Shown here piece by piece: positions 1-42,583 of a stretch of DNA of 42,583 nucleotides. The stretch spans positions 1 to 42,583 of the forward strand of contig CAXTUK010000001.1 of the NCBI GenBank assembly GCA_964247395.1, written 5' to 3'. The stretch is from an uncultured Acetobacteraceae bacterium (GTDB lineage Bacteria; Pseudomonadota; Alphaproteobacteria; Acetobacterales; Acetobacteraceae). Position 1 is the stretch's first letter. Every line of letters starts with the position of its first letter. The notes beneath the pieces are model-generated. The model had not been told where the DNA came from. It saw only the letters and a program-made list of their open reading frames with translations, and made no database searches. Position numbers and translations under genes: made by a program.

Positions 1-658
1 TCAGCACCCGCACCAGCTTGACGATCGTGCCGACCTGGTTGCTCAGCGCGCCGATCGGCAGCGTCGCCGCCAGCACCTGCGGCACCGCGTACACGCTCAA
101 CCCCGCGAGCACCCCATACTGCGTCAGCGACAGATGCAGCACCGGCACCAGCAGCGGCAGCCCCAGCACCACGATCACGCCAAGCACCGCTGTGAACGCG
201 ATCGAGGACGCGACGTCGTCCGCCTCCGCGCCGATCACCGGCGCCAACGCCGCGATCGCCGAATTGCCGCAGATCGAGTTCCCGCACGCGATCAGCAGCG
301 ACATCCGCCACGGCAGCCGCAGCAGGCGGCAGATCGCGGTGCTCGACCCGATCGCCGTCACCACCACCAGCACGATCCCGCCCAGCAGCGCCGGTCCCAG
401 TGCCACCACCGCGCGCACGCTCACCGACGCGCCCAGCAGCATCACCGCGATCTCGAGCAGGACCTTCGCGCTGAACTCGATCCCCGCGCGCAACCGCAAC
501 CCAGGAGTCCAGACCGCGCGAAGCGCCACCCCCAACAGGATCGCCAGCACCAGCGCCTCCAGGTAGGGCTGCCCGGCCAGGCGCACCTCGGCCCGCTCCA
601 GCGCGAGGGAGACCAGCGTCACCACCGCGCAAAGTCCGACGCCGGGCAGGATCGTCAT
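1..658 (-). CDS. YeiH/UPF0324-family integral membrane protein (putative sulfate-exporter type), N-terminal 219 codons; 3' end runs off the window
   Basis: Absent from the ORF track because it has no stop in the window. Manual reverse translation from the ATG at 658-656 gives MTILPGVGLCAVVTLVSLALERAEV...LLIACGNSICGNSAIAALAPVIGAE...VYAVPQVLAATLPIG...GTIVKLVRVL. It is multi-TM hydrophobic with the CGxSICGxSAI signature I associate with YeiH. Its ATG overlaps the upstream stop (ATGA at 655-658). Confidence 0.7.
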   Translation of the reverse strand, partial: MTILPGVGLCAVVTLVSLALERAEVRLAGQPYLEALVLAILLGVALRAVWTPGLRLRAGIEFSAKVLLEIAVMLLGASVSVRAVVALGPALLGGIVLVVVTAIGSSTAICRLLRLPWRMSLLIACGNSICGNSAIAALAPVIGAEADDVASSIAFTAVLGVIVVLGLPLLVPVLHLSLTQYGVLAGLSVYAVPQVLAATLPIGALSNQVGTIVKLVRVL

Positions 659-1170
659 CCCGGCCGCGCGACATCCAGCATCGCCCGCTGGTACGTCTCC
701 ACCACCTCGCTGAACACGGCGCCGTCGCGCCTGGTCAGCACCGCCCGGTGCCGCAGGATCTCGATCGGGATGTCCCGCATGGGCGCCCCCTGCCGCCAGA
801 GCTTTTCGGCGTCCAGCGTGCGCCGCGAGTATCCCAGCGGCAGCACCACCCGCCCGAACGGCACGTCCGTCTCGTCGAGCAGCCGGTTCATCGCCGTCGT
901 CAGCAGACGCGGCAGATACCAGTTGTCCGCCTCCGACAGCACCCGCTCGCCGCACGACAGCCGCACCCGACGGTAGCGGATCGGCTCATCCGCGCCGACC
1001 TCCAGATCGCGCCTGACCATGGGCGTCGCCGGCCGTTCCACGCCCCGCACCAGCTCCGCCCTCACCGGCGCCGCAGCGAGGTGATGCACCGCGCACCACC
1101 GTTCCAGCGTCAACGTGGCGCTGTCATGCGACAGCAGGTCCGCATCCAGCCGCTCCAGCAGCGCCGTCAT
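655..1170 (-). CDS. Chorismate-lyase-like (UbiC/DUF98 fold) small protein
   Basis: Only the last 171 codons of track ORF 655..1860 look real (MTALLERLDADLLSHDSATLTLERWCA...). The ATG at 1168-1170 follows GGAGGAGGAG. The upstream part of the ORF is R/P/S-rich junk that overlaps the divergent wzx. The family call is from overall resemblance only. Confidence 0.55.
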   Translation of the reverse strand: MTALLERLDADLLSHDSATLTLERWCAVHHLAAAPVRAELVRGVERPATPMVRRDLEVGADEPIRYRRVRLSCGERVLSEADNWYLPRLLTTAMNRLLDETDVPFGRVVLPLGYSRRTLDAEKLWRQGAPMRDIPIEILRHRAVLTRRDGAVFSEVVETYQRAMLDVARPG

Positions 1171-1336
1171 CGCGCGCCGCGTCTCCTCCTCCGGACCACC
1201 GACCCCCAAATCGCTTCCCCGCCCGGTCGCCGCCAGGACGCTGCTACGACCCCGCGGGCCGGCTGCCAACCCTTTGCGCCGACGAGTCCAACGGATGAGC
1301 CGGATGTCAGAAGTGCGATGGTGCGCCCCCGGCCGC

Positions 1337-3004
1337 ATGCGTCCATCGTCTGTCGTCGAGCAGGCCGGGTCTCCTATTGATGAACAACGGATAAGAGCCG
1401 GTGGCTGGCCCGTGAGACCGGCAGGCATCGGCATCGATCCCGTCGGATCGCCCCCCTCGTCGCCTCCCGCAACGACACGCGACCAGCGAGTGCCTTCCGA
1501 CACGCGGACCGTCGCCCACAGCGCGCTGTGGAACCTCCTGGGGCGGGCCGGCCCCATCCTCATCGCGCTCGCGGTCACGCCGCACCTCGTCGAGGCGCTT
1601 GGCCCCAGCCGATGGGGCGTCTTCACCATCGCGCTGAGCCTCGTCGGCATCTTCGGCATCTTCGATTTCGGCGTCGGCCGGGCGCTCACCCGCCTCGTCG
1701 CTGAACGTGTGAGCGCCGGACATGACCGCGACGCCGCTGCCCTGGTGGTCACGAGTCTCGTCCTGCTGACCATTCTCGGCGTCTTCGGCATGCTCGTGCT
1801 CGCGTCATTGGCGGGCACCTGGGTCGGCGGCGCGCTTCGTGTCCCGCCCGGTCTGCGCACCGAGATTCTCGAGTCGATCTACGTGCTCTGCCTGTCCGCG
1901 CCCCTGGTGATCCTCAACGCCGCCCTCTGGGGCGTGATCGCCGCCTACCAGAAATTCAAGGCCGGCAACCTCATCAACATCCCTATCCTGGCGCTCTACT
2001 ATGTAGGGCCGCTGCTGATCCTGCAGGTCTGGAACAGCCTCGTCGGGGTCATGCTGGTCCTGGTCGTCTGCCGCTTCGCCGTCACCACCGCCTGCCTCTG
2101 CGTGTGTCTCAGAACGATGCCGGAACTGCGCCAGGCCCGTCCCTCGTGGCGCGACCTGCGCCCCCTGCTGCGGCTCGGCGGCTGGATGACGGTCTCCACC
2201 ATCACCTGGCCGGTTCTCACCTACATGGATCGTTTCGTGATCGCCGGCGTTCTTTCCGCCGCCCAGACCGGCTTCTACGCGACGCCCTTCGATCTCGTCA
2301 CCCGCTTCTCCATCCTCACCATTGCCATCAACACCAGCGTCTTTCCCGCGATGGCGGCCTCGTTCCGCGCCGACGCCGACCACACGTCCGCGCTCTTCCG
2401 GCGCAGCGTCGCCGCCATCACCTGTGTCCTCTTCCCGGCCTGCCTCGTCACGGTAGGGTTCAGCCACGCCCTTCTCTCGCTCTGGCTCGGCGCTCCGTTC
2501 GCCGCCCAGGCGGCACCCGTCCTGCAATGGCTCGGCATCGGCATCATGGTGTCGTCGATCGACGGGGTCGCGGCCAACCTCATCGACGCGATCGGCCGGC
2601 CTGCCCTCAACGCCAAGCTGTCGCTGGCCGAGCTCGCGATCAGCGTTCCGCTGCTCGTCGTCCTGCTGCACCGTTTCGGCATCGAGGGCGCCGCGGTCGC
2701 CTGGGCGATCCGCTGCCTCGTCGATCTTTTCGTCCGGCTGCAGCTCGCCAGGCGCGCCTATCCCGCGATCGCGCCCACGATCCGTTCGCTGACGCCGACG
2801 ATGGTCGCCAGCATCGGCCTGTTGTTCGTGCCTCTCGTCGTTCCGGACATCACGGCGCGCTGCGTGACCGTCGCCGCCCTCGCCGTGATCCATCTGGGCG
2901 TGACGCTTCGCTTCTCGTGCACCGCCGATGAACGGCGCCAGCTCGGCCGCCGCTCCAGCCTCCTGCGCAGCCGCGCCAGGCTGGCCGTGGCCGACCCCCT
3001 ATGA
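1337..3004 (+). CDS. wzx: Wzx-type (MOP superfamily) polysaccharide flippase
   Basis: 12-14 predicted TM segments. The N-terminal block HSALWNLLGRAGPILIALAVTPHLVEALGPSRWGVFTIALSLVG is typical of polysaccharide biosynthesis/flippase proteins. Start is uncertain: ATG 1337, GTG 1412 or GTG 1490, all in frame; 1490 gives the most family-typical N-terminus. Confidence 0.8.
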   Translation: MRPSSVVEQAGSPIDEQRIRAGGWPVRPAGIGIDPVGSPPSSPPATTRDQRVPSDTRTVAHSALWNLLGRAGPILIALAVTPHLVEALGPSRWGVFTIALSLVGIFGIFDFGVGRALTRLVAERVSAGHDRDAAALVVTSLVLLTILGVFGMLVLASLAGTWVGGALRVPPGLRTEILESIYVLCLSAPLVILNAALWGVIAAYQKFKAGNLINIPILALYYVGPLLILQVWNSLVGVMLVLVVCRFAVTTACLCVCLRTMPELRQARPSWRDLRPLLRLGGWMTVSTITWPVLTYMDRFVIAGVLSAAQTGFYATPFDLVTRFSILTIAINTSVFPAMAASFRADADHTSALFRRSVAAITCVLFPACLVTVGFSHALLSLWLGAPFAAQAAPVLQWLGIGIMVSSIDGVAANLIDAIGRPALNAKLSLAELAISVPLLVVLLHRFGIEGAAVAWAIRCLVDLFVRLQLARRAYPAIAPTIRSLTPTMVASIGLLFVPLVVPDITARCVTVAALAVIHLGVTLRFSCTADERRQLGRRSSLLRSRARLAVADPL

Positions 3005-3012
3005 CCGCCGGT

Positions 3013-3981
3013 TCAGTCGACCAGGCCCGTGTCCCCTGCCGCCGGGCGCCGTATAGCGGACGCGAGACTGCCGACCTGCCGTGCGAGCCGGAAAGAGGCC
3101 GAACTGCGACAGACCGTGAAACGTGGCGCGAGCACACCGCCGAAGCCGGTCAGGAACAGCAGGCTGCGCCGGCTCGTCACGCCATCCATGTCGAACGTCA
3201 GTCCTCGCCGGGCGGCGGACTGGATCGCGGTCCACAGCAGGAGACTGGTCGCGCCGTTGGTGGCGTCGGGAGCGCGGGTCGACATGTGGTAGTATTCGCT
3301 CGATCGGTCCCGGATGGTGAAGATGCCGGCCTTCGGAACACCGGACGCATCCGACGCGACGAGCAGATCGCCGCGCCCGCGCCCGACCGCCTCGCTGATG
3401 AGGCTCGTGCAGATCCCGCGATCGTACGCGTTGCGCAGTTTCCTGGCGCGCAGGTTCTCGACATAGAAATCAAGGAACGCCTCCGGCCGGTCGAAGGTGC
3501 CGACCGTGAGGCCTTCCTGCGCACGCCGGATCACGTTGCGCGCCTTGTCGCGCATCTTCCGCCAGAGCGACGCCGGATCCTCGGGCGCGATCTCGATCGT
3601 GTAGTGGACCCCGTTCGAGAACCCGGCCGCATCGAACGCCAACGTCGTCGGTGTTCCGCCGTGGAGCTTGAACCAGACATACGACGCGGGCGGAAGTTGA
3701 TCGACCAGTTCCCGTGTGATCGCAAGCTGTCTCGCGGTTCGCGCTACTGCTCCGCCACTCACGGTTCCGATCGCGGGCCCAAGCGTGTGGGTCATGGCCG
3801 GCATGACCAGCACCGTCTGACGCGTCGCCTTGCGGATTTTCAGATAGGGCAGGCGACCGACGAGACTGCCGCCGCTGTGCGCCGTCGCCTCCCGCCAGGC
3901 GCCCTCGCTCGCGGCCTCCAGCCACCACGGTTCGTGGAAGATGGTGGGCGTCAGATGCGGATCCGGTCCAGGGTCGATCAC
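3013..3981 (-). CDS. FemAB-related / GNAT-fold (BioF2-like acetyltransferase domain) protein
   Basis: 322 aa with a GTG start. N-terminus TIFHEPWWLEAAS, central EDPASLWRKMRDKARNVIRRA, and SEYYHMSTR ... LLLWTAIQSAARRGLTFDMDG are typical of the FemAB-like GNAT proteins found in EPS loci. Convergent with wzx, with an 8-nt gap. Confidence 0.65.
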   Translation of the reverse strand: MIDPGPDPHLTPTIFHEPWWLEAASEGAWREATAHSGGSLVGRLPYLKIRKATRQTVLVMPAMTHTLGPAIGTVSGGAVARTARQLAITRELVDQLPPASYVWFKLHGGTPTTLAFDAAGFSNGVHYTIEIAPEDPASLWRKMRDKARNVIRRAQEGLTVGTFDRPEAFLDFYVENLRARKLRNAYDRGICTSLISEAVGRGRGDLLVASDASGVPKAGIFTIRDRSSEYYHMSTRAPDATNGATSLLLWTAIQSAARRGLTFDMDGVTSRRSLLFLTGFGGVLAPRFTVCRSSASFRLARQVGSLASAIRRPAAGDTGLVD

Positions 3982-4004
3982 GCTCCCGATCGCTCACCAC
4001 TCGT

Positions 4005-4865
4005 ATGCCGCGCTCTCATCGGAACAGGACAACGACGCGTGAGCAGCCTCGGTTGCGGTATCGTCACGTGAGCAGACGCCGCGTCGCGCGAACTGGGCTC
4101 GCGATCCTCGCCTGTCTGGCCGGCGCGATCCATGCCCGCGATCCGGCCTCCGCTGCGGAAGCGTCCCGGACCGCCGTGATGATGCCGGCGCTCTCGGCGA
4201 CGTTGATGGACGGAACAATCGTCAAATGGCTCGTGCGCGTCGGCGACCGTGTCAGGCGCGGCGATGATCTGGCGGTGGTCCAGACCGCCGAAGGCCGGTT
4301 CAGGGTCCAGGCCCTCGACACCGGCAGGGTCGAACGGATCATCGTGCCGGCGAGCGGGGATCCGGTGATCGTCAACACGCCCATTGCCATCCTCACCGAT
4401 GATCTCGGCGCCGGCTTCGCGTTCAAGCCGGCTCTCCGCAGGTCGCCGTCCCCCGGCACGCGCCTGCCCGCTCCTGGATTGCTGCCGACGCGCATGGCGT
4501 CGCAGCAGCCTTCGCGCCCCCGGTCGGCACCGGTCCCGCTCTCCAAGCTAGGCCCGAGCCTCGCGTCCAACGCGCCCACGACCGTGCGGCTGTTCTACTC
4601 CTCACGCCGCTCGAATGCGCTCGCCGACGCCGAGTTGGTGGCGCTCGACCTGCGCCAGCACGGCTTCATCGTCGAGAGCCCGCAGGCCGTCCATCTCCGG
4701 GCGACTGCCTCGATCTCCTATGTCTTCGAGCAGGACCAGGCAGCAGCCCTGACGCTGAGGATGAGCCTGCCAGCGAACCTGAAAGCGATTTCGCCGCTCA
4801 AGCTCGACCCGGCGCGGGTCACCGTGCCGCGTCCCGGCCTCGTCCTGGTGTCGCTGCCGAGCTAG
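4005..4865 (+). CDS. Exported protein with a degenerate lipoyl/biotinyl-attachment-like domain (lipoyl-Lys replaced) and a possible LytR_C-like C-terminal domain
   Basis: RRRVARTGLAILACLAGAIHA looks like a Sec/Tat-type signal. MMPALSATLMDGTIVKWLVRVGDRVRRGDDLAVVQTAEGRFRVQALDTGRVERIIVP aligns by eye to the alphaproteobacterial E2/E1beta lipoyl domain MPALSPTMTEG..IETDKATMEVEA. An alternative GTG start lies at 4068. Confidence 0.6.
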   Translation: MPRSHRNRTTTREQPRLRYRHVSRRRVARTGLAILACLAGAIHARDPASAAEASRTAVMMPALSATLMDGTIVKWLVRVGDRVRRGDDLAVVQTAEGRFRVQALDTGRVERIIVPASGDPVIVNTPIAILTDDLGAGFAFKPALRRSPSPGTRLPAPGLLPTRMASQQPSRPRSAPVPLSKLGPSLASNAPTTVRLFYSSRRSNALADAELVALDLRQHGFIVESPQAVHLRATASISYVFEQDQAAALTLRMSLPANLKAISPLKLDPARVTVPRPGLVLVSLPS

Positions 4866-6142
4866 CTCGCCCGCGGGATCATCTTGAACTCGATGATCAT
4901 CGGGCCTCCGTTCAGCTCGACGGAGATTTCGCTGCCTGCGCCGTACCGTGCAACCGGGGAAGCGGCCCTCGCGGGATCGAAGAGCACGGCCCTGGCAAAC
5001 GGCTGGACGAAGCCGACCTTGACGCCGCGAGCGACCACCGGCTCGGCCCATAACACGAGATCGAAGATGCTGTCGGATTTCGTCAGCAGCAGGCTGCCGA
5101 CACCGGTCGGCCGGCCGGAGATGCTGATGACCGGCATTTCCTGGAAGCGAGGCAGGTCGCTGTAGCGTGGGGCGGTGTCGGCAAGGATCGACCGCAGATT
5201 GTGGATCGCCACCGCCGCGGGCCTGGGGGAGTTGTCGAGCCGGAACAGACCGAATTCCACGTCCTTGTTGCCGTCGCCCCGCTCGGGATAGGCGCTTCTC
5301 AGCTGATACAGGAAGACGCTCGAACATCCCTGACGCATGGCATCGAAGACGAGAGCGAGCGTCCGGCTCGCGGCAAGACCCGCCGCGTGGTCATCGGTGG
5401 ACGGGGTCGCGAATCCCGCCCTCGTGACGACTTTCGGCAATCTCTCGCCGAGGCCGGCGCTCATCGATGCGCGCGCCAGCGCGGAGGCGGGAGACTCGGC
5501 CCGATCAGGAAACACCTCGACCGATCCCGCGTCCGCGAGCTTCGGTTCCCTATCGAGGTCGACTTTCATTCCGCCGGTGAAGGAGTAGACGGCGACGGCG
5601 CCGATCCGCCGGTCCGCACTGGCGGCGAGGAACAGGTCGCGCTGCAACAGCGTGGCCCCGTTCTCGCCTTTGACGCCGTCGAACGACACCGGATGGCTGC
5701 CGATCTCGTCGGGACCCTCGACAGCGAAGATGGCGCCTGGATGGCCCGCCGCCAGATGGTCGACCTGCTGCAGCCCCCGCGCGGCTGGCTGCCTCCCGTC
5801 GAAGACGAAATCGAGACGGTTGCCGGCGGCGATGACCCGGTCGAGGGACGCCATGTAGTTCCTGTAGGGAACGCCTCCGTCCGGGTTCGGAACGATGTCG
5901 CGCAGCCGATGGATGCCCAGATAGTCGAGATCGGCGATCGCCTCCTCCACGTCGGCGTAGCGGCCATCGGTGAATTCGAGGTGGACGTTCACACCCATCG
6001 CGTCGAGGACGCGGCTGGCGGCCATGGAAACGACTTTGCCGTTCGCCGCCGCGGACGGGTCGGCCACGGCGGCGCCTCCCCAGCCGAGGACCGCCAGGGT
6101 GAGCAGCTTCGATGCAAGTCGTCTAGAGCCGGATCGTGCCAT
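4862..6142 (-). CDS. Secreted glycoside-hydrolase-like protein, paralog 1 of 3 (clan GH-A-like TIM barrel; predicted nucleophile position altered)
   Basis: The real start is at MARSGSRRLASKLLTLAVLGWGGAAVA (signal peptide; ATG 6140-6142). Shares the blocks MGVNVHLE, EGPDE, LPKVVTRAGF, FLYQLR and AIHNLRSILAD with ORFs 33139..34428 and 37281..38711. The first 135 codons of track ORF 4862..6547 are rejected. Confidence 0.7.
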   Translation of the reverse strand: MARSGSRRLASKLLTLAVLGWGGAAVADPSAAANGKVVSMAASRVLDAMGVNVHLEFTDGRYADVEEAIADLDYLGIHRLRDIVPNPDGGVPYRNYMASLDRVIAAGNRLDFVFDGRQPAARGLQQVDHLAAGHPGAIFAVEGPDEIGSHPVSFDGVKGENGATLLQRDLFLAASADRRIGAVAVYSFTGGMKVDLDREPKLADAGSVEVFPDRAESPASALARASMSAGLGERLPKVVTRAGFATPSTDDHAAGLAASRTLALVFDAMRQGCSSVFLYQLRSAYPERGDGNKDVEFGLFRLDNSPRPAAVAIHNLRSILADTAPRYSDLPRFQEMPVISISGRPTGVGSLLLTKSDSIFDLVLWAEPVVARGVKVGFVQPFARAVLFDPARAASPVARYGAGSEISVELNGGPMIIEFKMIPRAS

Positions 6143-7859
6143 CTCGGATCCGGTCGAGGTGGGCGTCGCACAGTTCGACGTAGGTGCCGAGTTCCCGATG
6201 ACGGAACCAGACCTCGCCCGCCGCGGTGGCGGACAGCCCATCCTGCTCGAGCGATCGCTTCGACAGCTTGAAGGTTCCAGTCCGATCGATGTGCGGGCAG
6301 AAGCGCAGGAACACCGGACGGGCATAGGGCGGCAGCCGCTCCTCCAGCATCTGCTGCAGCCGCGCGAGGTCGAAATCCTTGCCACGCGTGATCGCCGCCA
6401 TCCCGGCGCGTCCCTCGTGCCCTGGCACCACCACGCCATAGACGACGGTCTCGACGACGCCGGCGCACGAACCGACGGCCTCGGCGACCTCGGACGCCGA
6501 CACGTTCTCCCCCTTCCAACGGAAGGTGTCGCCGACCCGGTCGACAAAGCTGAAGAAGCCCGCTTTGTCCCGTCGCATCAGGTCACCGGTGCGGAACCAG
6601 AGATCTCCTTTGGTGAAGACATCCCGCAGCGTCTTGCGCGCGGAGGCGGCCTGATCCGTGTAGCCGTCGAAATGCCTGGCCGGCGCCGCCGCGTCGCCGT
6701 CGATGCGGCCGATCGCTTCGCCCGGCTCGTCGGTCGCGCAACGGACGCATCTGCCCTGCTCGTCGCGCACGGGCATGCAGGTCTCGGGATCCAGCCTGAC
6801 CAGCTCCGTCGCGAACCGATCCTTGAGAAAGGCCGGGATGCGCCCGATCGCTCCAGGCTTGCCTTCGCAGTTGTAGAGCGAGACGTTCCCTTCCGTTGCC
6901 GCATAGAACTCGAGGATTTCGGGCACCCCGAAGCGGTCCTGAAAAGCCTCCCAGACATCGCGACGCAACCCGTTGCCGCAACACAGCCGCAGGACATGCC
7001 TGGCTTCCGCCTGGCTTGCCGGAGCCGCGACCAGGTAGCGGCAGAGCTCCCCGATATACTGCACGATCGTACAACGGTTCTCGACGACGTCTTCCCAGAA
7101 CCGGTTGGCCGAGAAGCGTTCGCGGATCACCACCGACCCGCCGCGCGACAGGATTGCGCCGACCGCCACCACGCCGCCGACGCTATGATACATCGGAAGA
7201 CAGTTGTACAATCGGTCATCCGGCCGCGTGTCCATCAGACCGGCGAACCACAGGCTCCATTCCAAGATGCGCGCGTGCGTGACGTTGGCTGCCTTCGGCA
7301 AACCCGTCGTTCCCGAGGTCGCGATCAGCAGCGCGCGATCGGATCGCATCGGCCCGGGCACGCACGCCATCGGCGGCGGCAATTCGTCTTCGATCCGTCG
7401 CCGGTTCGTGCCCCGCCGCGCGCCGTGCACCGAGATTGTCGGTCCTGCCGGCAGATCCGGCATGATCGCCATCACACGCTGCAGCAGCGAGGCGGCGACC
7501 ACCATCCTGGAGGCACCCGTCGCGCGGATCGCGTGGGCGAGCGAGTGGCCCACCAGCAGCGTGTTGAGCAGCGCCACCGTGCAGCCGGCCTGCGCCAGAC
7601 CACACCAGATCGCCACGTAGCTCAAGCAGTTCGGCATCAGCAGACAGACCGTCTGGCCACGTCCCAGGTCGTTGGCGACCGCCCAGCCGGTGTAACGGTC
7701 CGCGAGCTCGACCAGCTCGCGGTAAGTGAGCCGTTCATCCTCGCCGACCAGTGCGGGGGCGTCGCCCCGGTCACGCGCGACCTCCCGAATCACCGAGAGG
7801 AGCGTCGTGACGCGCGGCTCCTCGAGCACCTTGATCGAAGTCAGCGCCCGCATCCACAT
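6123..7859 (-). CDS. FATP/very-long-chain-type acyl-CoA synthetase (ANL superfamily)
   Basis: Motifs IATSGTTGLPKAA, EFYAATEG, FRTGDLMRRDKAGFFSFVDRVGDTFRWKGENVS and TGTFKLSK. ATG at 7857-7859, with GAGG 8 nt upstream. The 3' end overlaps the next gene's start by 20 nt. Confidence 0.85.
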   Translation of the reverse strand: MWMRALTSIKVLEEPRVTTLLSVIREVARDRGDAPALVGEDERLTYRELVELADRYTGWAVANDLGRGQTVCLLMPNCLSYVAIWCGLAQAGCTVALLNTLLVGHSLAHAIRATGASRMVVAASLLQRVMAIMPDLPAGPTISVHGARRGTNRRRIEDELPPPMACVPGPMRSDRALLIATSGTTGLPKAANVTHARILEWSLWFAGLMDTRPDDRLYNCLPMYHSVGGVVAVGAILSRGGSVVIRERFSANRFWEDVVENRCTIVQYIGELCRYLVAAPASQAEARHVLRLCCGNGLRRDVWEAFQDRFGVPEILEFYAATEGNVSLYNCEGKPGAIGRIPAFLKDRFATELVRLDPETCMPVRDEQGRCVRCATDEPGEAIGRIDGDAAAPARHFDGYTDQAASARKTLRDVFTKGDLWFRTGDLMRRDKAGFFSFVDRVGDTFRWKGENVSASEVAEAVGSCAGVVETVVYGVVVPGHEGRAGMAAITRGKDFDLARLQQMLEERLPPYARPVFLRFCPHIDRTGTFKLSKRSLEQDGLSATAAGEVWFRHRELGTYVELCDAHLDRIRDGTIRL

Positions 7860-7918
7860 GTCCAGTGCCTCGCGCGCCGACCTTTGGCCGGCGGCGGCCA
7901 CGGAATGGCGCGAGCCGC

Positions 7919-8584
7919 TCAGGCCGCCAACCGGGGAACGCACCGGACCAGGAGATCCCTGAAGCCGACCCAGAGCGGCAGGACGCGGTCGTCCGGTCGC
8001 ATATGGCGGCTGAGCGCCCCATGACCCTGCTCGGGGTCGCTGTCGAACCTGACATGCTCGGACAGGAAATGCCGGAACGCGCGCAGCACGGCGTTGTCCC
8101 AGTCGGGCGCCGTCAGCATGGCCCTGAAGACGGTCTCCAATCCGCCATCCTCGTAGCTCGCGATGCTGTTGGCGCGTGTCGTCGCATCCAGCGACCGGGT
8201 GTCGTCGAGGTAGGCCTGTCCGGCGAACTCGAAGAACCTGGCCTTCTCCTCCTCGATCGGCAGAAGCGCCAGCGTGCGTCGCATGAACTCGTCATGGTTC
8301 ATCTTCTCGCCCGGCAGCGCCACGCCCGGCCATGGCGATAGATTGCTGGTGTCGCATTCCTCCTGCTCGAGCTGGCGGAGCTTCTCGTCGTGCGGGTGGA
8401 GGCTTCGCGCCACCTGCAGGCTTTCCCTGAACTGGACCGAGAAGTGGTAGTAGGCCCAGGCGGCGGCGACCATGTCGGTCGCTGTCGCCTCCCGCCAGTT
8501 CAGATCCCTGATCTCGTCGATGACCTGGGTGAATTCCAGTCTCTCGATGACGTCCACCGCACTCTCCATTTCCTGTTTGAACAT
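7919..8584 (-). CDS. Heme-oxygenase-like di-iron (HDO/CADD-like) protein, tentative
   Basis: 221 aa, all-alpha composition. By-eye alignment to the Chlamydia CADD ligand blocks: AWAYYHFSVQF (cf. DYYLHIKAF), LEQEEC...KMNHDEF (cf. MDEE..NHIDLW), ASYEDG (cf. YSYESQ), FLSEHVRFDSDPEQGHG (cf. FTEHEEADVRHA). The ATG directly abuts the upstream stop (8585-8587). Confidence 0.55.
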   Translation of the reverse strand: MFKQEMESAVDVIERLEFTQVIDEIRDLNWREATATDMVAAAWAYYHFSVQFRESLQVARSLHPHDEKLRQLEQEECDTSNLSPWPGVALPGEKMNHDEFMRRTLALLPIEEEKARFFEFAGQAYLDDTRSLDATTRANSIASYEDGGLETVFRAMLTAPDWDNAVLRAFRHFLSEHVRFDSDPEQGHGALSRHMRPDDRVLPLWVGFRDLLVRCVPRLAA

Positions 8585-10018
8585 TCAGTCGCCGATCCGG
8601 CTTCTGCCGATTTCCATCAGCAGACCAACCAGATCCAGGACATCCCGGGCCGAGGTCCGGCCGTTCGTGATGCACATCCGCACGACGTCACGGCCGCGAA
8701 ACCCGGCGCAGGAGACCCAGGCCCGGCCCGACGCGACAATGTCAGCGGCAATCGATCTCGCGTCGCGATATCCCGCCGGAGGAACCGCGCAGACGACCGC
8801 CATGCAGGACCGGTTCACGACCGTCCAGCCGCGCGCCGTCAACTCCAGCTTCAGCAGCTCTGCGAGATCGATCGCGCGTTCGAGGTGGTCGGCGTAGCCT
8901 CGCCAGCCGGCCACCGCCAGCGCCACGAACAACCGCAAGCCGAGAAAGCGCCGCGACCATTGCGTCGACACCATGTAAGGGTCATGCGCCTCGGTCGATG
9001 GCATGAAGCCAGCCTTCGTATGGAACGCCTCGGCGAGCACGCTGGCGTGTCGTGCGATGAACATGCCGCACGACATCGTCGTCGCGAACCATTTGTGGGC
9101 GTCGACCGTGACCGAGTCTGCATCCTCGATGCCAGAGAGCTCGGGAAGCAGCCGATCCGACGCGAGCAGCGAACCGCCCCAGGCCGCATCGACATGAAAC
9201 CAGAGTTTCCGGGCGCGAGCGATCTCGCCCAGATCGCGGAGCGGGTCGACCATCCCCGCGTTCGTCGTTCCCGCCGTGCCCACGATCATGATCGGAAAAC
9301 ACCCGTGCGCGACATCGGCGTCGATCGTCGCCGCCAGCGCTCCGCTGTCCATGCAGCCCGCATCGTCGCAACTGACCGTGGTCACCGACCCTCGCCCGAG
9401 CCCGGACTGATGCGCCGCCTTGAACCAGGCGAGGTGCGCGTCTTCGGAGACGTAGATCCTCGGCGATCCGTCGAACGCCCTCGCTCCTCGCGAGGCAAAG
9501 CCAGGATGAGCCCTGGTCATCGCGCAGACGAGCGCGGTGAAGTTCGCCTCCGACCCTCCGGTCGTGAAATGGCCGTTCGCGCCGGCCGGCATGCCTGCCC
9601 TGTCCGCGATGGCGCGGATCACGTGCGCCTCGATCGCAACCGGAACCGGCGACGTCGTGGCGCTTGCAAGCTGCGGATTGAAGGAGGCGACGATCCGCTC
9701 CGCGCATTCCGCCGGGAAGGCCGGTGCGGGATTGAACAGGCCGAAATACCGTGGGTGCGTCACCTGGACGATGCCGTGTTCGAGCTGATCGACCGTCCAG
9801 GCGAGCACATCCCGTAGCGCTCGCCTCGACGAGAAGTCGAAGCCTACGAGGTCCGATCGGAACCGAGCGAGTTCGACGGCGGCGCTCACGCGGCCGTCCG
9901 GAATCCGGCCCGACGCTTCGTCGAGCATCGCGTCGAGAAGGCGATTGACGCAATCGCGCTCCTGCGCCGAGGGAAACAGCGGCGCGATCAGCGCGGCCCG
10001 AGGCTCGCTTACGTTCAC
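8585..10018 (-). CDS. Group II (fold-type I) pyridoxal-phosphate-dependent amino-acid decarboxylase
   Basis: Motifs HFTTGGSEANFTAL, GTAGTTNAGMVDPL, HVDAAWGG and the PLP-lysine motif SVTVDAHKWF. Start re-assigned to GTG at 10016-10018, overlapping the metA-like stop (GTGA). The 24 upstream codons of the track ORF overlap metA. Confidence 0.85.
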   Translation of the reverse strand: MNVSEPRAALIAPLFPSAQERDCVNRLLDAMLDEASGRIPDGRVSAAVELARFRSDLVGFDFSSRRALRDVLAWTVDQLEHGIVQVTHPRYFGLFNPAPAFPAECAERIVASFNPQLASATTSPVPVAIEAHVIRAIADRAGMPAGANGHFTTGGSEANFTALVCAMTRAHPGFASRGARAFDGSPRIYVSEDAHLAWFKAAHQSGLGRGSVTTVSCDDAGCMDSGALAATIDADVAHGCFPIMIVGTAGTTNAGMVDPLRDLGEIARARKLWFHVDAAWGGSLLASDRLLPELSGIEDADSVTVDAHKWFATTMSCGMFIARHASVLAEAFHTKAGFMPSTEAHDPYMVSTQWSRRFLGLRLFVALAVAGWRGYADHLERAIDLAELLKLELTARGWTVVNRSCMAVVCAVPPAGYRDARSIAADIVASGRAWVSCAGFRGRDVVRMCITNGRTSARDVLDLVGLLMEIGRSRIGD

Positions 10019-11019
10019 GGCGCCAGGACCGGTATCGCGCCGGCATCCGCGAGCCACGCCGTATCGACGCGCGACGGATACGCATGGCACGCAGCGGCCC
10101 GTCGAGACCGGACCGTGTCGAGCCAGTTGGCGAACAACGCGACTGCCCAGGGTTTCGGCGCATCCGCCAGCCGCACGTCATCAAGGACGCCGAGCACTTC
10201 CACCAGCACCGCCTGCTCACGCTTGCCCGACCCTTCCTCCCGCAATGCGCCGAGCGCGGCCGCGGTCGGACCATCGAAGAGGTTGTCCGGCAACTCCGGG
10301 TAGTCACCCCTCTCGCCGAGGAAGAAGCGGCGCGCGTCCCTCCTGTACTCGGAGATCAGACACTCCGAATCGTATTCCGGGTGACCCTGCAGGAACAGGA
10401 ATTGTGCTCCGGTCTCCTTGGCGAAGATGTCCACTCCGCGCCCGACCGTCCTCGACACGATCTCGTAGCCGCACCCGGCAAGCTCCTGTTCGGCCAAGTC
10501 ATGATAGCGGGAGTGCGGGCTCTGCCATCGGTTCGGCAAGCCGGCGCTCAGGCGATGCCCGGACGCGACCAGACGCGATTCGAACAGTCCCGACGCCTTG
10601 GTCTCGAAACGACGCCGCGCCAGACCGTCCAGGTGCAGCACCGCCGCATGAGCGGCGAGACACGAGAAGATCGTCGGCACCGAATGGCTCTCGGCCCAGT
10701 CGATGATCGCCGTCAAACGCGGCCAGACCGGCTCATCGGACAGTCGCGCCGTGACAGGTTCCATACCGGTCAGGATCAGACCCTCGATCCCGGAATCGAA
10801 CAACTCGTCCGCATCGCGGTAGCCGTCCGCGCCGGCGCGTGCCGGGACAGCATCCAGTTCCCGACACCGGAACAGCTCGAGCCGGACGCCGGCGGGCGAG
10901 GCGCGGCCCAGCAGGTCGCGAAAGCATCGTTCCGTATTGCGCAAGGCGCGGCCGGATGTGTTGTTGACCAATCCGATGATCGGCCGATCCGTCGTGCGCG
11001 GTCGCGTCTGCCGGTTCAT
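10015..11019 (-). CDS. metA: MetA-family homoserine O-acyl(succinyl/acetyl)transferase, divergent N-terminus
   Basis: By-eye alignment to E. coli MetA: IEGLILTGMEP, catalytic-Cys block PTIFSCLAAHAA, PHSRYHD, His/Glu block FLQGHPEYD, and LFANWLD. The E. coli LNLMPKK block is replaced by GLVNNTSG. ATGA overlap with the metY-like stop. Confidence 0.8.
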   Translation of the reverse strand: MNRQTRPRTTDRPIIGLVNNTSGRALRNTERCFRDLLGRASPAGVRLELFRCRELDAVPARAGADGYRDADELFDSGIEGLILTGMEPVTARLSDEPVWPRLTAIIDWAESHSVPTIFSCLAAHAAVLHLDGLARRRFETKASGLFESRLVASGHRLSAGLPNRWQSPHSRYHDLAEQELAGCGYEIVSRTVGRGVDIFAKETGAQFLFLQGHPEYDSECLISEYRRDARRFFLGERGDYPELPDNLFDGPTAAALGALREEGSGKREQAVLVEVLGVLDDVRLADAPKPWAVALFANWLDTVRSRRAAACHAYPSRVDTAWLADAGAIPVLAP

Positions 11020-12350
11020 CGAGCGGCCGTCATCAGGTTCTCGTCGGTCTCACGCGCGGGTGCTGCCGCCTGACGGCCGACGGCGATGCCGAGCGCCCGA
11101 TCGAGATCGGCGACAATGTCGTCGACATGCTCGATGCCGATGCTCAACCGGATCATGTCCGCGGTCACGCCGGCCTTTCCCTGCTCGTCGGCCGACATCT
11201 GCCGGTGCGTGGTCGAGGCCGGGTGGCAGGCAAGCGACTTCGAATCACCCAGGTTGACGACCCTCTTGACCAGGCGCAGCGCGTCGTAGAACCGCACGCC
11301 GGCCGCAAAGCCGCCTTCGATGCCGAAGGCCATCAGCGAGCAGGGCCGGCCGCCAAGGTATTTCCCGACCAGCCCATGGTAGCGGTTGTCCCGGAACCCG
11401 GCATAGTTGACCCACGCGACGCGCGGGTCCCGGGCGAGGAAGTCCGCGATCCGTCGGGCATTCTCGACATGACGGTCGATCCGCACCGCGACCGTCTCGA
11501 TCCCCTGCAGCAACAGGAACGCATTGAAGGGCGACAGGGCGCTTCCGGTGGTGCGTAGGAAGACGCTGCGGCAGCGGGCGATGTAGGCCGCCGGCCCGAA
11601 ATGGTCGTTGTAGACCAGGCCGTGATAGGAACGGTCCGGCTCGCTGAACATCGGGAACTTCCCGGCCGTCGCCGCCCAGGGAAACTTGCCGCTATCGACG
11701 ATGGCGCCACCGAGCGTCGTTCCATGCCCGCCGAGGAACTTGGTCAGCGAGTGGACGACGATGTCGGCGCCGAATTCGATGGGCCGCGACAACATCGGCG
11801 TCGCCACGGTGTTGTCGACGATGAGCGGCACGCCGTGCCGGTGCGCCACGTCGGCCAGGGCCTCGATGTCGGCCACGTTCCCCGCCGGATTGCCGACCGT
11901 CTCGCAGAACACCGCGCGCGTTTGCGGATCGATCATCTTCTCGATGTCGACCGCGCCGTCGCTCCTGGCGAACTTGACGGTCACGCCCTGACTGGGGAAC
12001 AGGTGAGCGAAAAGCGAATGGGTGGTGCCGTAGAGCTGCGGGACGGAGACGACGTTCGTCCCGGGACTGACGACGTTGGCGACGGCGTAGTGCAGCGCAG
12101 ACTGACCGGACGCCACCACCAGCGCTTCGATCCCGCCCTCGAGTGCGCACACGCGCGCTTCCAGCACCGCGTTCGTCGGATTGCTGATCCGGCTGTAGCG
12201 ATGACCGTCCGTTTCCAGGTTGAACAGTGCCGCCGCATGCTCGGCGCTGTCGAATTCGTAGGCGACGGTCTGATGGATCGGTACCGCTAACGATCGCGTC
12301 GTCGCGTCTTTGTCGAAGCCGGCGTGGAGCGCGATCGTCTCGTTACGCAT
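11016..12350 (-). CDS. metY: O-acetyl/O-succinyl-homoserine sulfhydrylase family PLP enzyme (MetY/MetZ/CGS gamma-replacement fold)
   Basis: Motifs MRNETIALHAGF, YSRISNPT, PLIVDNTVATP, PLP-Lys block VVHSLTKFLGGHG, and NLGDSKSLACHPASTTH. 444 aa. Confidence 0.85.
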   Translation of the reverse strand: MRNETIALHAGFDKDATTRSLAVPIHQTVAYEFDSAEHAAALFNLETDGHRYSRISNPTNAVLEARVCALEGGIEALVVASGQSALHYAVANVVSPGTNVVSVPQLYGTTHSLFAHLFPSQGVTVKFARSDGAVDIEKMIDPQTRAVFCETVGNPAGNVADIEALADVAHRHGVPLIVDNTVATPMLSRPIEFGADIVVHSLTKFLGGHGTTLGGAIVDSGKFPWAATAGKFPMFSEPDRSYHGLVYNDHFGPAAYIARCRSVFLRTTGSALSPFNAFLLLQGIETVAVRIDRHVENARRIADFLARDPRVAWVNYAGFRDNRYHGLVGKYLGGRPCSLMAFGIEGGFAAGVRFYDALRLVKRVVNLGDSKSLACHPASTTHRQMSADEQGKAGVTADMIRLSIGIEHVDDIVADLDRALGIAVGRQAAAPARETDENLMTAAR

Positions 12351-12508
12351 AGGAGGCTGAACCCTGCCTGGCCGCCCTCGATCCGCCCATGACCGAACCG
12401 GTCTTCACGATCGCTGGTGTGACGGTATTTTGGACATGTTTGTCGTTATGCGACAATTAACCCGTTTGGACGCGGTCAAATGGTCTGCATCTTGCCCGTC
12501 CAGTGGGA
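12351..12508 (-). promoter_or_regulatory. AT-richer intergenic leader upstream of the metY-like sub-operon (probable internal promoter/operator)
   Basis: This is the only sizeable gap (158 nt) in the 4.9-19.5 kb minus-strand gene string. GC is visibly lower here, and it contains the 6-5-6 palindrome TTGTCGttatgCGACAA at 12440-12456. No consensus -35/-10 could be assigned. Confidence 0.35.
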
Positions 12509-13243
12509 TCAGGCCGTGTTCCCGGCGTCCACCGTCATCACGGTGCCGGTGATGTTCCGGGCCTTGTCGCTGAAGAGATAGTCCACGAGGTGCGCCACGT
12601 CGTCGATCTCGGGCATCCGTCGCAGCGCACTGCGCCGCTTGATCTTCTCCCGCTCCTCCGACGTGAGACTGTCGGTCATGTCAGTGTCGAGAAAACCGGG
12701 CGCCACGACGTTCACGGTGATCCCGAGCGGCCCGAGTTCGCGCGCCAGCGACCGCGTGAACCCGATCAGCGACGCCTTCGTCGCGCTGTATGCGGACATC
12801 CCGCTGTAACCGGTCGAACTCACGATGGACGAGATGTTCACGATGCGCCCGCCGGCTTGCCCGAGCATCGAACGCACCACGTGCCGCGTCAGGATCAACG
12901 GGGCCAGCGTGTTCAGCCGCACGAGGCTCTCGATCTCGCGGTCGGGCATGTTGGCGAGCACGCCGGCCGTGCCGAGGCCGGCATTGTTGACCAACCCGTA
13001 GATCGGACCGTGCGTCGCCTTCAGCGTCTTCACCAGGCCGGGCAAGCCGCCGGTGTCGGCCAGGTCGAAAGCCTTGAAATGCAACCTGCCTAGCGGCACG
13101 CCTTCGAGCTCCTGCCTCGCCGTCGTGAGTATCTCGCTGTCGCGGCGGGCGACCGCCACGACGTTGAAGCCGGACAACGCCAGCCTCCGCGCGATGCCGA
13201 GTCCGAGGCCCCGGCTGCCGCCGGTCACCAGCACATTACGCAA
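12509..13243 (-). CDS. Short-chain dehydrogenase/reductase, FabG (3-oxoacyl-carrier-protein reductase)-like
   Basis: Motifs VLVTGGSRGLG, NNAG, catalytic YSATK, and PGFLDTDM. Start re-assigned to TTG 13241-13243 (GGAG 7 nt upstream) or GTG 13232-13234. The longer track ORF overlaps the ligase gene. Confidence 0.85.
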   Translation of the reverse strand: MRNVLVTGGSRGLGLGIARRLALSGFNVVAVARRDSEILTTARQELEGVPLGRLHFKAFDLADTGGLPGLVKTLKATHGPIYGLVNNAGLGTAGVLANMPDREIESLVRLNTLAPLILTRHVVRSMLGQAGGRIVNISSIVSSTGYSGMSAYSATKASLIGFTRSLARELGPLGITVNVVAPGFLDTDMTDSLTSEEREKIKRRSALRRMPEIDDVAHLVDYLFSDKARNITGTVMTVDAGNTA

Positions 13244-14627
13244 GCGCGCGCTCCATCTTTCCCGACGGCGCGATCCCGAGACAGGCGACCTGTTCGATGA
13301 TTGCCGGCACTTCGTGGGCGGCGAGACTTCGCCGGCACAGATGCCGGACCTCGTCGCTGATCGCCGCCGGGTCGAGAACTCCGACATGGATGTCCTTGAG
13401 GACATATTCGGCGATTACGAGCGCGCCGGTGATCGGGCTTCGCCGTCCAGAGACCCGGGACATGAGAACCGCTTCGTGCTGGTTGATCACCGCCTCGACC
13501 GTTTCCGGACTGACCTTGCGTCCGCCGACATTGATCACCCCGCCGCGGCGCCCGGAAAAAAAGCATCGCCCGTCGCGGATCTCGATCAGGTCGCCGGTGT
13601 CGACGAAACCCCGCTCATCGGCGAGCTTCGGCATGTCCGCTCCAAGATAGCCCGTCGCGGCGCGGGGAGAGCGGATGCGCAGAGATCCGTCCTCGATGGC
13701 GAGATCGACGCCCTCGCCGCGGTATCCGATCAACGAGACCGGAAAGCCCGCTCGGCCGTCGCGAACGTCGAACGCGATGCCGGCTTCGGTGGAGGCGAAC
13801 GCATGTGCGATCTCGGCATCGGGGAAGGTGCGACGTAGGCCGTCCAGGATGGCCTGATCGGCGGCCTCTCCGGACAGTCGCAGATAGCGCGGCGACATCT
13901 TCGAGAGCGCGTCGCTCATCAGCGCTCGCCGCCAATGCGTGGGCGTGCCCGAAATGTGCGTGACACCGGACCTGCCCGCGCGAGCCAGGAAGTCGGACGC
14001 AGGTTCGCCATCGCCGGACAGGACGAGCGACCCGCCGCCAACCAGGGCCCGGATGAGGATCTGCAGTCCCCCGTAGCGGCGGACGTCGTAGAACGTGCTC
14101 CACACCTTGTGGTCGCCGGCGACCGCATCGGCGAGCGGTCCCGAGAGGCTCGAGAATGTATGCATGGCCAGCTTCGGAGATCCGGTCGAGCCGGACGTGA
14201 ACAGCACCCATTCGGTGTCGACGTCGCGTGCGATGGCGTCGGACATGGCGTCGAGCCGGTCGCTGCACGCCACCAGCTCCGCACGAAGCTGTCCGAACTC
14301 GGACATGTCGCCGTCGGTCAGGATGATCTCGCATGCCGCATCGGTCGCGGCTTGCGTCAGCTGGTTGCGCGTGATGCCAGGCGGACGGATCACTAATCGC
14401 GCGGCGATGCCGTCGAGGGCGGCCAGGGCGCAGATCGTCGGCATCTGCCTTGCCGTGGACAACATCACCGATTGGTCGCGGAACTCTTCGAGCGGCCGTC
14501 CAAGTCCGGATCCATCGGCGACCTCGTGCACCGCCAGCCGCATCTGCGCGTCGGCCACGAAGCTCTCGGGCCTGTCCGCCCGCGCGACCATCCGGTCCCG
14601 GAGCGAAGCGATCCTACGCGGCCGCAT
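13236..14627 (-). CDS. ANL-superfamily adenylating ligase (DltA-role / acyl-carrier-protein ligase candidate)
   Basis: Motifs WVLFTSGSTGSPK, AFASTEAG, FVDTGDL, GRRGGVINVGGRKVSPETVE and the C-terminal APSGK. Start is ATG 14625-14627 (14-nt overlap with the ACP) or ATG 14589-14591. Confidence 0.8.
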   Translation of the reverse strand: MRPRRIASLRDRMVARADRPESFVADAQMRLAVHEVADGSGLGRPLEEFRDQSVMLSTARQMPTICALAALDGIAARLVIRPPGITRNQLTQAATDAACEIILTDGDMSEFGQLRAELVACSDRLDAMSDAIARDVDTEWVLFTSGSTGSPKLAMHTFSSLSGPLADAVAGDHKVWSTFYDVRRYGGLQILIRALVGGGSLVLSGDGEPASDFLARAGRSGVTHISGTPTHWRRALMSDALSKMSPRYLRLSGEAADQAILDGLRRTFPDAEIAHAFASTEAGIAFDVRDGRAGFPVSLIGYRGEGVDLAIEDGSLRIRSPRAATGYLGADMPKLADERGFVDTGDLIEIRDGRCFFSGRRGGVINVGGRKVSPETVEAVINQHEAVLMSRVSGRRSPITGALVIAEYVLKDIHVGVLDPAAISDEVRHLCRRSLAAHEVPAIIEQVACLGIAPSGKMERALA

Positions 14628-14874
14628 CTTCGTATAGCCTGATGAAATCGCCAACCGTGACCGGGAATGCGACATCTTCGCCGGTCGAGAACGGATCAAG
14701 GTCCAACCGGTCATCCAGGCTCGCGACGATCACCGCGATGCAGAGCGAGTCCAGACCCGAATCGAGCAGACGAAGCTGATCGGACAAGGGTGCCAGACGC
14801 TTGTCCTGCTGCTCGGCGACACGGACGATCTCGCCCAGCACGATCGAGCGTATGGGGGTTGTCGGATTTTCCAA
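14614..14874 (-). CDS. Acyl/peptidyl carrier protein (phosphopantetheine attachment LDSGLDSLC)
   Basis: 4-helix-bundle-sized ORF with a DSL serine motif. I prefer the second in-frame TTG (14872-14874) because GGAGG lies 5 nt upstream. The track start at 14898 is also a TTG. Confidence 0.7.
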   Translation of the reverse strand: MENPTTPIRSIVLGEIVRVAEQQDKRLAPLSDQLRLLDSGLDSLCIAVIVASLDDRLDLDPFSTGEDVAFPVTVGDFIRLYEDAAA

Positions 14875-14894
14875 TTGGGCCTCCTGGGTCGGAA

Positions 14895-16544
14895 TCAACG
14901 AGAGGGTTCGTGGGCGCCGTCGGACGTCGTCGCCTGAAGGAAGCCGATCATTTGTCGGGCGGCGATCTCCCGCATCGGGCCGGTCGTCAGATCATGATCC
15001 AGTTCGTGGCTGACGCAGCGATGCATCCCGGGAAACGTCAGGAGCTCCTTGCCGGCTTCGCCGAAATGCCGGTCGAGAGCATCGAGGCCGGCGTCGCCGC
15101 CGCCGAACAGGAGCAGCGTCCTCACCCCACGCTCGGCGAGGTTTCGCATCCCGCGCCGCGCAGCGCTCCCCGGCCCCGGCCGGTCGACGCGAAGCGAGAA
15201 GCAGGGAAGATTGACCAGCAGCAAGTCGCTCACCCGCGTCTCGGCGAGCGCACCCTGCCACGCGTGATACGCACCCGAGCACAAGCCGTTCAGGGCGAAC
15301 CGGCGGAACCCTTGCCGCTCGAGTTCGTCGAGAGACGCTGCGATATCCGGTGTTCTGTCGACGGTGAAGACGTGGTTGCAGTCCTCGATCCCGTTCGAGG
15401 CGGCGGCCTCGCTGTCGCCGAGTCCGGCGAAATCGAACCTGAACGAGCAGATCCCGGCACCCGCCAAGCGTCTCGCGAACTCGACGGAAAATCGCGCGAA
15501 TCCGTGATGCGGGTCGCCGCCCGTGTTGGCGATCAGCACCACGCGGTCGCTGGCTGCGTCTCGTGGCCGGCACAGCATCCCGAACAATCGGCGTCGCTGT
15601 CCGAAAGGAACTGGAATTTCGACGCAATCCGCCGGACGTAAGGTGCGAGCAGGCAGCGTCGAGCGCGCCATGCGCCTCGTCACCACCGGCGCCAGGCGGT
15701 CTCGCAGCCAGGACAGGATCGGTTGCAGGTCGGCGGAGGGCTCGTCGGCCAGGTGGCTCGGCCGAAGGAAGCCTTCGAGACCGCTGAACGGCAGGCACGT
15801 GACGTCCGCGCCGCCGTCGCGCCAAGCCTTCCTGCATGCCGACAGGAGCGGCGACTCATACTGCGTGAACAGCGACACATGATCCGCGCCGGGTCGGACC
15901 TGCCGCAGGTCGAGTTCCGACAGTCTCTCCACCGTCTCGGCGGAGAGACTCAGTTCATTGAGTGTCACGCCACCCTCCGGCCGCGTCTCGACCGACGCCC
16001 GAAGCCGTGACTCGACGCTCAGCTGCGAGATGAACGATCGGCCGCGAAGCACCGGCTCCAGCATCACCAGACCCCGGACATCGTCCCTCGCGGCGGCGAC
16101 GATCGCGGCGAGCGTGGCGCCGAGCCTGAGCCCGACGAGAACCAGACTTTCCGCACCGCTCACGCGCCGCAGCCAGTCCGCGGCGGCCTGCACGTTGCCC
16201 TGCCAAGCCTCCCAGCATTCAGCGCCGTCGAGCTCGAGCGAGTCGCCGGTGCCCTCGTAGTCGAACCGCAGCGTCGGGTAGCCTTGCGCACCCAGCCCGT
16301 TCGCCAGTAATCGGAACTGCCGATGCGCGTTGCTCGCATCGCGACCGACGCCGGAGCACAGGACCACCGCGACATCCCCGGTCACAACATCCGTTGCCGG
16401 GTGATACCAACCGAAGCAGCCACCGAACGACACCGGCTCCATGCGCGGCATAATCGGGCGGATCGCGTCTGCCTCGTCTTGTTCGGGCAGACTCCGGAAG
16501 CCACCCGACACGTTCGCATTTCGGCTATCGGCGACGGTTGTCAT
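14895..16544 (-). CDS. Fusion of two alpha/beta-hydrolase-fold domains (non-canonical nucleophile elbows)
   Basis: 549 aa with two repeats of the pattern: VVLxxxG..., then F(D/R)FxGxGDS, then an elbow. Elbow 1 is VGLRLGA (Arg at the nucleophile position, codon 16125-16127). Elbow 2 is NGLCSGA (Cys, codon 15279-15281). Confidence 0.7.
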   Translation of the reverse strand: MTTVADSRNANVSGGFRSLPEQDEADAIRPIMPRMEPVSFGGCFGWYHPATDVVTGDVAVVLCSGVGRDASNAHRQFRLLANGLGAQGYPTLRFDYEGTGDSLELDGAECWEAWQGNVQAAADWLRRVSGAESLVLVGLRLGATLAAIVAAARDDVRGLVMLEPVLRGRSFISQLSVESRLRASVETRPEGGVTLNELSLSAETVERLSELDLRQVRPGADHVSLFTQYESPLLSACRKAWRDGGADVTCLPFSGLEGFLRPSHLADEPSADLQPILSWLRDRLAPVVTRRMARSTLPARTLRPADCVEIPVPFGQRRRLFGMLCRPRDAASDRVVLIANTGGDPHHGFARFSVEFARRLAGAGICSFRFDFAGLGDSEAAASNGIEDCNHVFTVDRTPDIAASLDELERQGFRRFALNGLCSGAYHAWQGALAETRVSDLLLVNLPCFSLRVDRPGPGSAARRGMRNLAERGVRTLLLFGGGDAGLDALDRHFGEAGKELLTFPGMHRCVSHELDHDLTTGPMREIAARQMIGFLQATTSDGAHEPSR

Positions 16545-16550
16545 GCCGGT

Positions 16551-17669
16551 CTATCCGATGTGACCGCAGCGATCCGCCAGCGCGGCCGGGTTCCTGCCGG
16601 CGAGTTCCGCTCGCAACCACTCGCCAAGTTCGCGGCTGTATGCCTCGGCGCCGTTCGCGTTGAAGTGCCAGGCATCGCCGAAGAACCTGTCCGGCCAGCA
16701 CGGGACCGCAGGCCCGACGACCCGGGTTCCATGAAAGCGCATGGAGGTCGCGCGGAGATAGTTGGCGACCTGCTCACCGACGCGTTTGGGAACGCGGTCA
16801 TAGCTGGCCTGATTGATCGGCATCGCCAACAGCAGGACCGGCACGCCGCGCTTGGCGAGCAGGCCGAGCGTCCGCGAGAGATAGAGATCGATCAACGGCG
16901 ATATCGACGCGTTGCCGGCCTTGACCTCCGTCGTGAGCTCGCTGGAGCCCGACGCCGTTCCGAACAGCGCGTGGCCGGAGGCGGACAGGCAGTCATGCAG
17001 GGCGCGCCGATTGTGCGCCCATCGGGCGGCGAGCCCGGCATTGACCAGGCTGTCGAAATAGAATCCCGGAAACCGGACCGCAAACAACAGATCGCGCACC
17101 ATCGGAGGAAGCTGGTCGCCTCGCCGCAACCGCTGGAGTTCGCGGTCGTGCAGGCGGCCCGCGTCGTCGTCGACCAGCCGCATGGCTCGCAGGCCGAGGA
17201 AACCTGTCCGGGCGCCGAAATTCCAGTAGTCCGGATCGGCGGTGAATTTGAGCGGGCCATGGGCGATGACGACGAGACGCGGCGGCGTCGGGCACCGCAG
17301 CGCACGGGACACCGCGAAGTAGGTCTCGATCGGACTGGTCCCGGACAGGGCGAAGTTCTTCACGGCGACCGGCATCACTCTCGGATCGATCGCGGCCAGC
17401 GTCCGGCTGTCGCCGAACACGGCGACGGAGCCGAGCTGACAGGCATCGAGCATCGTCCGTTTGGCGACCCAGAGCGGATAATCCCGGCTGAGGAAGGCCA
17501 TCGGTGCCGCCGCGACATAGATCCACGCCAGACCAAACAGGGCAACGAACGTGACGCCGAGCCACTCGAGGAAGCCCGGCGTCGCCCATCTGGTGGACCG
17601 GATCGAGCGAGCCGGCCGAGCCGTTTCGTCCTGATCCCCGGCGACCCGCAGCATGGTGGCATCGATCAT
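16551..17669 (-). CDS. Membrane-anchored SGNH-hydrolase-like protein (DltD/AlgJ-role O-acyltransferase candidate)
   Basis: N-terminal TM helix FLEWLGVTFVALFGLAWIYVAAAP, block I VAVFGDSRT (GDS) and C-terminal block V GDAWHFN (DxxH). Positioned directly after the MBOAT gene. Confidence 0.6.
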   Translation of the reverse strand: MIDATMLRVAGDQDETARPARSIRSTRWATPGFLEWLGVTFVALFGLAWIYVAAAPMAFLSRDYPLWVAKRTMLDACQLGSVAVFGDSRTLAAIDPRVMPVAVKNFALSGTSPIETYFAVSRALRCPTPPRLVVIAHGPLKFTADPDYWNFGARTGFLGLRAMRLVDDDAGRLHDRELQRLRRGDQLPPMVRDLLFAVRFPGFYFDSLVNAGLAARWAHNRRALHDCLSASGHALFGTASGSSELTTEVKAGNASISPLIDLYLSRTLGLLAKRGVPVLLLAMPINQASYDRVPKRVGEQVANYLRATSMRFHGTRVVGPAVPCWPDRFFGDAWHFNANGAEAYSRELGEWLRAELAGRNPAALADRCGHIG

Positions 17670-17682
17670 CGCGCGCGTCCGC

Positions 17683-19245
17683 TCAGAACCTGAAATAGAG
17701 GAACTCGCTGGTTCCCCCGATCGCCAGGACGCCCAGGCAACCCATCGCGCCGATCACCATCGCCGAGGGCAGGTCCGGCCGCCAGACGAGGCGTTGCAGG
17801 CGGCCGGCCTGCACCTGGCCGATCGCCGGATGGAACAGACGCATCATCTGCTGGGTGTTCGGCATTCCCCAGACGATCGAGTACAGAACGGCAACCCAGA
17901 GGACATGGCAGGCCAGCGCGATGGAGGCGGCGTCCGGAGCGCCGCCCAGGATGTGGGCCGGGAGACCGACCGGGCCCATTCCATGCAGCCCGATCATGCC
18001 GGCCAGGAGGTCCAGGGCGTCCGGGACCGACGCTGCACGAAAGAACACCATCGCGACCACGGTTGCGATGTAGGTCAGCAGGACGTTGCCGGCACGGACC
18101 GACCAGCCCGCATCCGCGCTGCCCCGGCGGCGGCGCAGGATGCGAAACGCGTGATTGGTCGTGAGATAGATTCCGTGCAGGGCCCCGAAGACGAGGAACT
18201 GCAGCCCTGCGCCGTGCCAGACGCCAGCCAAGGTCATGGTCAGGATCGTCGGAAACGCGACCATGGTCGCGAACCCCGACGACGTGGCCTGCGCCGCCCT
18301 GGTGATACCAAGCCCGTTGCGGGCGCGCCACCTCGTGATCGCCATGGCCATCGGGCCATACACGTACGACGCGAGGTAACGCGACAACGTCATGTGCCAT
18401 CGCTGCCAGTGCTCGATGATCGAGGCCGCCTTGTAGGGGGAGTCGAAGTTCAGCGGGAACTTGACGTTGAACATCCGGGCCAGGCCGATCGCCATGTCGG
18501 AGTAGCCGGAGAAGTCGAAATAGATCTGCAACGAGAAGCAGAGCGCGGCGTTCCAGGCGGCAAGTAGCGGCAGATGCCCCGCGTCCCCGAAGCCGGCGCG
18601 GACGACCGGTGCAAGCGGGTCCGCAAGCAGGCATTTCTTCGCGAGCCCGATCGCGAAGATCGACAGCCCGACCGAGAAATCCTCGCGAGAGAACCGCCAG
18701 GTCCGCCGGTCGGCGAACTGCGGCATGATCTCCTGGTGATGCAGGATCGGACCTGCGATCAGGTGCGGGAAGAACGTCACGAACAGGACGTAATCCAGCG
18801 GGCTGCGGTCCTCGTTCAAGCCCTGCATCCTGTCCACCAGGTAGCCGATCTGCGTGAACGTGAAGAACGAGATCCCGAGCGGCAGGACGAGATCGGGCAG
18901 CGTCGCGTGGATCAGCCCGAGCCCGGTCAGCGCATGCACGACGCTCACCAGATACTTGAAGGCGAACAGTGCGGCGAGATTGACCGAGATCGCGCCGGCC
19001 AGGCAGGTTGCCTGCAAGCGAGGCCGAGATCGAACCGCTCCGATCAGTTCCGCCGACCCGTAGTTGAAGGCGATGGAAGCGCCCAGCAGAACCAGCGACG
19101 AGGGATTCCACCAGCCATAGAAGACCAGCGATGCCAAGACCAGCCAGGAAGCCGCCGCCACCCTTCCGCTGCGGCAGCACAGACGAAAGCCCACCAGGAC
19201 GCACGGCATGAAGAGGAAGATGAAAACGTAGGAGTTGAACAGCAT
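17683..19245 (-). CDS. MBOAT-family membrane-bound O-acyltransferase (AlgI/DltB type) with extra C-terminal TM helix ending in FLYFRF
   Basis: MLFNSYVFIFLF N-terminus, GISFFTFTQIGYLVD, FPHLIAGPI, YFDFSGYSDMAIGLARMFN, and the catalytic-His block IIEHWQRWHMTLS. 520 aa. Confidence 0.9.
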   Translation of the reverse strand: MLFNSYVFIFLFMPCVLVGFRLCCRSGRVAAASWLVLASLVFYGWWNPSSLVLLGASIAFNYGSAELIGAVRSRPRLQATCLAGAISVNLAALFAFKYLVSVVHALTGLGLIHATLPDLVLPLGISFFTFTQIGYLVDRMQGLNEDRSPLDYVLFVTFFPHLIAGPILHHQEIMPQFADRRTWRFSREDFSVGLSIFAIGLAKKCLLADPLAPVVRAGFGDAGHLPLLAAWNAALCFSLQIYFDFSGYSDMAIGLARMFNVKFPLNFDSPYKAASIIEHWQRWHMTLSRYLASYVYGPMAMAITRWRARNGLGITRAAQATSSGFATMVAFPTILTMTLAGVWHGAGLQFLVFGALHGIYLTTNHAFRILRRRRGSADAGWSVRAGNVLLTYIATVVAMVFFRAASVPDALDLLAGMIGLHGMGPVGLPAHILGGAPDAASIALACHVLWVAVLYSIVWGMPNTQQMMRLFHPAIGQVQAGRLQRLVWRPDLPSAMVIGAMGCLGVLAIGGTSEFLYFRF

Positions 19246-19260
19246 CGGCCGGGGAATACC

Positions 19261-19527
19261 CTAGCGCGCAGCCACGGAGGATCTCTCCTCGATCAGCCTC
19301 ACGAGTTCTCCGACGTCGCTCAATCGGCCCAGCTCGCCCGACCGTAAATGGATGCCGAACGCCTGCTCCGCCTCCACCGTGAAGGAGACTTGAGTCAGCG
19401 AATCCCAGCCGCGCAACTCATTCATCGGCGTGTCCGGCCGCACTGCCAACCGCGGCACGTCCAGGACCTCCTGAAGTATGGTCTCGACCCGGCTCAGAAC
19501 GGCCTGCTTCATGATGAGGAGATCCAT
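19261..19527 (-). CDS. Carrier protein (DltC-role candidate), Ser attachment motif GWDSLTQV
   Basis: 88-aa ORF (83 aa if it starts at the second ATG, 19512) immediately upstream of the MBOAT gene, with a 15-nt gap. It has the WDSL motif and the acidic helix pattern of PP-binding proteins. Confidence 0.7.
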   Translation of the reverse strand: MDLLIMKQAVLSRVETILQEVLDVPRLAVRPDTPMNELRGWDSLTQVSFTVEAEQAFGIHLRSGELGRLSDVGELVRLIEERSSVAAR

Positions 19528-19774
19528 TCGACGACGCGCGTGACCATCGCCCTGCGGCTCGGGACGCCCGGGGCAAGTCGTGAACCTACAATCCCGCGCC
19601 GAAAATCAGAATCATCAGAAAGGTCAGGGTTGAGTGAAGCGAGGCCGAAGCGCCGCTGACCGGGATGTCGGCGATCAGCCTTTCGGCCAAGCCCAAACAT
19701 CGAGCTTACCATTCGGCGACAAACGACTAACGTCTGGCCCGCGGACTGGCGCGGGCGCAACAGGGAGGCTCCTG
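19528..19774. promoter_or_regulatory. Divergent intergenic region (carrier/MBOAT operon leftward, GT4 genes rightward) with nested inverted repeats
   Basis: 247-nt gap. GCCGAAA (19598-19604) pairs with TTTCGGC (19681-19687), and GGTCAG (19622-19627) pairs with CTGACC (19656-19661). The distal ~100 nt are homologous to the leader of the second GT4 copy. GGGAGG RBS at 19763-19768. Confidence 0.35.
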
Positions 19775-22294
19775 ATGAAGATCGCTCTGATCCATGAGTG
19801 GTTCGTCACCTACGCAGGTTCCGAGAAGGTGCTCGAAGCCATCATGTCGGAGTATCCCCAGGCCGACATTTTCTGCCTGATCAACGATCTGCCGGACGAG
19901 CATCGTCACCGCTTTTCGGGTCGGTCGATCAGGACCTCGTTCCTGCAGCGCATCCCGTTCATCAGGAGATGCTATCGCTACGCCCTCTCGCTGATGCCGC
20001 TCGCGGTCGAGCAGTTCGATCTGTCCGGTTACGACCTGATCATCAGCAACTGCCACGCGGTCGCCAAGGGAGTGATCACCGGGCCCGACCAGCTGCATAT
20101 CTGCTACTGCTACACGCCGATGCGCTACGCGTGGGACCTGCAGTGCCAATACCTCGATGAATCCGGCCTGAAGAGTGGGTTGCGAAGTCTTGTTGCCCGA
20201 TGGCAGCTGCACCACGTCAGGATGTGGGACTATCGAGCGGCGCAGAGCGTCGATTACTTCATCTCCTGCTCGGCCTACATCGCTCGACGCATCCATACCG
20301 CCTACCGGCGCGAGTCGTCGGTGATCCACCCCAACGTCGCCGTCGAGGACTTCGTCATCGGTGGCGTCCGGGAGGATTTCTACCTGACGTCGTCGCGAAT
20401 GGTGCCCTACAAGAAAATCCATCTCATCATCCAGGCCTTCGCCGCCATGCCGGACAGACGGCTCGTCGTCATCGGCGCCGGTCCGCAGTTCGAGCGCTGC
20501 AAGGCGCTGGCTGGCCCGAACGTCGCCATGATGGGCTACCAGTCGCACGCGGTGCTGCTGTCGCACATGCAACGGGCGCGGGCCTTCATCTTCGCCGCCG
20601 AGGAGGATTTCGGCATCACCCCCGTCGAGGCGCAGGCCTGCGGCACACCGATCCTGGCCTACGCCCGCGGCGGCTCGGCGGAAACCGTGATCGACGGCGT
20701 CACCGGCCTGCATTTCCATCAGCAGACGCCGCTCGCCATCGAAGCCGTCGTCCGGGACTTCGAAGCCATCGAGGACCAGTTCGACCCGGAGACCATACGG
20801 TCCCACAGCCTCCGGTTCTCGACCGAGCGCTTCCGCCGCGAGATCAGGGCCTTCGTCGATGCGAGATGGACCGAGCACCGCCATCGTCTCGATCCGCCGC
20901 GCAAACGTCTCCTATTTCCGGAACTGCTCCTATCCACGCCAGCCGACGTCGCCGGAGAAGCGCATGTCCTCACGGTGTGAGGCACGCGCCCGACGCGGGC
21001 ACCGGTCGGCGGGGCCGGAATGAGGAAGGGCGGCCGCCTCACGCCCGAAAAATCAGCCTTTCGGTCAAGCTCGAACATCGACCTTACGACGAAGCGGCGA
21101 ACGACTACCGTCGGCAATATCGCGACCTGGCGCGGACGCAAGTTGGAGGCTCCTGATGAAGATCGCGCTGATCCATGAATGGCTCGTGACCTACGCAGGC
21201 TCCGAGAAGGTGCTCGAGGCCATCATGTCGGAATACCCCCAGGCCGATATCTTCTGCCTGATCGACGATCTGCCGAAGGAGCATCGTCATCGCTTTTCGG
21301 GCCGGTCGATCAAGACCTCCTTCCTGCAGCGCATTCCCTTCCTGGCGAAGTTCTACCGCTACACTCTCTTCTTGATGCCTCTGGCCGTCGAGCAGTTCGA
21401 TCTGTCCGGCTACGACCTGATCATCAGCAACTGCCACGCGGTCGCCAAGGGAGTGATCACCGGGCCCGACCAGCTGCATATCTGCTACTGCTACACGCCG
21501 ATGCGCTACGCGTGGGACCTGCAGTGCCAATACCTCGATGAATCCGGCCTGAAGAGTGGGTTGCGAAGTCTTGTTGCCCGATGGCAGCTGCACCACGTCA
21601 GGATGTGGGACTATCGAGCGGCGCAGAGCGTCGATTACTTCATCTCCTGCTCGGCCTACATCGCTCGACGCATCCATACCGCCTACCGGCGCGAGTCGTC
21701 GGTGATCCACCCCAACGTCGCCGTCGAGGACTTCGTCATCGGTGGCGTCCGGGAGGATTTCTACCTGACGTCGTCGCGAATGGTGCCCTACAAGAAAATC
21801 CATCTCATCATCCAGGCCTTCGCCGCCATGCCGGACAGACGGCTCGTCGTCATCGGCGCCGGTCCGCAGTTCGAGCGCTGCAAGGCGCTGGCTGGCCCGA
21901 ACGTCGCCATGATGGGCTACCAGTCGCACGCGGTGCTGCTGTCGCACATGCAACGGGCGCGGGCCTTCATCTTCGCCGCCGAGGAGGATTTCGGCATCAC
22001 CCCCGTCGAGGCGCAGGCCTGCGGCACACCGATCCTGGCCTACGCCCGCGGCGGCTCGGCGGAAACCGTGATCGACGGCGTCACCGGCCTGCATTTCCAT
22101 CAGCAGACGCCGCTCGCCATCGAAGCCGTCGTCCGGGACTTCGAAGCCATCGAGGACCAGTTCGACCCGGAGACCATACGGTCCCACAGCCTCCGGTTCT
22201 CGACCGAGCGCTTCCGCCGCGAGATCAGGGCCTTCGTCGATGCGAGATGGACCGAGCACCGCCATCGTCTCGATCCGCCGCGCAAACGTCTCCT
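19674..22294 (+). repeat. Tandem duplication, unit about 1381 bp (leader + GT4 gene), with an apparently 100%-identical 884-bp core (20030-20913 = 21411-22294)
   Basis: Compared by eye and through the ORF track. Three forward frames and the antisense frame give identical peptides across the core. The last 5' difference is T20029 vs C21410, and divergence resumes at 20914/22295. Confidence 0.9.
19775..20980 (+). CDS. Family-4 (GT-B, group 1) glycosyltransferase, tandem copy A
   Basis: [24 protein letters not shown]-terminus and the E-x7-E region [23 protein letters not shown]. The ATG at 19775 follows GGGAGG. The upstream part of track ORF 19634.. is rejected. Confidence 0.85.
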   Translation: MKIALIHEWFVTYAGSEKVLEAIMSEYPQADIFCLINDLPDEHRHRFSGRSIRTSFLQRIPFIRRCYRYALSLMPLAVEQFDLSGYDLIISNCHAVAKGVITGPDQLHICYCYTPMRYAWDLQCQYLDESGLKSGLRSLVARWQLHHVRMWDYRAAQSVDYFISCSAYIARRIHTAYRRESSVIHPNVAVEDFVIGGVREDFYLTSSRMVPYKKIHLIIQAFAAMPDRRLVVIGAGPQFERCKALAGPNVAMMGYQSHAVLLSHMQRARAFIFAAEEDFGITPVEAQACGTPILAYARGGSAETVIDGVTGLHFHQQTPLAIEAVVRDFEAIEDQFDPETIRSHSLRFSTERFRREIRAFVDARWTEHRHRLDPPRKRLLFPELLLSTPADVAGEAHVLTV

Positions 22295-22361
22295 GCCACT
22301 GGAGTTGCTCGGTCCGCTTTCCGACGAAATCAATGAAGAAGCAGGCGTCCTCACAGCATGA
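21156..22361 (+). CDS. Family-4 glycosyltransferase, tandem copy B
   Basis: 401 aa. Identical to copy A through the central/C-terminal core and diverged at the first ~85 and last ~22 residues. Its stop overlaps the gmd start (ATGA 22358-22361). Confidence 0.85.
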
Positions 22362-23446
22362 AACGCGCGCTCATCACCGGCATCCTGGGCCAGGACGGGG
22401 CCTATCTGGCCCGGCTCCTGCTCCAGAAGGGCTATCGCGTCTTCGGATCCTACAGGAGATCGAGCTCGCACGATCCATGGCGTCTGGATCATCTCGGGAT
22501 TGCCGATCACCCGAACCTCGTTCTCGTGGTCAGCGACGTGACCGACGCCTGCTCCTGCATCAGGTTGCTCGAAGCGAGCGAACCGGACGAAGTCTACAAT
22601 TTCGCCGCCCAGAGCTTTGTTGCCGTCTCCTTCGACCAGCCGCACGTCACGACCCAGACCGACGCGATCGGCGCCTTGAATCTGCTGGAGGCGATCAGGG
22701 CCGTCGATCGCTCGATCCGGTTCTACCAGGCCTCATCGGCCGAGATGTTCGGACTGGTCCAGAGCGTGCCCCAGACCGAAGCGACCGCTTTCCATCCGAG
22801 AAGCCCCTACGCCGTCGCGAAGCTCTACGCCCATTGGATGGCGGTGAACTACCGCGAATCATACGGCATCTTCGCGAGTTCCGGCATCCTGTTCAATCAT
22901 GAGTCCCCTCTGCGCGGCATGGAGTTCGTCACCCGGAAGATCACTGACGCCGCCGCGCGCATCGCGCTGGGCGAAGACCTGTTGCTGGAACTGGGCAATC
23001 TGTGCGCGCTTCGCGACTGGGGCTACGCGGAGGAATATGTCGAAGGGATGTGGCGCATGCTGCAGGCGGAGGAACCCGACACCTTCGTCCTGGCGACCGG
23101 GAGGACGGTCTCAGTACGCGACTTCACGAGCATGGCATTCGCGCATGTCGGACTTGATCTCACCTGGCACGGCAGCGGCCTCGACGAACACGCCACCGGC
23201 GGCCGGGGTCGGCGGGAGATAGTTCGGGTCTCACCCCGCTTTCATCGCCCGGCCGACGTCGACGCCCTCGTCGGCGACTATTCGAGGGCGGAACGTGCGC
23301 TCGGCTGGCAGCCAAGCACGACCCTGCCCGAACTCTGCGCCTTGATGGTCGACGCGGATCTCCAACGTCACCGGCGGAAATCATCCCTTCCCAGAACCGC
23401 GACGCTCCGGCGAACGGTCTCGTGCCGATCGGTGGCGGGGGCGTAA
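22358..23446 (+). CDS. gmd: GDP-mannose 4,6-dehydratase, paralog 1
   Basis: Motifs [46 protein letters not shown], and [21 protein letters not shown]. It has a ~20-aa C-terminal tail beyond the paralog-2 end, and this tail overlaps the convergent GT4 gene. Confidence 0.9.
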
Positions 23447-24540
23447 TCGCGCCAGGGCGCCGGCAGAATGTCGCGCACGACGTCGCCGAGTACGCGTGCC
23501 GATGCGGCCCAACTGAACCCGGCGGCGCGCACAAGCCCATCCGTCCTCATGCGGTTTGCGAGACCGGGCTCGTCGAGCAGACGCTCGGCCGCCGCGCACG
23601 ACGCGTCCGGATCGCCGGTCTCGAAATAGAGCGCGGCGCTGCCGCAGATCTCCTCGACAGCGCCACTCTCCGACGCGACGACCGGGCAGCCGCAGGCCAT
23701 CGCCTCCAGCGGCGGCAAGCCGAAACCCTCGTAACGAGACGGGAACAGCAGCAGCGCCGCGCTCCGGTACAGCGCATGCAGTTCCGCGTCGCTCACGAAA
23801 CCCAGCTTGCGCTCCAGTTCTCCGCCCTGCGCCTCGTCGCGGAACACTCCAGGGTAGAAAGCGCCGGCGGACGCGACCACCAGGCCGCGACGGGCCAGCA
23901 TCGACGCCGTCCGGCCGAGCGCGTGCAGGTTTTTGTGCGGCACCCGATTGCCGACCACGAGCGCGAACCGGCCGGCCTGCAGCCCGTGACGCGCAAGCGT
24001 GTCGGGGTCCGGTGCCGCACGCAGGATGTGGTCCGCTCCCTCCGACAGCACCGCAATCCGGTCCCGATCCAGGCCGAGCTTCGAGGCGATCCGGTCCCGT
24101 GAAAATCTCGACACCGTCGCGATCCGTGCGCCTCTGCGCACGAGCGCGTGCTGCAGGGCCTTGTACCACCCGCGAAAACGCCGCGAATAGGATTCCGGAG
24201 TGTCGAAGACCCCCGCATCGTGGATCACCACCACCTGCCGCCGACCGGCCAGCAGCGGCGCGGTGTTCCCGAGGCTGACCAGCACCCCGCCGCAGGCCGC
24301 CCGCGCCAGCTCGGTCTGTTCCCACATGTGGCCGTTCGTCCGGCCCACCTCGCGGGCGACGAGGTGGCGGAACGACGAGCCGCCCCGGCCGCCTGCACGG
24401 CCGGGCATCAGCAGCGCCGTCTCGGCCCAGCTGCCCGTCTCGATCAGCCGGTCGATCGCCGCGGTCATCTCCATCGAGAACCGTTGCACGCCGGTGACCG
24501 GCTGGGTCATGAAGCGGCCGTTGATGAAGACCGCCGTCAT
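23368..24540 (-). CDS. Family-4 glycosyltransferase (mannosyl/rhamnosyl-transferase-like)
   Basis: Only the last 390 codons of track ORF 23368..25944 are used. They contain [21 protein letters not shown] and the E-x7-E block [22 protein letters not shown]. The ATG at 24538-24540 overlaps the wzy stop (TGATG). Confidence 0.85.
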
Positions 24541-25991
24541 CAGGCGGCATGCTCCGCCCTGGCCCGACGCAAGGCGCTCGCCGGCGTGCGGCGTCGCACG
24601 CGTCTGCCCGCCTGCTGCCTGCCGTCGATGACCATGCGCACCGTGGCGCCGGCGATGCAGCCGAGCTCGAGGAAGAACGCGAGCGACCCGATCGTCGGCG
24701 CCGACAGCAACGCCGCCGCGAGCTGTCCGCACAATGCCGCCGAGAAGCCGTCGACCAGCACCTGGCCGGGGTGGACCGGCAAGGCCCTGCGCGCCCGGCC
24801 GATCGACCCCACGATCCGCAGCAACAGCCAGAGCACCGAGACGATCGCGACGACGCCGCCGTTCGCCACCAGCCCAGGCACCAGGCTCGACGCGCGAAAG
24901 CCGCCCCAGCCGACGCCGAGGCCGTAGGTTTGTCCGATCGTCGCCAGCGCCGCCTGATCGACGCCCGTCCGCTGGTCGTATGACTCGCTGTCCCCCTTCG
25001 TCGTGGTGGCCTCGACGACCTCGCTGACCGATTTCAGCAGCGACGGCTTCATGATGAACACCGGCCCGATCGCCAGGCACCCGGCGAGCGCGAGGATCAT
25101 CGACGTCTTTCCCAGGCGGATCAGCGATCGCGCATCGGCCCGAAGGATGGTGAACACCACGATCGCCGGCAGGCCGACGCCGAGCACCGCCAGACCCGTC
25201 GTCGAGGTCGAGAGCAGCATGGCCGTGATCGACAGCGCCAGCAGCAGGTTCGACCGCATCACCTGGTGACCCTTGGCGGTCAGCCACAGGCAGCAGAAGC
25301 ACACGCCCGACAGATAGAAGGCCAGACCCGCGGGTTCCGAGAACGGGCCCTGGATGCGCGGCACGCTCCCGAAGCGCTGGTCGACGATCGCCCAGCTCGG
25401 GTTCGAGTACAGGATGTCGTCCGGGAACGGCACGCCCGCGATCCGGCTGGCGAACTGCCAGAAAGCCAGACCGACCACGATGTAGCCACCGAGAAGATAG
25501 GCGCCGATGATCCGCCGGTAGGACACGCGCGCGCGCGTCAGATGGATCGCGGTGCACACCGCCATCGTCACGTTCATCGAGAGATAGAGCGTCTGGGTGA
25601 TGTTGCCCGAGTTGAAGGCGAGCGGCACCAGTCCCGGGTCGAGCGGATCCGGTTTCTGCGGCGAGACCATGATCTTGCCCGCGAAGACATCCGGAATGGT
25701 GATGATCGACAGCAGGGCGTAACCGAGAAGCAGGATGAGCGGGGTCAGCGTCCAGATCGCCTGCCTCTCGCCCGGGTAGCGCATGCCGAGCGCGTACTGC
25801 ATGACGATGAAGACGATGAAGAGCAGGCCAGGCACCATCGCCAAGGGCAGTCCGAAGTTGCCGCCGATGATCAGGGCGGCACCTGCCTCGAAGATCGCCA
25901 CGACCAGGGCGAGTTCGAGCAGCCGATCCGGCCGGAGCGCCCACATCAGCGCGATCGGGATCAGCGCCATGCCGAGGATCGTCACCTGCAT
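24540..25991 (-). CDS. wzy: Wzy-type polymerase / O-antigen-ligase-family membrane protein
   Basis: About 11-12 TM segments, a large periplasmic-type loop, and the LLSTSTTGLAVLGVG / GLGVGWGGF blocks typical of Wzy_C-containing proteins. Start taken as ATG 25989-25991 (the track start at 26000 is a TTG). Confidence 0.7.
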   Translation of the reverse strand: MQVTILGMALIPIALMWALRPDRLLELALVVAIFEAGAALIIGGNFGLPLAMVPGLLFIVFIVMQYALGMRYPGERQAIWTLTPLILLLGYALLSIITIPDVFAGKIMVSPQKPDPLDPGLVPLAFNSGNITQTLYLSMNVTMAVCTAIHLTRARVSYRRIIGAYLLGGYIVVGLAFWQFASRIAGVPFPDDILYSNPSWAIVDQRFGSVPRIQGPFSEPAGLAFYLSGVCFCCLWLTAKGHQVMRSNLLLALSITAMLLSTSTTGLAVLGVGLPAIVVFTILRADARSLIRLGKTSMILALAGCLAIGPVFIMKPSLLKSVSEVVEATTTKGDSESYDQRTGVDQAALATIGQTYGLGVGWGGFRASSLVPGLVANGGVVAIVSVLWLLLRIVGSIGRARRALPVHPGQVLVDGFSAALCGQLAAALLSAPTIGSLAFFLELGCIAGATVRMVIDGRQQAGRRVRRRTPASALRRARAEHAA

Positions 25992-26027
25992 CAGCCGCAA
26001 CCCCGCCCGGCAGGGGGCGCCTGCCCC

Positions 26028-28241
26028 CTAGATCCTCGCCACGCGAGTGCGGCCACGGCCGGCATAGCCACGATATCCGTAGTGCCCGAGCCCCGACGCC
26101 CGGCTGATGATCCGGCGATCGACGCGCGTCATCACCGCGCCGAGATTCTTCGCACCGCTGTCCTGCAGCAGCCGGACCGCGCTCTGGACCGCGTCGCGAG
26201 CCGTCTGTTCCCAGCGGACCACCATCAGGGTCGCATCGACCAGGTGAGCGAGCACCAGCGCGTCCGCCACCGGCAGCACCGGCGGCGTATCGAGAATGAT
26301 CAGGTCATAGTTGGCGCGCGAGCTCTCGATGAGCGCGCTCATTGCGCTCGATGCGAGAAGCTCCTGGGGATCGCCGGTGCAGTCTCCCGCGACGATGACG
26401 TCGAGTTTGGCGGAGATCTGACGGGCGGTCGTTTTGCCGCCGCCGATCAGCTTGCCGAAAAGGATGTCGCCCAGGCCGGTTCCCCCGTTGCAGGAAAGCA
26501 GCCGCCCGAGTGTCGGGTGTCCGAAATCGCACTCGATCAGCAGCACCTGCCAGCCCGCCAGGGCGGCGTTCCTCGCCCAGTTCGCCGCGAAGACCGACTT
26601 GCCCTCCTCCGGCACGGCGGATGTGACCATCACCACCTTGGGACGATCACCGCCGAGTGCGCGGAACCGTCCGCGAAGCTTGTCGAACGAGGCCTGCCCG
26701 GCCGCCGAGATGTCCCGCCGTCCGAACAGCGCACGCCGCTCGGCCGGGACGATCCCGATCAGCGGCAGCCCGAGATGCGCTTCGAGCTGTTCGGGCATCG
26801 TGAAGCCGCGTCGCATCCGCTCGCGCGCGCACGCGAGCGCCACGCCGAGCGCCAGCGACAGGATGATCGCGATCGCCACCATGCGCGTGCTCTGCGGCGA
26901 GGACGGCTCGAGCGGCGGACGCGCGCCCGACACCAGGGCTGCATCCGGGTCCTGGATGCCCGCGGTGTTCGCGAGTTCTGTCGCCCGGTTGAGGAAACTC
27001 TCGTAGATGGTCCGGGTCGCGCGCGTCTTCGTCTCCAGCGTCTGCAGGCCGATCTGCGCCGAGTTCTCGTCGCTGACGGCGTCGCGCAACTGGTCCAATC
27101 TCGACTGCAGACCGTCCTCCTGCTCGCGCGCGGCGTTCACGGCGGAGGCCAGGCTGTGCGCGATGTTGTTCATCTCGCGCGCGGCTCTGGCCTGCAGTTT
27201 CGCGAGTTGCGAGCGGACGGCCGCGAGATCCGGGTTCCGTTCGCCCTGGCTCTCGGCCATCTCCGCCTCCTTGCCGGCGACCTCCGAGATCTGCTCGACA
27301 AGCCGGGCGATCATCGGCGAGTTGACGATCTCCGGCAGGGCCGAGATCGGCGTGCCGCCTCGCTGCGCCATCTGCGCCTCCGCCAGTTGCGCCTCCTTCT
27401 CGGCGCGGTCACGCGAGACCTGGGCGAGCAGCGTGCTGACCGCGTCGAGCTGCTGCCGATTGGCCGAACTCGTCGTCGGATTGCCCGCCTCGGTCGACAA
27501 GGTCTCGCGCAACCCGTGCTGCTGACGATAACGCTCCACCTTGGTCTCGTCGGTCCTGACCTGCTCGCCCAGCGTACCCAGTTGCTGCTGGAACCAGTCC
27601 CGCGCCCGCTGCATGGCGATGAACTTCTCCTGGCGCTTGAAGTCCAGGTATTGCCGCACGATCGCGTTGGCGATCCTCGCACTCAGCGCCGCGTGCCGCG
27701 TCGTGACCAGGATGTGCAGCACGTCCGAATGGGGTTCGTTGGCGAACGCGATCTTGTCGCTCAGCTCGGCAGCCGCCAGGTCGACGGGATCGTTGGCCAC
27801 CGGGAGCGTCGTCGCGGACGATCCGGTCAGATGCCGCAGCAACCTGCCCAGTCTCTCCTTCAGGCCGCCGCTCGCCACCCGGAATTCCGGGTCCCTGGTC
27901 AGGTCGAGCGCCTGCACGACGCCGATCGCCAGCGCCGGCGCGCTCAGGATGTCGATCTGCGTGCGTATCAGGCTGCTGACGTCGCCCGCATCGGCGGAGA
28001 TCGCCTGCAGGTCGCTGACCTGCGTCCGCTGCGGCTCGATCAGGATCGTCGCCTCGGCGGTATATTGTCGCGGCATCCGGCTGACCAGCAGCAGCGTTCC
28101 TCCGGCGCCGAGCAGTAGACATCCCAGCACCAGCCAGGCATGTCGCCTGATGATCCGGCCGAACTGCACCACCGGGACCCCTATCGGTTCCAGCCTGCTG
28201 TTCGGGTCCGTGAAGCCCGTCTCGCCGCTGATGTCATGCAT
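26028..28241 (-). CDS. wzc: Polysaccharide co-polymerase PCP-2a with C-terminal BY-kinase domain (Wzc/ExoP/GumC-like)
   Basis: TM1, then a long coiled-coil periplasmic region, then TM2. Walker A is TSAVPEEGKS, Walker A' is LLIECDFGHP and Walker B is LIILDTPP. The C-terminal Tyr cluster is GHYGYRGYAG. Confidence 0.9.
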   Translation of the reverse strand: MHDISGETGFTDPNSRLEPIGVPVVQFGRIIRRHAWLVLGCLLLGAGGTLLLVSRMPRQYTAEATILIEPQRTQVSDLQAISADAGDVSSLIRTQIDILSAPALAIGVVQALDLTRDPEFRVASGGLKERLGRLLRHLTGSSATTLPVANDPVDLAAAELSDKIAFANEPHSDVLHILVTTRHAALSARIANAIVRQYLDFKRQEKFIAMQRARDWFQQQLGTLGEQVRTDETKVERYRQQHGLRETLSTEAGNPTTSSANRQQLDAVSTLLAQVSRDRAEKEAQLAEAQMAQRGGTPISALPEIVNSPMIARLVEQISEVAGKEAEMAESQGERNPDLAAVRSQLAKLQARAAREMNNIAHSLASAVNAAREQEDGLQSRLDQLRDAVSDENSAQIGLQTLETKTRATRTIYESFLNRATELANTAGIQDPDAALVSGARPPLEPSSPQSTRMVAIAIILSLALGVALACARERMRRGFTMPEQLEAHLGLPLIGIVPAERRALFGRRDISAAGQASFDKLRGRFRALGGDRPKVVMVTSAVPEEGKSVFAANWARNAALAGWQVLLIECDFGHPTLGRLLSCNGGTGLGDILFGKLIGGGKTTARQISAKLDVIVAGDCTGDPQELLASSAMSALIESSRANYDLIILDTPPVLPVADALVLAHLVDATLMVVRWEQTARDAVQSAVRLLQDSGAKNLGAVMTRVDRRIISRASGLGHYGYRGYAGRGRTRVARI

Positions 28242-28305
28242 GGATTATGTTCCGAGCCAGGTGCCGACGAGTATGGTGCAGGGATCGCAGGAGAGGAGGG
28301 GAGCC

Positions 28306-29191
28306 ATGGCGCTTCGCATCGTCGTCGGCTTCGCCACCAGCGGACGTGAAACCATGCTGCGCGAAACCCTCGGCGAGCTCTCCCGCCAGAGCAGGCCGCC
28401 CGACGGGCTCATCGTTTGCGCGACCAGCCCGATCGACCTCGACCTCGTTCCCGGCGCGCGCGTCCTGGTCAGTCCGGCCAGTCTGCCGAGACAGCGCAAC
28501 GCGATCGCGGACGCCGCGTCGGACGCCGACCTGCTCGTGTTCTTCGACGACGATTTCGTGCCCGCGCCAGACTATCTGGCCGCCGTCGAACGTCACATGG
28601 AGGCGGACATACGCATCGTCGTCGCCACGGGTCTGGTGCTCGCCGATGGCATCGGCGGCCCCGGCCTGCGGATGGAGGACGCGCGCGAGGTGCTGCGAAC
28701 CCGCAGCCGGGCCGCGGGCGGGCTCCGGCCCGCCTTCGCCGCCTACGGCTGCAACATGGCGGTCCGGCTCGCGCCGATGCGAGAGCACGACATCAGGTTC
28801 GACGAGCGGCTGCCGCTGTATGGCTGGCAGGAGGACGTCGATTTCTCGCGTCGCCTCGGCGTGTTCGGCCGCGTGGTGCAGATCGACGCGGCGCAGGGCG
28901 TCCATCTCGGCGTCAAGACCGGCCGCGGCTCCGGCACCAGGCTCGGCTACTCGCAGGTCGCGAACCCGATCTATCTCTGGGGCAAGCGGTCGGGCTACCC
29001 GCTCTCCCGGGCGCTGTCGCACATCGCCCGCAATGTCGCGATGAACCTTGCCCGCGCCCCGCGACCCGAAACCTATGTCGACCCGGGGGGCCGGCGGGCG
29101 GGGCCCCGGGGCGCCAGGGGCGGCCAACGTGCTCGCCTTGCTCGACCTCGTTGCCGGACGCATCGCGCCGGAACGGATCCTGGATCTGTAG
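28306..29191 (+). CDS. Family-2 glycosyltransferase; apparent +1 frameshift in a G/C homopolymer region near the 3' end (possible pseudogene or sequencing error)
   Basis: The ATG at 28306 follows GGAGAGGAGGGGAG. It has the DxD block LLVFFDDDF. The body frame runs on to 29439 as R-rich junk antisense to the next gene. The +1 frame from about 29085-29122 reads AANVLALLDLVAGRIAPERILDL and stops at 29189-29191, 8 nt before the convergent gene's stop. Confidence 0.75.
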
Positions 29192-29199
29192 GCGGCGTG

Positions 29200-30354
29200 T
29201 CATGCCGCCGCCAGTTCGGGCGGAAACGCGCCGAGCCAAGCGCCGTCCACGGCGTGGTCGATCCCGCTCGCCCTGCGCGCGCTGCGGCCCGGGTCCTCGG
29301 CGAGGATGCGCAGCATGCCCGCGGCTGCTTCGACATCCGGCTCGGCCCAGAAGCCGCCATCGTAGATTCCCGCCGGATCGACGACCGGAACCAGCCGGAA
29401 AGGAACCAGGCAGCCGTTCCCGCCGCCCATGAAGTCTAGGTTTCCGGACCAACCGGTTCCGATCACGGCGATTCCTCTCGCCATCGCTTCGAGCATCGGC
29501 AGCCCGAAGCCCTCCGCCCGGTGCAGCGACAGGAGCACGTCCGTCTCGTCATACAACGCATCGAGTTCGCTCTCGTCCAGATAATCCTTGAGGACGCTGA
29601 CGTTCCCGCCCAGACCCGCCTGCCGAAGCGAATGTTCCAGAGCCGCCACCTCGTTCGGACAGCCGCCGAGCTTGAGGATCAATCTGGCGTCGGGCGAGTC
29701 CCCGAACGCGATCCTGAACGCACGGCACGCGCCTTCCGGATTCTTGCGTGCGAAACTGGATTTGCTGTCGGCCATCGCCAGCACGGTGAACGGGCCTTGC
29801 GACCTGCCCGGCCTCGCAGGACGGCGCTCCAGGCGGTAAGGCACCACACGCACCGGTCGCGACGTGAGTTTGCGCAGGCTCGTCGCCGAGAAGGTGCTCG
29901 CCGTCCAGATTTCGTTGATGTTGCGGTCGCACCCTTCCCAGTCGCTCGGCGTGTCGGGCAGCTCCCAGTTCCAGAAGCCGATCCTCCAGGCGTTCATCGC
30001 TGCAGGCATCACGCTGCCGATCAGGCTCGCCGTTTGCGGCGCGCCGCAGTGGAAGACATAGACCGAACCGGCCCGATGACGCGCTTTGAAGAACGGGTTG
30101 CGGACCGCCTCCGTCGCGTCCACCAGTTCGGCATCGACTCCCGAGCGCTCGAGGAAGGCGGACAGCAGTCGCGCCCCGACCGAAAGACCGTTCCTCTTGC
30201 CGAGCTGAGCGACGACGATCACGCGATCGAACCGCCTGGGTCCACATCGATCACCAAGACGGTGGTTCATGATCCGAGTAGAAGCCTGCAGGTAGGCGGT
30301 GATCGCGTTCGGCTTCAGCCGAGCAGCCCATTCGGTTCCGAATCCGATCGCCAT
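29200..30354 (-). CDS. Family-4 (group 1) glycosyltransferase
   Basis: E-x7-E block HRAEGFGLPMLEAMARGIAVIG. 384 aa. The ATG at 30352-30354 follows GAGAGAGGAAG. Confidence 0.8.
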   Translation of the reverse strand: MAIGFGTEWAARLKPNAITAYLQASTRIMNHRLGDRCGPRRFDRVIVVAQLGKRNGLSVGARLLSAFLERSGVDAELVDATEAVRNPFFKARHRAGSVYVFHCGAPQTASLIGSVMPAAMNAWRIGFWNWELPDTPSDWEGCDRNINEIWTASTFSATSLRKLTSRPVRVVPYRLERRPARPGRSQGPFTVLAMADSKSSFARKNPEGACRAFRIAFGDSPDARLILKLGGCPNEVAALEHSLRQAGLGGNVSVLKDYLDESELDALYDETDVLLSLHRAEGFGLPMLEAMARGIAVIGTGWSGNLDFMGGGNGCLVPFRLVPVVDPAGIYDGGFWAEPDVEAAAGMLRILAEDPGRSARRASGIDHAVDGAWLGAFPPELAAA

Positions 30355-30385
30355 CGCTTCCTCTCTCGAGGCGCCGGCAGAGACA

Positions 30386-31213
30386 CTAGGCCTTCTGCGC
30401 GTTGTAGACCGCTTGCGTCCGGTTCGTCGCCCCCATCTTCCGGAGAAGGTTGCGCACGTGCACCTTTACCGTGCTCTCGCTCATCCGAAGCTCATGAGCG
30501 ATGATCTTGTTGGCCTTTCCCTGCCGCAGCAAACCGAGCACCGCCTGCTGCTTGGCGGTCAGACCGATGATCGACGGGGGCGCCGGCAACGGAGCGGGCG
30601 ACCTCTCGGCCTTTGTCAGCAACAATTCCGAGGGAACGAAGGTGCCGCCTGCGATGACCACATGGATCGCAGCCGACAGCATCGCGATCCCGGTGGTCCG
30701 GGTCAGGATGAAACCACGCGCCCCCATGTCGAAGGCCAGTAGCGCGTCGGCGGCATGCTTGTCGTCGTCGGCATCCGACATCACGATCACCGGCTTGCCG
30801 GAGCAGAAACGCTGGATGTCGGCAAGCGACGTCTCCAGCACGTCGCCGGCGTGATAATGGGCCACGATGAGGTCGAAGACCGCCTCGTCGGCGAGGAGGT
30901 AGTCCTCGATCGTCTCGAACGCCGACATCTCCACCTGCTGCACCAGCTCCCTCGACGCCTCGATCAGGCAGTCGCGGCTCAGACAGAAGCGGTCGATCAG
31001 CGCGATCCTCAGCAGGACCGGAGACCGGCGCCTTGTCCTGAGTTGTTCGGTCAGCCCGGCGTCGAACTCGCCCATGAACTGGTTGACTTGGAAAGCCGGG
31101 ACGCGCTGCGGCACCTCCATGCACGCTGGGGCGCAAGCAAGCTGCGACGCTTCCGACATGAGGATCGCGGCCGGTTGCTTGTTGATGTCGATCTCGGTGG
31201 TGACCTGGGACAT
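30386..31213 (-). CDS. LuxR/FixJ-type transcriptional regulator with a pseudo-receiver domain and ~70-aa N-terminal extension
   Basis: The C-terminal HTH is LTAKQQAVLGLLRQGKANKIIAHELRMSESTVKVHVRNLLRKMG. The receiver-like region is IALIDRF...FDLIVAHYH...VIVMSDA...GARGFILT. By eye against NarL, it lacks both the phospho-acceptor Asp and the conserved Lys. Confidence 0.8.
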   Translation of the reverse strand: MSQVTTEIDINKQPAAILMSEASQLACAPACMEVPQRVPAFQVNQFMGEFDAGLTEQLRTRRRSPVLLRIALIDRFCLSRDCLIEASRELVQQVEMSAFETIEDYLLADEAVFDLIVAHYHAGDVLETSLADIQRFCSGKPVIVMSDADDDKHAADALLAFDMGARGFILTRTTGIAMLSAAIHVVIAGGTFVPSELLLTKAERSPAPLPAPPSIIGLTAKQQAVLGLLRQGKANKIIAHELRMSESTVKVHVRNLLRKMGATNRTQAVYNAQKA

Positions 31214-31697
31214 GGGGGTTTCCGATCATCCGGACGCTTGACTTGATGAATACCTTAAGCGAGATGCGGACCAGAATGTCGTAAAAAGTTTCCAGACTAA
31301 CCTTTTTTGCCCGTGCCGGACCTTTTTATCAAAAAGGATGAGATGCACCTAACGGAGACGGTTCGAGCGGAGGCGCGAGCGTGCAGGCCGATGCGGATCA
31401 GGAGCGATAACGAGCGCCGGGAGACCGGCAAGGCTTGTCATCGCGGCCAGCGTTCGGACCCGTTAACGACGACGGAACCGCGCGGCAGGGCCTGCAAGTC
31501 ATAGCGCCGGACACCGGACCAACGGGGTTTTCTGCAGCCCAGCATTTCTCTTTTTTCGTTTGCTGCGAATGGTCGGCGGCGAAGGCGGAACCGGCTCACC
31601 ACAACGACCATGTCCGTAATAACATGGTGGTTGGACGGCGGCCAAGCGTTATTTTTCCAGTCCGGGCAGCCACGACGGAACCGATCGGATTGGTCAG
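31214..31697. promoter_or_regulatory. Large AT-richer divergent control region between the regulator gene and the initiating transferase operon
   Basis: 484-nt gap, the lowest-GC stretch in the window by eye. It contains the 7-3-7 palindrome CCTTTTTatcAAAAAGG at 31321-31337 and several T/A tracts. No promoter consensus could be assigned with confidence. Confidence 0.4.
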
Positions 31698-33149
31698 ATG
31701 ACGGCGTTCACGCCAGAAGGAATGACGGCGCCGCTGCCGCTGATCCGGACATTCGCGGCGCTCCGCCTCGCGCCGCGGTCGCGCCGGCGCCTCTCGAGCC
31801 TCGTCCTTTTCGCCGCCGACCTCGCCGCCGCGTTTGCCGCATGGCGCATCGCCCAGGCGATCGGCGCGCCCGACCCCGCCGGACTCGCCGCCCACACGCC
31901 GCCAGGGCGGCTTCCCGTGCAGTGGATCGCCTACGCCGCCGCCTGCTTCGCCTATATGCTTGGCAAGGGACGCTACACCAGGCGAGCCTCGTCGGGAGAC
32001 GAACTCGGCGTCCTCGTCCGGGCGGCCTCGCTGCTGCTGTTGTTCGGACTGTTTCGCTCGGTCGACACGCGCGATCCTGCCGCCGGCCTTTCGCTCGTCG
32101 TCGTCGCCACGCTGTTCTGCCTGTTGGCGGCGACGGGCAGGGCGCTCGCGAAACTGGCTTTGTCACGGGCCCATGTCTGGCAAATCCCGGTTGCGATCCT
32201 GGGCACCGGCCGGACCGCCGACGAAGCCGAGCTGGCGCTCTCCGCCGATGCGACGCTCGGATACGAAGTCGTCGGCCGAATGCCAGAACTCTTGCCGCTG
32301 CAGGAGACGTCGCACCCCCTTTCGGCGATGCTGCGCCGGCTCGACGCCGAGCGGGTGGTTATCGCCGTCGATGACGATACCGGCCTGCAGCGCCGGCTGA
32401 TCGGCCTCGCCTTGTTCGAAGGTATCCCGTTCTCGGTCGTCCCTCCCGTCGGCGCGATGGCCGCACTCCGATCGAGGCCGACGCGGTTCGTCGGCCGCGA
32501 CATCGTCATGCACTGCGCCGAGCACGGCCTTCGCCAACGTGCCGCCCGGCTCGGCAAGCGGGCCGGCGACATCGGGGGTGCGGCGATCCTGCTCGTCCTG
32601 TCGAGCCCGCTCTTCCTTATACTCATCGTGCTGGCACGTCTCGACGGCGGTCCCGCTTTCTTCTCGCAACACCGCGTCGGTGCCGGCGGCCGTCTGTTCC
32701 GCTGTTTGAAGTTCCGCACCATGGTCATGGGCGCGGACTTCGTTCTCGAATGCCTGCTGGCAGAAGATCCCGAACGCGCGGCGGAATGGGCGGCCACGCG
32801 CAAGCTCCGCAACGATCCTCGCGTGACCCCGACTGGCCGTTTCTTGCGCAGATCGAGCCTCGACGAGCTGCCGCAGCTGATCAACATTCTCCGGGGTGAG
32901 ATGAGCCTGATCGGCCCGCGCCCGATCGCCGAGAGCGAACTGCCGCTCTATGGCGCCGACAGCGCCAGCTACTTCGCGCAAAGGCCCGGCCTGAGCGGCA
33001 TCTGGCAGGTCACCGGGCGCAGCGACACCTCCTACGAGCGGCGCGTCCAGCTCGACGGCTGGTATGTCCGGAACTGGTCATTGCGGAACGACCTGGCTCT
33101 CGCCATCAGGACCATACCCGCCGTTCTCAGGCGCGACGGTGCGTGCTGA
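31698..33149 (+). CDS. Polyprenyl-phosphate hexose-1-phosphate transferase (WbaP/ExoY-type bacterial sugar transferase), initiating enzyme
   Basis: N-terminal TM bundle plus the C-terminal catalytic domain: RLDGGPAFFSQHRVGAGGRLFRCLKFRTM, DPRVTPTGRFLRRSSLDELPQLINILRGEMSLIGPRP, and RPGLSGIWQV. Confidence 0.9.
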   Translation: MTAFTPEGMTAPLPLIRTFAALRLAPRSRRRLSSLVLFAADLAAAFAAWRIAQAIGAPDPAGLAAHTPPGRLPVQWIAYAAACFAYMLGKGRYTRRASSGDELGVLVRAASLLLLFGLFRSVDTRDPAAGLSLVVVATLFCLLAATGRALAKLALSRAHVWQIPVAILGTGRTADEAELALSADATLGYEVVGRMPELLPLQETSHPLSAMLRRLDAERVVIAVDDDTGLQRRLIGLALFEGIPFSVVPPVGAMAALRSRPTRFVGRDIVMHCAEHGLRQRAARLGKRAGDIGGAAILLVLSSPLFLILIVLARLDGGPAFFSQHRVGAGGRLFRCLKFRTMVMGADFVLECLLAEDPERAAEWAATRKLRNDPRVTPTGRFLRRSSLDELPQLINILRGEMSLIGPRPIAESELPLYGADSASYFAQRPGLSGIWQVTGRSDTSYERRVQLDGWYVRNWSLRNDLALAIRTIPAVLRRDGAC

Positions 33150-34428
33150 CGCCGTCTTCTGTGCGGCTGCGTGCCTCGTTCTCGCGGGTCACGCAGCCGC
33201 AGCCGACGTCGCGGCGGCTGCGGCTGGCGACTTCCTCGACTCGATGGGCATCAACCTGCATGTCGACCAGGACTACGATCCGCAATCATACGTGGAGCCG
33301 CTCCGCTACACCGGCGTGCGCGAGGTTCGCGACGGCGAGCGTCACGTCGATCGCGACATCGCCATACACAGGCAGACCGGCGTCCGCTTCGTCGTCAACG
33401 GTGGCGGCGATCTTGACGGCCTTCTCTCGGCCGGCAGGGCGCTTTCGAGCGCCGGCGCGCTCCTCGCTCTCGAAGGCCCGAACGAGCCCGGCAACTTTCC
33501 GATCCGTTTCAACGGAACCGTCGGCGGAGGCGACGCCAGGACGTGGCTTCCGGTCGCCCGGTTCCAGACCGACCTCTACACGCTCGCCAAGACCGACCGC
33601 GTTCTCGAACGCTACCCCGTCTTCGGCGTCTCCGAGACGGGCGCCGAGATCGACGACGTTGGCCTGCAGTTCCTCGTCGTCCCCCCTGGCGCAGCCACCG
33701 CGCTCCCGGCCGGATCGCGTCTCTCCGACTACCTCAACGAACATAACTACGTCATCGGCAAGGGCGACCGCTACACCGACAACCAGGCGTGGAACGCCGC
33801 CGATCCCGCACTGAACGGACGCTGGGACGGCGCCTACGGCAACAACGCGCTCACCTGGCGTCGGCATTATTCCGGCTATGATCCGGCAGCCTTGCAGGCG
33901 CTGCCGCGCGTCACCACCGAGACCGGCTGGGACACCGCCGCGAACCCCGGCGGCCAGCGCATCCAGGGCGTGGTGCTGACCAACACCTATCTGGCGCAGT
34001 TCAAGCGAGGCTGGGCCTACACCTTCGTCTACGAGTTGCGCGACGGCGAAGGCGGCAAGGGCTCCCAGGGCATCTATAGCGGGTCCGCGCCGAAGCTGGC
34101 GGCGACCTATATCCACAACCTGACCACCATCCTCGCCGACCCGTCACGCCCTGCGAGGCAGCGCCGGCTCGGCTACGCGATCGCCGGCCAGCCCGCGACC
34201 GTGCACGACCTGCTGCTCGCCAAGAGCAGCGGACAGTTCGACCTCGTCATCTGGGACGAGCGCGTGAGCGGCGAGGACGCCGTCCGCGTCAGCTTCGCCG
34301 GCGCACACCACAGGATCAGGATCTACGACATCACGGAGGGCACCGCGCCGATCCGCACGGCGCAGGACAAGGCCGAGATCGATCTGGGCATGAGCGATCA
34401 TGCGCTCGTCCTCGCGGTCGATGATTGA
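33139..34428 (+). CDS. Secreted glycoside-hydrolase-like protein, paralog 2 of 3 (clan GH-A-like)
   Basis: The GTG at 33139 gives the signal peptide VRADAVFCAAACLVLAGHAAAA. Contains MGINLHVDQ, LALEGPNEP (the acid/base NE motif), LPRVTTETGW (candidate nucleophile Glu), FVYELRD and YIHNLTTILAD. Overlaps the transferase stop by 11 nt. Confidence 0.7.
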   Translation: MRADAVFCAAACLVLAGHAAAADVAAAAAGDFLDSMGINLHVDQDYDPQSYVEPLRYTGVREVRDGERHVDRDIAIHRQTGVRFVVNGGGDLDGLLSAGRALSSAGALLALEGPNEPGNFPIRFNGTVGGGDARTWLPVARFQTDLYTLAKTDRVLERYPVFGVSETGAEIDDVGLQFLVVPPGAATALPAGSRLSDYLNEHNYVIGKGDRYTDNQAWNAADPALNGRWDGAYGNNALTWRRHYSGYDPAALQALPRVTTETGWDTAANPGGQRIQGVVLTNTYLAQFKRGWAYTFVYELRDGEGGKGSQGIYSGSAPKLAATYIHNLTTILADPSRPARQRRLGYAIAGQPATVHDLLLAKSSGQFDLVIWDERVSGEDAVRVSFAGAHHRIRIYDITEGTAPIRTAQDKAEIDLGMSDHALVLAVDD

Positions 34429-34468
34429 CCGCGGGCGGTCGCCTGACGGTTGACCGCGGGCGGTCGCC
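34425..34468. repeat. Two exact copies of the 19-mer TTGACCGCGGGCGGTCGCC (each containing the palindrome GACCGCggGCGGTC), 25-nt period
   Basis: Copies at 34425-34443 and 34450-34468, in the 78-nt gap between the GH-like gene and gmd paralog 2. The first copy overlaps the TGA stop. Confidence 0.9.
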
Positions 34469-34479
34469 CGTCCGATTGA

Positions 34480-35483
<1,004 letters not shown>

Positions 35484-35484
<1 letters not shown>

Positions 35485-36428
35485 TGCCTGCGCCCATCGC
35501 CGAACGAGACCGCACGGTTTCTATCCTGGTGACCGGCGCAAACGGCTTCGTCGGCCGCCACGCCGTCGCTGCGATCCGGGCGCGCTCGCCCGATTCGGTC
35601 ATCCACGACGCTCATTTCGAACTCACGTCCCCTGTCGAGGTGGCCGCCGCCGTCGAGAACGCGCGTCCCGACACCTGTCTGCATCTGGCGGCCGTCACCG
35701 CGGTCCCGGACGCGACCGCCGATCCGGACCAGGCCTGGTCCGTCAATCTCGCCGGCACCCTGACCCTCGCGCGAGCCCTGCTGCGGATCGTGCCCGAGTG
35801 CCGCCTAGTCTTCGCCTCCAGCGCGGACGCCTACGGCGCCTCCTTCCGCGCCAGACTGGCACTGGACGAGACCGCGCCGCTCGCGCCGCTCAACACCTAC
35901 GGCGCCACCAAGGCGGCCGCCGACCTCGCACTCGGCGCCATGGTGTCCGACGGTCTTCGGGTCATCCGCCTCCGTCCGTTCAACCACACCGGGCCCGGCC
36001 AGCGCGACAGCTTCGTCATCGCCGCCTTCGCACGCCAGCTGGCACTCATCGGCGCCGGCAGGACGGAGCCGGTGATCCGGGTCGGTGCGCTCGACACCGA
36101 GCGCGACTTCCTCGACGTCCGCGACGTGGCGAGAGCATACGCGGCGTGCGTCCTCGACACTACGCTGGCCTCGGGGACCATCCTCAACATCGCCTCGGGC
36201 AAGCCACGCCGGATCGGCGACGTGCTCGAGGCCCTGATCCGGATCGGCGGCTTCGCGGCGCGGGTTGAGACCGACCCCTCGCGCATCCGCCCGATCGACA
36301 TCCCGCGAGCCGTCGGCAGTGCGGCGACCGCCGAGAACCTGCTTGGCTGGCGACCGCGCATCGACTGGGAACGCACCCTGTCCGACGTCATGCAGGACTG
36401 GCGCGAGCGGGTTCAGGCGGACCGATGA
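35484..36428 (+). CDS. rmd: GDP-4-dehydro-6-deoxy-D-mannose reductase (Rmd-type; GDP-D-rhamnose or 6-deoxy-D-talose forming)
   Basis: By-eye alignment to P. aeruginosa Rmd: ILVTGANGFVGRH, SSADAYG, YGATKAAADL, RPFNHTGPGQRDSFVIAAFARQLA and DTERDFLDVRDVARAY. Start re-assigned to ATG 35484 inside track ORF 35199..36428. Confidence 0.8.
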
Positions 36429-37045
36429 GGTCCACCCCGCCCATGGCGATGTGGACCGGCGGGGCGTTCGGCGCCGCGATCCTCATCGTCGTGATCGCCG
36501 CCGGCTTGTTCGGGGCAGGAACGAAGGCGATCGATGTCGGCCTGCTCGCGACCGCCCGGCTGGCGTTCCTGTTCTTCTGGCCTGCCTACGCCGGCGGCGC
36601 GCTGACGGCGCTGTTCGGCACGGCATTCAGTCCCGTCAAGCGCCGGGCGAAGGAGCTCGGCCTCGCGTTCGCTTCCGTCGAGATCGTCCATCTTGGTCTG
36701 GTGGCATGGCTCTGCCTGATCGGCGACGCGCCGTCGGTGTCCACGTTCCTGTTCTTCGGCTTCGCGGTCCTCTGGACGGCGATGCTGGCGCTCCTGTCGA
36801 TCGATCGCATGCGGCGCGCGTTCGGACCGAAATCATGGTGGCTGGTCCGCGTCGTCGGCCTCAACTACATCGCATACGCCTTCTACGCCGATTTCGCGCG
36901 CGATCCGTTCGGCGGCGGCTCGAGACACATGCTCGAGTATCTTCCCTTCTACCTCCTGGCCGTTGCGGGACCGGCGCTGCGCCTGATCGCGTCCTTCAGG
37001 CAGGCCGCCGCGCAATGGCGCCGCAGGATACAGCAAATCGTCTGA
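36425..37045 (+). CDS. Hypothetical polytopic membrane protein (about 6 TM), translationally coupled to rmd
   Basis: ATGA overlap with the rmd stop. Hydrophobic segments AILIVVIAAGLF, LAFLFFWPAYAGGALTALF, IVHLGLVAWLCLI, FLFFGFAVLWTAMLALL and LPFYLLAVAGPAL. No family recognised. Confidence 0.55.
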   Translation: MRSTPPMAMWTGGAFGAAILIVVIAAGLFGAGTKAIDVGLLATARLAFLFFWPAYAGGALTALFGTAFSPVKRRAKELGLAFASVEIVHLGLVAWLCLIGDAPSVSTFLFFGFAVLWTAMLALLSIDRMRRAFGPKSWWLVRVVGLNYIAYAFYADFARDPFGGGSRHMLEYLPFYLLAVAGPALRLIASFRQAAAQWRRRIQQIV

Positions 37046-37280
37046 TCCTGTCAGCATGACCTGACACCGCCGCATTTGGCGGCTGCGCATCCAACTTGAC
37101 ACACGCAATGGAAAGAAATTCGTGGCGACGCAATTACATCGAAAAAACTCAATTTCCGGCGCCTAAAAACACATTCCGGCAGCGCCGTTTTCGCAAGAAA
37201 GATAATCGCCGATTGGCTCTGGCCATCGGCCGAGACATCCACTACGCCTGCCGCCTTTCGGTTTGCAGCAGCGGGTGTGC
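37046..37280 (+). promoter_or_regulatory. AT-richer intergenic region upstream of GH-like paralog 3 (possible terminator hairpins plus promoter/operator repeats)
   Basis: Small hairpins TGTCAG/CTGACA (37049-37066) and GCCGC/GCGGC (37069-37083) without a U-tract. TTGACA at 37096-37101. Direct repeats of TTCCGGC at 37154-37160 and 37174-37180. Confidence 0.3.
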
Positions 37281-38711
37281 ATGTTTCAGAAAATAATCCT
37301 CTCCGGTCTTCTCGGTCTGAGCGTCGTTCCCGGCGCGCGAGCCGCCACGTTCGGAACCGTCTCGGCGCCTCCGATCGACAACCTGACATCGATCTGGGGC
37401 ATGAACGTTCGTCTCGAATACACGGACGGCCATTATAATGGAACCAGTCCGGTCAACAATCAGCCCGACGTCCGGAACGACATCGCCGATCTGCTCTATC
37501 TCGGATCGAACGGGCCGGCGTTCCGCAGCGTCCGCGACGTGCTGCCGAACAGCAATGCCGGAACCGGCATGGGCGCCGTCTACGGGCAGCAGCTTTCCGC
37601 CATCCAGCAGTTCGTCCACAGCGGCATCGGCTTCACCTTCCTGACCGGCAACACGCAGGGAGCCGACACGCCCAATCAGACGGTCGCGCAGACGCTCACG
37701 CAACTCGAACTGACGGCCTCCTATGCGCCGCCGTCGGCCAACCAGAACCCGAGCCAGCCGCCGCCTTCGCTCAAGTTCGTCGAGGGACCCAACGAGGTCG
37801 ACAGCAACTACAGCTTCGCCGGCAAGAGCGGCAACGCCGCCGGCATCGCCTGGGGGCAGCAACTCTACCAGGCCAAGAACGCAAGCCCCTTGGTCCATGT
37901 CTACATGACCGATTTCACCACCCAGGCGAACCCGGGCACGTGCGTGATCGGCTACTACGCCGACGAGGCCAACAACCACGCCTACCCGAATAACGGTACG
38001 CCGCCCGGTGGCATGCTGGCGAGCGATTTCGCCGCGTCCTACGGCAACGTTCCCGCGCACTGTCCGTATGGCCTGCCGAAGGCGGTCACCGAGGACGGCT
38101 ATCCGTCGCCGGATGACGCCAATCCGAACAACTACGGGTCGAACCGGGGCGACATCAACCGACGCGAGGTCAGCCAGGGCGCGCAGATGGAATACTTGCT
38201 CGATCTCGGCATGGACGCCTACGCCCAGGGCCTGCGCGAGATCGACTTCTATCAGCTGCTCGCCGCCTACACCGATCCGAACGGAACCAACGAGGACACC
38301 GAGTTCGGCTGGTTCAACTATGACGGATCGCCCAAGCCGGTGGCCCAGGCCTACCACGCGCTCACCGGCCTGCTGATCGACGGCAGCGCCTACGACACGA
38401 CGCCGCGGAGCCTGACCTACGCGCTTGACAATCCACCGAGCGGCGGCGGCAGCCAGGTCTTCTCGACCTATGACGGCTCGCGCTATTTCGTCGTGGTCTG
38501 GGGCGAGTACGACATCTTCAACCCGGCGACCAGCACGCAGCAGGACCCTCCGGGCGTCGGCACGACGCTGACCCTCCCTGCGCCGGCCTCCTCGATCACG
38601 CTCTACGATCCCACCCGCTTTGCCTCTACCCAGCAGGCCTCTTGCAGCCACTGCGCCAGCCTGTTCGGCACGTTCGGATCTCATCCCGAAGTCTTCGTCA
38701 TCAAACCCTGA
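37281..38711 (+). CDS. Secreted glycoside-hydrolase-like protein, paralog 3 of 3 (clan GH-A-like)
   Basis: The ATG at 37281 gives the signal peptide MFQKIILSGLLGLSVVPGARA. Contains WGMNVRLEY, FVEGPNEVD, LPKAVTEDGY, DFYQLL and AYHALTGLLID. Confidence 0.7.
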   Translation: MFQKIILSGLLGLSVVPGARAATFGTVSAPPIDNLTSIWGMNVRLEYTDGHYNGTSPVNNQPDVRNDIADLLYLGSNGPAFRSVRDVLPNSNAGTGMGAVYGQQLSAIQQFVHSGIGFTFLTGNTQGADTPNQTVAQTLTQLELTASYAPPSANQNPSQPPPSLKFVEGPNEVDSNYSFAGKSGNAAGIAWGQQLYQAKNASPLVHVYMTDFTTQANPGTCVIGYYADEANNHAYPNNGTPPGGMLASDFAASYGNVPAHCPYGLPKAVTEDGYPSPDDANPNNYGSNRGDINRREVSQGAQMEYLLDLGMDAYAQGLREIDFYQLLAAYTDPNGTNEDTEFGWFNYDGSPKPVAQAYHALTGLLIDGSAYDTTPRSLTYALDNPPSGGGSQVFSTYDGSRYFVVVWGEYDIFNPATSTQQDPPGVGTTLTLPAPASSITLYDPTRFASTQQASCSHCASLFGTFGSHPEVFVIKP

Positions 38712-38738
38712 CGGCGCGCCCTCCTCAGCTCCCGTGCA

Positions 38739-39578
38739 TCAAGTCTGGCATCCCGGACACCAGTAGAGCGTCCGGCCGCCCATCTTCTCAGCCAGCACCG
38801 TCGTCCCGCAGATCAGGCAGCGCCGCCCCGCACGATGCGCGACATAGGTCGCGTCCTCCCGGCGTACCCGCCCCGACCGGCTGCTACGATGCTCCGGCTC
38901 GGTGGTCACGATGCGTCCGGTCCTCACCCCGTCGCGCAGCAACGACCGGATGTCCTCCCACATCGCATCCCACACCGACGCCGACAGCGCCCGCCCCTCG
39001 CGGCGTGGATCGACCCGCGCCCGGAACAGCGTCTCCGCCCGGTAGATGTTTCCGATCCCGGCCACGATGTCCTGGCGCATCAGCAACTGCCCGATCGCCA
39101 TTCGCGACGCGTGCAGCCGCTCGAATGCCCGGCCCGGATCGGCGTCGTCCCGCAACGGGTCCTCGCCGAGGCGCGCCATCGACGACACCTTCTCCTCGGC
39201 ACTCAGCACCACGCAGGCCGTGGGCCCGCTCAGGTCGGCGACATTCCTGCGCGTCGCCAGCCGCAGCCTCACCAGACCCCTCGGTTCCGGCGGAAACACC
39301 TCCGCCGCTGCCAGCGGCCGACGCCCGAATCCCGCGAGACCGGGCCCCGCGAACCGCCACATCCCGTAGAGACCCAGATGCACCCGCAGCCAGACCCCGC
39401 CCGAGAAGCCCAGGAACATCTGCTTGCCGTGTGCCGCTGCCGCCTCCAGCACCCGCCCGTCGAGCATCGCCGCCCCCTCGACGAACCGCCCCTGCGGACT
39501 GCTCGCGTCGGCCGGCCGGTCGACGAAGCGCGCGCCGAACGCGCCGGCGAGCCGATGCACCGTATGACCCTCGGGCAT
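38739..39578 (-). CDS. nei: Fpg/Nei-family DNA glycosylase/AP lyase (endonuclease VIII-like)
   Basis: MPEGHTVHRLA N-terminus (start re-assigned to ATG 39576-39578 after GGGAGAAAG). H2TH block QDIVAGIGNIYRAETLFRA and C-terminal zinc finger CLICGT...YWCPGCQ. Confidence 0.85.
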   Translation of the reverse strand: MPEGHTVHRLAGAFGARFVDRPADASSPQGRFVEGAAMLDGRVLEAAAAHGKQMFLGFSGGVWLRVHLGLYGMWRFAGPGLAGFGRRPLAAAEVFPPEPRGLVRLRLATRRNVADLSGPTACVVLSAEEKVSSMARLGEDPLRDDADPGRAFERLHASRMAIGQLLMRQDIVAGIGNIYRAETLFRARVDPRREGRALSASVWDAMWEDIRSLLRDGVRTGRIVTTEPEHRSSRSGRVRREDATYVAHRAGRRCLICGTTVLAEKMGGRTLYWCPGCQT

Positions 39579-39627
39579 GGACTTTCTCCCGTCCTCGTCC
39601 AAGATCGGCACAGAGCGGAGGACATTC

Positions 39628-39909
39628 GTGCCTGAAACCGAGACCCAGGCCTACGACGAGATCGTGGCGATCCTGTCGAAGGAAACCGGGATCGAGCCGG
39701 AGCGCCTGACCCCGGACGCCACCATCCAGGGTCTCGGCATCCAGTCGATCGACCTGGTCCAGGCGATCTTCGCCATCGAGACCCGGTTCGACATCGAGAT
39801 CCCGCTTGGCGTCGAGGCCGACAGCGCCAGCGTTACCGTGGGCGACTTCATCCGCCACATCCAGGCCAGGATCGGCCTCGACAGCGGCGGCGTGCCGGCC
39901 GCCCTCTAG
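39628..39909 (+). CDS. Acyl carrier protein (dedicated to the PKS operon)
   Basis: The GTG at 39628 lies 6 nt after GGAGGA. Ser attachment motif GLGIQSIDLVQ. 93 aa. Confidence 0.75.
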   Translation: MPETETQAYDEIVAILSKETGIEPERLTPDATIQGLGIQSIDLVQAIFAIETRFDIEIPLGVEADSASVTVGDFIRHIQARIGLDSGGVPAAL

Positions 39910-39913
39910 TCCA

Positions 39914-41122
39914 GTGGAATCGCGCCGTGTCGCCGTCACCGGCCTCGGCGCCGTCTGCGCCATCGCCGGCAACGTCCCGGACTACGCGGCCGCGTTGCGC
40001 ACGGGCGCCTGCGGCATCGGTCCGCTCGAAGGCCTGCCGCTCGACCGTCTGACCGTTCGCACCGCGGCCCGGATCGCCGGCTTCGATCCCGCCGCGCACT
40101 TCGAGCCCAGGCGCCTTGCCGGGCTCGACCGCGTGTCCCAGTTCGCCCTCGTCGCCGCCCGAGAGGCCTGCGAGGCCTTCGCCAGTCCCATCGTCGACCC
40201 GGCCCGTGCCGGCGTCATCTTCGGCGCCGGCATCGGCATTGAGTCCTTCGATGCCGCCTCGCATGCGCTCTACGCCGGCAACGCCAGGCGACTGCCGCCG
40301 CTGACCGTGCCGCGCATCATGCCGAACGCGCCCGCGAGCCACCTCACGATCGAATTCGGCCTGCGCGGCCCGAGCTTTGCGGTCGCGTCCGCCTGCGCGT
40401 CCGCCACCCACGCGATCGGGCTCGCGTTCCACATGATCCGCGCCGGGCTTCTCGACGTCGCACTCACCGGCGGCAGCGACGCCTCCTTCACTCTCGGCTT
40501 CATGAAGGCCTGGGACGCACTGCGCGTCCTCAGCCCCGACCTCTGCCGCCCGTTCTCCCGCGACCGCGCCGGCCTCGTCATCGGCGAGGGCGCCGGCGTG
40601 CTACGGCTCGAGGAGTGGCACCTGGCCGAGAGGCGCGGCGCCACCATCCACGCCGAGATCCTCGGCTTCGGCATGAGTGCCGACTCCGCCGACCTCATCG
40701 CGCCCGACCGCGACGGCGCCGCGTCGGCGATGCGCGCCGCCCTCGCCGACGCCGACCTCGCTCCTTCGGCGATCGGCTATGTCAACGCGCACGGCACCGG
40801 CACGCGCCTGAACGACCTGACTGAATCGGCGGCGCTACATGACGTATTCGGCCCGCATCTCGACCGCCTTCCCGTCTCGTCGACCAAGTCGATGATCGGC
40901 CATTGCTTCAACGCCGGCGGCGCGCTGGAACTCATCGCAACAATACTGGCGTTGCGCGACGGCGTCATACCGCCCACCATCAACTTCACCGGGCCCGATC
41001 CGCAGTGCCCGGTCGACTGCGTTCCGAACGAGGCGCGCCTGGCGCCGATCGAGCTGGCGCTCTCCAACTCCTTCGCGTTCGGCGGCCTGAACGCGACACT
41101 CGCGGTGGGACGAGCCCCATGA
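39914..41122 (+). CDS. Beta-ketoacyl-ACP synthase I/II family (FabF-like elongating KAS)
   Basis: The GTG at 39914 gives VESRRVAVTGLG. Active-site Cys is VASACASATHAIG; the His residues are in NAHGTGT and STKSMIGHCFNAGG; C-terminal NSFAFGGLNA. Confidence 0.9.
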   Translation: MESRRVAVTGLGAVCAIAGNVPDYAAALRTGACGIGPLEGLPLDRLTVRTAARIAGFDPAAHFEPRRLAGLDRVSQFALVAAREACEAFASPIVDPARAGVIFGAGIGIESFDAASHALYAGNARRLPPLTVPRIMPNAPASHLTIEFGLRGPSFAVASACASATHAIGLAFHMIRAGLLDVALTGGSDASFTLGFMKAWDALRVLSPDLCRPFSRDRAGLVIGEGAGVLRLEEWHLAERRGATIHAEILGFGMSADSADLIAPDRDGAASAMRAALADADLAPSAIGYVNAHGTGTRLNDLTESAALHDVFGPHLDRLPVSSTKSMIGHCFNAGGALELIATILALRDGVIPPTINFTGPDPQCPVDCVPNEARLAPIELALSNSFAFGGLNATLAVGRAP

Positions 41123-42180
41123 CCCCCTACCTCAACCGCATCGGCACCGCGGTCCCGCGCCACGACGTCCACGCGGCCTTCGTCGCCTTCGCCGGCAGCC
41201 TGTTCCCCGACGACCGAACCAGGATTCTGTTCAAACGTCTCGCCGAGCGCGGCGGCATCGAGCGCCGTTACTCCGTCTTCGCGCCCGGTGACCTCGGCGC
41301 CGGCGAGATCGACGCCGGCGGCTTCTATCGGCGCGGCGACTTCCCCACTACCGCCGCCCGCATGGCGCAGTACGAGACCCACGCGATCGAACTCGCACTC
41401 GCGGCCGTGCGCGATCTCGACGCCGACATGGCCGAAATCACCCACCTGATCGTCGCCTCCTGCACCGGCTTCTCCGCCCCCGGCCTGGACCTGCAGCTCG
41501 CCGACCGCCTCGGACTCCGCCCCGACATCGAGCGGAGCATTCTCGGCTTTATGGGCTGCTCGGCCGCCGTGCCCGCGCTCCGCGCCGCCAGCAACGCCGT
41601 CCGCGCCGATCCCCACGCGCGCGTTCTCGTCGTCAACCTCGAGCTCTGCACCCTGCACATGCAGGAAACCGCCGACATCGGGCTCGCACTGTCCTCGCTC
41701 CTGTTTGCCGACGGCGCCGCCGCCTCCCTCGTCACCACGGATCCCGTCGGCCTGGCGCTGGACGAGTTCCGCGCCGCCATCATTCCCGACAGCGCCGGGC
41801 ACATCACCTGGCACATCGGCGACCACGGCTTCCTGATGCATCTCTCCGGCCACGTCCCCGGCCGCATCGTCCAGGCACTCCGCGCCGAGGTCGCCGGCGC
41901 CGGCGCCCGCCTGCTCCGCCAGGGCACCCAGTCGGTCCGCCACTGGGCCGTCCATGCCGGCGGCCGCTCCGTCCTCGACGCCGTCGAGGTCGGGCTTTCG
42001 CTCGGTCGTGACGCGCTCGCCCATTCCCGCGCCGTGCTGCGCGACTTCGGCAACATGTCGTCCGCCACCGTGATGTTCGTCCTGCGCCGCATGCTCGATG
42101 CCGGCGTGGACGGCCCCGGTCTCGCCATCGCGTTCGGCCCCGGCATCGTCGCCGAAACCTTCCGCTTCCGCCTGGTCTGA
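41119..42180 (+). CDS. Type III polyketide synthase (chalcone/stilbene synthase superfamily)
   Basis: ATGA overlap with the KAS stop. Cys is in IVASCTGFSAPG, His in WAVHAGGRSVLD, Asn in FGNMSSATVMF, with C-terminal AFGPG. 353 aa. Confidence 0.9.
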   Translation: MTPYLNRIGTAVPRHDVHAAFVAFAGSLFPDDRTRILFKRLAERGGIERRYSVFAPGDLGAGEIDAGGFYRRGDFPTTAARMAQYETHAIELALAAVRDLDADMAEITHLIVASCTGFSAPGLDLQLADRLGLRPDIERSILGFMGCSAAVPALRAASNAVRADPHARVLVVNLELCTLHMQETADIGLALSSLLFADGAAASLVTTDPVGLALDEFRAAIIPDSAGHITWHIGDHGFLMHLSGHVPGRIVQALRAEVAGAGARLLRQGTQSVRHWAVHAGGRSVLDAVEVGLSLGRDALAHSRAVLRDFGNMSSATVMFVLRRMLDAGVDGPGLAIAFGPGIVAETFRFRLV

Positions 42181-42583
42181 TGGATCTCCGCCGCCGGGCA
42201 GACCTGCCCGAGTTGATGGACGACCCGAGCCTGCCGGCTGCCGACTACGAGGCATGCCTGGCAGATCTCGCACGCGTCAACCGCGTGACCCTGACCCACC
42301 GCCCGACCCTTGCCTGGCTCGACCGCGTCACCTCGCCGGGCGAGACCATCGCCATCCTCGACGTCGGTTGCGGACAGGGCGATCTCCTGCGAGCGATCGC
42401 AGCGTGGGCGAAGCGAAGAAAGCGCGCCGTGCACCTGCAAGGCGTCGACCTCAACCCGAGAAGTGCGGCCGCCGCATCCTCTCTCGGCGGCGGCATCACC
42501 TACCGAACCGCGAACGTCTTCACCTTCACCCCGGACCCGCCCCCCGACTACATCGTCACCTCCCAGTTCACCCACCATCTGGC
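42180..42583 (+). CDS. Class I SAM-dependent methyltransferase, N-terminal 134 codons (runs off the window)
   Basis: Not in the ORF track because it has no stop. Manual translation from the ATG at 42180 (TGATG junction) gives MDLRRRADLPELMDDPSLPAADYEACLADLARVNRVT...ILDVGCGQGDLLRAI...LQGVDLNP. It carries SAM-binding motif I, VLDxGxGxG. Confidence 0.7.
   Translation, partial: MDLRRRADLPELMDDPSLPAADYEACLADLARVNRVTLTHRPTLAWLDRVTSPGETIAILDVGCGQGDLLRAIAAWAKRRKRAVHLQGVDLNPRSAAAASSLGGGITYRTANVFTFTPDPPPDYIVTSQFTHHL

Follow-up and report, generated by a model that had tools for sequence, protein, structure and literature searches.

We describe a set of translationally coupled genes from an uncultured Acetobacteraceae bacterium, found in a stretch of 42,583 nucleotides analysed as a whole (the window), in which a MetY-like and a MetA-like enzyme are joined to a decarboxylase, a putative oxygenase and a fatty-acid-type ligase. 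Our best explanation, to which as a whole we give about even odds, is that Alphaproteobacteria of acid soil, peat and lichen carry these genes as an accessory set and not for housekeeping methionine synthesis, and that the set encodes a homoserine-branch pathway whose carrier-bound product would be exported and esterified onto an exopolysaccharide. The product is most likely a modified homoserine-derived building block. The gene set is widely conserved in soil bacteria yet uncharacterised, and our literature search found no paper describing it.

The gene array and its proteins

The initial annotation had described five minus-strand genes with short overlaps or gaps between them, and all five lie at the coordinates it gave, with the junctions it named. 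They would form the distal half of a single minus-strand operon array of 11-12 genes, from the gene at 17683-19245 down to 6123, with the following features:

17683-19245, minus strand: DltB-like MBOAT membrane acyltransferase (PF03062, 69 bits)
16551-17669, minus strand: DltD-like SGNH-type protein, 372 aa, with an N-terminal membrane helix (AF2 and Foldseek)
14895-16544, minus strand: double alpha/beta-hydrolase, a hydr2_PEP-like and hydr1_PEP-like fusion (TIGR03101, TIGR03100, Pfam Hydrolase_4)
14614-14898, minus strand: small carrier protein of about 80 aa, TTG start region, putative ACP
13236-14714, minus strand: ANL (AMP-forming) ligase in the DltA position (PF00501/PF13193)
12509-13405, minus strand: FabG-like short-chain dehydrogenase/reductase, SDR (PF00106, 178 bits)
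12351-12508, minus strand: 158-nt intergenic leader 5' of the MetY-like gene, with a partly conserved motif and a palindrome
11016-12350, minus strand: MetY-like PLP enzyme of the O-acetylhomoserine sulfhydrylase family, 444 aa (ORF call, PF01053, TIGR01326)
10015-11019, minus strand: MetA-like homoserine O-acyltransferase (HTS family), 334 aa, fast-evolving (PF04204)
8585-10018, minus strand: group II PLP-dependent amino-acid decarboxylase, 477 aa, GTG start (PF00282)
7919-8584, minus strand: divergent, DUF3050-related heme-oxygenase (HO)-fold protein, 221 aa, a candidate metal-dependent oxygenase (AF2 and Foldseek)
6123-7859, minus strand: FATP-type (very-)long-chain acyl-CoA synthetase, 578 aa (PF00501/PF13193, NF006134)

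As read from the nucleotides, the HTS start overlaps the MetY-like stop in an ATGA (11019-11016), the HTS and decarboxylase genes share a GTGA (10018-10015), and the TGA of the decarboxylase (8587-8585) abuts the ATG of the 221-aa gene (8584-8582). The stop of the latter (7921-7919) is followed by a 59-nt gap before the ligase ATG at 7859, with a GAGG (7871-7868) 8 nt 5' of that codon. Both 4-nt overlaps recur in the orthologous loci L001 and L003. The longest possible decarboxylase ORF extends to 10090, beyond the called GTG start at 10018, an alternative GTG start at 7943 would give a FATP-type ligase of 606 aa, and the true SDR start is probably near 13250-13280. The array continues beyond 6123, with a further ORF (4862-6142) that has a signal-peptide-like N-terminus and overlaps the 3' end of the ligase gene by 20 nt.

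Profile matches confirmed all four family assignments made earlier, namely MetY-like, MetA-like, PLP decarboxylase and FATP-type ligase. The MetY-like enzyme matches PF01053 (404 bits) and passes TIGR01326 (587 bits against a cut-off of 495), and it misses every equivalog cut-off in NCBIfam. Its top PDB match is the O-acetylhomoserine sulfhydrylase 7kb0 (475 bits), with Fub7 at 420 bits in the PDB sequence search. The PLP-lysine motif SLTKF..GGHG is kept among 57 orthologues, whose mean pairwise identity of 0.71 is the highest within the gene set, and no active-site change was identified; judged by its sequence, the protein looks like an ordinary O-acetylhomoserine sulfhydrylase. The MetA-like protein matches PF04204 (151 bits) and reaches 286 bits with NF003776, below the cut-off of 358. 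Its residues C120, H213 and E215 align with C142, H235 and E237 of E. coli MetA and are invariant in 56/56 HTS orthologues despite a mean pairwise identity of 0.40; by this alignment, the Cys-His-Glu catalytic triad is intact.

The decarboxylase (PF00282, 177 bits) has a DABA decarboxylase family as its top NCBIfam match, at 166 bits against a cut-off of 900, and DesA (178 bits) and DABA decarboxylases as its top PDB matches; the motifs GGSEAN, DAAWGG and DAHK are conserved. The FATP-type ligase carries PF00501/PF13193 domains and a TSGTTGLPK P-loop, and its assignment is secured by NF006134 (668 bits, above the cut-off of 625) and by human FATP2 (381 bits).

Profile and sequence searches with the 221-aa protein gave no Pfam, NCBIfam or PDB match. 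The top Foldseek matches of its AF2 model (pLDDT 89.5) are all HO-like (PolF, CADD, HamA, AetD, BesC and UndA), though weak (E 0.014-0.8, TM 0.37-0.55), and eight relatives with 26-32% identity pass the DUF3050 gathering score, so that the HO-like assignment made earlier holds at the level of fold and superfamily. Residues E54, E76, N81, H97, Y125, E145, H177, D181 and H188 are conserved family-wide, and the family thus has a conserved set of three histidines and several carboxylates. The closest characterised relative is HamA, a DUF3050-type HO-like enzyme reported to be mono-iron and to act on carrier-tethered valine (PMC12522199). The protein shares the helical HO-like fold of the HamA/MgoB type, known from the clusters ham, mgo and pvf (PMC12522199, PMC3298696, PMC4520260), with HamA among its best structural matches, and the 221-aa gene often lies directly before the carrier protein and its ligase. 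Unlike that type, it is itself missed by the DUF3050 model, its putative ligands (H97, E145, H177, D181 and H188, plus E54/E76) are differently spaced, and its partner is neither an NRPS nor an AurF-like N-oxygenase. PvfA of the pvf cluster is another DUF3050-type HO-like oxygenase.

Among the genes upstream of the leader, the 372-aa protein had no Pfam or PDB sequence match; the five best Foldseek matches of its AF2 model (pLDDT 87.4) are DltD structures (E 9e-6 to 8e-4), and G86-D87-S88 and D332..H335 are invariant. The MBOAT protein reaches 159 bits with TIGR04091 (LTA_dltB), below the cut-off of 375. In the double hydrolase, TIGR03101 matches residues 41-176 (92 bits) and TIGR03100 residues 319-445 (93 bits), each below its cut-off, as is the SDR with TIGR01830 (207 bits). 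With PF00550, the carrier protein stays under the Pfam cut-off (13.5 bits, E 0.086); its GLDSL serine motif is invariant among 38 orthologues, and its gene stands directly before the ANL ligase gene in all compared loci. The top PDB matches of the ANL ligase are weak (45-60 bits overall), an unnamed AMP-dependent ligase followed by benzoate-, MenE- and 4-hydroxybutyrate-CoA ligases; despite its DltA position, the enzyme is not DltA-like.

The leader had been called AT-rich, which is true mildly (GC 0.57 overall and 0.48 in an 81-nt core, with the window at 0.67) and not strongly. It contains a perfect palindrome, TTGTCG-cataa-CGACAA (12456-12440), and a partly conserved motif (12468-12453). 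In some 11 orthologous loci this motif reads CTTTCGGATGAATTGC and lies between -105 and -125; its copy in the window agrees at 10/16 positions and closely resembles that of L017. The leader has no Rfam match even at E<=10 and no sigma-70 or terminator consensus, and the whole window has no riboswitch, SAM included, or other Rfam match.

Conservation of the gene set

Co-conservation was counted in 80 species-level genomes with the 221-aa gene as the anchor, and its partners were MetY (57), HTS (56), decarboxylase (48), carrier protein (39), ANL ligase (35), SDR (32) and FATP-type ligase (30). MetY and HTS together flank it in 55/80, joined by the decarboxylase in 45 of these 55, and the layouts are same-strand in 31 and divergent in 24; orphan copies in unrelated contexts account for 16/80. 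In a reciprocal metagenome scan seeded on HTS (39 loci of at least 6 kb), MetY was adjacent in 38, the FATP-type ligase was present in 26, carrier, ligase and SDR in 24, and the decarboxylase in 19. The linkage persists in over 100 loci of many different layouts, co-occurrence in other genomes is far above chance, and co-conservation in related genomes is clear.

A self-contained eight-gene island occurs in L085 and in L086, the latter beside transposases, two copies are found within one genome (L025/L060 and L020/L041), and one copy has decayed, with a truncated MetY. The linkage in 55/80 genomes, the varied layouts, the duplicates, the transposase neighbours and the lack of a SAM riboswitch all argue for the dedicated, non-housekeeping pathway proposed in the initial annotation. 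Its five genes do not stand as the unit, as co-variation with them is tighter for carrier, ANL ligase and SDR than for the MBOAT: the wider core is MetY-MetA with carrier, ligase and reductase and the FATP-type ligase. The decarboxylase and the oxygenase are variable members, and the FATP-type ligase was grouped once as core and once as variable. In L116 and L137, the slot before the carrier protein is taken by an HO-like protein from another family (PF14518), suggesting that the pathway functionally requires an HO-fold oxygenase.

Proposed pathway and related systems

The chemical steps that follow go beyond the family assignments, and we infer them from sequence. The MetA-like enzyme, with its triad intact, would O-acylate homoserine, and the MetY-like enzyme would exchange the acyl group at C-gamma, with sulfide as the default nucleophile and homocysteine as the product, since it is a conservative O-acetylhomoserine sulfhydrylase. 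The group II decarboxylase would strip the alpha-carboxylate from the amino acid or a derivative to give an amine, and the HO-fold protein may, by analogy with HamA, oxidise a substrate that is possibly carrier-held. The carrier would be loaded by the ANL ligase and its cargo reduced by the FabG-like SDR, and the FATP-type ligase might contribute to the same product by activating a long acid, fatty or otherwise. Most likely, the carrier-bound product would then be exported and esterified onto polysaccharide in the manner of MBOAT-SGNH systems, as suggested by the fusion of the set with a DltB-like MBOAT, a DltD-like protein and a double hydrolase in an EPS locus. The link from MetY, HTS and decarboxylase to the carrier branch is unexplained, as alpha-decarboxylation leaves a homoserine-derived unit with no carboxylate for carrier loading, unless the nucleophile or acyl partner brings a second one.

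The earlier suggestion that the product is cargo for the adjacent MBOAT gains indirect support from the DltD-like neighbour and from recurrence in polysaccharide loci of unrelated layout (the window, L001/L003, L087, L073/L036 and L092/L137). At least seven of these layouts are independent of one another, and some of them lack an MBOAT and have Wza/Wzc or GT4/AsnB as neighbours. Most copies (e.g., L085, L086, L004 and L116) lie outside polysaccharide loci, with no MBOAT or DltD within 8-10 kb.

Known MBOAT-SGNH polymer acyltransferase pairs include those of DltABCD D-alanylation, PatA/PatB and AlgI/AlgJ/X (PMC12148441). As in DltABCD, the window has a DltB-like MBOAT with a DltD-fold partner bearing GDS and DxxH motifs, and a small carrier protein adjoining an AMP-forming ligase, in a cell-envelope polymer locus. 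Unlike DltABCD, it belongs to a Gram-negative alphaproteobacterium and an EPS locus, its ligase is not DltA-like, it adds an SDR, a double hydrolase and a six-gene cargo branch, and carrier, ligase and SDR are far commoner without an MBOAT than with one. In making the butirosin (S)-4-amino-2-hydroxybutyrate side chain (BtrI/J/K/O/V/H/G), a carrier-held amino acid undergoes PLP decarboxylation and oxygenation before the omega-amino-acyl group is moved onto a sugar, a likeness of logic only. Btr biosynthesis relies on an ATP-grasp ligase together with a group IV decarboxylase and a flavin monooxygenase, it is not known to include a MetA/MetY step, and its enzymes have no homologues in the window beyond general classes.

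The exosortase-A (PEP-CTERM/EpsH) set, TIGR03098-TIGR03101, comprises ligase_PEP_1, an ACP, a PLP decarboxylase and hydrolases 1 and 2; the window has the same part types in an EPS locus, its hydrolase being a hydr2 and hydr1 fusion by best NCBIfam matches, but scores well below all the family cut-offs, and no exosortase was seen in it. In the exosortase-associated set, the decarboxylase comes from another PLP group than the window's group II enzyme. The PEP-CTERM/EpsH-associated set is itself uncharacterised.

Alternative explanations

It is possible, though we lean against it, that the set yields a small molecule or a lipid, either free or exported, such as an N-acylated, N- or S-oxidised propylamine serving as a metallophore, signal or membrane aminolipid, loosely like the fragin and valdiazen of ham/pvf clusters, with the Dlt-like fusion here a lineage-specific add-on. 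The islands of L085 and L086 stand alone, away from polysaccharide genes, with thioesterase, MFS and P450 genes near the former, ABC exporter genes follow L116, and copper-resistance genes adjoin L004. DltD-like or hydrolase genes occur in only 11-15/80 loci, a FATP-type fatty-acid ligase is part of the wide core, and the closest characterised HO-like relative acts in a diazeniumdiolate lipo-amine pathway. Against this, the window array joins the set in tight packing to the genes for the MBOAT and the DltD-like protein within an EPS locus, the polysaccharide context recurs in its several independent layouts, and the set has no conserved companion gene for condensation or N-acyl transfer.

We consider it unlikely that the MetY-like enzyme, in place of forming homocysteine, takes a larger nucleophile for a gamma-replacement of the C-C, C-N or C-S(R) type, as Fub7, CndF and LolC do; the nucleophile might be a mercapto- or amino-acid, or a beta-keto acid bound to a carrier or to CoA. 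Its product would be a non-canonical amino acid retaining a second carboxylate, which would account for thioester carriage of a decarboxylated product and for MetY and HTS being always accompanied by an ANL ligase, a ketoreductase-type SDR and a fatty-acid ligase. Fub7, CndF and LolC share the Cys/Met-metabolism PLP fold and use O-acetylhomoserine, Fub7 structures score near true sulfhydrylases (420 against 475 bits), and the enzyme misses all equivalog cut-offs. However, its nearer matches are bona fide sulfhydrylases (475 bits), it is the most conserved of the set, and nothing specific points to the exotic C-C or C-N chemistry raised earlier, given about 70% identity among copies, a TIGR01326 pass and no identified active-site change. 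Fub7, CndF and LolC are, to our knowledge, fungal pathway enzymes with no MetA-like partner in their clusters, and we know of no precedent for a carrier-bound nucleophile, which counts against this reading.

The preferred accessory pathway resembles direct-sulfhydrylation methionine synthesis (MetA with MetY) in having the same two families, adjacent and translationally coupled, with triad and PLP lysine intact; it differs in lying in an accessory cluster, sometimes duplicated or transposon-flanked and without a SAM riboswitch, in its highly divergent HTS below equivalog cut-offs, and in its constant linkage to a carrier and ligases, often also to a decarboxylase and an oxygenase. That the pair simply provides the organism's methionine (homocysteine), with incidental neighbours, is very improbable: both proteins keep all catalytic residues and match methionine-pathway families, but the same partners recur in over 100 loci and many layouts, single genomes hold two copies, one copy lies beside transposases and one has decayed, HTS (0.40 identity) evolves far faster than its neighbours, Rfam finds nothing upstream, and both enzymes fall under equivalog cut-offs.

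Gene array and its enzymes

We found that the genes studied here belong to known enzyme families with intact catalytic motifs, that they have the structure of an operon, and that they are conserved together. The first five listed are consecutive minus-strand ORFs showing the codon-position GC pattern of real genes (window G+C ~67%), and together with the last three they form an eight-gene set:

6123-7859, minus strand: FATP-type ligase
7919-8584, minus strand: 221-aa protein, heme-oxygenase-like (HO-like) candidate
8585-10018, minus strand: decarboxylase
10015-11019, minus strand: MetA-like homoserine O-acyltransferase (HTS)
11016-12350, minus strand: MetY-like enzyme
12509-13405: SDR
13236-14714: ANL ligase
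14614-14898: carrier protein

The gene junctions described in the initial annotation proved exact. MetY and HTS are joined by ATGA (11019-11016), HTS and the decarboxylase by GTGA (10018-10015), the decarboxylase TGA (8587-8585) lies directly before the next ATG (8584-8582), and a 59-nt gap leads from the stop at 7919 to the ATG at 7859, which has a GAGG 8 nt upstream; the 4-nt overlaps are identical in orthologous loci. The array extends beyond 6123: a 426-aa ORF (4862-6142, minus strand), whose N-terminus resembles a signal peptide, shares 20 nt with the 3′ end of the FATP-type ligase gene and thus appears to be co-transcribed. Pfam assigns this ORF to no family, and none of the related loci has a counterpart.

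The leader (12351-12508) had been described as AT-rich, which holds only moderately, with a GC content of 0.57 that falls to 0.48 in an 81-nt core. Rfam gave no match for the whole window, nor for the leader under permissive settings, so a SAM or other riboswitch was dropped as a candidate, and a scan for sigma-70 promoters and terminators found nothing above chance. Some 118 nt before the MetY start lies CAAACGGGTTAATTGT (12468-12453, minus strand), a sequence similar to the 16-nt motif CTTTCGGATGAATTGC, which ~11 orthologous loci carry at -105 to -125. The copy in the window agrees with this motif at 10 of 16 positions, is closest to the copy of the related locus L017, and runs into a perfect palindrome, TTGTCG-cataa-CGACAA (12456-12440, minus strand). 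Motif and palindrome (12440-12468) may serve as an operator or belong to an internal promoter.

The MetY-like protein matches PF01053 with 404 bits (cut-off 27) and passes the O-acetylhomoserine (OAH) sulfhydrylase subfamily model TIGR01326 (587 vs 495), while scoring below all equivalog models (e.g., NF004757, 637 vs 790). Among solved structures, true OAH sulfhydrylases come nearest to it (475 bits) and Fub7 scores 420 bits; the PLP-lysine motif S-L-T-K-F..GGHG is kept in 57 orthologues. The MetA-like protein matches PF04204 (151 bits vs 27) and is under every NCBIfam equivalog cut-off (NF003776, 286 vs 358; TIGR01001, 111 vs 495; NF047918, 93 vs 460). Its C120, H213, and E215 align to the catalytic Cys-His-Glu triad of E. 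coli MetA (C142, H235, and E237), and K141, R171, Y216, E224, and R227, which we take to be homoserine-binding residues, are also conserved. Even though the triad is invariant in 56 of 56 orthologues, HTS has a mean pairwise identity of only 0.40, compared with 0.71 for MetY and 0.54-0.59 for the other genes, and given this fast evolution, the acyl donor may have changed.

The decarboxylase belongs to group II (PF00282, 177 bits vs 27), with conserved DAHK (PLP-lysine), GGSEAN, and DAAWGG motifs. DesA and the DABA decarboxylases are its closest relatives, yet it falls well short of every substrate-defined model: the equivalogs DABA-DC (NF052646, 166 against a cut-off of 900), PanP (126 against 606), MfnA (92 against 299), and GAD (32 against 380) were all missed. 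The FATP-type call for the ligase held, with 668 bits for NF006134 (PRK08279; cut-off 625) and 381 bits for human FATP2 over residues 18-565, and the ligase carries the ANL P-loop TSGTTGLPK.

The 221-aa protein

The 221-aa protein had no Pfam or NCBIfam match (Pfam down to E ≤ 10), gave only chance matches in sequence and profile searches against the PDB, and had no record in an exact-protein look-up. Its family is compact, with ~2,300 sequences in a set of 5.8 billion proteins that fall into only 229 clusters at 50% identity, all labelled hypothetical. A profile search with distant members enlarged the family from 2,279 to 2,348 sequences and revealed no Pfam-annotated relative among the best 120 matches listed.

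A confident AlphaFold (AF2) model built from 46 sequences reached a pLDDT of 89.5, and its best 40 Foldseek matches were all HO-like, but weak (E from 0.014 up to 0.6-0.8; TM 0.28-0.55, with 0.37-0.55 for the best), with PolF, CADD/CT610, HamA, a TenA-like protein, PqqC, AetD, BesC, and UndA as the best. When distant family members were themselves scanned against Pfam, eight of them, which share 26-32% identity with the window protein (phmmer E 1e-9 to 1e-21), passed the gathering score of DUF3050, a link that is transitive only. DUF3050 belongs to the heme-oxygenase clan; it has been modelled on CADD, with the di-iron ligands conserved (PMC4520260), and it includes MgoB (PMC3298696).

Residues E54, E76, N81, H97, Y125, E145, H177, D181, and H188 are conserved throughout the family, down to 26% identity. 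Three histidines (H97, H177, and H188) are thus accompanied by E54, E76, E145, and D181, with H177-x3-D181 on one helix. A different set of candidate ligands, H172-x3-E176-H177, was rejected, as H172 and E176 are not conserved in distant members. Taken together, the model matches, the DUF3050-passing relatives, and the conserved residues support a predicted HO-like fold, in agreement with the initial annotation, and a putative di-iron site is plausible.

Distribution and wider core of the gene set

The gene set is abundant: the 221-aa protein has more than 2,300 relatives, such relatives occur in at least 174 species-level genomes, and the MetA-like gene was found at no fewer than 537 metagenomic loci. 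The set is also present in two cultured isolates, Acidisphaera sp. S103 (GCA_009765975.1, cluster on LMUJ01000059) and Acidisoma sp. L85 (NZ_LMUQ01000024). The genomes come from a scan of one genome per species, and gene context was studied in the best 80 of the 174. These are almost all Acetobacteraceae (Acidisphaera, Acidisoma, Lichenicoccus, Rhodopila, and Acidocella), Xanthobacteraceae, Methylobacteriaceae, and Rhodomicrobium, mostly MAGs.

Table. Genes found beside the 221-aa gene by tblastn with the window proteins (80 loci)
MetY: 57/80
HTS: 56/80
Decarboxylase: 48/80
Carrier protein: 39/80
ANL ligase: 35/80
SDR: 32/80
FATP ligase: 30/80
Double hydrolase: 15/80
DltD-like: 11/80

MetY and the 221-aa gene share a strand in 31 of these loci and are divergent in 24, and all eight genes are present in 19 of the 48 loci with full flanks. 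The eight genes make up a self-contained island on a Rhodopila chromosome (L085) and another in L086, the latter with transposases upstream. Single genomes can hold two separate copies (locus pairs L025/L060 and L020/L041), one copy is decayed, with MetY cut down to 126 aa (L087), and a search of the plasmid database PLSDB gave no match. The initial annotation had argued for a dedicated rather than a housekeeping pathway, a view supported by the linkage to the same partners in many layouts and by the two copies in some genomes. The conserved linkage, the double copies, the transposase-flanked copy, the decayed copy, the missing Rfam match, and the uneven evolutionary rates are evidence for MetY and HTS of the cluster being dedicated copies.

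The 221-aa gene is an orphan in 16 of the 80 loci (L035, L040, L042, L046, L048, L052, L056, L058, L059, L064, L072, L075, L076, L080, L082, and L084), and these 16 copies have no common neighbour, with an integrase, a penicillin amidase, a luciferase-like monooxygenase, and a caspase-domain protein among the examples. One MAG, MFD05521.bin.1.111, holds four orphan copies. On a Rhodopila contig (L004; positions 1-5900 and 14900-15400), one copy of the four-gene core has a copper P-type ATPase and a MerR-type regulator on one side and a multicopper-oxidase fragment on the other, with an IS element in between; these copper genes may be there by chance or may point to a role related to metals.

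The reciprocal view comes from the metagenome scan, which was seeded with an alignment of MetA-like proteins and in which the at least 537 loci were confirmed; context was counted in 39 loci of at least 6 kb, 11 of them with full flanks. MetY adjoins HTS in 38 of the 39, 26 have a FATP ligase, 24 have one or more of the carrier protein, ANL ligase, and SDR genes, and 19 have a decarboxylase, with two identity classes (~55-59% and ~38-44%). The 221-aa gene was found in only 3 of the 39 and in none of the 11 with full flanks. Two loci without it encode a PF14518 "iron-containing redox enzyme," also HO-like, directly before the carrier protein (L116:230-898, 27.2 bits, just under the cut-off; L137:3298-4182, 37.6 bits, above it). 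The L116 protein was rejected as an orthologue of the 221-aa protein, since hhalign shows no relation between the two families, and its presence in the same slot looks like a non-orthologous replacement. From these counts and the PF14518 swap, the wider core is MetY-HTS with carrier/ligase/SDR and the FATP ligase, in which different HO-like families occupy the oxygenase slot and the decarboxylase varies.

Some variants have extra genes, including class-II aaRS-like, acyl-CoA-dehydrogenase-like, cupin, and ABC exporter genes. Truncated class-II aaRS-like genes (L092:5633-6622 and L162:312-1235), whose tRNA-synt_2b core is recognized at E 1e-5 to 4e-5, below the Pfam cut-off, adjoin MetY or the carrier protein inside the cluster variants and resemble amino acid:carrier-protein ligases, a family whose biological role has been reported as unknown (PMC9437257). 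If they are such ligases, the cluster context may give a lead on the role of that family.

Polysaccharide context and proposed product

The window is an EPS locus with a Wzx-like flippase, two GT4 glycosyltransferases, two GDP-mannose dehydratases, Wzy-like and Wzz/tyrosine kinase proteins, a Bac_transf priming transferase, and a LuxR-type regulator. The genes on the upstream side of the five encode, in order, a DltB-like MBOAT, a 372-aa protein, a double hydrolase, the carrier protein, the ANL ligase, and the SDR. The first three are:

17683-19245, minus strand: DltB-like MBOAT
16551-17669, minus strand: 372-aa DltD-like protein
14895-16544, minus strand: 549-aa double hydrolase, two fused alpha/beta-hydrolase domains (hydr2_PEP-like and hydr1_PEP-like)

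The likeness to the Dlt system is partial. The MBOAT matches PF03062 (69 bits) but reaches only 159 of the 375 bits of TIGR04091, which makes it DltB-like and not DltB. The 372-aa protein has invariant GDS and DxxH motifs, and its model (pLDDT 87.4) has DltD structures as its five best Foldseek matches (E 9e-6 to 8e-4, TM ~0.42), demonstrating a DltD-like fold at the level of the predicted structure. The carrier protein (~80 aa) has the invariant GLDSL serine, but scores only 13.5 bits for PF00550 (cut-off 20.8). The ANL ligase is not DltA-like: its best PDB matches are weak (45-60 bits), an AMP-dependent ligase with no name of its own as well as benzoate-, MenE-, and 4-hydroxybutyrate-CoA ligases, and no DltA is among them.

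The exosortase-A-associated EPS set is another partial parallel, although hydrolase 1 and hydrolase 2 are separate families there and a single fused protein in the window. The double hydrolase misses both cut-offs (hydr1, TIGR03100, 93 vs 168; hydr2, TIGR03101, 92 vs 203), the ANL ligase and the FATP-type ligase score 65 and 101 against the 592 of ligase_PEP_1 (TIGR03098), and no exosortase gene was seen within the window.

In the scheme that we favour, the MetA-like enzyme would O-acylate homoserine, and the MetY-like enzyme would carry out a gamma-replacement, with sulfide as the default nucleophile because MetY is conservative; alpha-decarboxylation would give an amine. The HO-like protein may then act as an oxygenase, possibly on a carrier-bound intermediate, by analogy with HamA, an HO-like enzyme that is reported to bind one iron and 2OG and to oxygenate valine tethered to the HamD carrier domain (PMC12522199). 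The ANL ligase would load a carboxylic acid on the carrier for subsequent reduction by the SDR, the FATP ligase would activate a long-chain acid, and in the window the MBOAT/DltD-like pair would pass the carrier-bound product to the polysaccharide. The weak point of this scheme is the joining of the decarboxylated branch to the carrier branch, for which a second carboxylate, from a larger nucleophile or the acyl partner, or an amide bond made by one of the ligases or hydrolases could account.

The gene set recurs in polysaccharide loci of differing layouts (L001, L003, L087, L073, L036, L092, and L137); in L073, the 221-aa gene lies directly before MBOAT, DltD-like, and hydrolase genes, the L092 copy adjoins Wza, Wzc, and an epimerase, and the L137 copy adjoins GT4 and AsnB. 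Many other copies are outside polysaccharide loci. The main rival explanation, that the product is a free or exported lipo-amine, metallophore, or signal, agrees with the stand-alone islands and with the exporter-linked variants. Homotaurine/hypotaurine-type sulfinate chemistry, a 1,3-diaminopropane hydroxamate siderophore, a DMSP-type route, an AHL-like signal, and a 3-hydroxybutanoyl EPS substituent were considered and not adopted for want of support.

A bolder reading, possible though on balance improbable, is that a widespread, hitherto undescribed pathway in soil Alphaproteobacteria assembles, on a dedicated carrier, a new acyl or amine unit that derives from homoserine or homocysteine and is decarboxylated and oxygenated, and that the DltB/DltD-type pair esterifies this unit onto the exopolysaccharide. 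In that case the window would hold the first example of a Dlt-like system equipped with a branch for making its own cargo, and the HO-like proteins would be a new oxygenase subfamily acting on a carrier-bound substrate. If right, the reading would also provide a handle on an unknown exopolysaccharide decoration in the bacteria dominant in acidic peat, forest soil, and lichen, add a branch to the HO-like oxygenase superfamily outside the current Pfam models, and give the MetA/MetY pair a second life beyond methionine synthesis. A search of the literature found no description of this gene combination. All parts are of known enzyme classes and the transfer module is of the known MBOAT-SGNH kind (PMC12148441), with the 221-aa family as a putative new HO-like subfamily.

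Two further features of the polysaccharide locus were observed. The tandem GT4 genes (19634-20980 and 21024-22361, plus strand) encode proteins that are 90% identical, with an identical central stretch of ~300 aa; the pair either arose very recently by tandem duplication or is an artefact of the assembly. The two GDP-mannose 4,6-dehydratase genes (22337-23446 and 34480-35484, plus strand) suggest that the polysaccharide contains a deoxyhexose of the fucose, rhamnose, or perosamine type.

Follow-up and report, generated by a model that had tools for sequence, protein, structure and literature searches.

A conserved gene block of acid-soil Alphaproteobacteria that probably decorates an exopolysaccharide with an unusual acyl group

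Genes and features of the locus

The window, i.e., the whole analysed stretch of 42,583 nucleotides from an uncultured Acetobacteraceae bacterium, carries a cassette of seven minus-strand genes with a coding-type GC3 of 0.80-0.88 (Table 1). The seven same-strand genes of a preliminary description have proven to be real open reading frames, and every motif quoted there (WDSL, HWQRWHMTLS, GDS...DAWH, LDSL, FTSGSTGSPK, TGGSRGLG, YSATK) has been found in the translations. The junctions from carrier 1 to the SDR measure +15, +13, +6, -4, +22 and +1 nt, and the tight packing described earlier holds. ATG 14591 is the most probable start codon of the ligase; with its longest open reading frame, the junction to carrier 2 would become -101 nt. 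For the SDR, a start inside the ligase gene has been rejected in favour of GTG 13234, 1 nt past the ligase stop. Five of the seven have Pfam matches (PP-binding, MBOAT, Abhydrolase/Hydrolase_4, AMP-binding and adh_short), whereas the 372-aa protein and carrier 2 have no Pfam or NCBIfam match. The surroundings agree with the Wzx/Wzy setting proposed before: a MOP flippase, a Wzc above the curated cut-off, WbaP and a weak Wzy_C match have been found in the window, together with two GDP-mannose dehydratases and several GT4 genes. The cassette lies between the flippase, Wzy-like, Wzc and WbaP genes, and carrier 1 is immediately preceded by GT4 and GDP-mannose dehydratase genes, as it is in many other loci.

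Table 1. Genes of the cassette and of the second, co-conserved block, with their positions in the window.
Feature	Position	Strand	Size and assignment
Carrier 1	19261-19527	-	88 aa; ACP, PF00550
MBOAT	17683-19245	-	520 aa; AlgI/PatA-type, PF03062
DltD-like SGNH protein	16551-17669	-	372 aa; AlphaFold model and Foldseek
Double alpha/beta hydrolase	14895-16544	-	549 aa; Abhydrolase/Hydrolase_4, TIGR03101 and TIGR03100
Carrier 2	14614-14898	-	~81-94 aa; ACP-like, orthologue profile against PDB
ANL ligase	13236-14591 (longest ORF 13236-14714)	-	~451 aa; PF00501 and PF13193
FabG-like SDR	12509-13234	-	241 aa; adh_short
MetY-type O-acetylhomoserine sulfhydrylase	11016-12350	-	444 aa; TIGR01326, 587 bits (above the cut-off of 495)
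MetA-like homoserine O-acyltransferase	10015-11019	-	334 aa; PF04204, E 5e-44
Group II PLP-dependent amino-acid decarboxylase	8585-10090	-	~480-501 aa; PF00282, E 9e-52
Orphan heme-oxygenase-like (diiron oxidase-type) protein	7919-8584	-	221 aa; AF2 and Foldseek
Long-chain acyl-CoA synthetase (PRK08279 type)	6123-7943	-	NF006134, 672 bits (above the cut-off of 625)

The MBOAT (PF03062, E 4e-19) carries its catalytic His284 in WHMTLS, in alignment with the DltB histidine. Its identification as DltB has nevertheless been rejected, as it scores 158 bits against TIGR04091 (DltB; cut-off 375), is closer to a generic AlgI-type MBOAT (206 bits, 33% identity) than to DltB (87 bits), and ends in a fused FXYXXF motif, F515-L-Y517-F-R-F520 (FLYFRF, nt 17686-17703). 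FxYFxF forms the extreme C-terminus of all intact MBOAT orthologues and is invariant in ~30 relatives. FXYXXF is the acyl-tyrosine shuttle motif, which resides on the separate peptide DltX in Dlt and is fused in PatA/AlgI (PMC12148441); with the motif fused to the MBOAT, a fifth Dlt role, that of DltX, is built in. Of the "complete Dlt-like machine" that had been postulated, the set of ligase, carrier, MBOAT and DltD-like protein thus stands, and the DltB identity gives way to an AlgI/PatA type.

Carrier 1 (PF00550, E 2e-8) has its phosphopantetheine serine, Ser43, in WDSL, invariant among 12 orthologues, and its NCBIfam matches are restricted to AcpP-type acyl-carrier models, every score being below cut-off. 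For carrier 2, a profile of 20 orthologues has matched ACPs of the PDB (MacpD with E 1e-5, and PKS ACPs), and Ser51 in GLDSL is invariant. The 372-aa protein, which has no PDB sequence match either, belongs to a family of ~100 clusters, every one annotated as hypothetical. Its AlphaFold (AF2) model (pLDDT 87.8) has retrieved DltD as the top five Foldseek hits in the PDB (prob 1.0, E 3e-5 to 7e-4), with further SGNH hydrolases ranking behind them. An N-terminal membrane anchor (~residues 33-55) precedes Ser88 (GDS) and Asp332 and His335 (DAWH); G86, D87, S88 and H335 are invariant and D332 is nearly so. From its modelled fold, the protein is proposed to be a DltD-like SGNH protein and a candidate periplasmic transferase to the polysaccharide.

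The double hydrolase combines an N-domain (residues 41-176) resembling hydr2_PEP (TIGR03101, 92 bits) and a C-domain (residues 319-445) resembling hydr1_PEP (TIGR03100, 93 bits), both below cut-off, and by these matches it unites in one protein the two uncharacterised hydrolases that are associated with exosortase A. The nucleophile elbow of the N-domain holds Arg140 (G-L-R-L-G), that of the C-domain Cys422 (G-L-C-S-G), the latter together with Asp516-His517. Across 75 double-hydrolase sequences, the N-domain arginine has been found in 67 and the C-domain cysteine in 73. The ligase matches PF00501 and PF13193 and reaches no NCBIfam cut-off (best MenE, 91 vs 330 bits; ligase_PEP_1, 65 bits); its best PDB match has E 1e-15, and the substrate is not readable from the sequence. 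The SDR (adh_short, E 1.6e-52; TIGR01830 3-oxoacyl-ACP reductase, 207 bits, cut-off 298) is a probable 3-oxoacyl/3-hydroxyacyl-carrier oxidoreductase as judged from these models.

Conservation and modular structure

The same gene order has been observed in 16 loci of GTDB species-representative genomes and in ~10 metagenome contigs, mostly of Acetobacteraceae, with protein identities of 40-70%, which is more than chance would give. All 16 genome loci have a carrier 1-family ACP that ends 15 nt before the MBOAT. Of 14 informative contigs found via the DltD-like protein, 13 have the MBOAT upstream of it, and the double hydrolase follows the DltD-like gene wherever at least ~1.5 kb is available, except in locus L098. 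Every locus with the ligase has carrier 2 as the gene just before it, and in nearly all loci the SDR follows the ligase.

The boundary drawn at 12509-19527 has turned out to be too narrow, as a second block at 6123-12350, beginning with MetY after a 158-nt spacer behind the SDR and ending with the acyl-CoA synthetase as its last co-conserved gene, accompanies the cassette in 12 of the 16 genome loci; in the remaining four, it is missing within 10 kb, and the seven cassette genes stay together even there. MetY shares 61-77% identity with its counterparts in same-order loci. The MetA-like protein (NF003776, 286 bits, cut-off 358) contains FSCLAAHA, whose cysteine we take to be the active-site residue, and GHPEYD, the catalytic role of both motifs being assumed from MetA. 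The nearest PDB entries of the decarboxylase are the DesA lysine decarboxylase (E 4e-51), 4RIT and DABA decarboxylases. The 221-aa orphan has no match in Pfam, NCBIfam or PDB sequences, yet its homologues number more than 2279 (clusters), each carrying a hypothetical annotation. Its AF2 model (pLDDT 90.4) has led Foldseek to PolF, CADD, HamA, TenA, PqqC and BesC. The protein has invariant His, Glu and Asp positions, and its gene always follows those of MetY, HTS and decarboxylase. The acyl-CoA synthetase also adjoins many double-hydrolase genes without the remainder of the block.

Ligase, carrier 2 and SDR form a separable module, usually with the double hydrolase, which also occurs in loci without an MBOAT; the module including the double hydrolase and the MetY-to-synthetase block are found in ~20 loci devoid of any MBOAT. 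What they make may hence have a destination other than an MBOAT, and the "extra" enzymes noticed earlier, although present, are not mere add-ons. Conversely, close relatives of the MBOAT/DltD-like pair have been found with no nearby carrier, ligase or double hydrolase (L098, L099), and in L090 the DltD-like gene has no adjoining MBOAT. The stand-alone MBOAT/DltD-like relatives sit among housekeeping and not polysaccharide genes. The MBOATs of the cassettes group together in a rough neighbour-joining tree, adjoined by the carrier-less pairs and by the MBOAT of L084, a locus with an FkbH-like loader in which no carrier has been found. The carrier-linked MBOATs of Ralstonia and Rhodobacteraceae fall just outside the group. 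They belong to a cassette on a plasmid of Rhodobacteraceae SC52 (carrier 1-family ACP, FkbH-like protein, MBOAT, DltD-like protein) and to one on a megaplasmid of Ralstonia sp. RRA.1 (AlgX, AlgX, MBOAT, PP-binding carrier, ANL ligase); no paper on either has been found in the searchable literature, their annotation being generic only.

Proposed acyl transfer and competing readings

Since the ligase/carrier/MBOAT/DltD-like set is conserved as one unit and, in most loci, adjoins GT4 and GDP-mannose dehydratase genes, a carrier-fed Dlt-like acylation is the best reading. With moderate confidence, we infer that the region serves the carrier-fed MBOAT/SGNH acylation of a glycan of the envelope. The acceptor is most likely the locus's own Wzx/Wzy polysaccharide, which had been named as such before and remains the best reading given the GT4 and GDP-mannose dehydratase neighbours in many loci. 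The group decorating the exopolysaccharide would probably be an unusual acyl group and not acetate. The ligase, proposed as the loader of carrier 2, its partner, would adenylate a carboxylic acid and charge this carrier, and the SDR would set a beta-hydroxy (or beta-oxo) function on the tethered acyl chain. As the ligase adjoins carrier 2 and not the MBOAT-side carrier 1, a carrier-to-carrier transfer is needed. This step is proposed for the double hydrolase as a thioester transacylase working on carriers, its C-domain binding the acyl chain to Cys422 as a thioester and passing it to carrier 1; alternatively, the C-domain may load carrier 1 from an acyl-CoA that the adjacent acyl-CoA synthetase supplies. 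Elsewhere, the double hydrolase stands beside carrier-1-type ACPs together with a PP-binding/thioesterase fusion (L011) or a free NRPS condensation domain (L065).

Carrier 1, proposed as acyl donor in a DltC-like role, would bring its phosphopantetheine-bound thioester to the funnel that the MBOAT opens on the cytoplasmic side, where His284 would catalyse transfer to the enzyme's own Tyr517 (FLYFRF) on the periplasmic side; the membrane-anchored DltD-like protein would then accept the acyl group on Ser88 and esterify the polysaccharide. Both the passage of D-Ala from the DltC phosphopantetheine via DltB to the FXYXXF tyrosine and the DltD serine, and the equivalent transfer from acetyl-CoA via the fused FXYXXF of PatA, are precedents for this (PMC12148441). 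Our best guess for the cargo is a beta-hydroxyacyl group of short or long chain. The block of MetY, MetA-like protein, decarboxylase and heme-oxygenase-like protein may contribute an amine part derived from homoserine or homocysteine, by adding or supplying it, and against a link of this block to the ligase counts that the product of a PLP decarboxylase has no alpha-carboxylate to adenylate.

Among the features that count against carrier feeding are the arginine at the expected nucleophile position of the N-domain, which leaves the role of this domain unexplained, and the AlgI/PatA type of the MBOAT, characterised members of which are acetyl-CoA users. The latter, with the fused FXYXXF, speaks for two unrelated systems side by side, an acetyl-CoA MBOAT/DltD-like O-acetyltransferase (AlgI/AlgJ- or PatA/PatB-like) and a separate thiotemplated metabolite pathway of carriers, ligase, SDR, double hydrolase and MetY-to-synthetase block. 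The existence of same-family pairs that lack carrier and double hydrolase leaves room for such a plain acyl-CoA donor, and elsewhere the biosynthetic module is found with other off-loading enzymes in place of an MBOAT. We consider this division unlikely, as carrier 1 keeps its 15-nt distance to the MBOAT in 16 of 16 cassette loci, the double hydrolase begins 6 nt past the DltD-like gene, and the seven genes stay joined even where the second block is missing; moreover, a carrier 1-family ACP accompanies related MBOATs having an FkbH-like loader, and carrier and ligase flank the Ralstonia MBOAT.

Quite unlikely is a different acceptor (LPS/O-antigen, peptidoglycan, a periplasmic glucan, a lipid or a protein) reached by the same mechanism. 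Peptidoglycan, teichoic acids, alginate and cellulose are all known targets of MBOAT/SGNH pairs (PMC12148441), the dlt-like dra locus of Bordetella modifies an outer-membrane component, and the housekeeping surroundings of stand-alone relatives would suit this reading too; the cassette type, however, consistently has GT4 and GDP-mannose dehydratase genes as its neighbours, and in the window it is enclosed by the flippase, Wzy-like, Wzc and WbaP genes. That the MBOAT pair moves or attaches the acyl chain of a lipid or secreted small molecule, e.g., an N-acylated homoserine- or homocysteine-derived amine, with no polymer modified, appears very improbable. In its favour, natural-product or lipid pathways typically include an acyl-CoA synthetase, a decarboxylase, a heme-oxygenase-like oxidase and thioesterase/condensation variants like those seen here, and the MetY/HTS/decarboxylase/heme-oxygenase-like module is far commoner (>2279 clusters) than the DltD-like protein (~100), but the only role known for DltD-like/SGNH proteins that partner bacterial MBOATs is transfer to polymers (PMC12148441), the cassette is embedded among polysaccharide genes, and four cassette loci have no MetY block nearby.

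Comparison with known systems

As supposed in the preliminary description, a characterised equivalent of the cassette composition has not been found in the searchable literature. The carrier-fed polysaccharide acylation proposed here has much in common with Dlt (DltA, DltC, DltB, DltX and DltD; teichoic acid D-alanylation in Firmicutes) and with its Gram-negative homologue, Bordetella dra, in which a ligase-loaded carrier likewise feeds an MBOAT that passes the acyl group across the membrane via the FXYXXF tyrosine to a membrane-anchored DltD-fold SGNH protein and on to the polymer. However, none of the window proteins is a Dlt orthologue, and the ligase best matches MenE/acyl-CoA-ligase-type models. 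The MBOAT itself carries the DltX motif, the ligase stands beside the non-MBOAT carrier, two carriers, an SDR and a Cys-type double hydrolase are present, and the setting is a Gram-negative Wzx/Wzy locus.

The extra C-terminal hydrophobic segments and the fused FXYXXF of the MBOAT, a periplasmic SGNH-type partner and a glycan acceptor are common to PatA/PatB (peptidoglycan), AlgI/AlgJ/AlgX/AlgF (alginate) and WssH/WssI (cellulose). These acetyl-CoA-dependent O-acetyltransferases have no carrier protein and use acyl-CoA (PMC12148441), whereas the window encodes a dedicated, co-conserved ACP with loading enzymes and an SGNH partner that is DltD-like and not AlgX/AlgJ- or PatB-like.

By its profile scores, which stay below curated cut-offs, the ligase/carrier 2/SDR/double-hydrolase module appears related to the exosortase A (XrtA/PEP-CTERM) cassette of exopolysaccharide loci, which comprises a ligase (TIGR03098, ligase_PEP_1), TIGR03100, TIGR03101, an ACP and a PLP decarboxylase. 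The hydrolase halves of the window match hydr2 and then hydr1, and ligase, ACP and PLP decarboxylase are common to both. The corresponding NCBIfam models are typed 'hypoth_equivalog', and we know of no function shown for the XrtA-associated ligase/ACP/hydrolase cassette. The window differs from it in several ways: its proteins reach 92, 93 and 65 bits and so miss the cut-offs by a wide margin, the hydrolases are fused, and the decarboxylase is of group II and not of the Orn/DAP type of the XrtA-associated decarboxylase (TIGR03099); no exosortase or PEP-CTERM protein has been found in the window, and the known cassette has not been described with an MBOAT.

SyrC and CmaE are alpha/beta-hydrolase aminoacyl shuttles between carrier proteins. 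The alpha/beta-hydrolase fold with a cysteine nucleophile and the two carriers nearby suggest thioester-to-thioester acyl transfer, and the C-domain cysteine would fit a SyrC/CmaE-like shuttle. The likeness drawn here is one of features, and unlike those shuttles the double hydrolase includes a further domain whose nucleophile position is occupied by arginine. The SC52 and RRA.1 cassettes share the MBOAT clade and its C-terminal motif, the same or a related ACP family and a dedicated loader, but they have a single carrier and neither double hydrolase, SDR nor MetY block. Their loaders are different ones, which suggests a different cargo.

Gene content, setting and conservation of the cassette

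Seven ORFs have been found on the minus strand between 12509 and 19527, all with a coding-type GC3 of 0.80–0.88, and every motif that the preliminary description had listed for them is present in the translations. Profile searches against Pfam, which that description had proposed as a check, have confirmed five of the seven genes by family match (see the table). Two start codons have been corrected: the codon at 13240 is CGT, and therefore the SDR starts at GTG 13234, 1 nt past the ligase stop, while the ligase most likely starts at ATG 14591, 22 nt past the stop of carrier 2. With the corrected starts, the junctions amount to +15, +13, +6, −4, +22, and +1 nt. The setting within a polysaccharide locus with flippase, Wzy-like protein, Wzc, and glycosyltransferases (GTs) has likewise been recovered by family matches.

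Coordinates and family assignments of features in the window and in compared loci
Sequence	Coordinates	Strand	Feature	Assignment or remark
Window	1115–3004		MOP flippase	
Window	3013–4865		FemAB-like GNAT and divergent gene for a lipoyl/biotinyl-attachment-domain protein	GNAT with weak match to XrtA-associated FemAB family
Window	4862–6547	−	561-aa ORF	
Window	6123–12350		second block	MetY, MetA-like acyltransferase, group II PLP decarboxylase, 221-aa orphan, long-chain acyl-CoA synthetase
Window	7919–8584	−	221-aa orphan	
Window	12351–12508	−	SDR–MetY spacer	140–260 nt in all orthologous loci
Window	12509–19527	−	seven-gene cassette	
Window			carrier 1, 88 aa	PP-binding (Pfam)
Window			MBOAT, 520 aa	MBOAT (Pfam)
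Window			double hydrolase, 549 aa	alpha/beta-hydrolase families (Pfam)
Window			ligase	AMP-binding and AMP-binding_C (Pfam)
Window			SDR	adh_short (Pfam)
Window	19634–20980	+	GT4	
Window	21156–22361	+	GT4	
Window	24540–26000		Wzy_C protein	weak match
Window	26028–28241		Wzc	
Window	31698–33149		WbaP	
Window	39806–42180	+	ketoacyl synthase and type III polyketide synthase	chalcone-synthase-like
Window			two GDP-mannose 4,6-dehydratases, several GT4 genes	
L065	9899–14468		double hydrolase, 386-aa orphan, PP-binding carrier, condensation domain	
L084	6101–11008		FkbH-like loader, MBOAT, DltD-like protein	
L087	6736–12351		AlgX, AlgX, MBOAT, PP-binding carrier, ANL ligase	Ralstonia sp. RRA.1 megaplasmid
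L088	5781–10634		ACP, FkbH-like protein, MBOAT, hypothetical protein	Rhodobacteraceae SC52 plasmid pSC52_6
L090	860–2047		DltD-like gene	no adjoining MBOAT
L098	from ~716		MBOAT	
L098	~2358–3389		DltD-like gene	
L099	2386–3999		MBOAT	
L099	4034–5038		DltD-like gene	

Several features of the neighbourhood are recorded here in their own right. The proteins of the two adjoining GT4 genes are 95% identical, with ~290 consecutive identical residues. Related loci hold a single copy, and the pair has arisen either by tandem duplication in the very recent past or as an artefact of assembly. The two synthase genes at the right window end lie beyond a gene for the DNA glycosylase Fpg and seem to have no relation to the cassette. 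The FemAB-like gene forms a divergent pair with a gene for a lipoyl/biotinyl-attachment-domain protein, located between flippase and second block. The 561-aa ORF has given no family match and is only weakly conserved, next to the synthetase gene, in two loci. Its N-terminal part, which is rich in Arg and Ser and of low complexity, overlaps with that gene; the true protein start probably lies near Met133, followed by a signal-peptide-like stretch.

A genome survey seeded with a double-hydrolase profile, with one genome per GTDB species, has yielded 307 relatives, and 79 double-hydrolase loci have been examined with 10-kb flanks by tblastn with all window proteins. Carrier 1, MBOAT, the DltD-like gene, and the double hydrolase follow each other in the window's order at 16 of the 79 loci, hosted by Acidisphaera, Acidisoma, and uncultured Acetobacteraceae or Alphaproteobacteria; carrier 1 has been located in all 16 with the ACP annotated in a related plasmid cassette as query, whereas the window carrier 1 as query had missed it in a few of them. 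Carrier 2, ligase, and SDR move together across the surveyed loci and continue the cassette in 14 of the 16, the other two keeping only the SDR (L009) or none of the three (L010). After a spacer of 140–260 nt, the second block stands in the window's order at 12 of the 16 loci, and L085, found by an independent look-up, carries the same 12 genes. A metagenome scan seeded with the DltD-like protein has returned 15 contigs; the MBOAT lies directly upstream of the DltD-like gene in 13 of the 14 informative ones, and the double hydrolase directly downstream in nine. The segment 12509–19527 is therefore only the first operon of a conserved block, and the extent initially proposed is accurate for that operon but too short for the block as a whole, which has 12 genes in 12/16 genome loci and in L085.

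The block is modular. About 20 loci combine the double hydrolase with carrier 2, ligase, and SDR without an MBOAT, often together with the MetY block (e.g., L011, L025, L027, L033, L038, L051). No part is more widespread than the MetY block: MetY, the homoserine acyltransferase-like HTS, decarboxylase, and 221-aa protein stand alone in L082, and in L083 they are joined by carrier 2, ligase, SDR, synthetase, and a thioesterase. Lysine and diaminobutyrate are the substrates of the closest solved relatives of the decarboxylase. A PDB sequence search with the 221-aa protein has returned noise; the family of this protein comprises more than 2279 clusters without annotation, with 60–78% identity among the best 120 listed, and its invariant positions include many His, Glu, and Asp. 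The model of the protein, at a pLDDT of 90.4, matches PolF, CADD, HamA, and BesC with a probability of ~1.0, at E-values of only 0.004–0.03 and TM-scores of 0.45–0.57, from which a heme-oxygenase-like (diiron oxidase) fold is predicted. The gene adjoins those for MetY, the MetA-like enzyme, and the group II decarboxylase in every locus examined. Taken by themselves, these four genes resemble an undescribed pathway of amino-acid tailoring.

In the spacer ahead of MetY, the orthologous loci share one common motif only, of ~16 nt (C[TA]TT[CT]GG[AG]TGA[AG]TTGC), whose window copy, AAACGGGTTAATTGTC, runs into the palindrome TTGTCGcataaCGACAA. A search for a riboswitch has given no Rfam match, whether with the gathering threshold for the whole window or with E≤1 for the spacer, so that this stretch probably serves the operon from MetY to the synthetase as an internal promoter or operator; a promoter and terminator scan has shown nothing over shuffled expectation.

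The MBOAT and its DltD-like partner

The MBOAT, initially labelled AlgI/DltB-type, is by its sequence an AlgI/PatA-type enzyme with a built-in DltX rather than a DltB orthologue. The first half of the label is borne out by 33% identity and 206 bits to a generic AlgI-type MBOAT, against 87 bits to DltB; the second is not, as the sole NCBIfam match, the DltB model TIGR04091, scores 158.6 bits at a cut-off of 375. Among PDB entries, the DltB alignment spans residues 118–371, and His284 in WHMTLS aligns with the catalytic His motif of DltB, WHMSLS. DltB has about 380–425 aa and no fused shuttle motif. The window protein, at 520 aa, is ~100 residues longer, with a C-terminal extension that adds hydrophobic segments at ~388–406, 440–458, and 492–510 past the DltB-equivalent core, and its last six residues (515–520) read FLYFRF. 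All intact MBOAT orthologues and relatives collected carry the corresponding FXYXXF at their extreme C-terminus. This sequence has been described as an "acyl shuttle" motif: in the DltX micro-protein its Tyr takes D-Ala from DltC via DltB, and in PatA and related MBOATs, which carry it as a C-terminal fusion, it takes acetate from acetyl-CoA, the non-Dlt MBOAT/SGNH pathways operating without a carrier protein (PMC12148441).

For the 372-aa protein encoded next, sequence searches have given no match in Pfam or NCBIfam and only noise in the PDB; it belongs to a family of about 100 clusters at 90% identity that are all annotated "hypothetical". Its AlphaFold (AF2) model, computed with 36 homologues in the alignment, reaches a pLDDT of 87.8, and DltD accounts for each of the top five matches in the PDB (probability 1.0, E 3e-5 to 7e-4), with other SGNH hydrolases ranking after them. 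An N-terminal hydrophobic or TM helix is located at ~33–55; G-D-S88 and His335 are invariant and Asp332 nearly so, in a D-x-x-H arrangement. Taking membrane anchor, conserved triad, and DltD matches together, the earlier call of a TM-anchored SGNH protein was therefore right, and its fold is predicted to be specifically DltD-like.

Carriers, double hydrolase, and the proposed acyl route

Regarding the carriers, only AcpP-type NCBIfam models match carrier 1. No Pfam match has been obtained for carrier 2, yet its GLDSL keeps an invariant Ser, and a profile search of the PDB with 20 orthologues retrieves acyl carrier proteins (MacpD, E 1e-5). The comparison of the two carrier profiles is not significant (probability 2%), so the carriers are no close paralogues. 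The ligase adjoins carrier 2, not the MBOAT-side carrier; its best NCBIfam match is MenE at 91 bits, with no curated cut-off reached, and its PDB and NCBIfam neighbours give no inference on its substrate.

Carrier-linked MBOATs elsewhere are the strongest support for carrier 1 as the MBOAT donor. The plasmid locus L088 carries genes annotated "acyl carrier protein", "HAD-IIIC family phosphatase" (FkbH-like), and "MBOAT family protein", and a hypothetical protein that aligns weakly to the DltD-like profile; its ACP shares 32–46% identity with the carrier 1 proteins encoded in the cassette loci. L084 combines a comparable FkbH-like loader with MBOAT and DltD-like protein, and no ACP has been found there. 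These two cassettes, on which the literature search has returned no paper, may constitute a carrier-fed glyceryl-type polysaccharide acylation system. The megaplasmid locus L087 is an alginate-type acetylation set with an acquired carrier and ligase. A rough neighbour-joining tree unites the MBOATs of the cassette in a single group, beside which L084 and carrier-less pairs are placed, with the carrier-linked Ralstonia and Rhodobacteraceae MBOATs just outside. Counter-evidence comes from L098, L099, and probably L102, MBOAT/DltD-like relatives of a sister clade with housekeeping neighbours and no carrier: the L098 and L099 pairs lack carrier, ligase, and double hydrolase, and lie beside ferredoxin/CarD or cytochrome c maturation genes. 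The solitary DltD-like gene of L090 also counts against this donor. As a separate observation, the L088 and L084 cassettes adjoin sulfotransferase and sulfate-activation genes.

The double hydrolase is a fusion whose residues 41–176 match hydr2_PEP and residues 319–445 hydr1_PEP, the pair associated with exosortase A, both far under cut-off. Against the exosortase-A-associated models, the ligase scores 65 bits with TIGR03098 and the double hydrolase 93 with TIGR03100 and 92 with TIGR03101, at cut-offs of 592, 168, and 203. The nucleophile position is Arg in the N-domain of 67 of 75 sequences and Cys in the C-domain of 73 of 75, and an Asp-His pair is conserved close to the C-terminus. Next to carrier-1-type ACPs, the enzyme also occurs with other off-loaders, namely a PP-binding/thioesterase fusion (L011) or a free NRPS condensation domain (L065), and an acyl-CoA synthetase adjoins it in many relatives. 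Cys nucleophile, carrier neighbours, varied off-loaders, and synthetase neighbours form a pattern that fits a Cys-dependent transacylase charging or servicing a carrier, with the MBOAT as one of several exits. In L065, and also in L066 and L073, a 386-aa orphan, a PP-binding carrier, and the free-standing condensation domain come after the double hydrolase, and this arrangement is another off-loading variant of the hydrolase/carrier pair. A role as a PhaC-like polymerase of 3-hydroxyacyl units has been dropped, as no similarity supports it.

In the route that we propose, the ligase would charge carrier 2, the SDR would make a beta-hydroxyl on the tethered chain, and Cys422 of the double hydrolase would hand this acyl chain over to carrier 1 or, alternatively, charge carrier 1 from acyl-CoA. 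The MBOAT would then shift the group via His284 onto Tyr517, and Ser88 of the DltD-like protein would deliver it to the polysaccharide. Each of these acyl transfers is inferred from precedent (PMC12148441) and gene linkage. A switch of donor from CoA to carrier would be chemically small, because both offer the same phosphopantetheine thioester. We lean slightly towards the overall model of a carrier-fed MBOAT/DltD-like acylation; the specific relay and the cargo are much less certain. A beta-hydroxyacyl group is our first guess for the cargo, since the FabG-like reductase is the sole tailoring enzyme inseparable from the ligase. The second block suggests a gamma-substituted aminobutyrate that would be decarboxylated and oxidised. 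A joint reading, tentative and rather doubtful as a whole, would extend the donors of AlgI-type MBOATs beyond acyl-CoA and see here a whole clade of them fed by a dedicated ACP, with the cargo set by an exchangeable loader (ANL ligase, SDR, and Cys-hydrolase relay in the window, an FkbH-like enzyme elsewhere). In the window cassette, a two-carrier relay would then put a non-acetyl group on an exopolysaccharide, namely a beta-hydroxyacyl group, possibly joined to an oxidatively tailored homoserine/homocysteine-derived amine. Under this joint reading, relatives of the exosortase-A-associated hydrolase-1/hydrolase-2/ligase/ACP genes and the orphan heme-oxygenase-like family of >2000 members would receive a first function.

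If the model is true, Gram-negative bacteria can put non-acetate acyl groups on secreted polysaccharides by a Dlt-like route, and the donor type of an MBOAT becomes predictable from gene context. It would give a testable role to the DltD-like 372-aa, the fused Arg/Cys double-hydrolase, and the 221-aa heme-oxygenase-like families. Cultured strains with the cassette exist, among them Acidisphaera sp. S103 (locus L003, NZ_LMUJ01000059.1) and Acidisoma sp. L85 (locus L008, NZ_LMUQ01000024.1), so these questions are directly testable.

Comparison with known systems

No characterised equivalent of the cassette has been found in the searchable literature, which leaves most subscription journals outside its cover; this agrees with the initial impression that no characterised system had this composition. 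The present view of bacterial polymer acylation by MBOAT/SGNH pairs distinguishes two types, a carrier-fed Dlt system with separate DltX, and all others, described as fed by acetyl-CoA, with a fused motif and no carrier. In the cassette, an MBOAT of the fused-motif kind stands together with a dedicated carrier and with loading enzymes of its own.

Part of the cassette resembles the exosortase-A-associated ligase/ACP/hydrolase cassette, but without an exosortase: among the ORFs scanned in the 42.6-kb window no family match to exosortase has been obtained, and the same window holds no credible C-terminal PEP motif. Compared with the Dlt system, the cassette would work alike, but differs in its DltA, DltB, DltC, and DltX features. 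The separate DltX micro-protein is absent as such, its motif sitting on the MBOAT; in place of the DltA-type D-alanine ligase and DltC pair, there are a ligase that reaches no cut-off and an AcpP-type carrier 1. The membrane-anchored SGNH protein of DltD fold with a Ser/Asp/His triad has, according to the model, its counterpart in the cassette. Fused FXYXXF, DltD-type partner, and carrier together therefore place all five Dlt roles in a hybrid architecture of PatA/AlgI-type MBOAT, DltD-type partner, and carrier; the four roles named earlier stand, and become five with the shuttle motif, but the proteins are not orthologues of DltA, DltB, DltC, and DltX. With PatA/AlgI-type MBOAT/SGNH systems, the cassette shares the structural features of an invariant His and a C-terminal FXYXXF, but it contradicts their description as carrier-free, as the dedicated ACP, co-conserved directly upstream of the MBOAT, argues against an acyl-CoA donor.

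Follow-up and report, generated by a model that had tools for sequence, protein, structure and literature searches.

The stretch of DNA analysed here (the window) comprises 42,583 nt from an uncultured Acetobacteraceae bacterium, and its exopolysaccharide genes encode Wzx, Wzy-like, Wzc-like and WbaP-like proteins, a GT4 protein and a GDP-mannose dehydratase. Within this locus, a run of minus-strand genes encodes, in the 5′ to 3′ direction, an acyl carrier protein (ACP1), a long membrane-bound acyltransferase of the MBOAT family, a membrane-anchored SGNH protein, a protein with two hydrolase domains, a second carrier-protein-like product (ACP2), an adenylating enzyme and a FabG-like dehydrogenase (Table 1). 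A long-chain acyl-CoA synthetase of the same operon (6123-7943) scored above its NCBIfam cutoff. Promoter and terminator scans of positions 12000-20200 stayed at background level and are silent on the operon structure.

Table 1. Features of the MBOAT locus, with positions counted in the window
Feature	Position	Strand	Basis
FabG-like short-chain dehydrogenase	12509..13243	-	TIGR01830 3-oxoacyl-ACP reductase, E 3e-61
AMP-forming adenylating enzyme, ~463 aa	13236..14627	-	Pfam AMP-binding, E 8e-19
ACP2, second carrier-protein-like gene (GLDSL), 94 aa	14614..14898	-	Weak ACP match, E 0.019; DSL motif
Protein with two alpha/beta-hydrolase domains, 549 aa	14895..16544	-	Pfam Hydrolase_4 and Abhydrolase_1
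Membrane-anchored DltD-like SGNH protein, 372 aa	16551..17669	-	Family profile against PDB, AF2/Foldseek, invariant motifs
Ser88 of the DltD-like protein (putative triad with Asp332 and His335)	codon 17406-17408	-	Invariant GDS, DxxH
Long AlgI/PatA-type MBOAT acyltransferase, 520 aa	17683..19245	-	Pfam MBOAT PF03062, E 4.3e-19
FLYFRF, FxYxxF acyl-shuttle hexapeptide at the extreme C-terminus	17686..17703	-	Minus-strand reading; conservation
Tyr517, proposed acyl acceptor	codon TAT 17695-17697	-	Analogy with PatA Tyr445 and DltX
C-terminal extension absent from DltB, residues 404-520	17686..18036	-	TIGR04091 alignment end at 402; AF2 helices
Catalytic His344 of the MBOAT	codon 18214-18216	-	Alignment to DltB
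Catalytic His284 of the MBOAT	codon 18394-18396	-	Alignment to DltB
ACP1, acyl carrier protein, 88 aa	19261..19527	-	Pfam PP-binding, E 2.1e-8; phosphopantetheine-attachment Ser in GWDSL

A phmmer search matched the MBOAT to DltB (PDB 6BUG, E 8.6e-24), with RWHM paired with H284 and WHG with H344; by this alignment the two residues correspond to His289 and His336 of DltB, and neither varied across 49 homologs. Consistent with a DltB-like fold, the top Foldseek matches of the AlphaFold2 (AF2) model (pLDDT 85.3) were the DltB structures 6BUG and 8JEM, at a target-normalised TM of 0.75. The reading frame is backed by a GC3 of 0.87 and by full-length homology, and the N-terminus agrees with the family consensus. 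Many of the homologs carry AlgI as their source label.

Read on the minus strand, the gene closes with the codons ttc (17703-17701), ctc, tat (17697-17695), ttc, agg and ttc (17688-17686) ahead of tga (17685-17683), i.e. F-L-Y-F-R-F-stop, exactly where the preliminary description had located the hexapeptide. Among the 85,166 positions of the window translated in all six frames, the pattern F.Y..F occurred a single time, ending one of the window's 1,090 stop-terminated tails, and outside MBOAT genes it closed 4 of 51,981 tails in 1.2 Mb of related loci. Conservation at the extreme C-terminus, which the preliminary description had proposed checking, was found in 120 of 120 close homologs, 83 of 84 genomic loci from many phyla and 137 of 150 representatives of 50%-identity clusters, the exceptions being fragmentary or frameshifted sequences, two variants that read FVYFKI and two longer fusion proteins. 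Across the 49 homologs, E514, F515, Y517, F518 and F520 were invariant and the preceding helix was variable. A motif this short invites the suspicion of a chance match or an annotation artefact, such as a wrong frame or a wrong stop codon; its single occurrence in the window, the low background and the cross-phylum conservation at 35-66% identity, together with the GC3 value and the full-length homology, make this scarcely conceivable, and chance, a wrong frame and a wrong start were ruled out by the motif rarity, the conservation, the GC3 of the gene and its N-terminal family consensus.

The small DltX-like ORF that had been reported missing is indeed absent: no second frame in the window had F.Y..F at its end, or the looser [FYWLIVM].Y..[FYW], and no such ORF was found beside the fused-motif MBOATs in the 84 loci. 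The 36 C-terminal residues of the MBOAT matched no PDB sequence; compared directly, the C-terminus of Streptococcus thermophilus DltX, FLYFGF, is identical to FLYFRF at five of the six positions.

The hexapeptide lies at the end of an extension that DltB lacks. The DltB model TIGR04091 covered only residues 36-402 of the MBOAT (158.6 bits versus a cutoff of 375), and thus about 118 residues follow the DltB-like core, in good agreement with the earlier estimate of about 100 aa beyond DltB-sized proteins. AF2 placed helices at 381-403, 437-460 and 492-507, and hydropathy peaked at 440-458 and 492-510. The extension therefore holds, in order, a periplasmic loop, a transmembrane (TM) helix (437-460), a cytoplasmic loop (461-491), a second TM helix (492-507) and the tail. 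The hydrophobic stretch ahead of FLYFRF, MVIGAMGCLGVLAIGG, is modelled as helix 492-507; the extra helix claimed previously is thus one of two TM helices rather than a single one. Among the non-helical parts of the extension, the Lys plus Arg frequency per residue in the 49 homologs was 0.022 in the periplasmic loop, 0.105 in the cytoplasmic loop and 0.013 in the tail, and this density alternates from loop to loop, the two cytoplasmic loops before the tail having values of 0.105 and 0.25. By the positive-inside rule and homology, the tail is predicted to lie on the periplasmic side; a cytoplasmic tail had been named as the finding that would speak against a shuttle. Residues 512-520 had a pLDDT below 50 in the AF2 model, which is consistent with a mobile tail.

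The next gene, beginning 13 nt past the MBOAT stop codon, encodes a protein with an N-terminal TM helix, which itself had no Pfam or NCBIfam match and was placed by its family profile and predicted structure. Searched against PDB, the family profile hit DltD only (6O93 at E 2.3e-4, and 6PFX), and the six best Foldseek matches of its AF2 model (pLDDT 85.3) were all DltD (top match TM ~0.44), followed by other SGNH hydrolases. Some members of the family showed weak Pfam matches to DUF1574, GDSL_2 and DltD, the last in 3 of 27, and G86-D87-S88 as well as D332 and H335 were invariant in 27 homologs. We propose this DltD-like protein as the final transferase onto the polymer. Taken with the conserved hexapeptide, the predicted outside location of the tail and the lack of a dltX, this adjoining partner supports the original suggestion of a shuttle fused in cis and a Tyr-ester relay.

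A close described counterpart is the PatA/PatB pair, which O-acetylates peptidoglycan in Gram-negative bacteria (Campylobacter jejuni, Neisseria gonorrhoeae) and for which a Tyr-ester relay has been demonstrated (PMC12148441). PatA is likewise a long MBOAT with a catalytic His and a terminal FxYxxF (FIYANF in NgPatA versus FLYFRF here), and its membrane-anchored SGNH partner is encoded alongside, with no DltX; the further pair of TM helices that PatA-type MBOATs are described as having (PatA helices alpha15-17) gives the same architecture as that seen here (PMC12148441). The pairs differ in that the present partner resembles DltD/DUF1574 by profile and fold rather than PatB, and in that the present genes sit in a Wzx/Wzy exopolysaccharide locus instead of a patAB-ape1 operon. 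A fused motif has also been reported for the AlgI and WssH systems (PMC12148441), and the alginate (AlgI/AlgJ/AlgF/AlgX) and cellulose (WssH/WssI) acetylation machineries share with this locus a long MBOAT, periplasmic SGNH-like proteins and a secreted polysaccharide; homologs of AlgJ, AlgF and AlgX were not found in the window, where the partner is DltD-like. The fused-shuttle interpretation was proposed by Schultz et al. 2023, as cited by Anderson et al. 2025 (PMC12148441). The cis-fusion is thus no peculiarity of this MBOAT but a feature already published as general among long bacterial MBOATs (PMC12148441), and its novelty had accordingly been overrated in the preliminary description.

The Dlt system (DltA, DltB, DltC, DltD and DltX), which D-alanylates teichoic acid in Gram-positive bacteria, resembles the locus in encoding an adenylating enzyme and a carrier protein with the MBOAT, in the DltB-like core and the DltD-like partner, and in the same hexapeptide chemistry. 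The Dlt mechanism as described earlier, with the S. aureus DltX ending in FIYNEF, agrees with the literature. In Dlt, however, the motif is carried by the DltX microprotein instead of being fused to the MBOAT, the carrier and its loader are DltC and DltA instead of a non-DltC-like ACP1 and a ligase of the acyl/aryl-CoA type, and the acceptor is teichoic acid, whereas in the present Gram-negative host the target is probably exopolysaccharide. A true Dlt operon was rejected on the TIGR04091 score, the missing separate DltX and the dissimilarity of ACP1 and the ligase to DltC and DltA. OatA-type AT3-SGNH acetyltransferases are alike in their chemistry, in which the membrane domain transfers an acyl group to a Tyr outside the cytoplasm and the group then reaches the polymer by way of an SGNH Ser; they differ in an unrelated AT3 membrane fold, a Tyr on a loop and an SGNH domain within the same polypeptide, as opposed to the MBOAT, terminal Tyr and separate SGNH protein found here.

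Work on these relatives bears directly on the role of the tail. [quoted passage not shown] We consider this very improbable: the Tyr is invariant and not merely aromatic, DltX Tyr is reported to be D-alanylated by DltB (PMC12148441), and CjPatA auto-acetylates Tyr445, as mapped by MS/MS to its C-terminal peptide, an activity abolished in Y445F and H315A (Anderson et al. 2025, PMC12148441). An acetylated FIYANF peptide, carrying the group on its Tyr, furthermore donates to PatB (PMC12148441).

Our preferred explanation, a long AlgI/PatA/WssH-type MBOAT with a built-in DltX-like shuttle that relays acyl groups from ACP1 to exopolysaccharide, is in our view highly probable as an account of the whole. 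In this relay, a cytoplasmic acyl thioester, most likely acyl-S-ACP1, would dock on the cytoplasmic face of the MBOAT, and His344, at the bottom of a periplasm-facing funnel, would catalyse acyl transfer to the hydroxyl of Tyr517 in FLYFRF. The two extra TM helices would return the chain to the periplasmic face, carrying the shuttle peptide with them, and the flexible tail could then swing to the adjoining DltD-like protein and acylate its Ser88, from which the exopolysaccharide product of the Wzx/Wzy locus around these genes would be esterified. The acyl-Tyr and acyl-Ser intermediates are postulated by homology with PatA/PatB and DltB/X/D, and we infer that ACP1 is the donor and exopolysaccharide the acceptor.

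The part of this scheme that departs from the published view of fused-motif MBOATs is its proposed donor. PatA uses acetyl-CoA without a carrier protein, the alginate donor is thought to be acetyl-CoA too, and fused-motif MBOAT/SGNH pathways are said to draw on acyl-CoA without a carrier (PMC12148441), which is a general statement about these pathways and not a strict defining trait of the family. Here, by contrast, ACP1 ends 15 nt ahead of the MBOAT start codon on the same strand, and 10 of the 11 closest loci have a small ACP1 homolog, with the W[DN]S serine conserved, as the gene immediately preceding the MBOAT; in these ten the order ACP, MBOAT, DltD-like protein persists while the flanking genes differ. 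Such retention in changing surroundings would be difficult to account for if the ACP did not serve the MBOAT. The genes upstream that would load the ACP differ as well, being an AMP-ligase module here and in three related loci (L001, L082 from Acidisphaera sp. S103, and L087) and FkbH_N proteins in two others (L085 and L086), and this exchange of loading enzymes argues for an acyl-ACP donor. A more distant Stenotrophomonas locus, which carries, in order, two AlgX-like genes, an MBOAT ending in FLYFQF, an ACP, an AMP-ligase and an AlgF-like gene, points the same way. The MBOAT thus appears to be fed by a dedicated carrier, ACP1, as the proposed cytoplasmic donor.

The same relay could instead run on acetyl-CoA or another acyl-CoA, the nearby carriers, ligases and hydrolases building another substituent or a lipid. 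In keeping with this and with the published generalisation, about 70 of the 84 diverse loci have no ACP adjoining the MBOAT, the long-chain acyl-CoA synthetase belongs to the same operon, some loci with the three-gene unit have no ligase nearby, and ACP1 is no DltC orthologue; it fits generic ACP models, with the DltC model reaching only E 0.066, and its PDB relatives are ACPs, not DltC. Against it stand the ACP kept before the MBOAT in the closest loci behind alternative loaders, and the precedent of Dlt, whose MBOAT is loaded from a carrier-protein thioester, so that we hold an acyl-CoA donor to be unlikely and retain acyl-S-ACP1. Nothing specific was found in the literature searched on ACP-dependent AlgI-like MBOATs (Schultz et al. 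2023 lay outside its scope), nor on an exosortase-associated acyl module and the Bordetella dra locus.

Further genes accompany this unit in the operon. The adenylating enzyme, whose start is favoured by synteny at the Met at 14627 (the longest ORF reaches 14714), has its closest NCBIfam and PDB relatives among acyl/aryl-CoA ligases (menE, benzoate-CoA ligase and 4-hydroxybutyrate-CoA ligase), not DltA, and is proposed to load a carrier protein. It is syntenic in L001, L082 and L087, as is the 549-aa hydrolase, which may act in acyl transfer or editing. ACP2, directly upstream of the ligase, has a homolog in L001 (E 7e-38), and its position is held by a gene of 80-86 aa in all three loci. The long FabG-like ORF reaches 13405, with TIGR01830 aligned from its residue 58; its true start likely lies near 13243, and in L082 and L087 the gene after the ligase encodes a homolog of 244 aa. 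The hydrolase resembles TIGR03101 in its N-terminal half and TIGR03100 in its C-terminal half, in each case with a score under cutoff. An XrtA/PEP-CTERM acyl module was rejected, since its hydrolase models scored about 93 bits (cutoffs 168 and 203) and its ligase model, TIGR03098, 65-101 bits versus 592; no exosortase was present among the ORFs scanned, which were part of those in the window.

What is distinctive here is the conserved unit of ACP, fused-shuttle MBOAT and DltD-like protein, combined with differing ACP-loading enzymes. The unit may represent a modular, carrier-protein-fed relay for exopolysaccharide acylation in Gram-negative bacteria, which would join the donor side of Dlt to the cis-shuttle of PatA/AlgI and install non-acetyl groups (hydroxyacyl or glyceryl-type) chosen by interchangeable ACP loaders, a broader reading whose prospects of being right or wrong we judge evenly balanced. 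If true, it would contradict the current generalisation of acyl-CoA as the sole donor of fused-motif MBOATs. Should the carrier protein prove to be the donor, the relay would in this clade reach past acetylation and D-alanylation to further acyl groups on exopolysaccharides, and the three genes would offer a signature by which genomes could be searched for such modifications. The loaders concerned are the AMP-ligase and FabG-like reductase here and FkbH-like proteins elsewhere.

The preliminary description had proposed that an acyl shuttle of the DltX type is fused in cis to MBOAT, a 520-aa acyltransferase; every computable test supported this proposal, which is already a published general property, and the C-terminal FLYFRF of this MBOAT represents a further instance of it rather than a discovery. 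DltX carries the FXYXXF motif; other bacterial MBOAT pathways have no DltX, and there the motif terminates the MBOAT itself, borne on two extra transmembrane (TM) helices (Anderson et al. 2025, PMC12148441), a fused arrangement whose proposal is credited in that paper to Schultz et al. 2023. Campylobacter jejuni PatA auto-acetylates its motif Tyr445, an activity lost in Y445F and H315A, the acetyl-Tyr FIYANF peptide is a donor to PatB, and the fused-motif pathways are said to be without a carrier protein (PMC12148441). Since the central idea has been published and demonstrated in PatA, the interest of the present case is modest, and only its conserved coupling to an ACP could add something new. 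Among the DltX motifs, FIYNEF in L. plantarum and FLYFGF in S. thermophilus, the latter is identical to FLYFRF at five of six residues.

As first described, FLYFRF stands directly before the stop codon: the minus-strand codons 17703-17686 (TTC CTC TAT TTC AGG TTC) are followed by TGA at 17685-17683. The reading frame is genuine, because its GC3 is 0.87 and the N-terminus MLFNSYVF fits the family consensus, and a Pfam PF03062 match (E 4.3e-19) identified the protein as an MBOAT. The DltB equivalog model TIGR04091 (158.6 bits versus a cutoff of 375) aligned with residues 36-402 only, so ~118 residues lie beyond the DltB-like core, in keeping with the expected excess of about 100 aa over DltB-sized proteins.

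F.Y..F occurred only once in the six-frame translation of the window, a relaxed aromatic pattern matched 1 of 1,090 stop-terminated tails there, that of MBOAT, and the motif background outside MBOAT genes was 4 of 51,981 tails in 1.2 Mb of related loci; a chance occurrence of the hexapeptide is thus given practically no weight. The anticipated conservation at homolog C-termini was borne out. F-[LIV]-Y-[FY]-x-F terminated every one of the 120 top-scoring database homologs (52-66% identity). The motif was also present in 83 of 84 genomic loci (35-55% identity; Proteobacteria, Acidobacteriota, Verrucomicrobiota, Cyanobacteria, Paenibacillus, Planctomycetota, Campylobacterota and others) and terminated 137 of the 150 top-ranking 50%-identity cluster representatives; the remaining 13 comprised fragments, tails with a frameshift, two FVYFKI variants and two fusion proteins of greater length. 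Across 49 aligned sequences, E514, F515, Y517, F518 and F520 were invariant, while the TM helix just N-terminal to them varied freely. The sole exception among the loci, L080 from an uncultured Gammaproteobacteria MAG, holds the motif in a shifted frame, its MBOAT ORF stopping early and the last helix with SSFLYFQF lying in a separate 48-codon frame; this arises from a frameshift, from a sequencing error or from a natural split resembling a DltX-like microprotein. In two natural fusions, P0266 (844 aa) and P0301 (617 aa), MBOAT runs past the shuttle position into an extra TM helix and further C-terminal sequence; this region is a GDSL/DltD-like domain in P0266 and gave no match in a Pfam search in P0301. 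The latter has its motif inside the chain (FNYINF, residue 476), and the shuttle may therefore not require a free C-terminus.

The AlphaFold2 model of MBOAT (mean pLDDT 85.3, pTM 0.86) has the DltB structures 6BUG and 8JEM as its top PDB matches (target-normalised TM-score 0.75), and by phmmer alignment H284 and H344 pair with the RWHM and WHG histidines of DltB, its catalytic His289 and His336. Beyond the WHG His344, the model places helices at 348-370, 381-403, 437-460 and 492-507, and the last nine residues have pLDDT <50. Further, the K+R density per residue, computed over the loops of 49 homologs, alternates along the chain between segments predicted outside (N-terminus, 0.00; 109-122, 0.02; 404-436, 0.02; tail, 0.013) and inside (25-27, 0.27; the loop after the His helix, 0.25; 461-491, 0.105), so the tail is predicted to be periplasmic, and not on the cytoplasmic side that would count against a shuttle. 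The same arrangement is published for PatA, in which the two additional TM helices, linked by a cytoplasmic peripheral segment, bring the motif back to the periplasmic side (PMC12148441). That the tail is purely structural or a docking element is very improbable.

Downstream of MBOAT, a 372-aa protein had no match of its own in Pfam or NCBIfam, with some family members matching DUF1574, GDSL_2 and DltD weakly. Its 27-member family alignment revealed an N-terminal TM helix, conserved cysteines and invariant G86-D87-S88, D332 and H335, i.e. SGNH blocks I and V; the family profile retrieved only DltD from the PDB (6O93 at E 2.3e-4, and 6PFX), and the six best Foldseek matches of the AlphaFold2 model (pLDDT 85.3) were DltD structures, followed by other SGNH hydrolases. 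Alignment, profile and model together mark the protein as a membrane-anchored DltD-like SGNH enzyme. No small ORF ending in the motif was found in the window, as noted earlier, nor any DltX-like small ORF beside the fused-motif MBOATs across the 84 loci.

We consider it quite probable that these proteins form a relay, in which an acyl thioester, probably acyl-S-ACP1, would bind the cytoplasmic face, His344 would catalyse acyl transfer to Tyr517 of the mobile periplasmic tail, the tail would in turn acylate Ser88 of the DltD-like protein, and the latter would esterify the exopolysaccharide. Within the relay, the ACP is somewhat favoured as the donor, and exopolysaccharide is favoured to a similar degree as the acceptor.

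The unit of ACP, MBOAT and DltD-like genes persists in 10 of the 11 nearest loci amid differing flanking genes, and the small proteins there align with ACP1, encoded directly upstream of MBOAT, and retain the W[DN]S serine. Four of the 10 have the same ligase module, three have no ACP loader nearby, and in the other two, L085 and L086, the ACP is immediately preceded by the gene of an FkbH_N protein (3321-5261 and 3812-5725, respectively). The FkbH_N family loads glyceryl units onto ACPs. Its position here in lieu of the AMP-ligase module suggests that a different acyl unit is loaded on the same relay. Unlike in Dlt systems, ACP1 is closer to generic ACPs than to DltC, and the ligase is closer to acyl/aryl-CoA ligases than to DltA. 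This syntenic pattern argues for an acyl-ACP donor carrying a non-amino-acid acyl group in the clade, which would depart from the carrier-free pathways published (PMC12148441). The same relay fed by acyl-CoA, with which the lack of an adjacent ACP in ~70 of the 84 related loci is consistent, is unlikely. More distantly, L005 of Stenotrophomonas sp. LGBM10 (5752-13151) holds an alginate-type acylation cassette plus a carrier protein and ligase (two AlgX-like genes, MBOAT ending in FLYFQF, ACP, AMP-ligase, AlgF-like and acyl-CoA dehydrogenase), and in L004 and L006 an ACP and ligase likewise lie directly downstream of MBOAT.

Genes of the minus-strand operon, in order of transcription
Gene product	Position	Strand	Remarks
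ACP1	19261-19527	-	PP-binding, E 2.1e-8
MBOAT	17683-19245	-	520 aa, ends FLYFRF
DltD-like protein	16551-17669	-	372 aa; starts 13 nt after MBOAT stop codon
Double alpha/beta-hydrolase	14895-16544	-	549 aa
ACP2 (second carrier-protein-like)	14614-14898	-	
AMP-forming ligase	13236-14627	-	longest ORF to 14714
FabG-like reductase	12509-13243	-	longest ORF to 13405
MetY-like PLP enzyme (O-acetylhomoserine sulfhydrylase-like)	within 6123-12350	-	
MetA-like acyltransferase (homoserine O-acyltransferase-like)	within 6123-12350	-	
PLP decarboxylase, diaminobutyrate-decarboxylase-like	within 6123-12350	-	
221-aa protein	within 6123-12350	-	without family match
Long-chain acyl-CoA synthetase	within 6123-12350	-	

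In their longest ORFs, the ligase and reductase genes run ~100 and ~170 nt into the genes before them, and synteny with the related loci L082 and L087 suggests shorter products with starts near 14627 and 13243. The two domains of the double hydrolase resemble the separate exosortase A-associated 'hydrolase 2' and 'hydrolase 1' proteins, both below cutoff, and the nearby ligases also match an exosortase-associated ligase model weakly. The MetY-like, MetA-like and decarboxylase genes, which are found again in the related loci L001 and L082 (the L087 locus breaks off at its MetY-like gene), suggest synthesis of an unusual homoserine-derived or amine substituent. As judged from sequence, the window around the operon is a Wzx/Wzy-type exopolysaccharide locus. 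On its plus strand, tandem GT4 glycosyltransferase genes (19775-20980 and 21156-22361) encode 95% identical proteins whose differences are confined to the N-terminal region and the final ~20 residues, which points to a recent tandem duplication or perhaps to an artefact of assembly. In the same locus, the GDP-mannose 4,6-dehydratase genes at 22358-23446 and 34507-35484 (plus strand) are paralogs with 57% identity.
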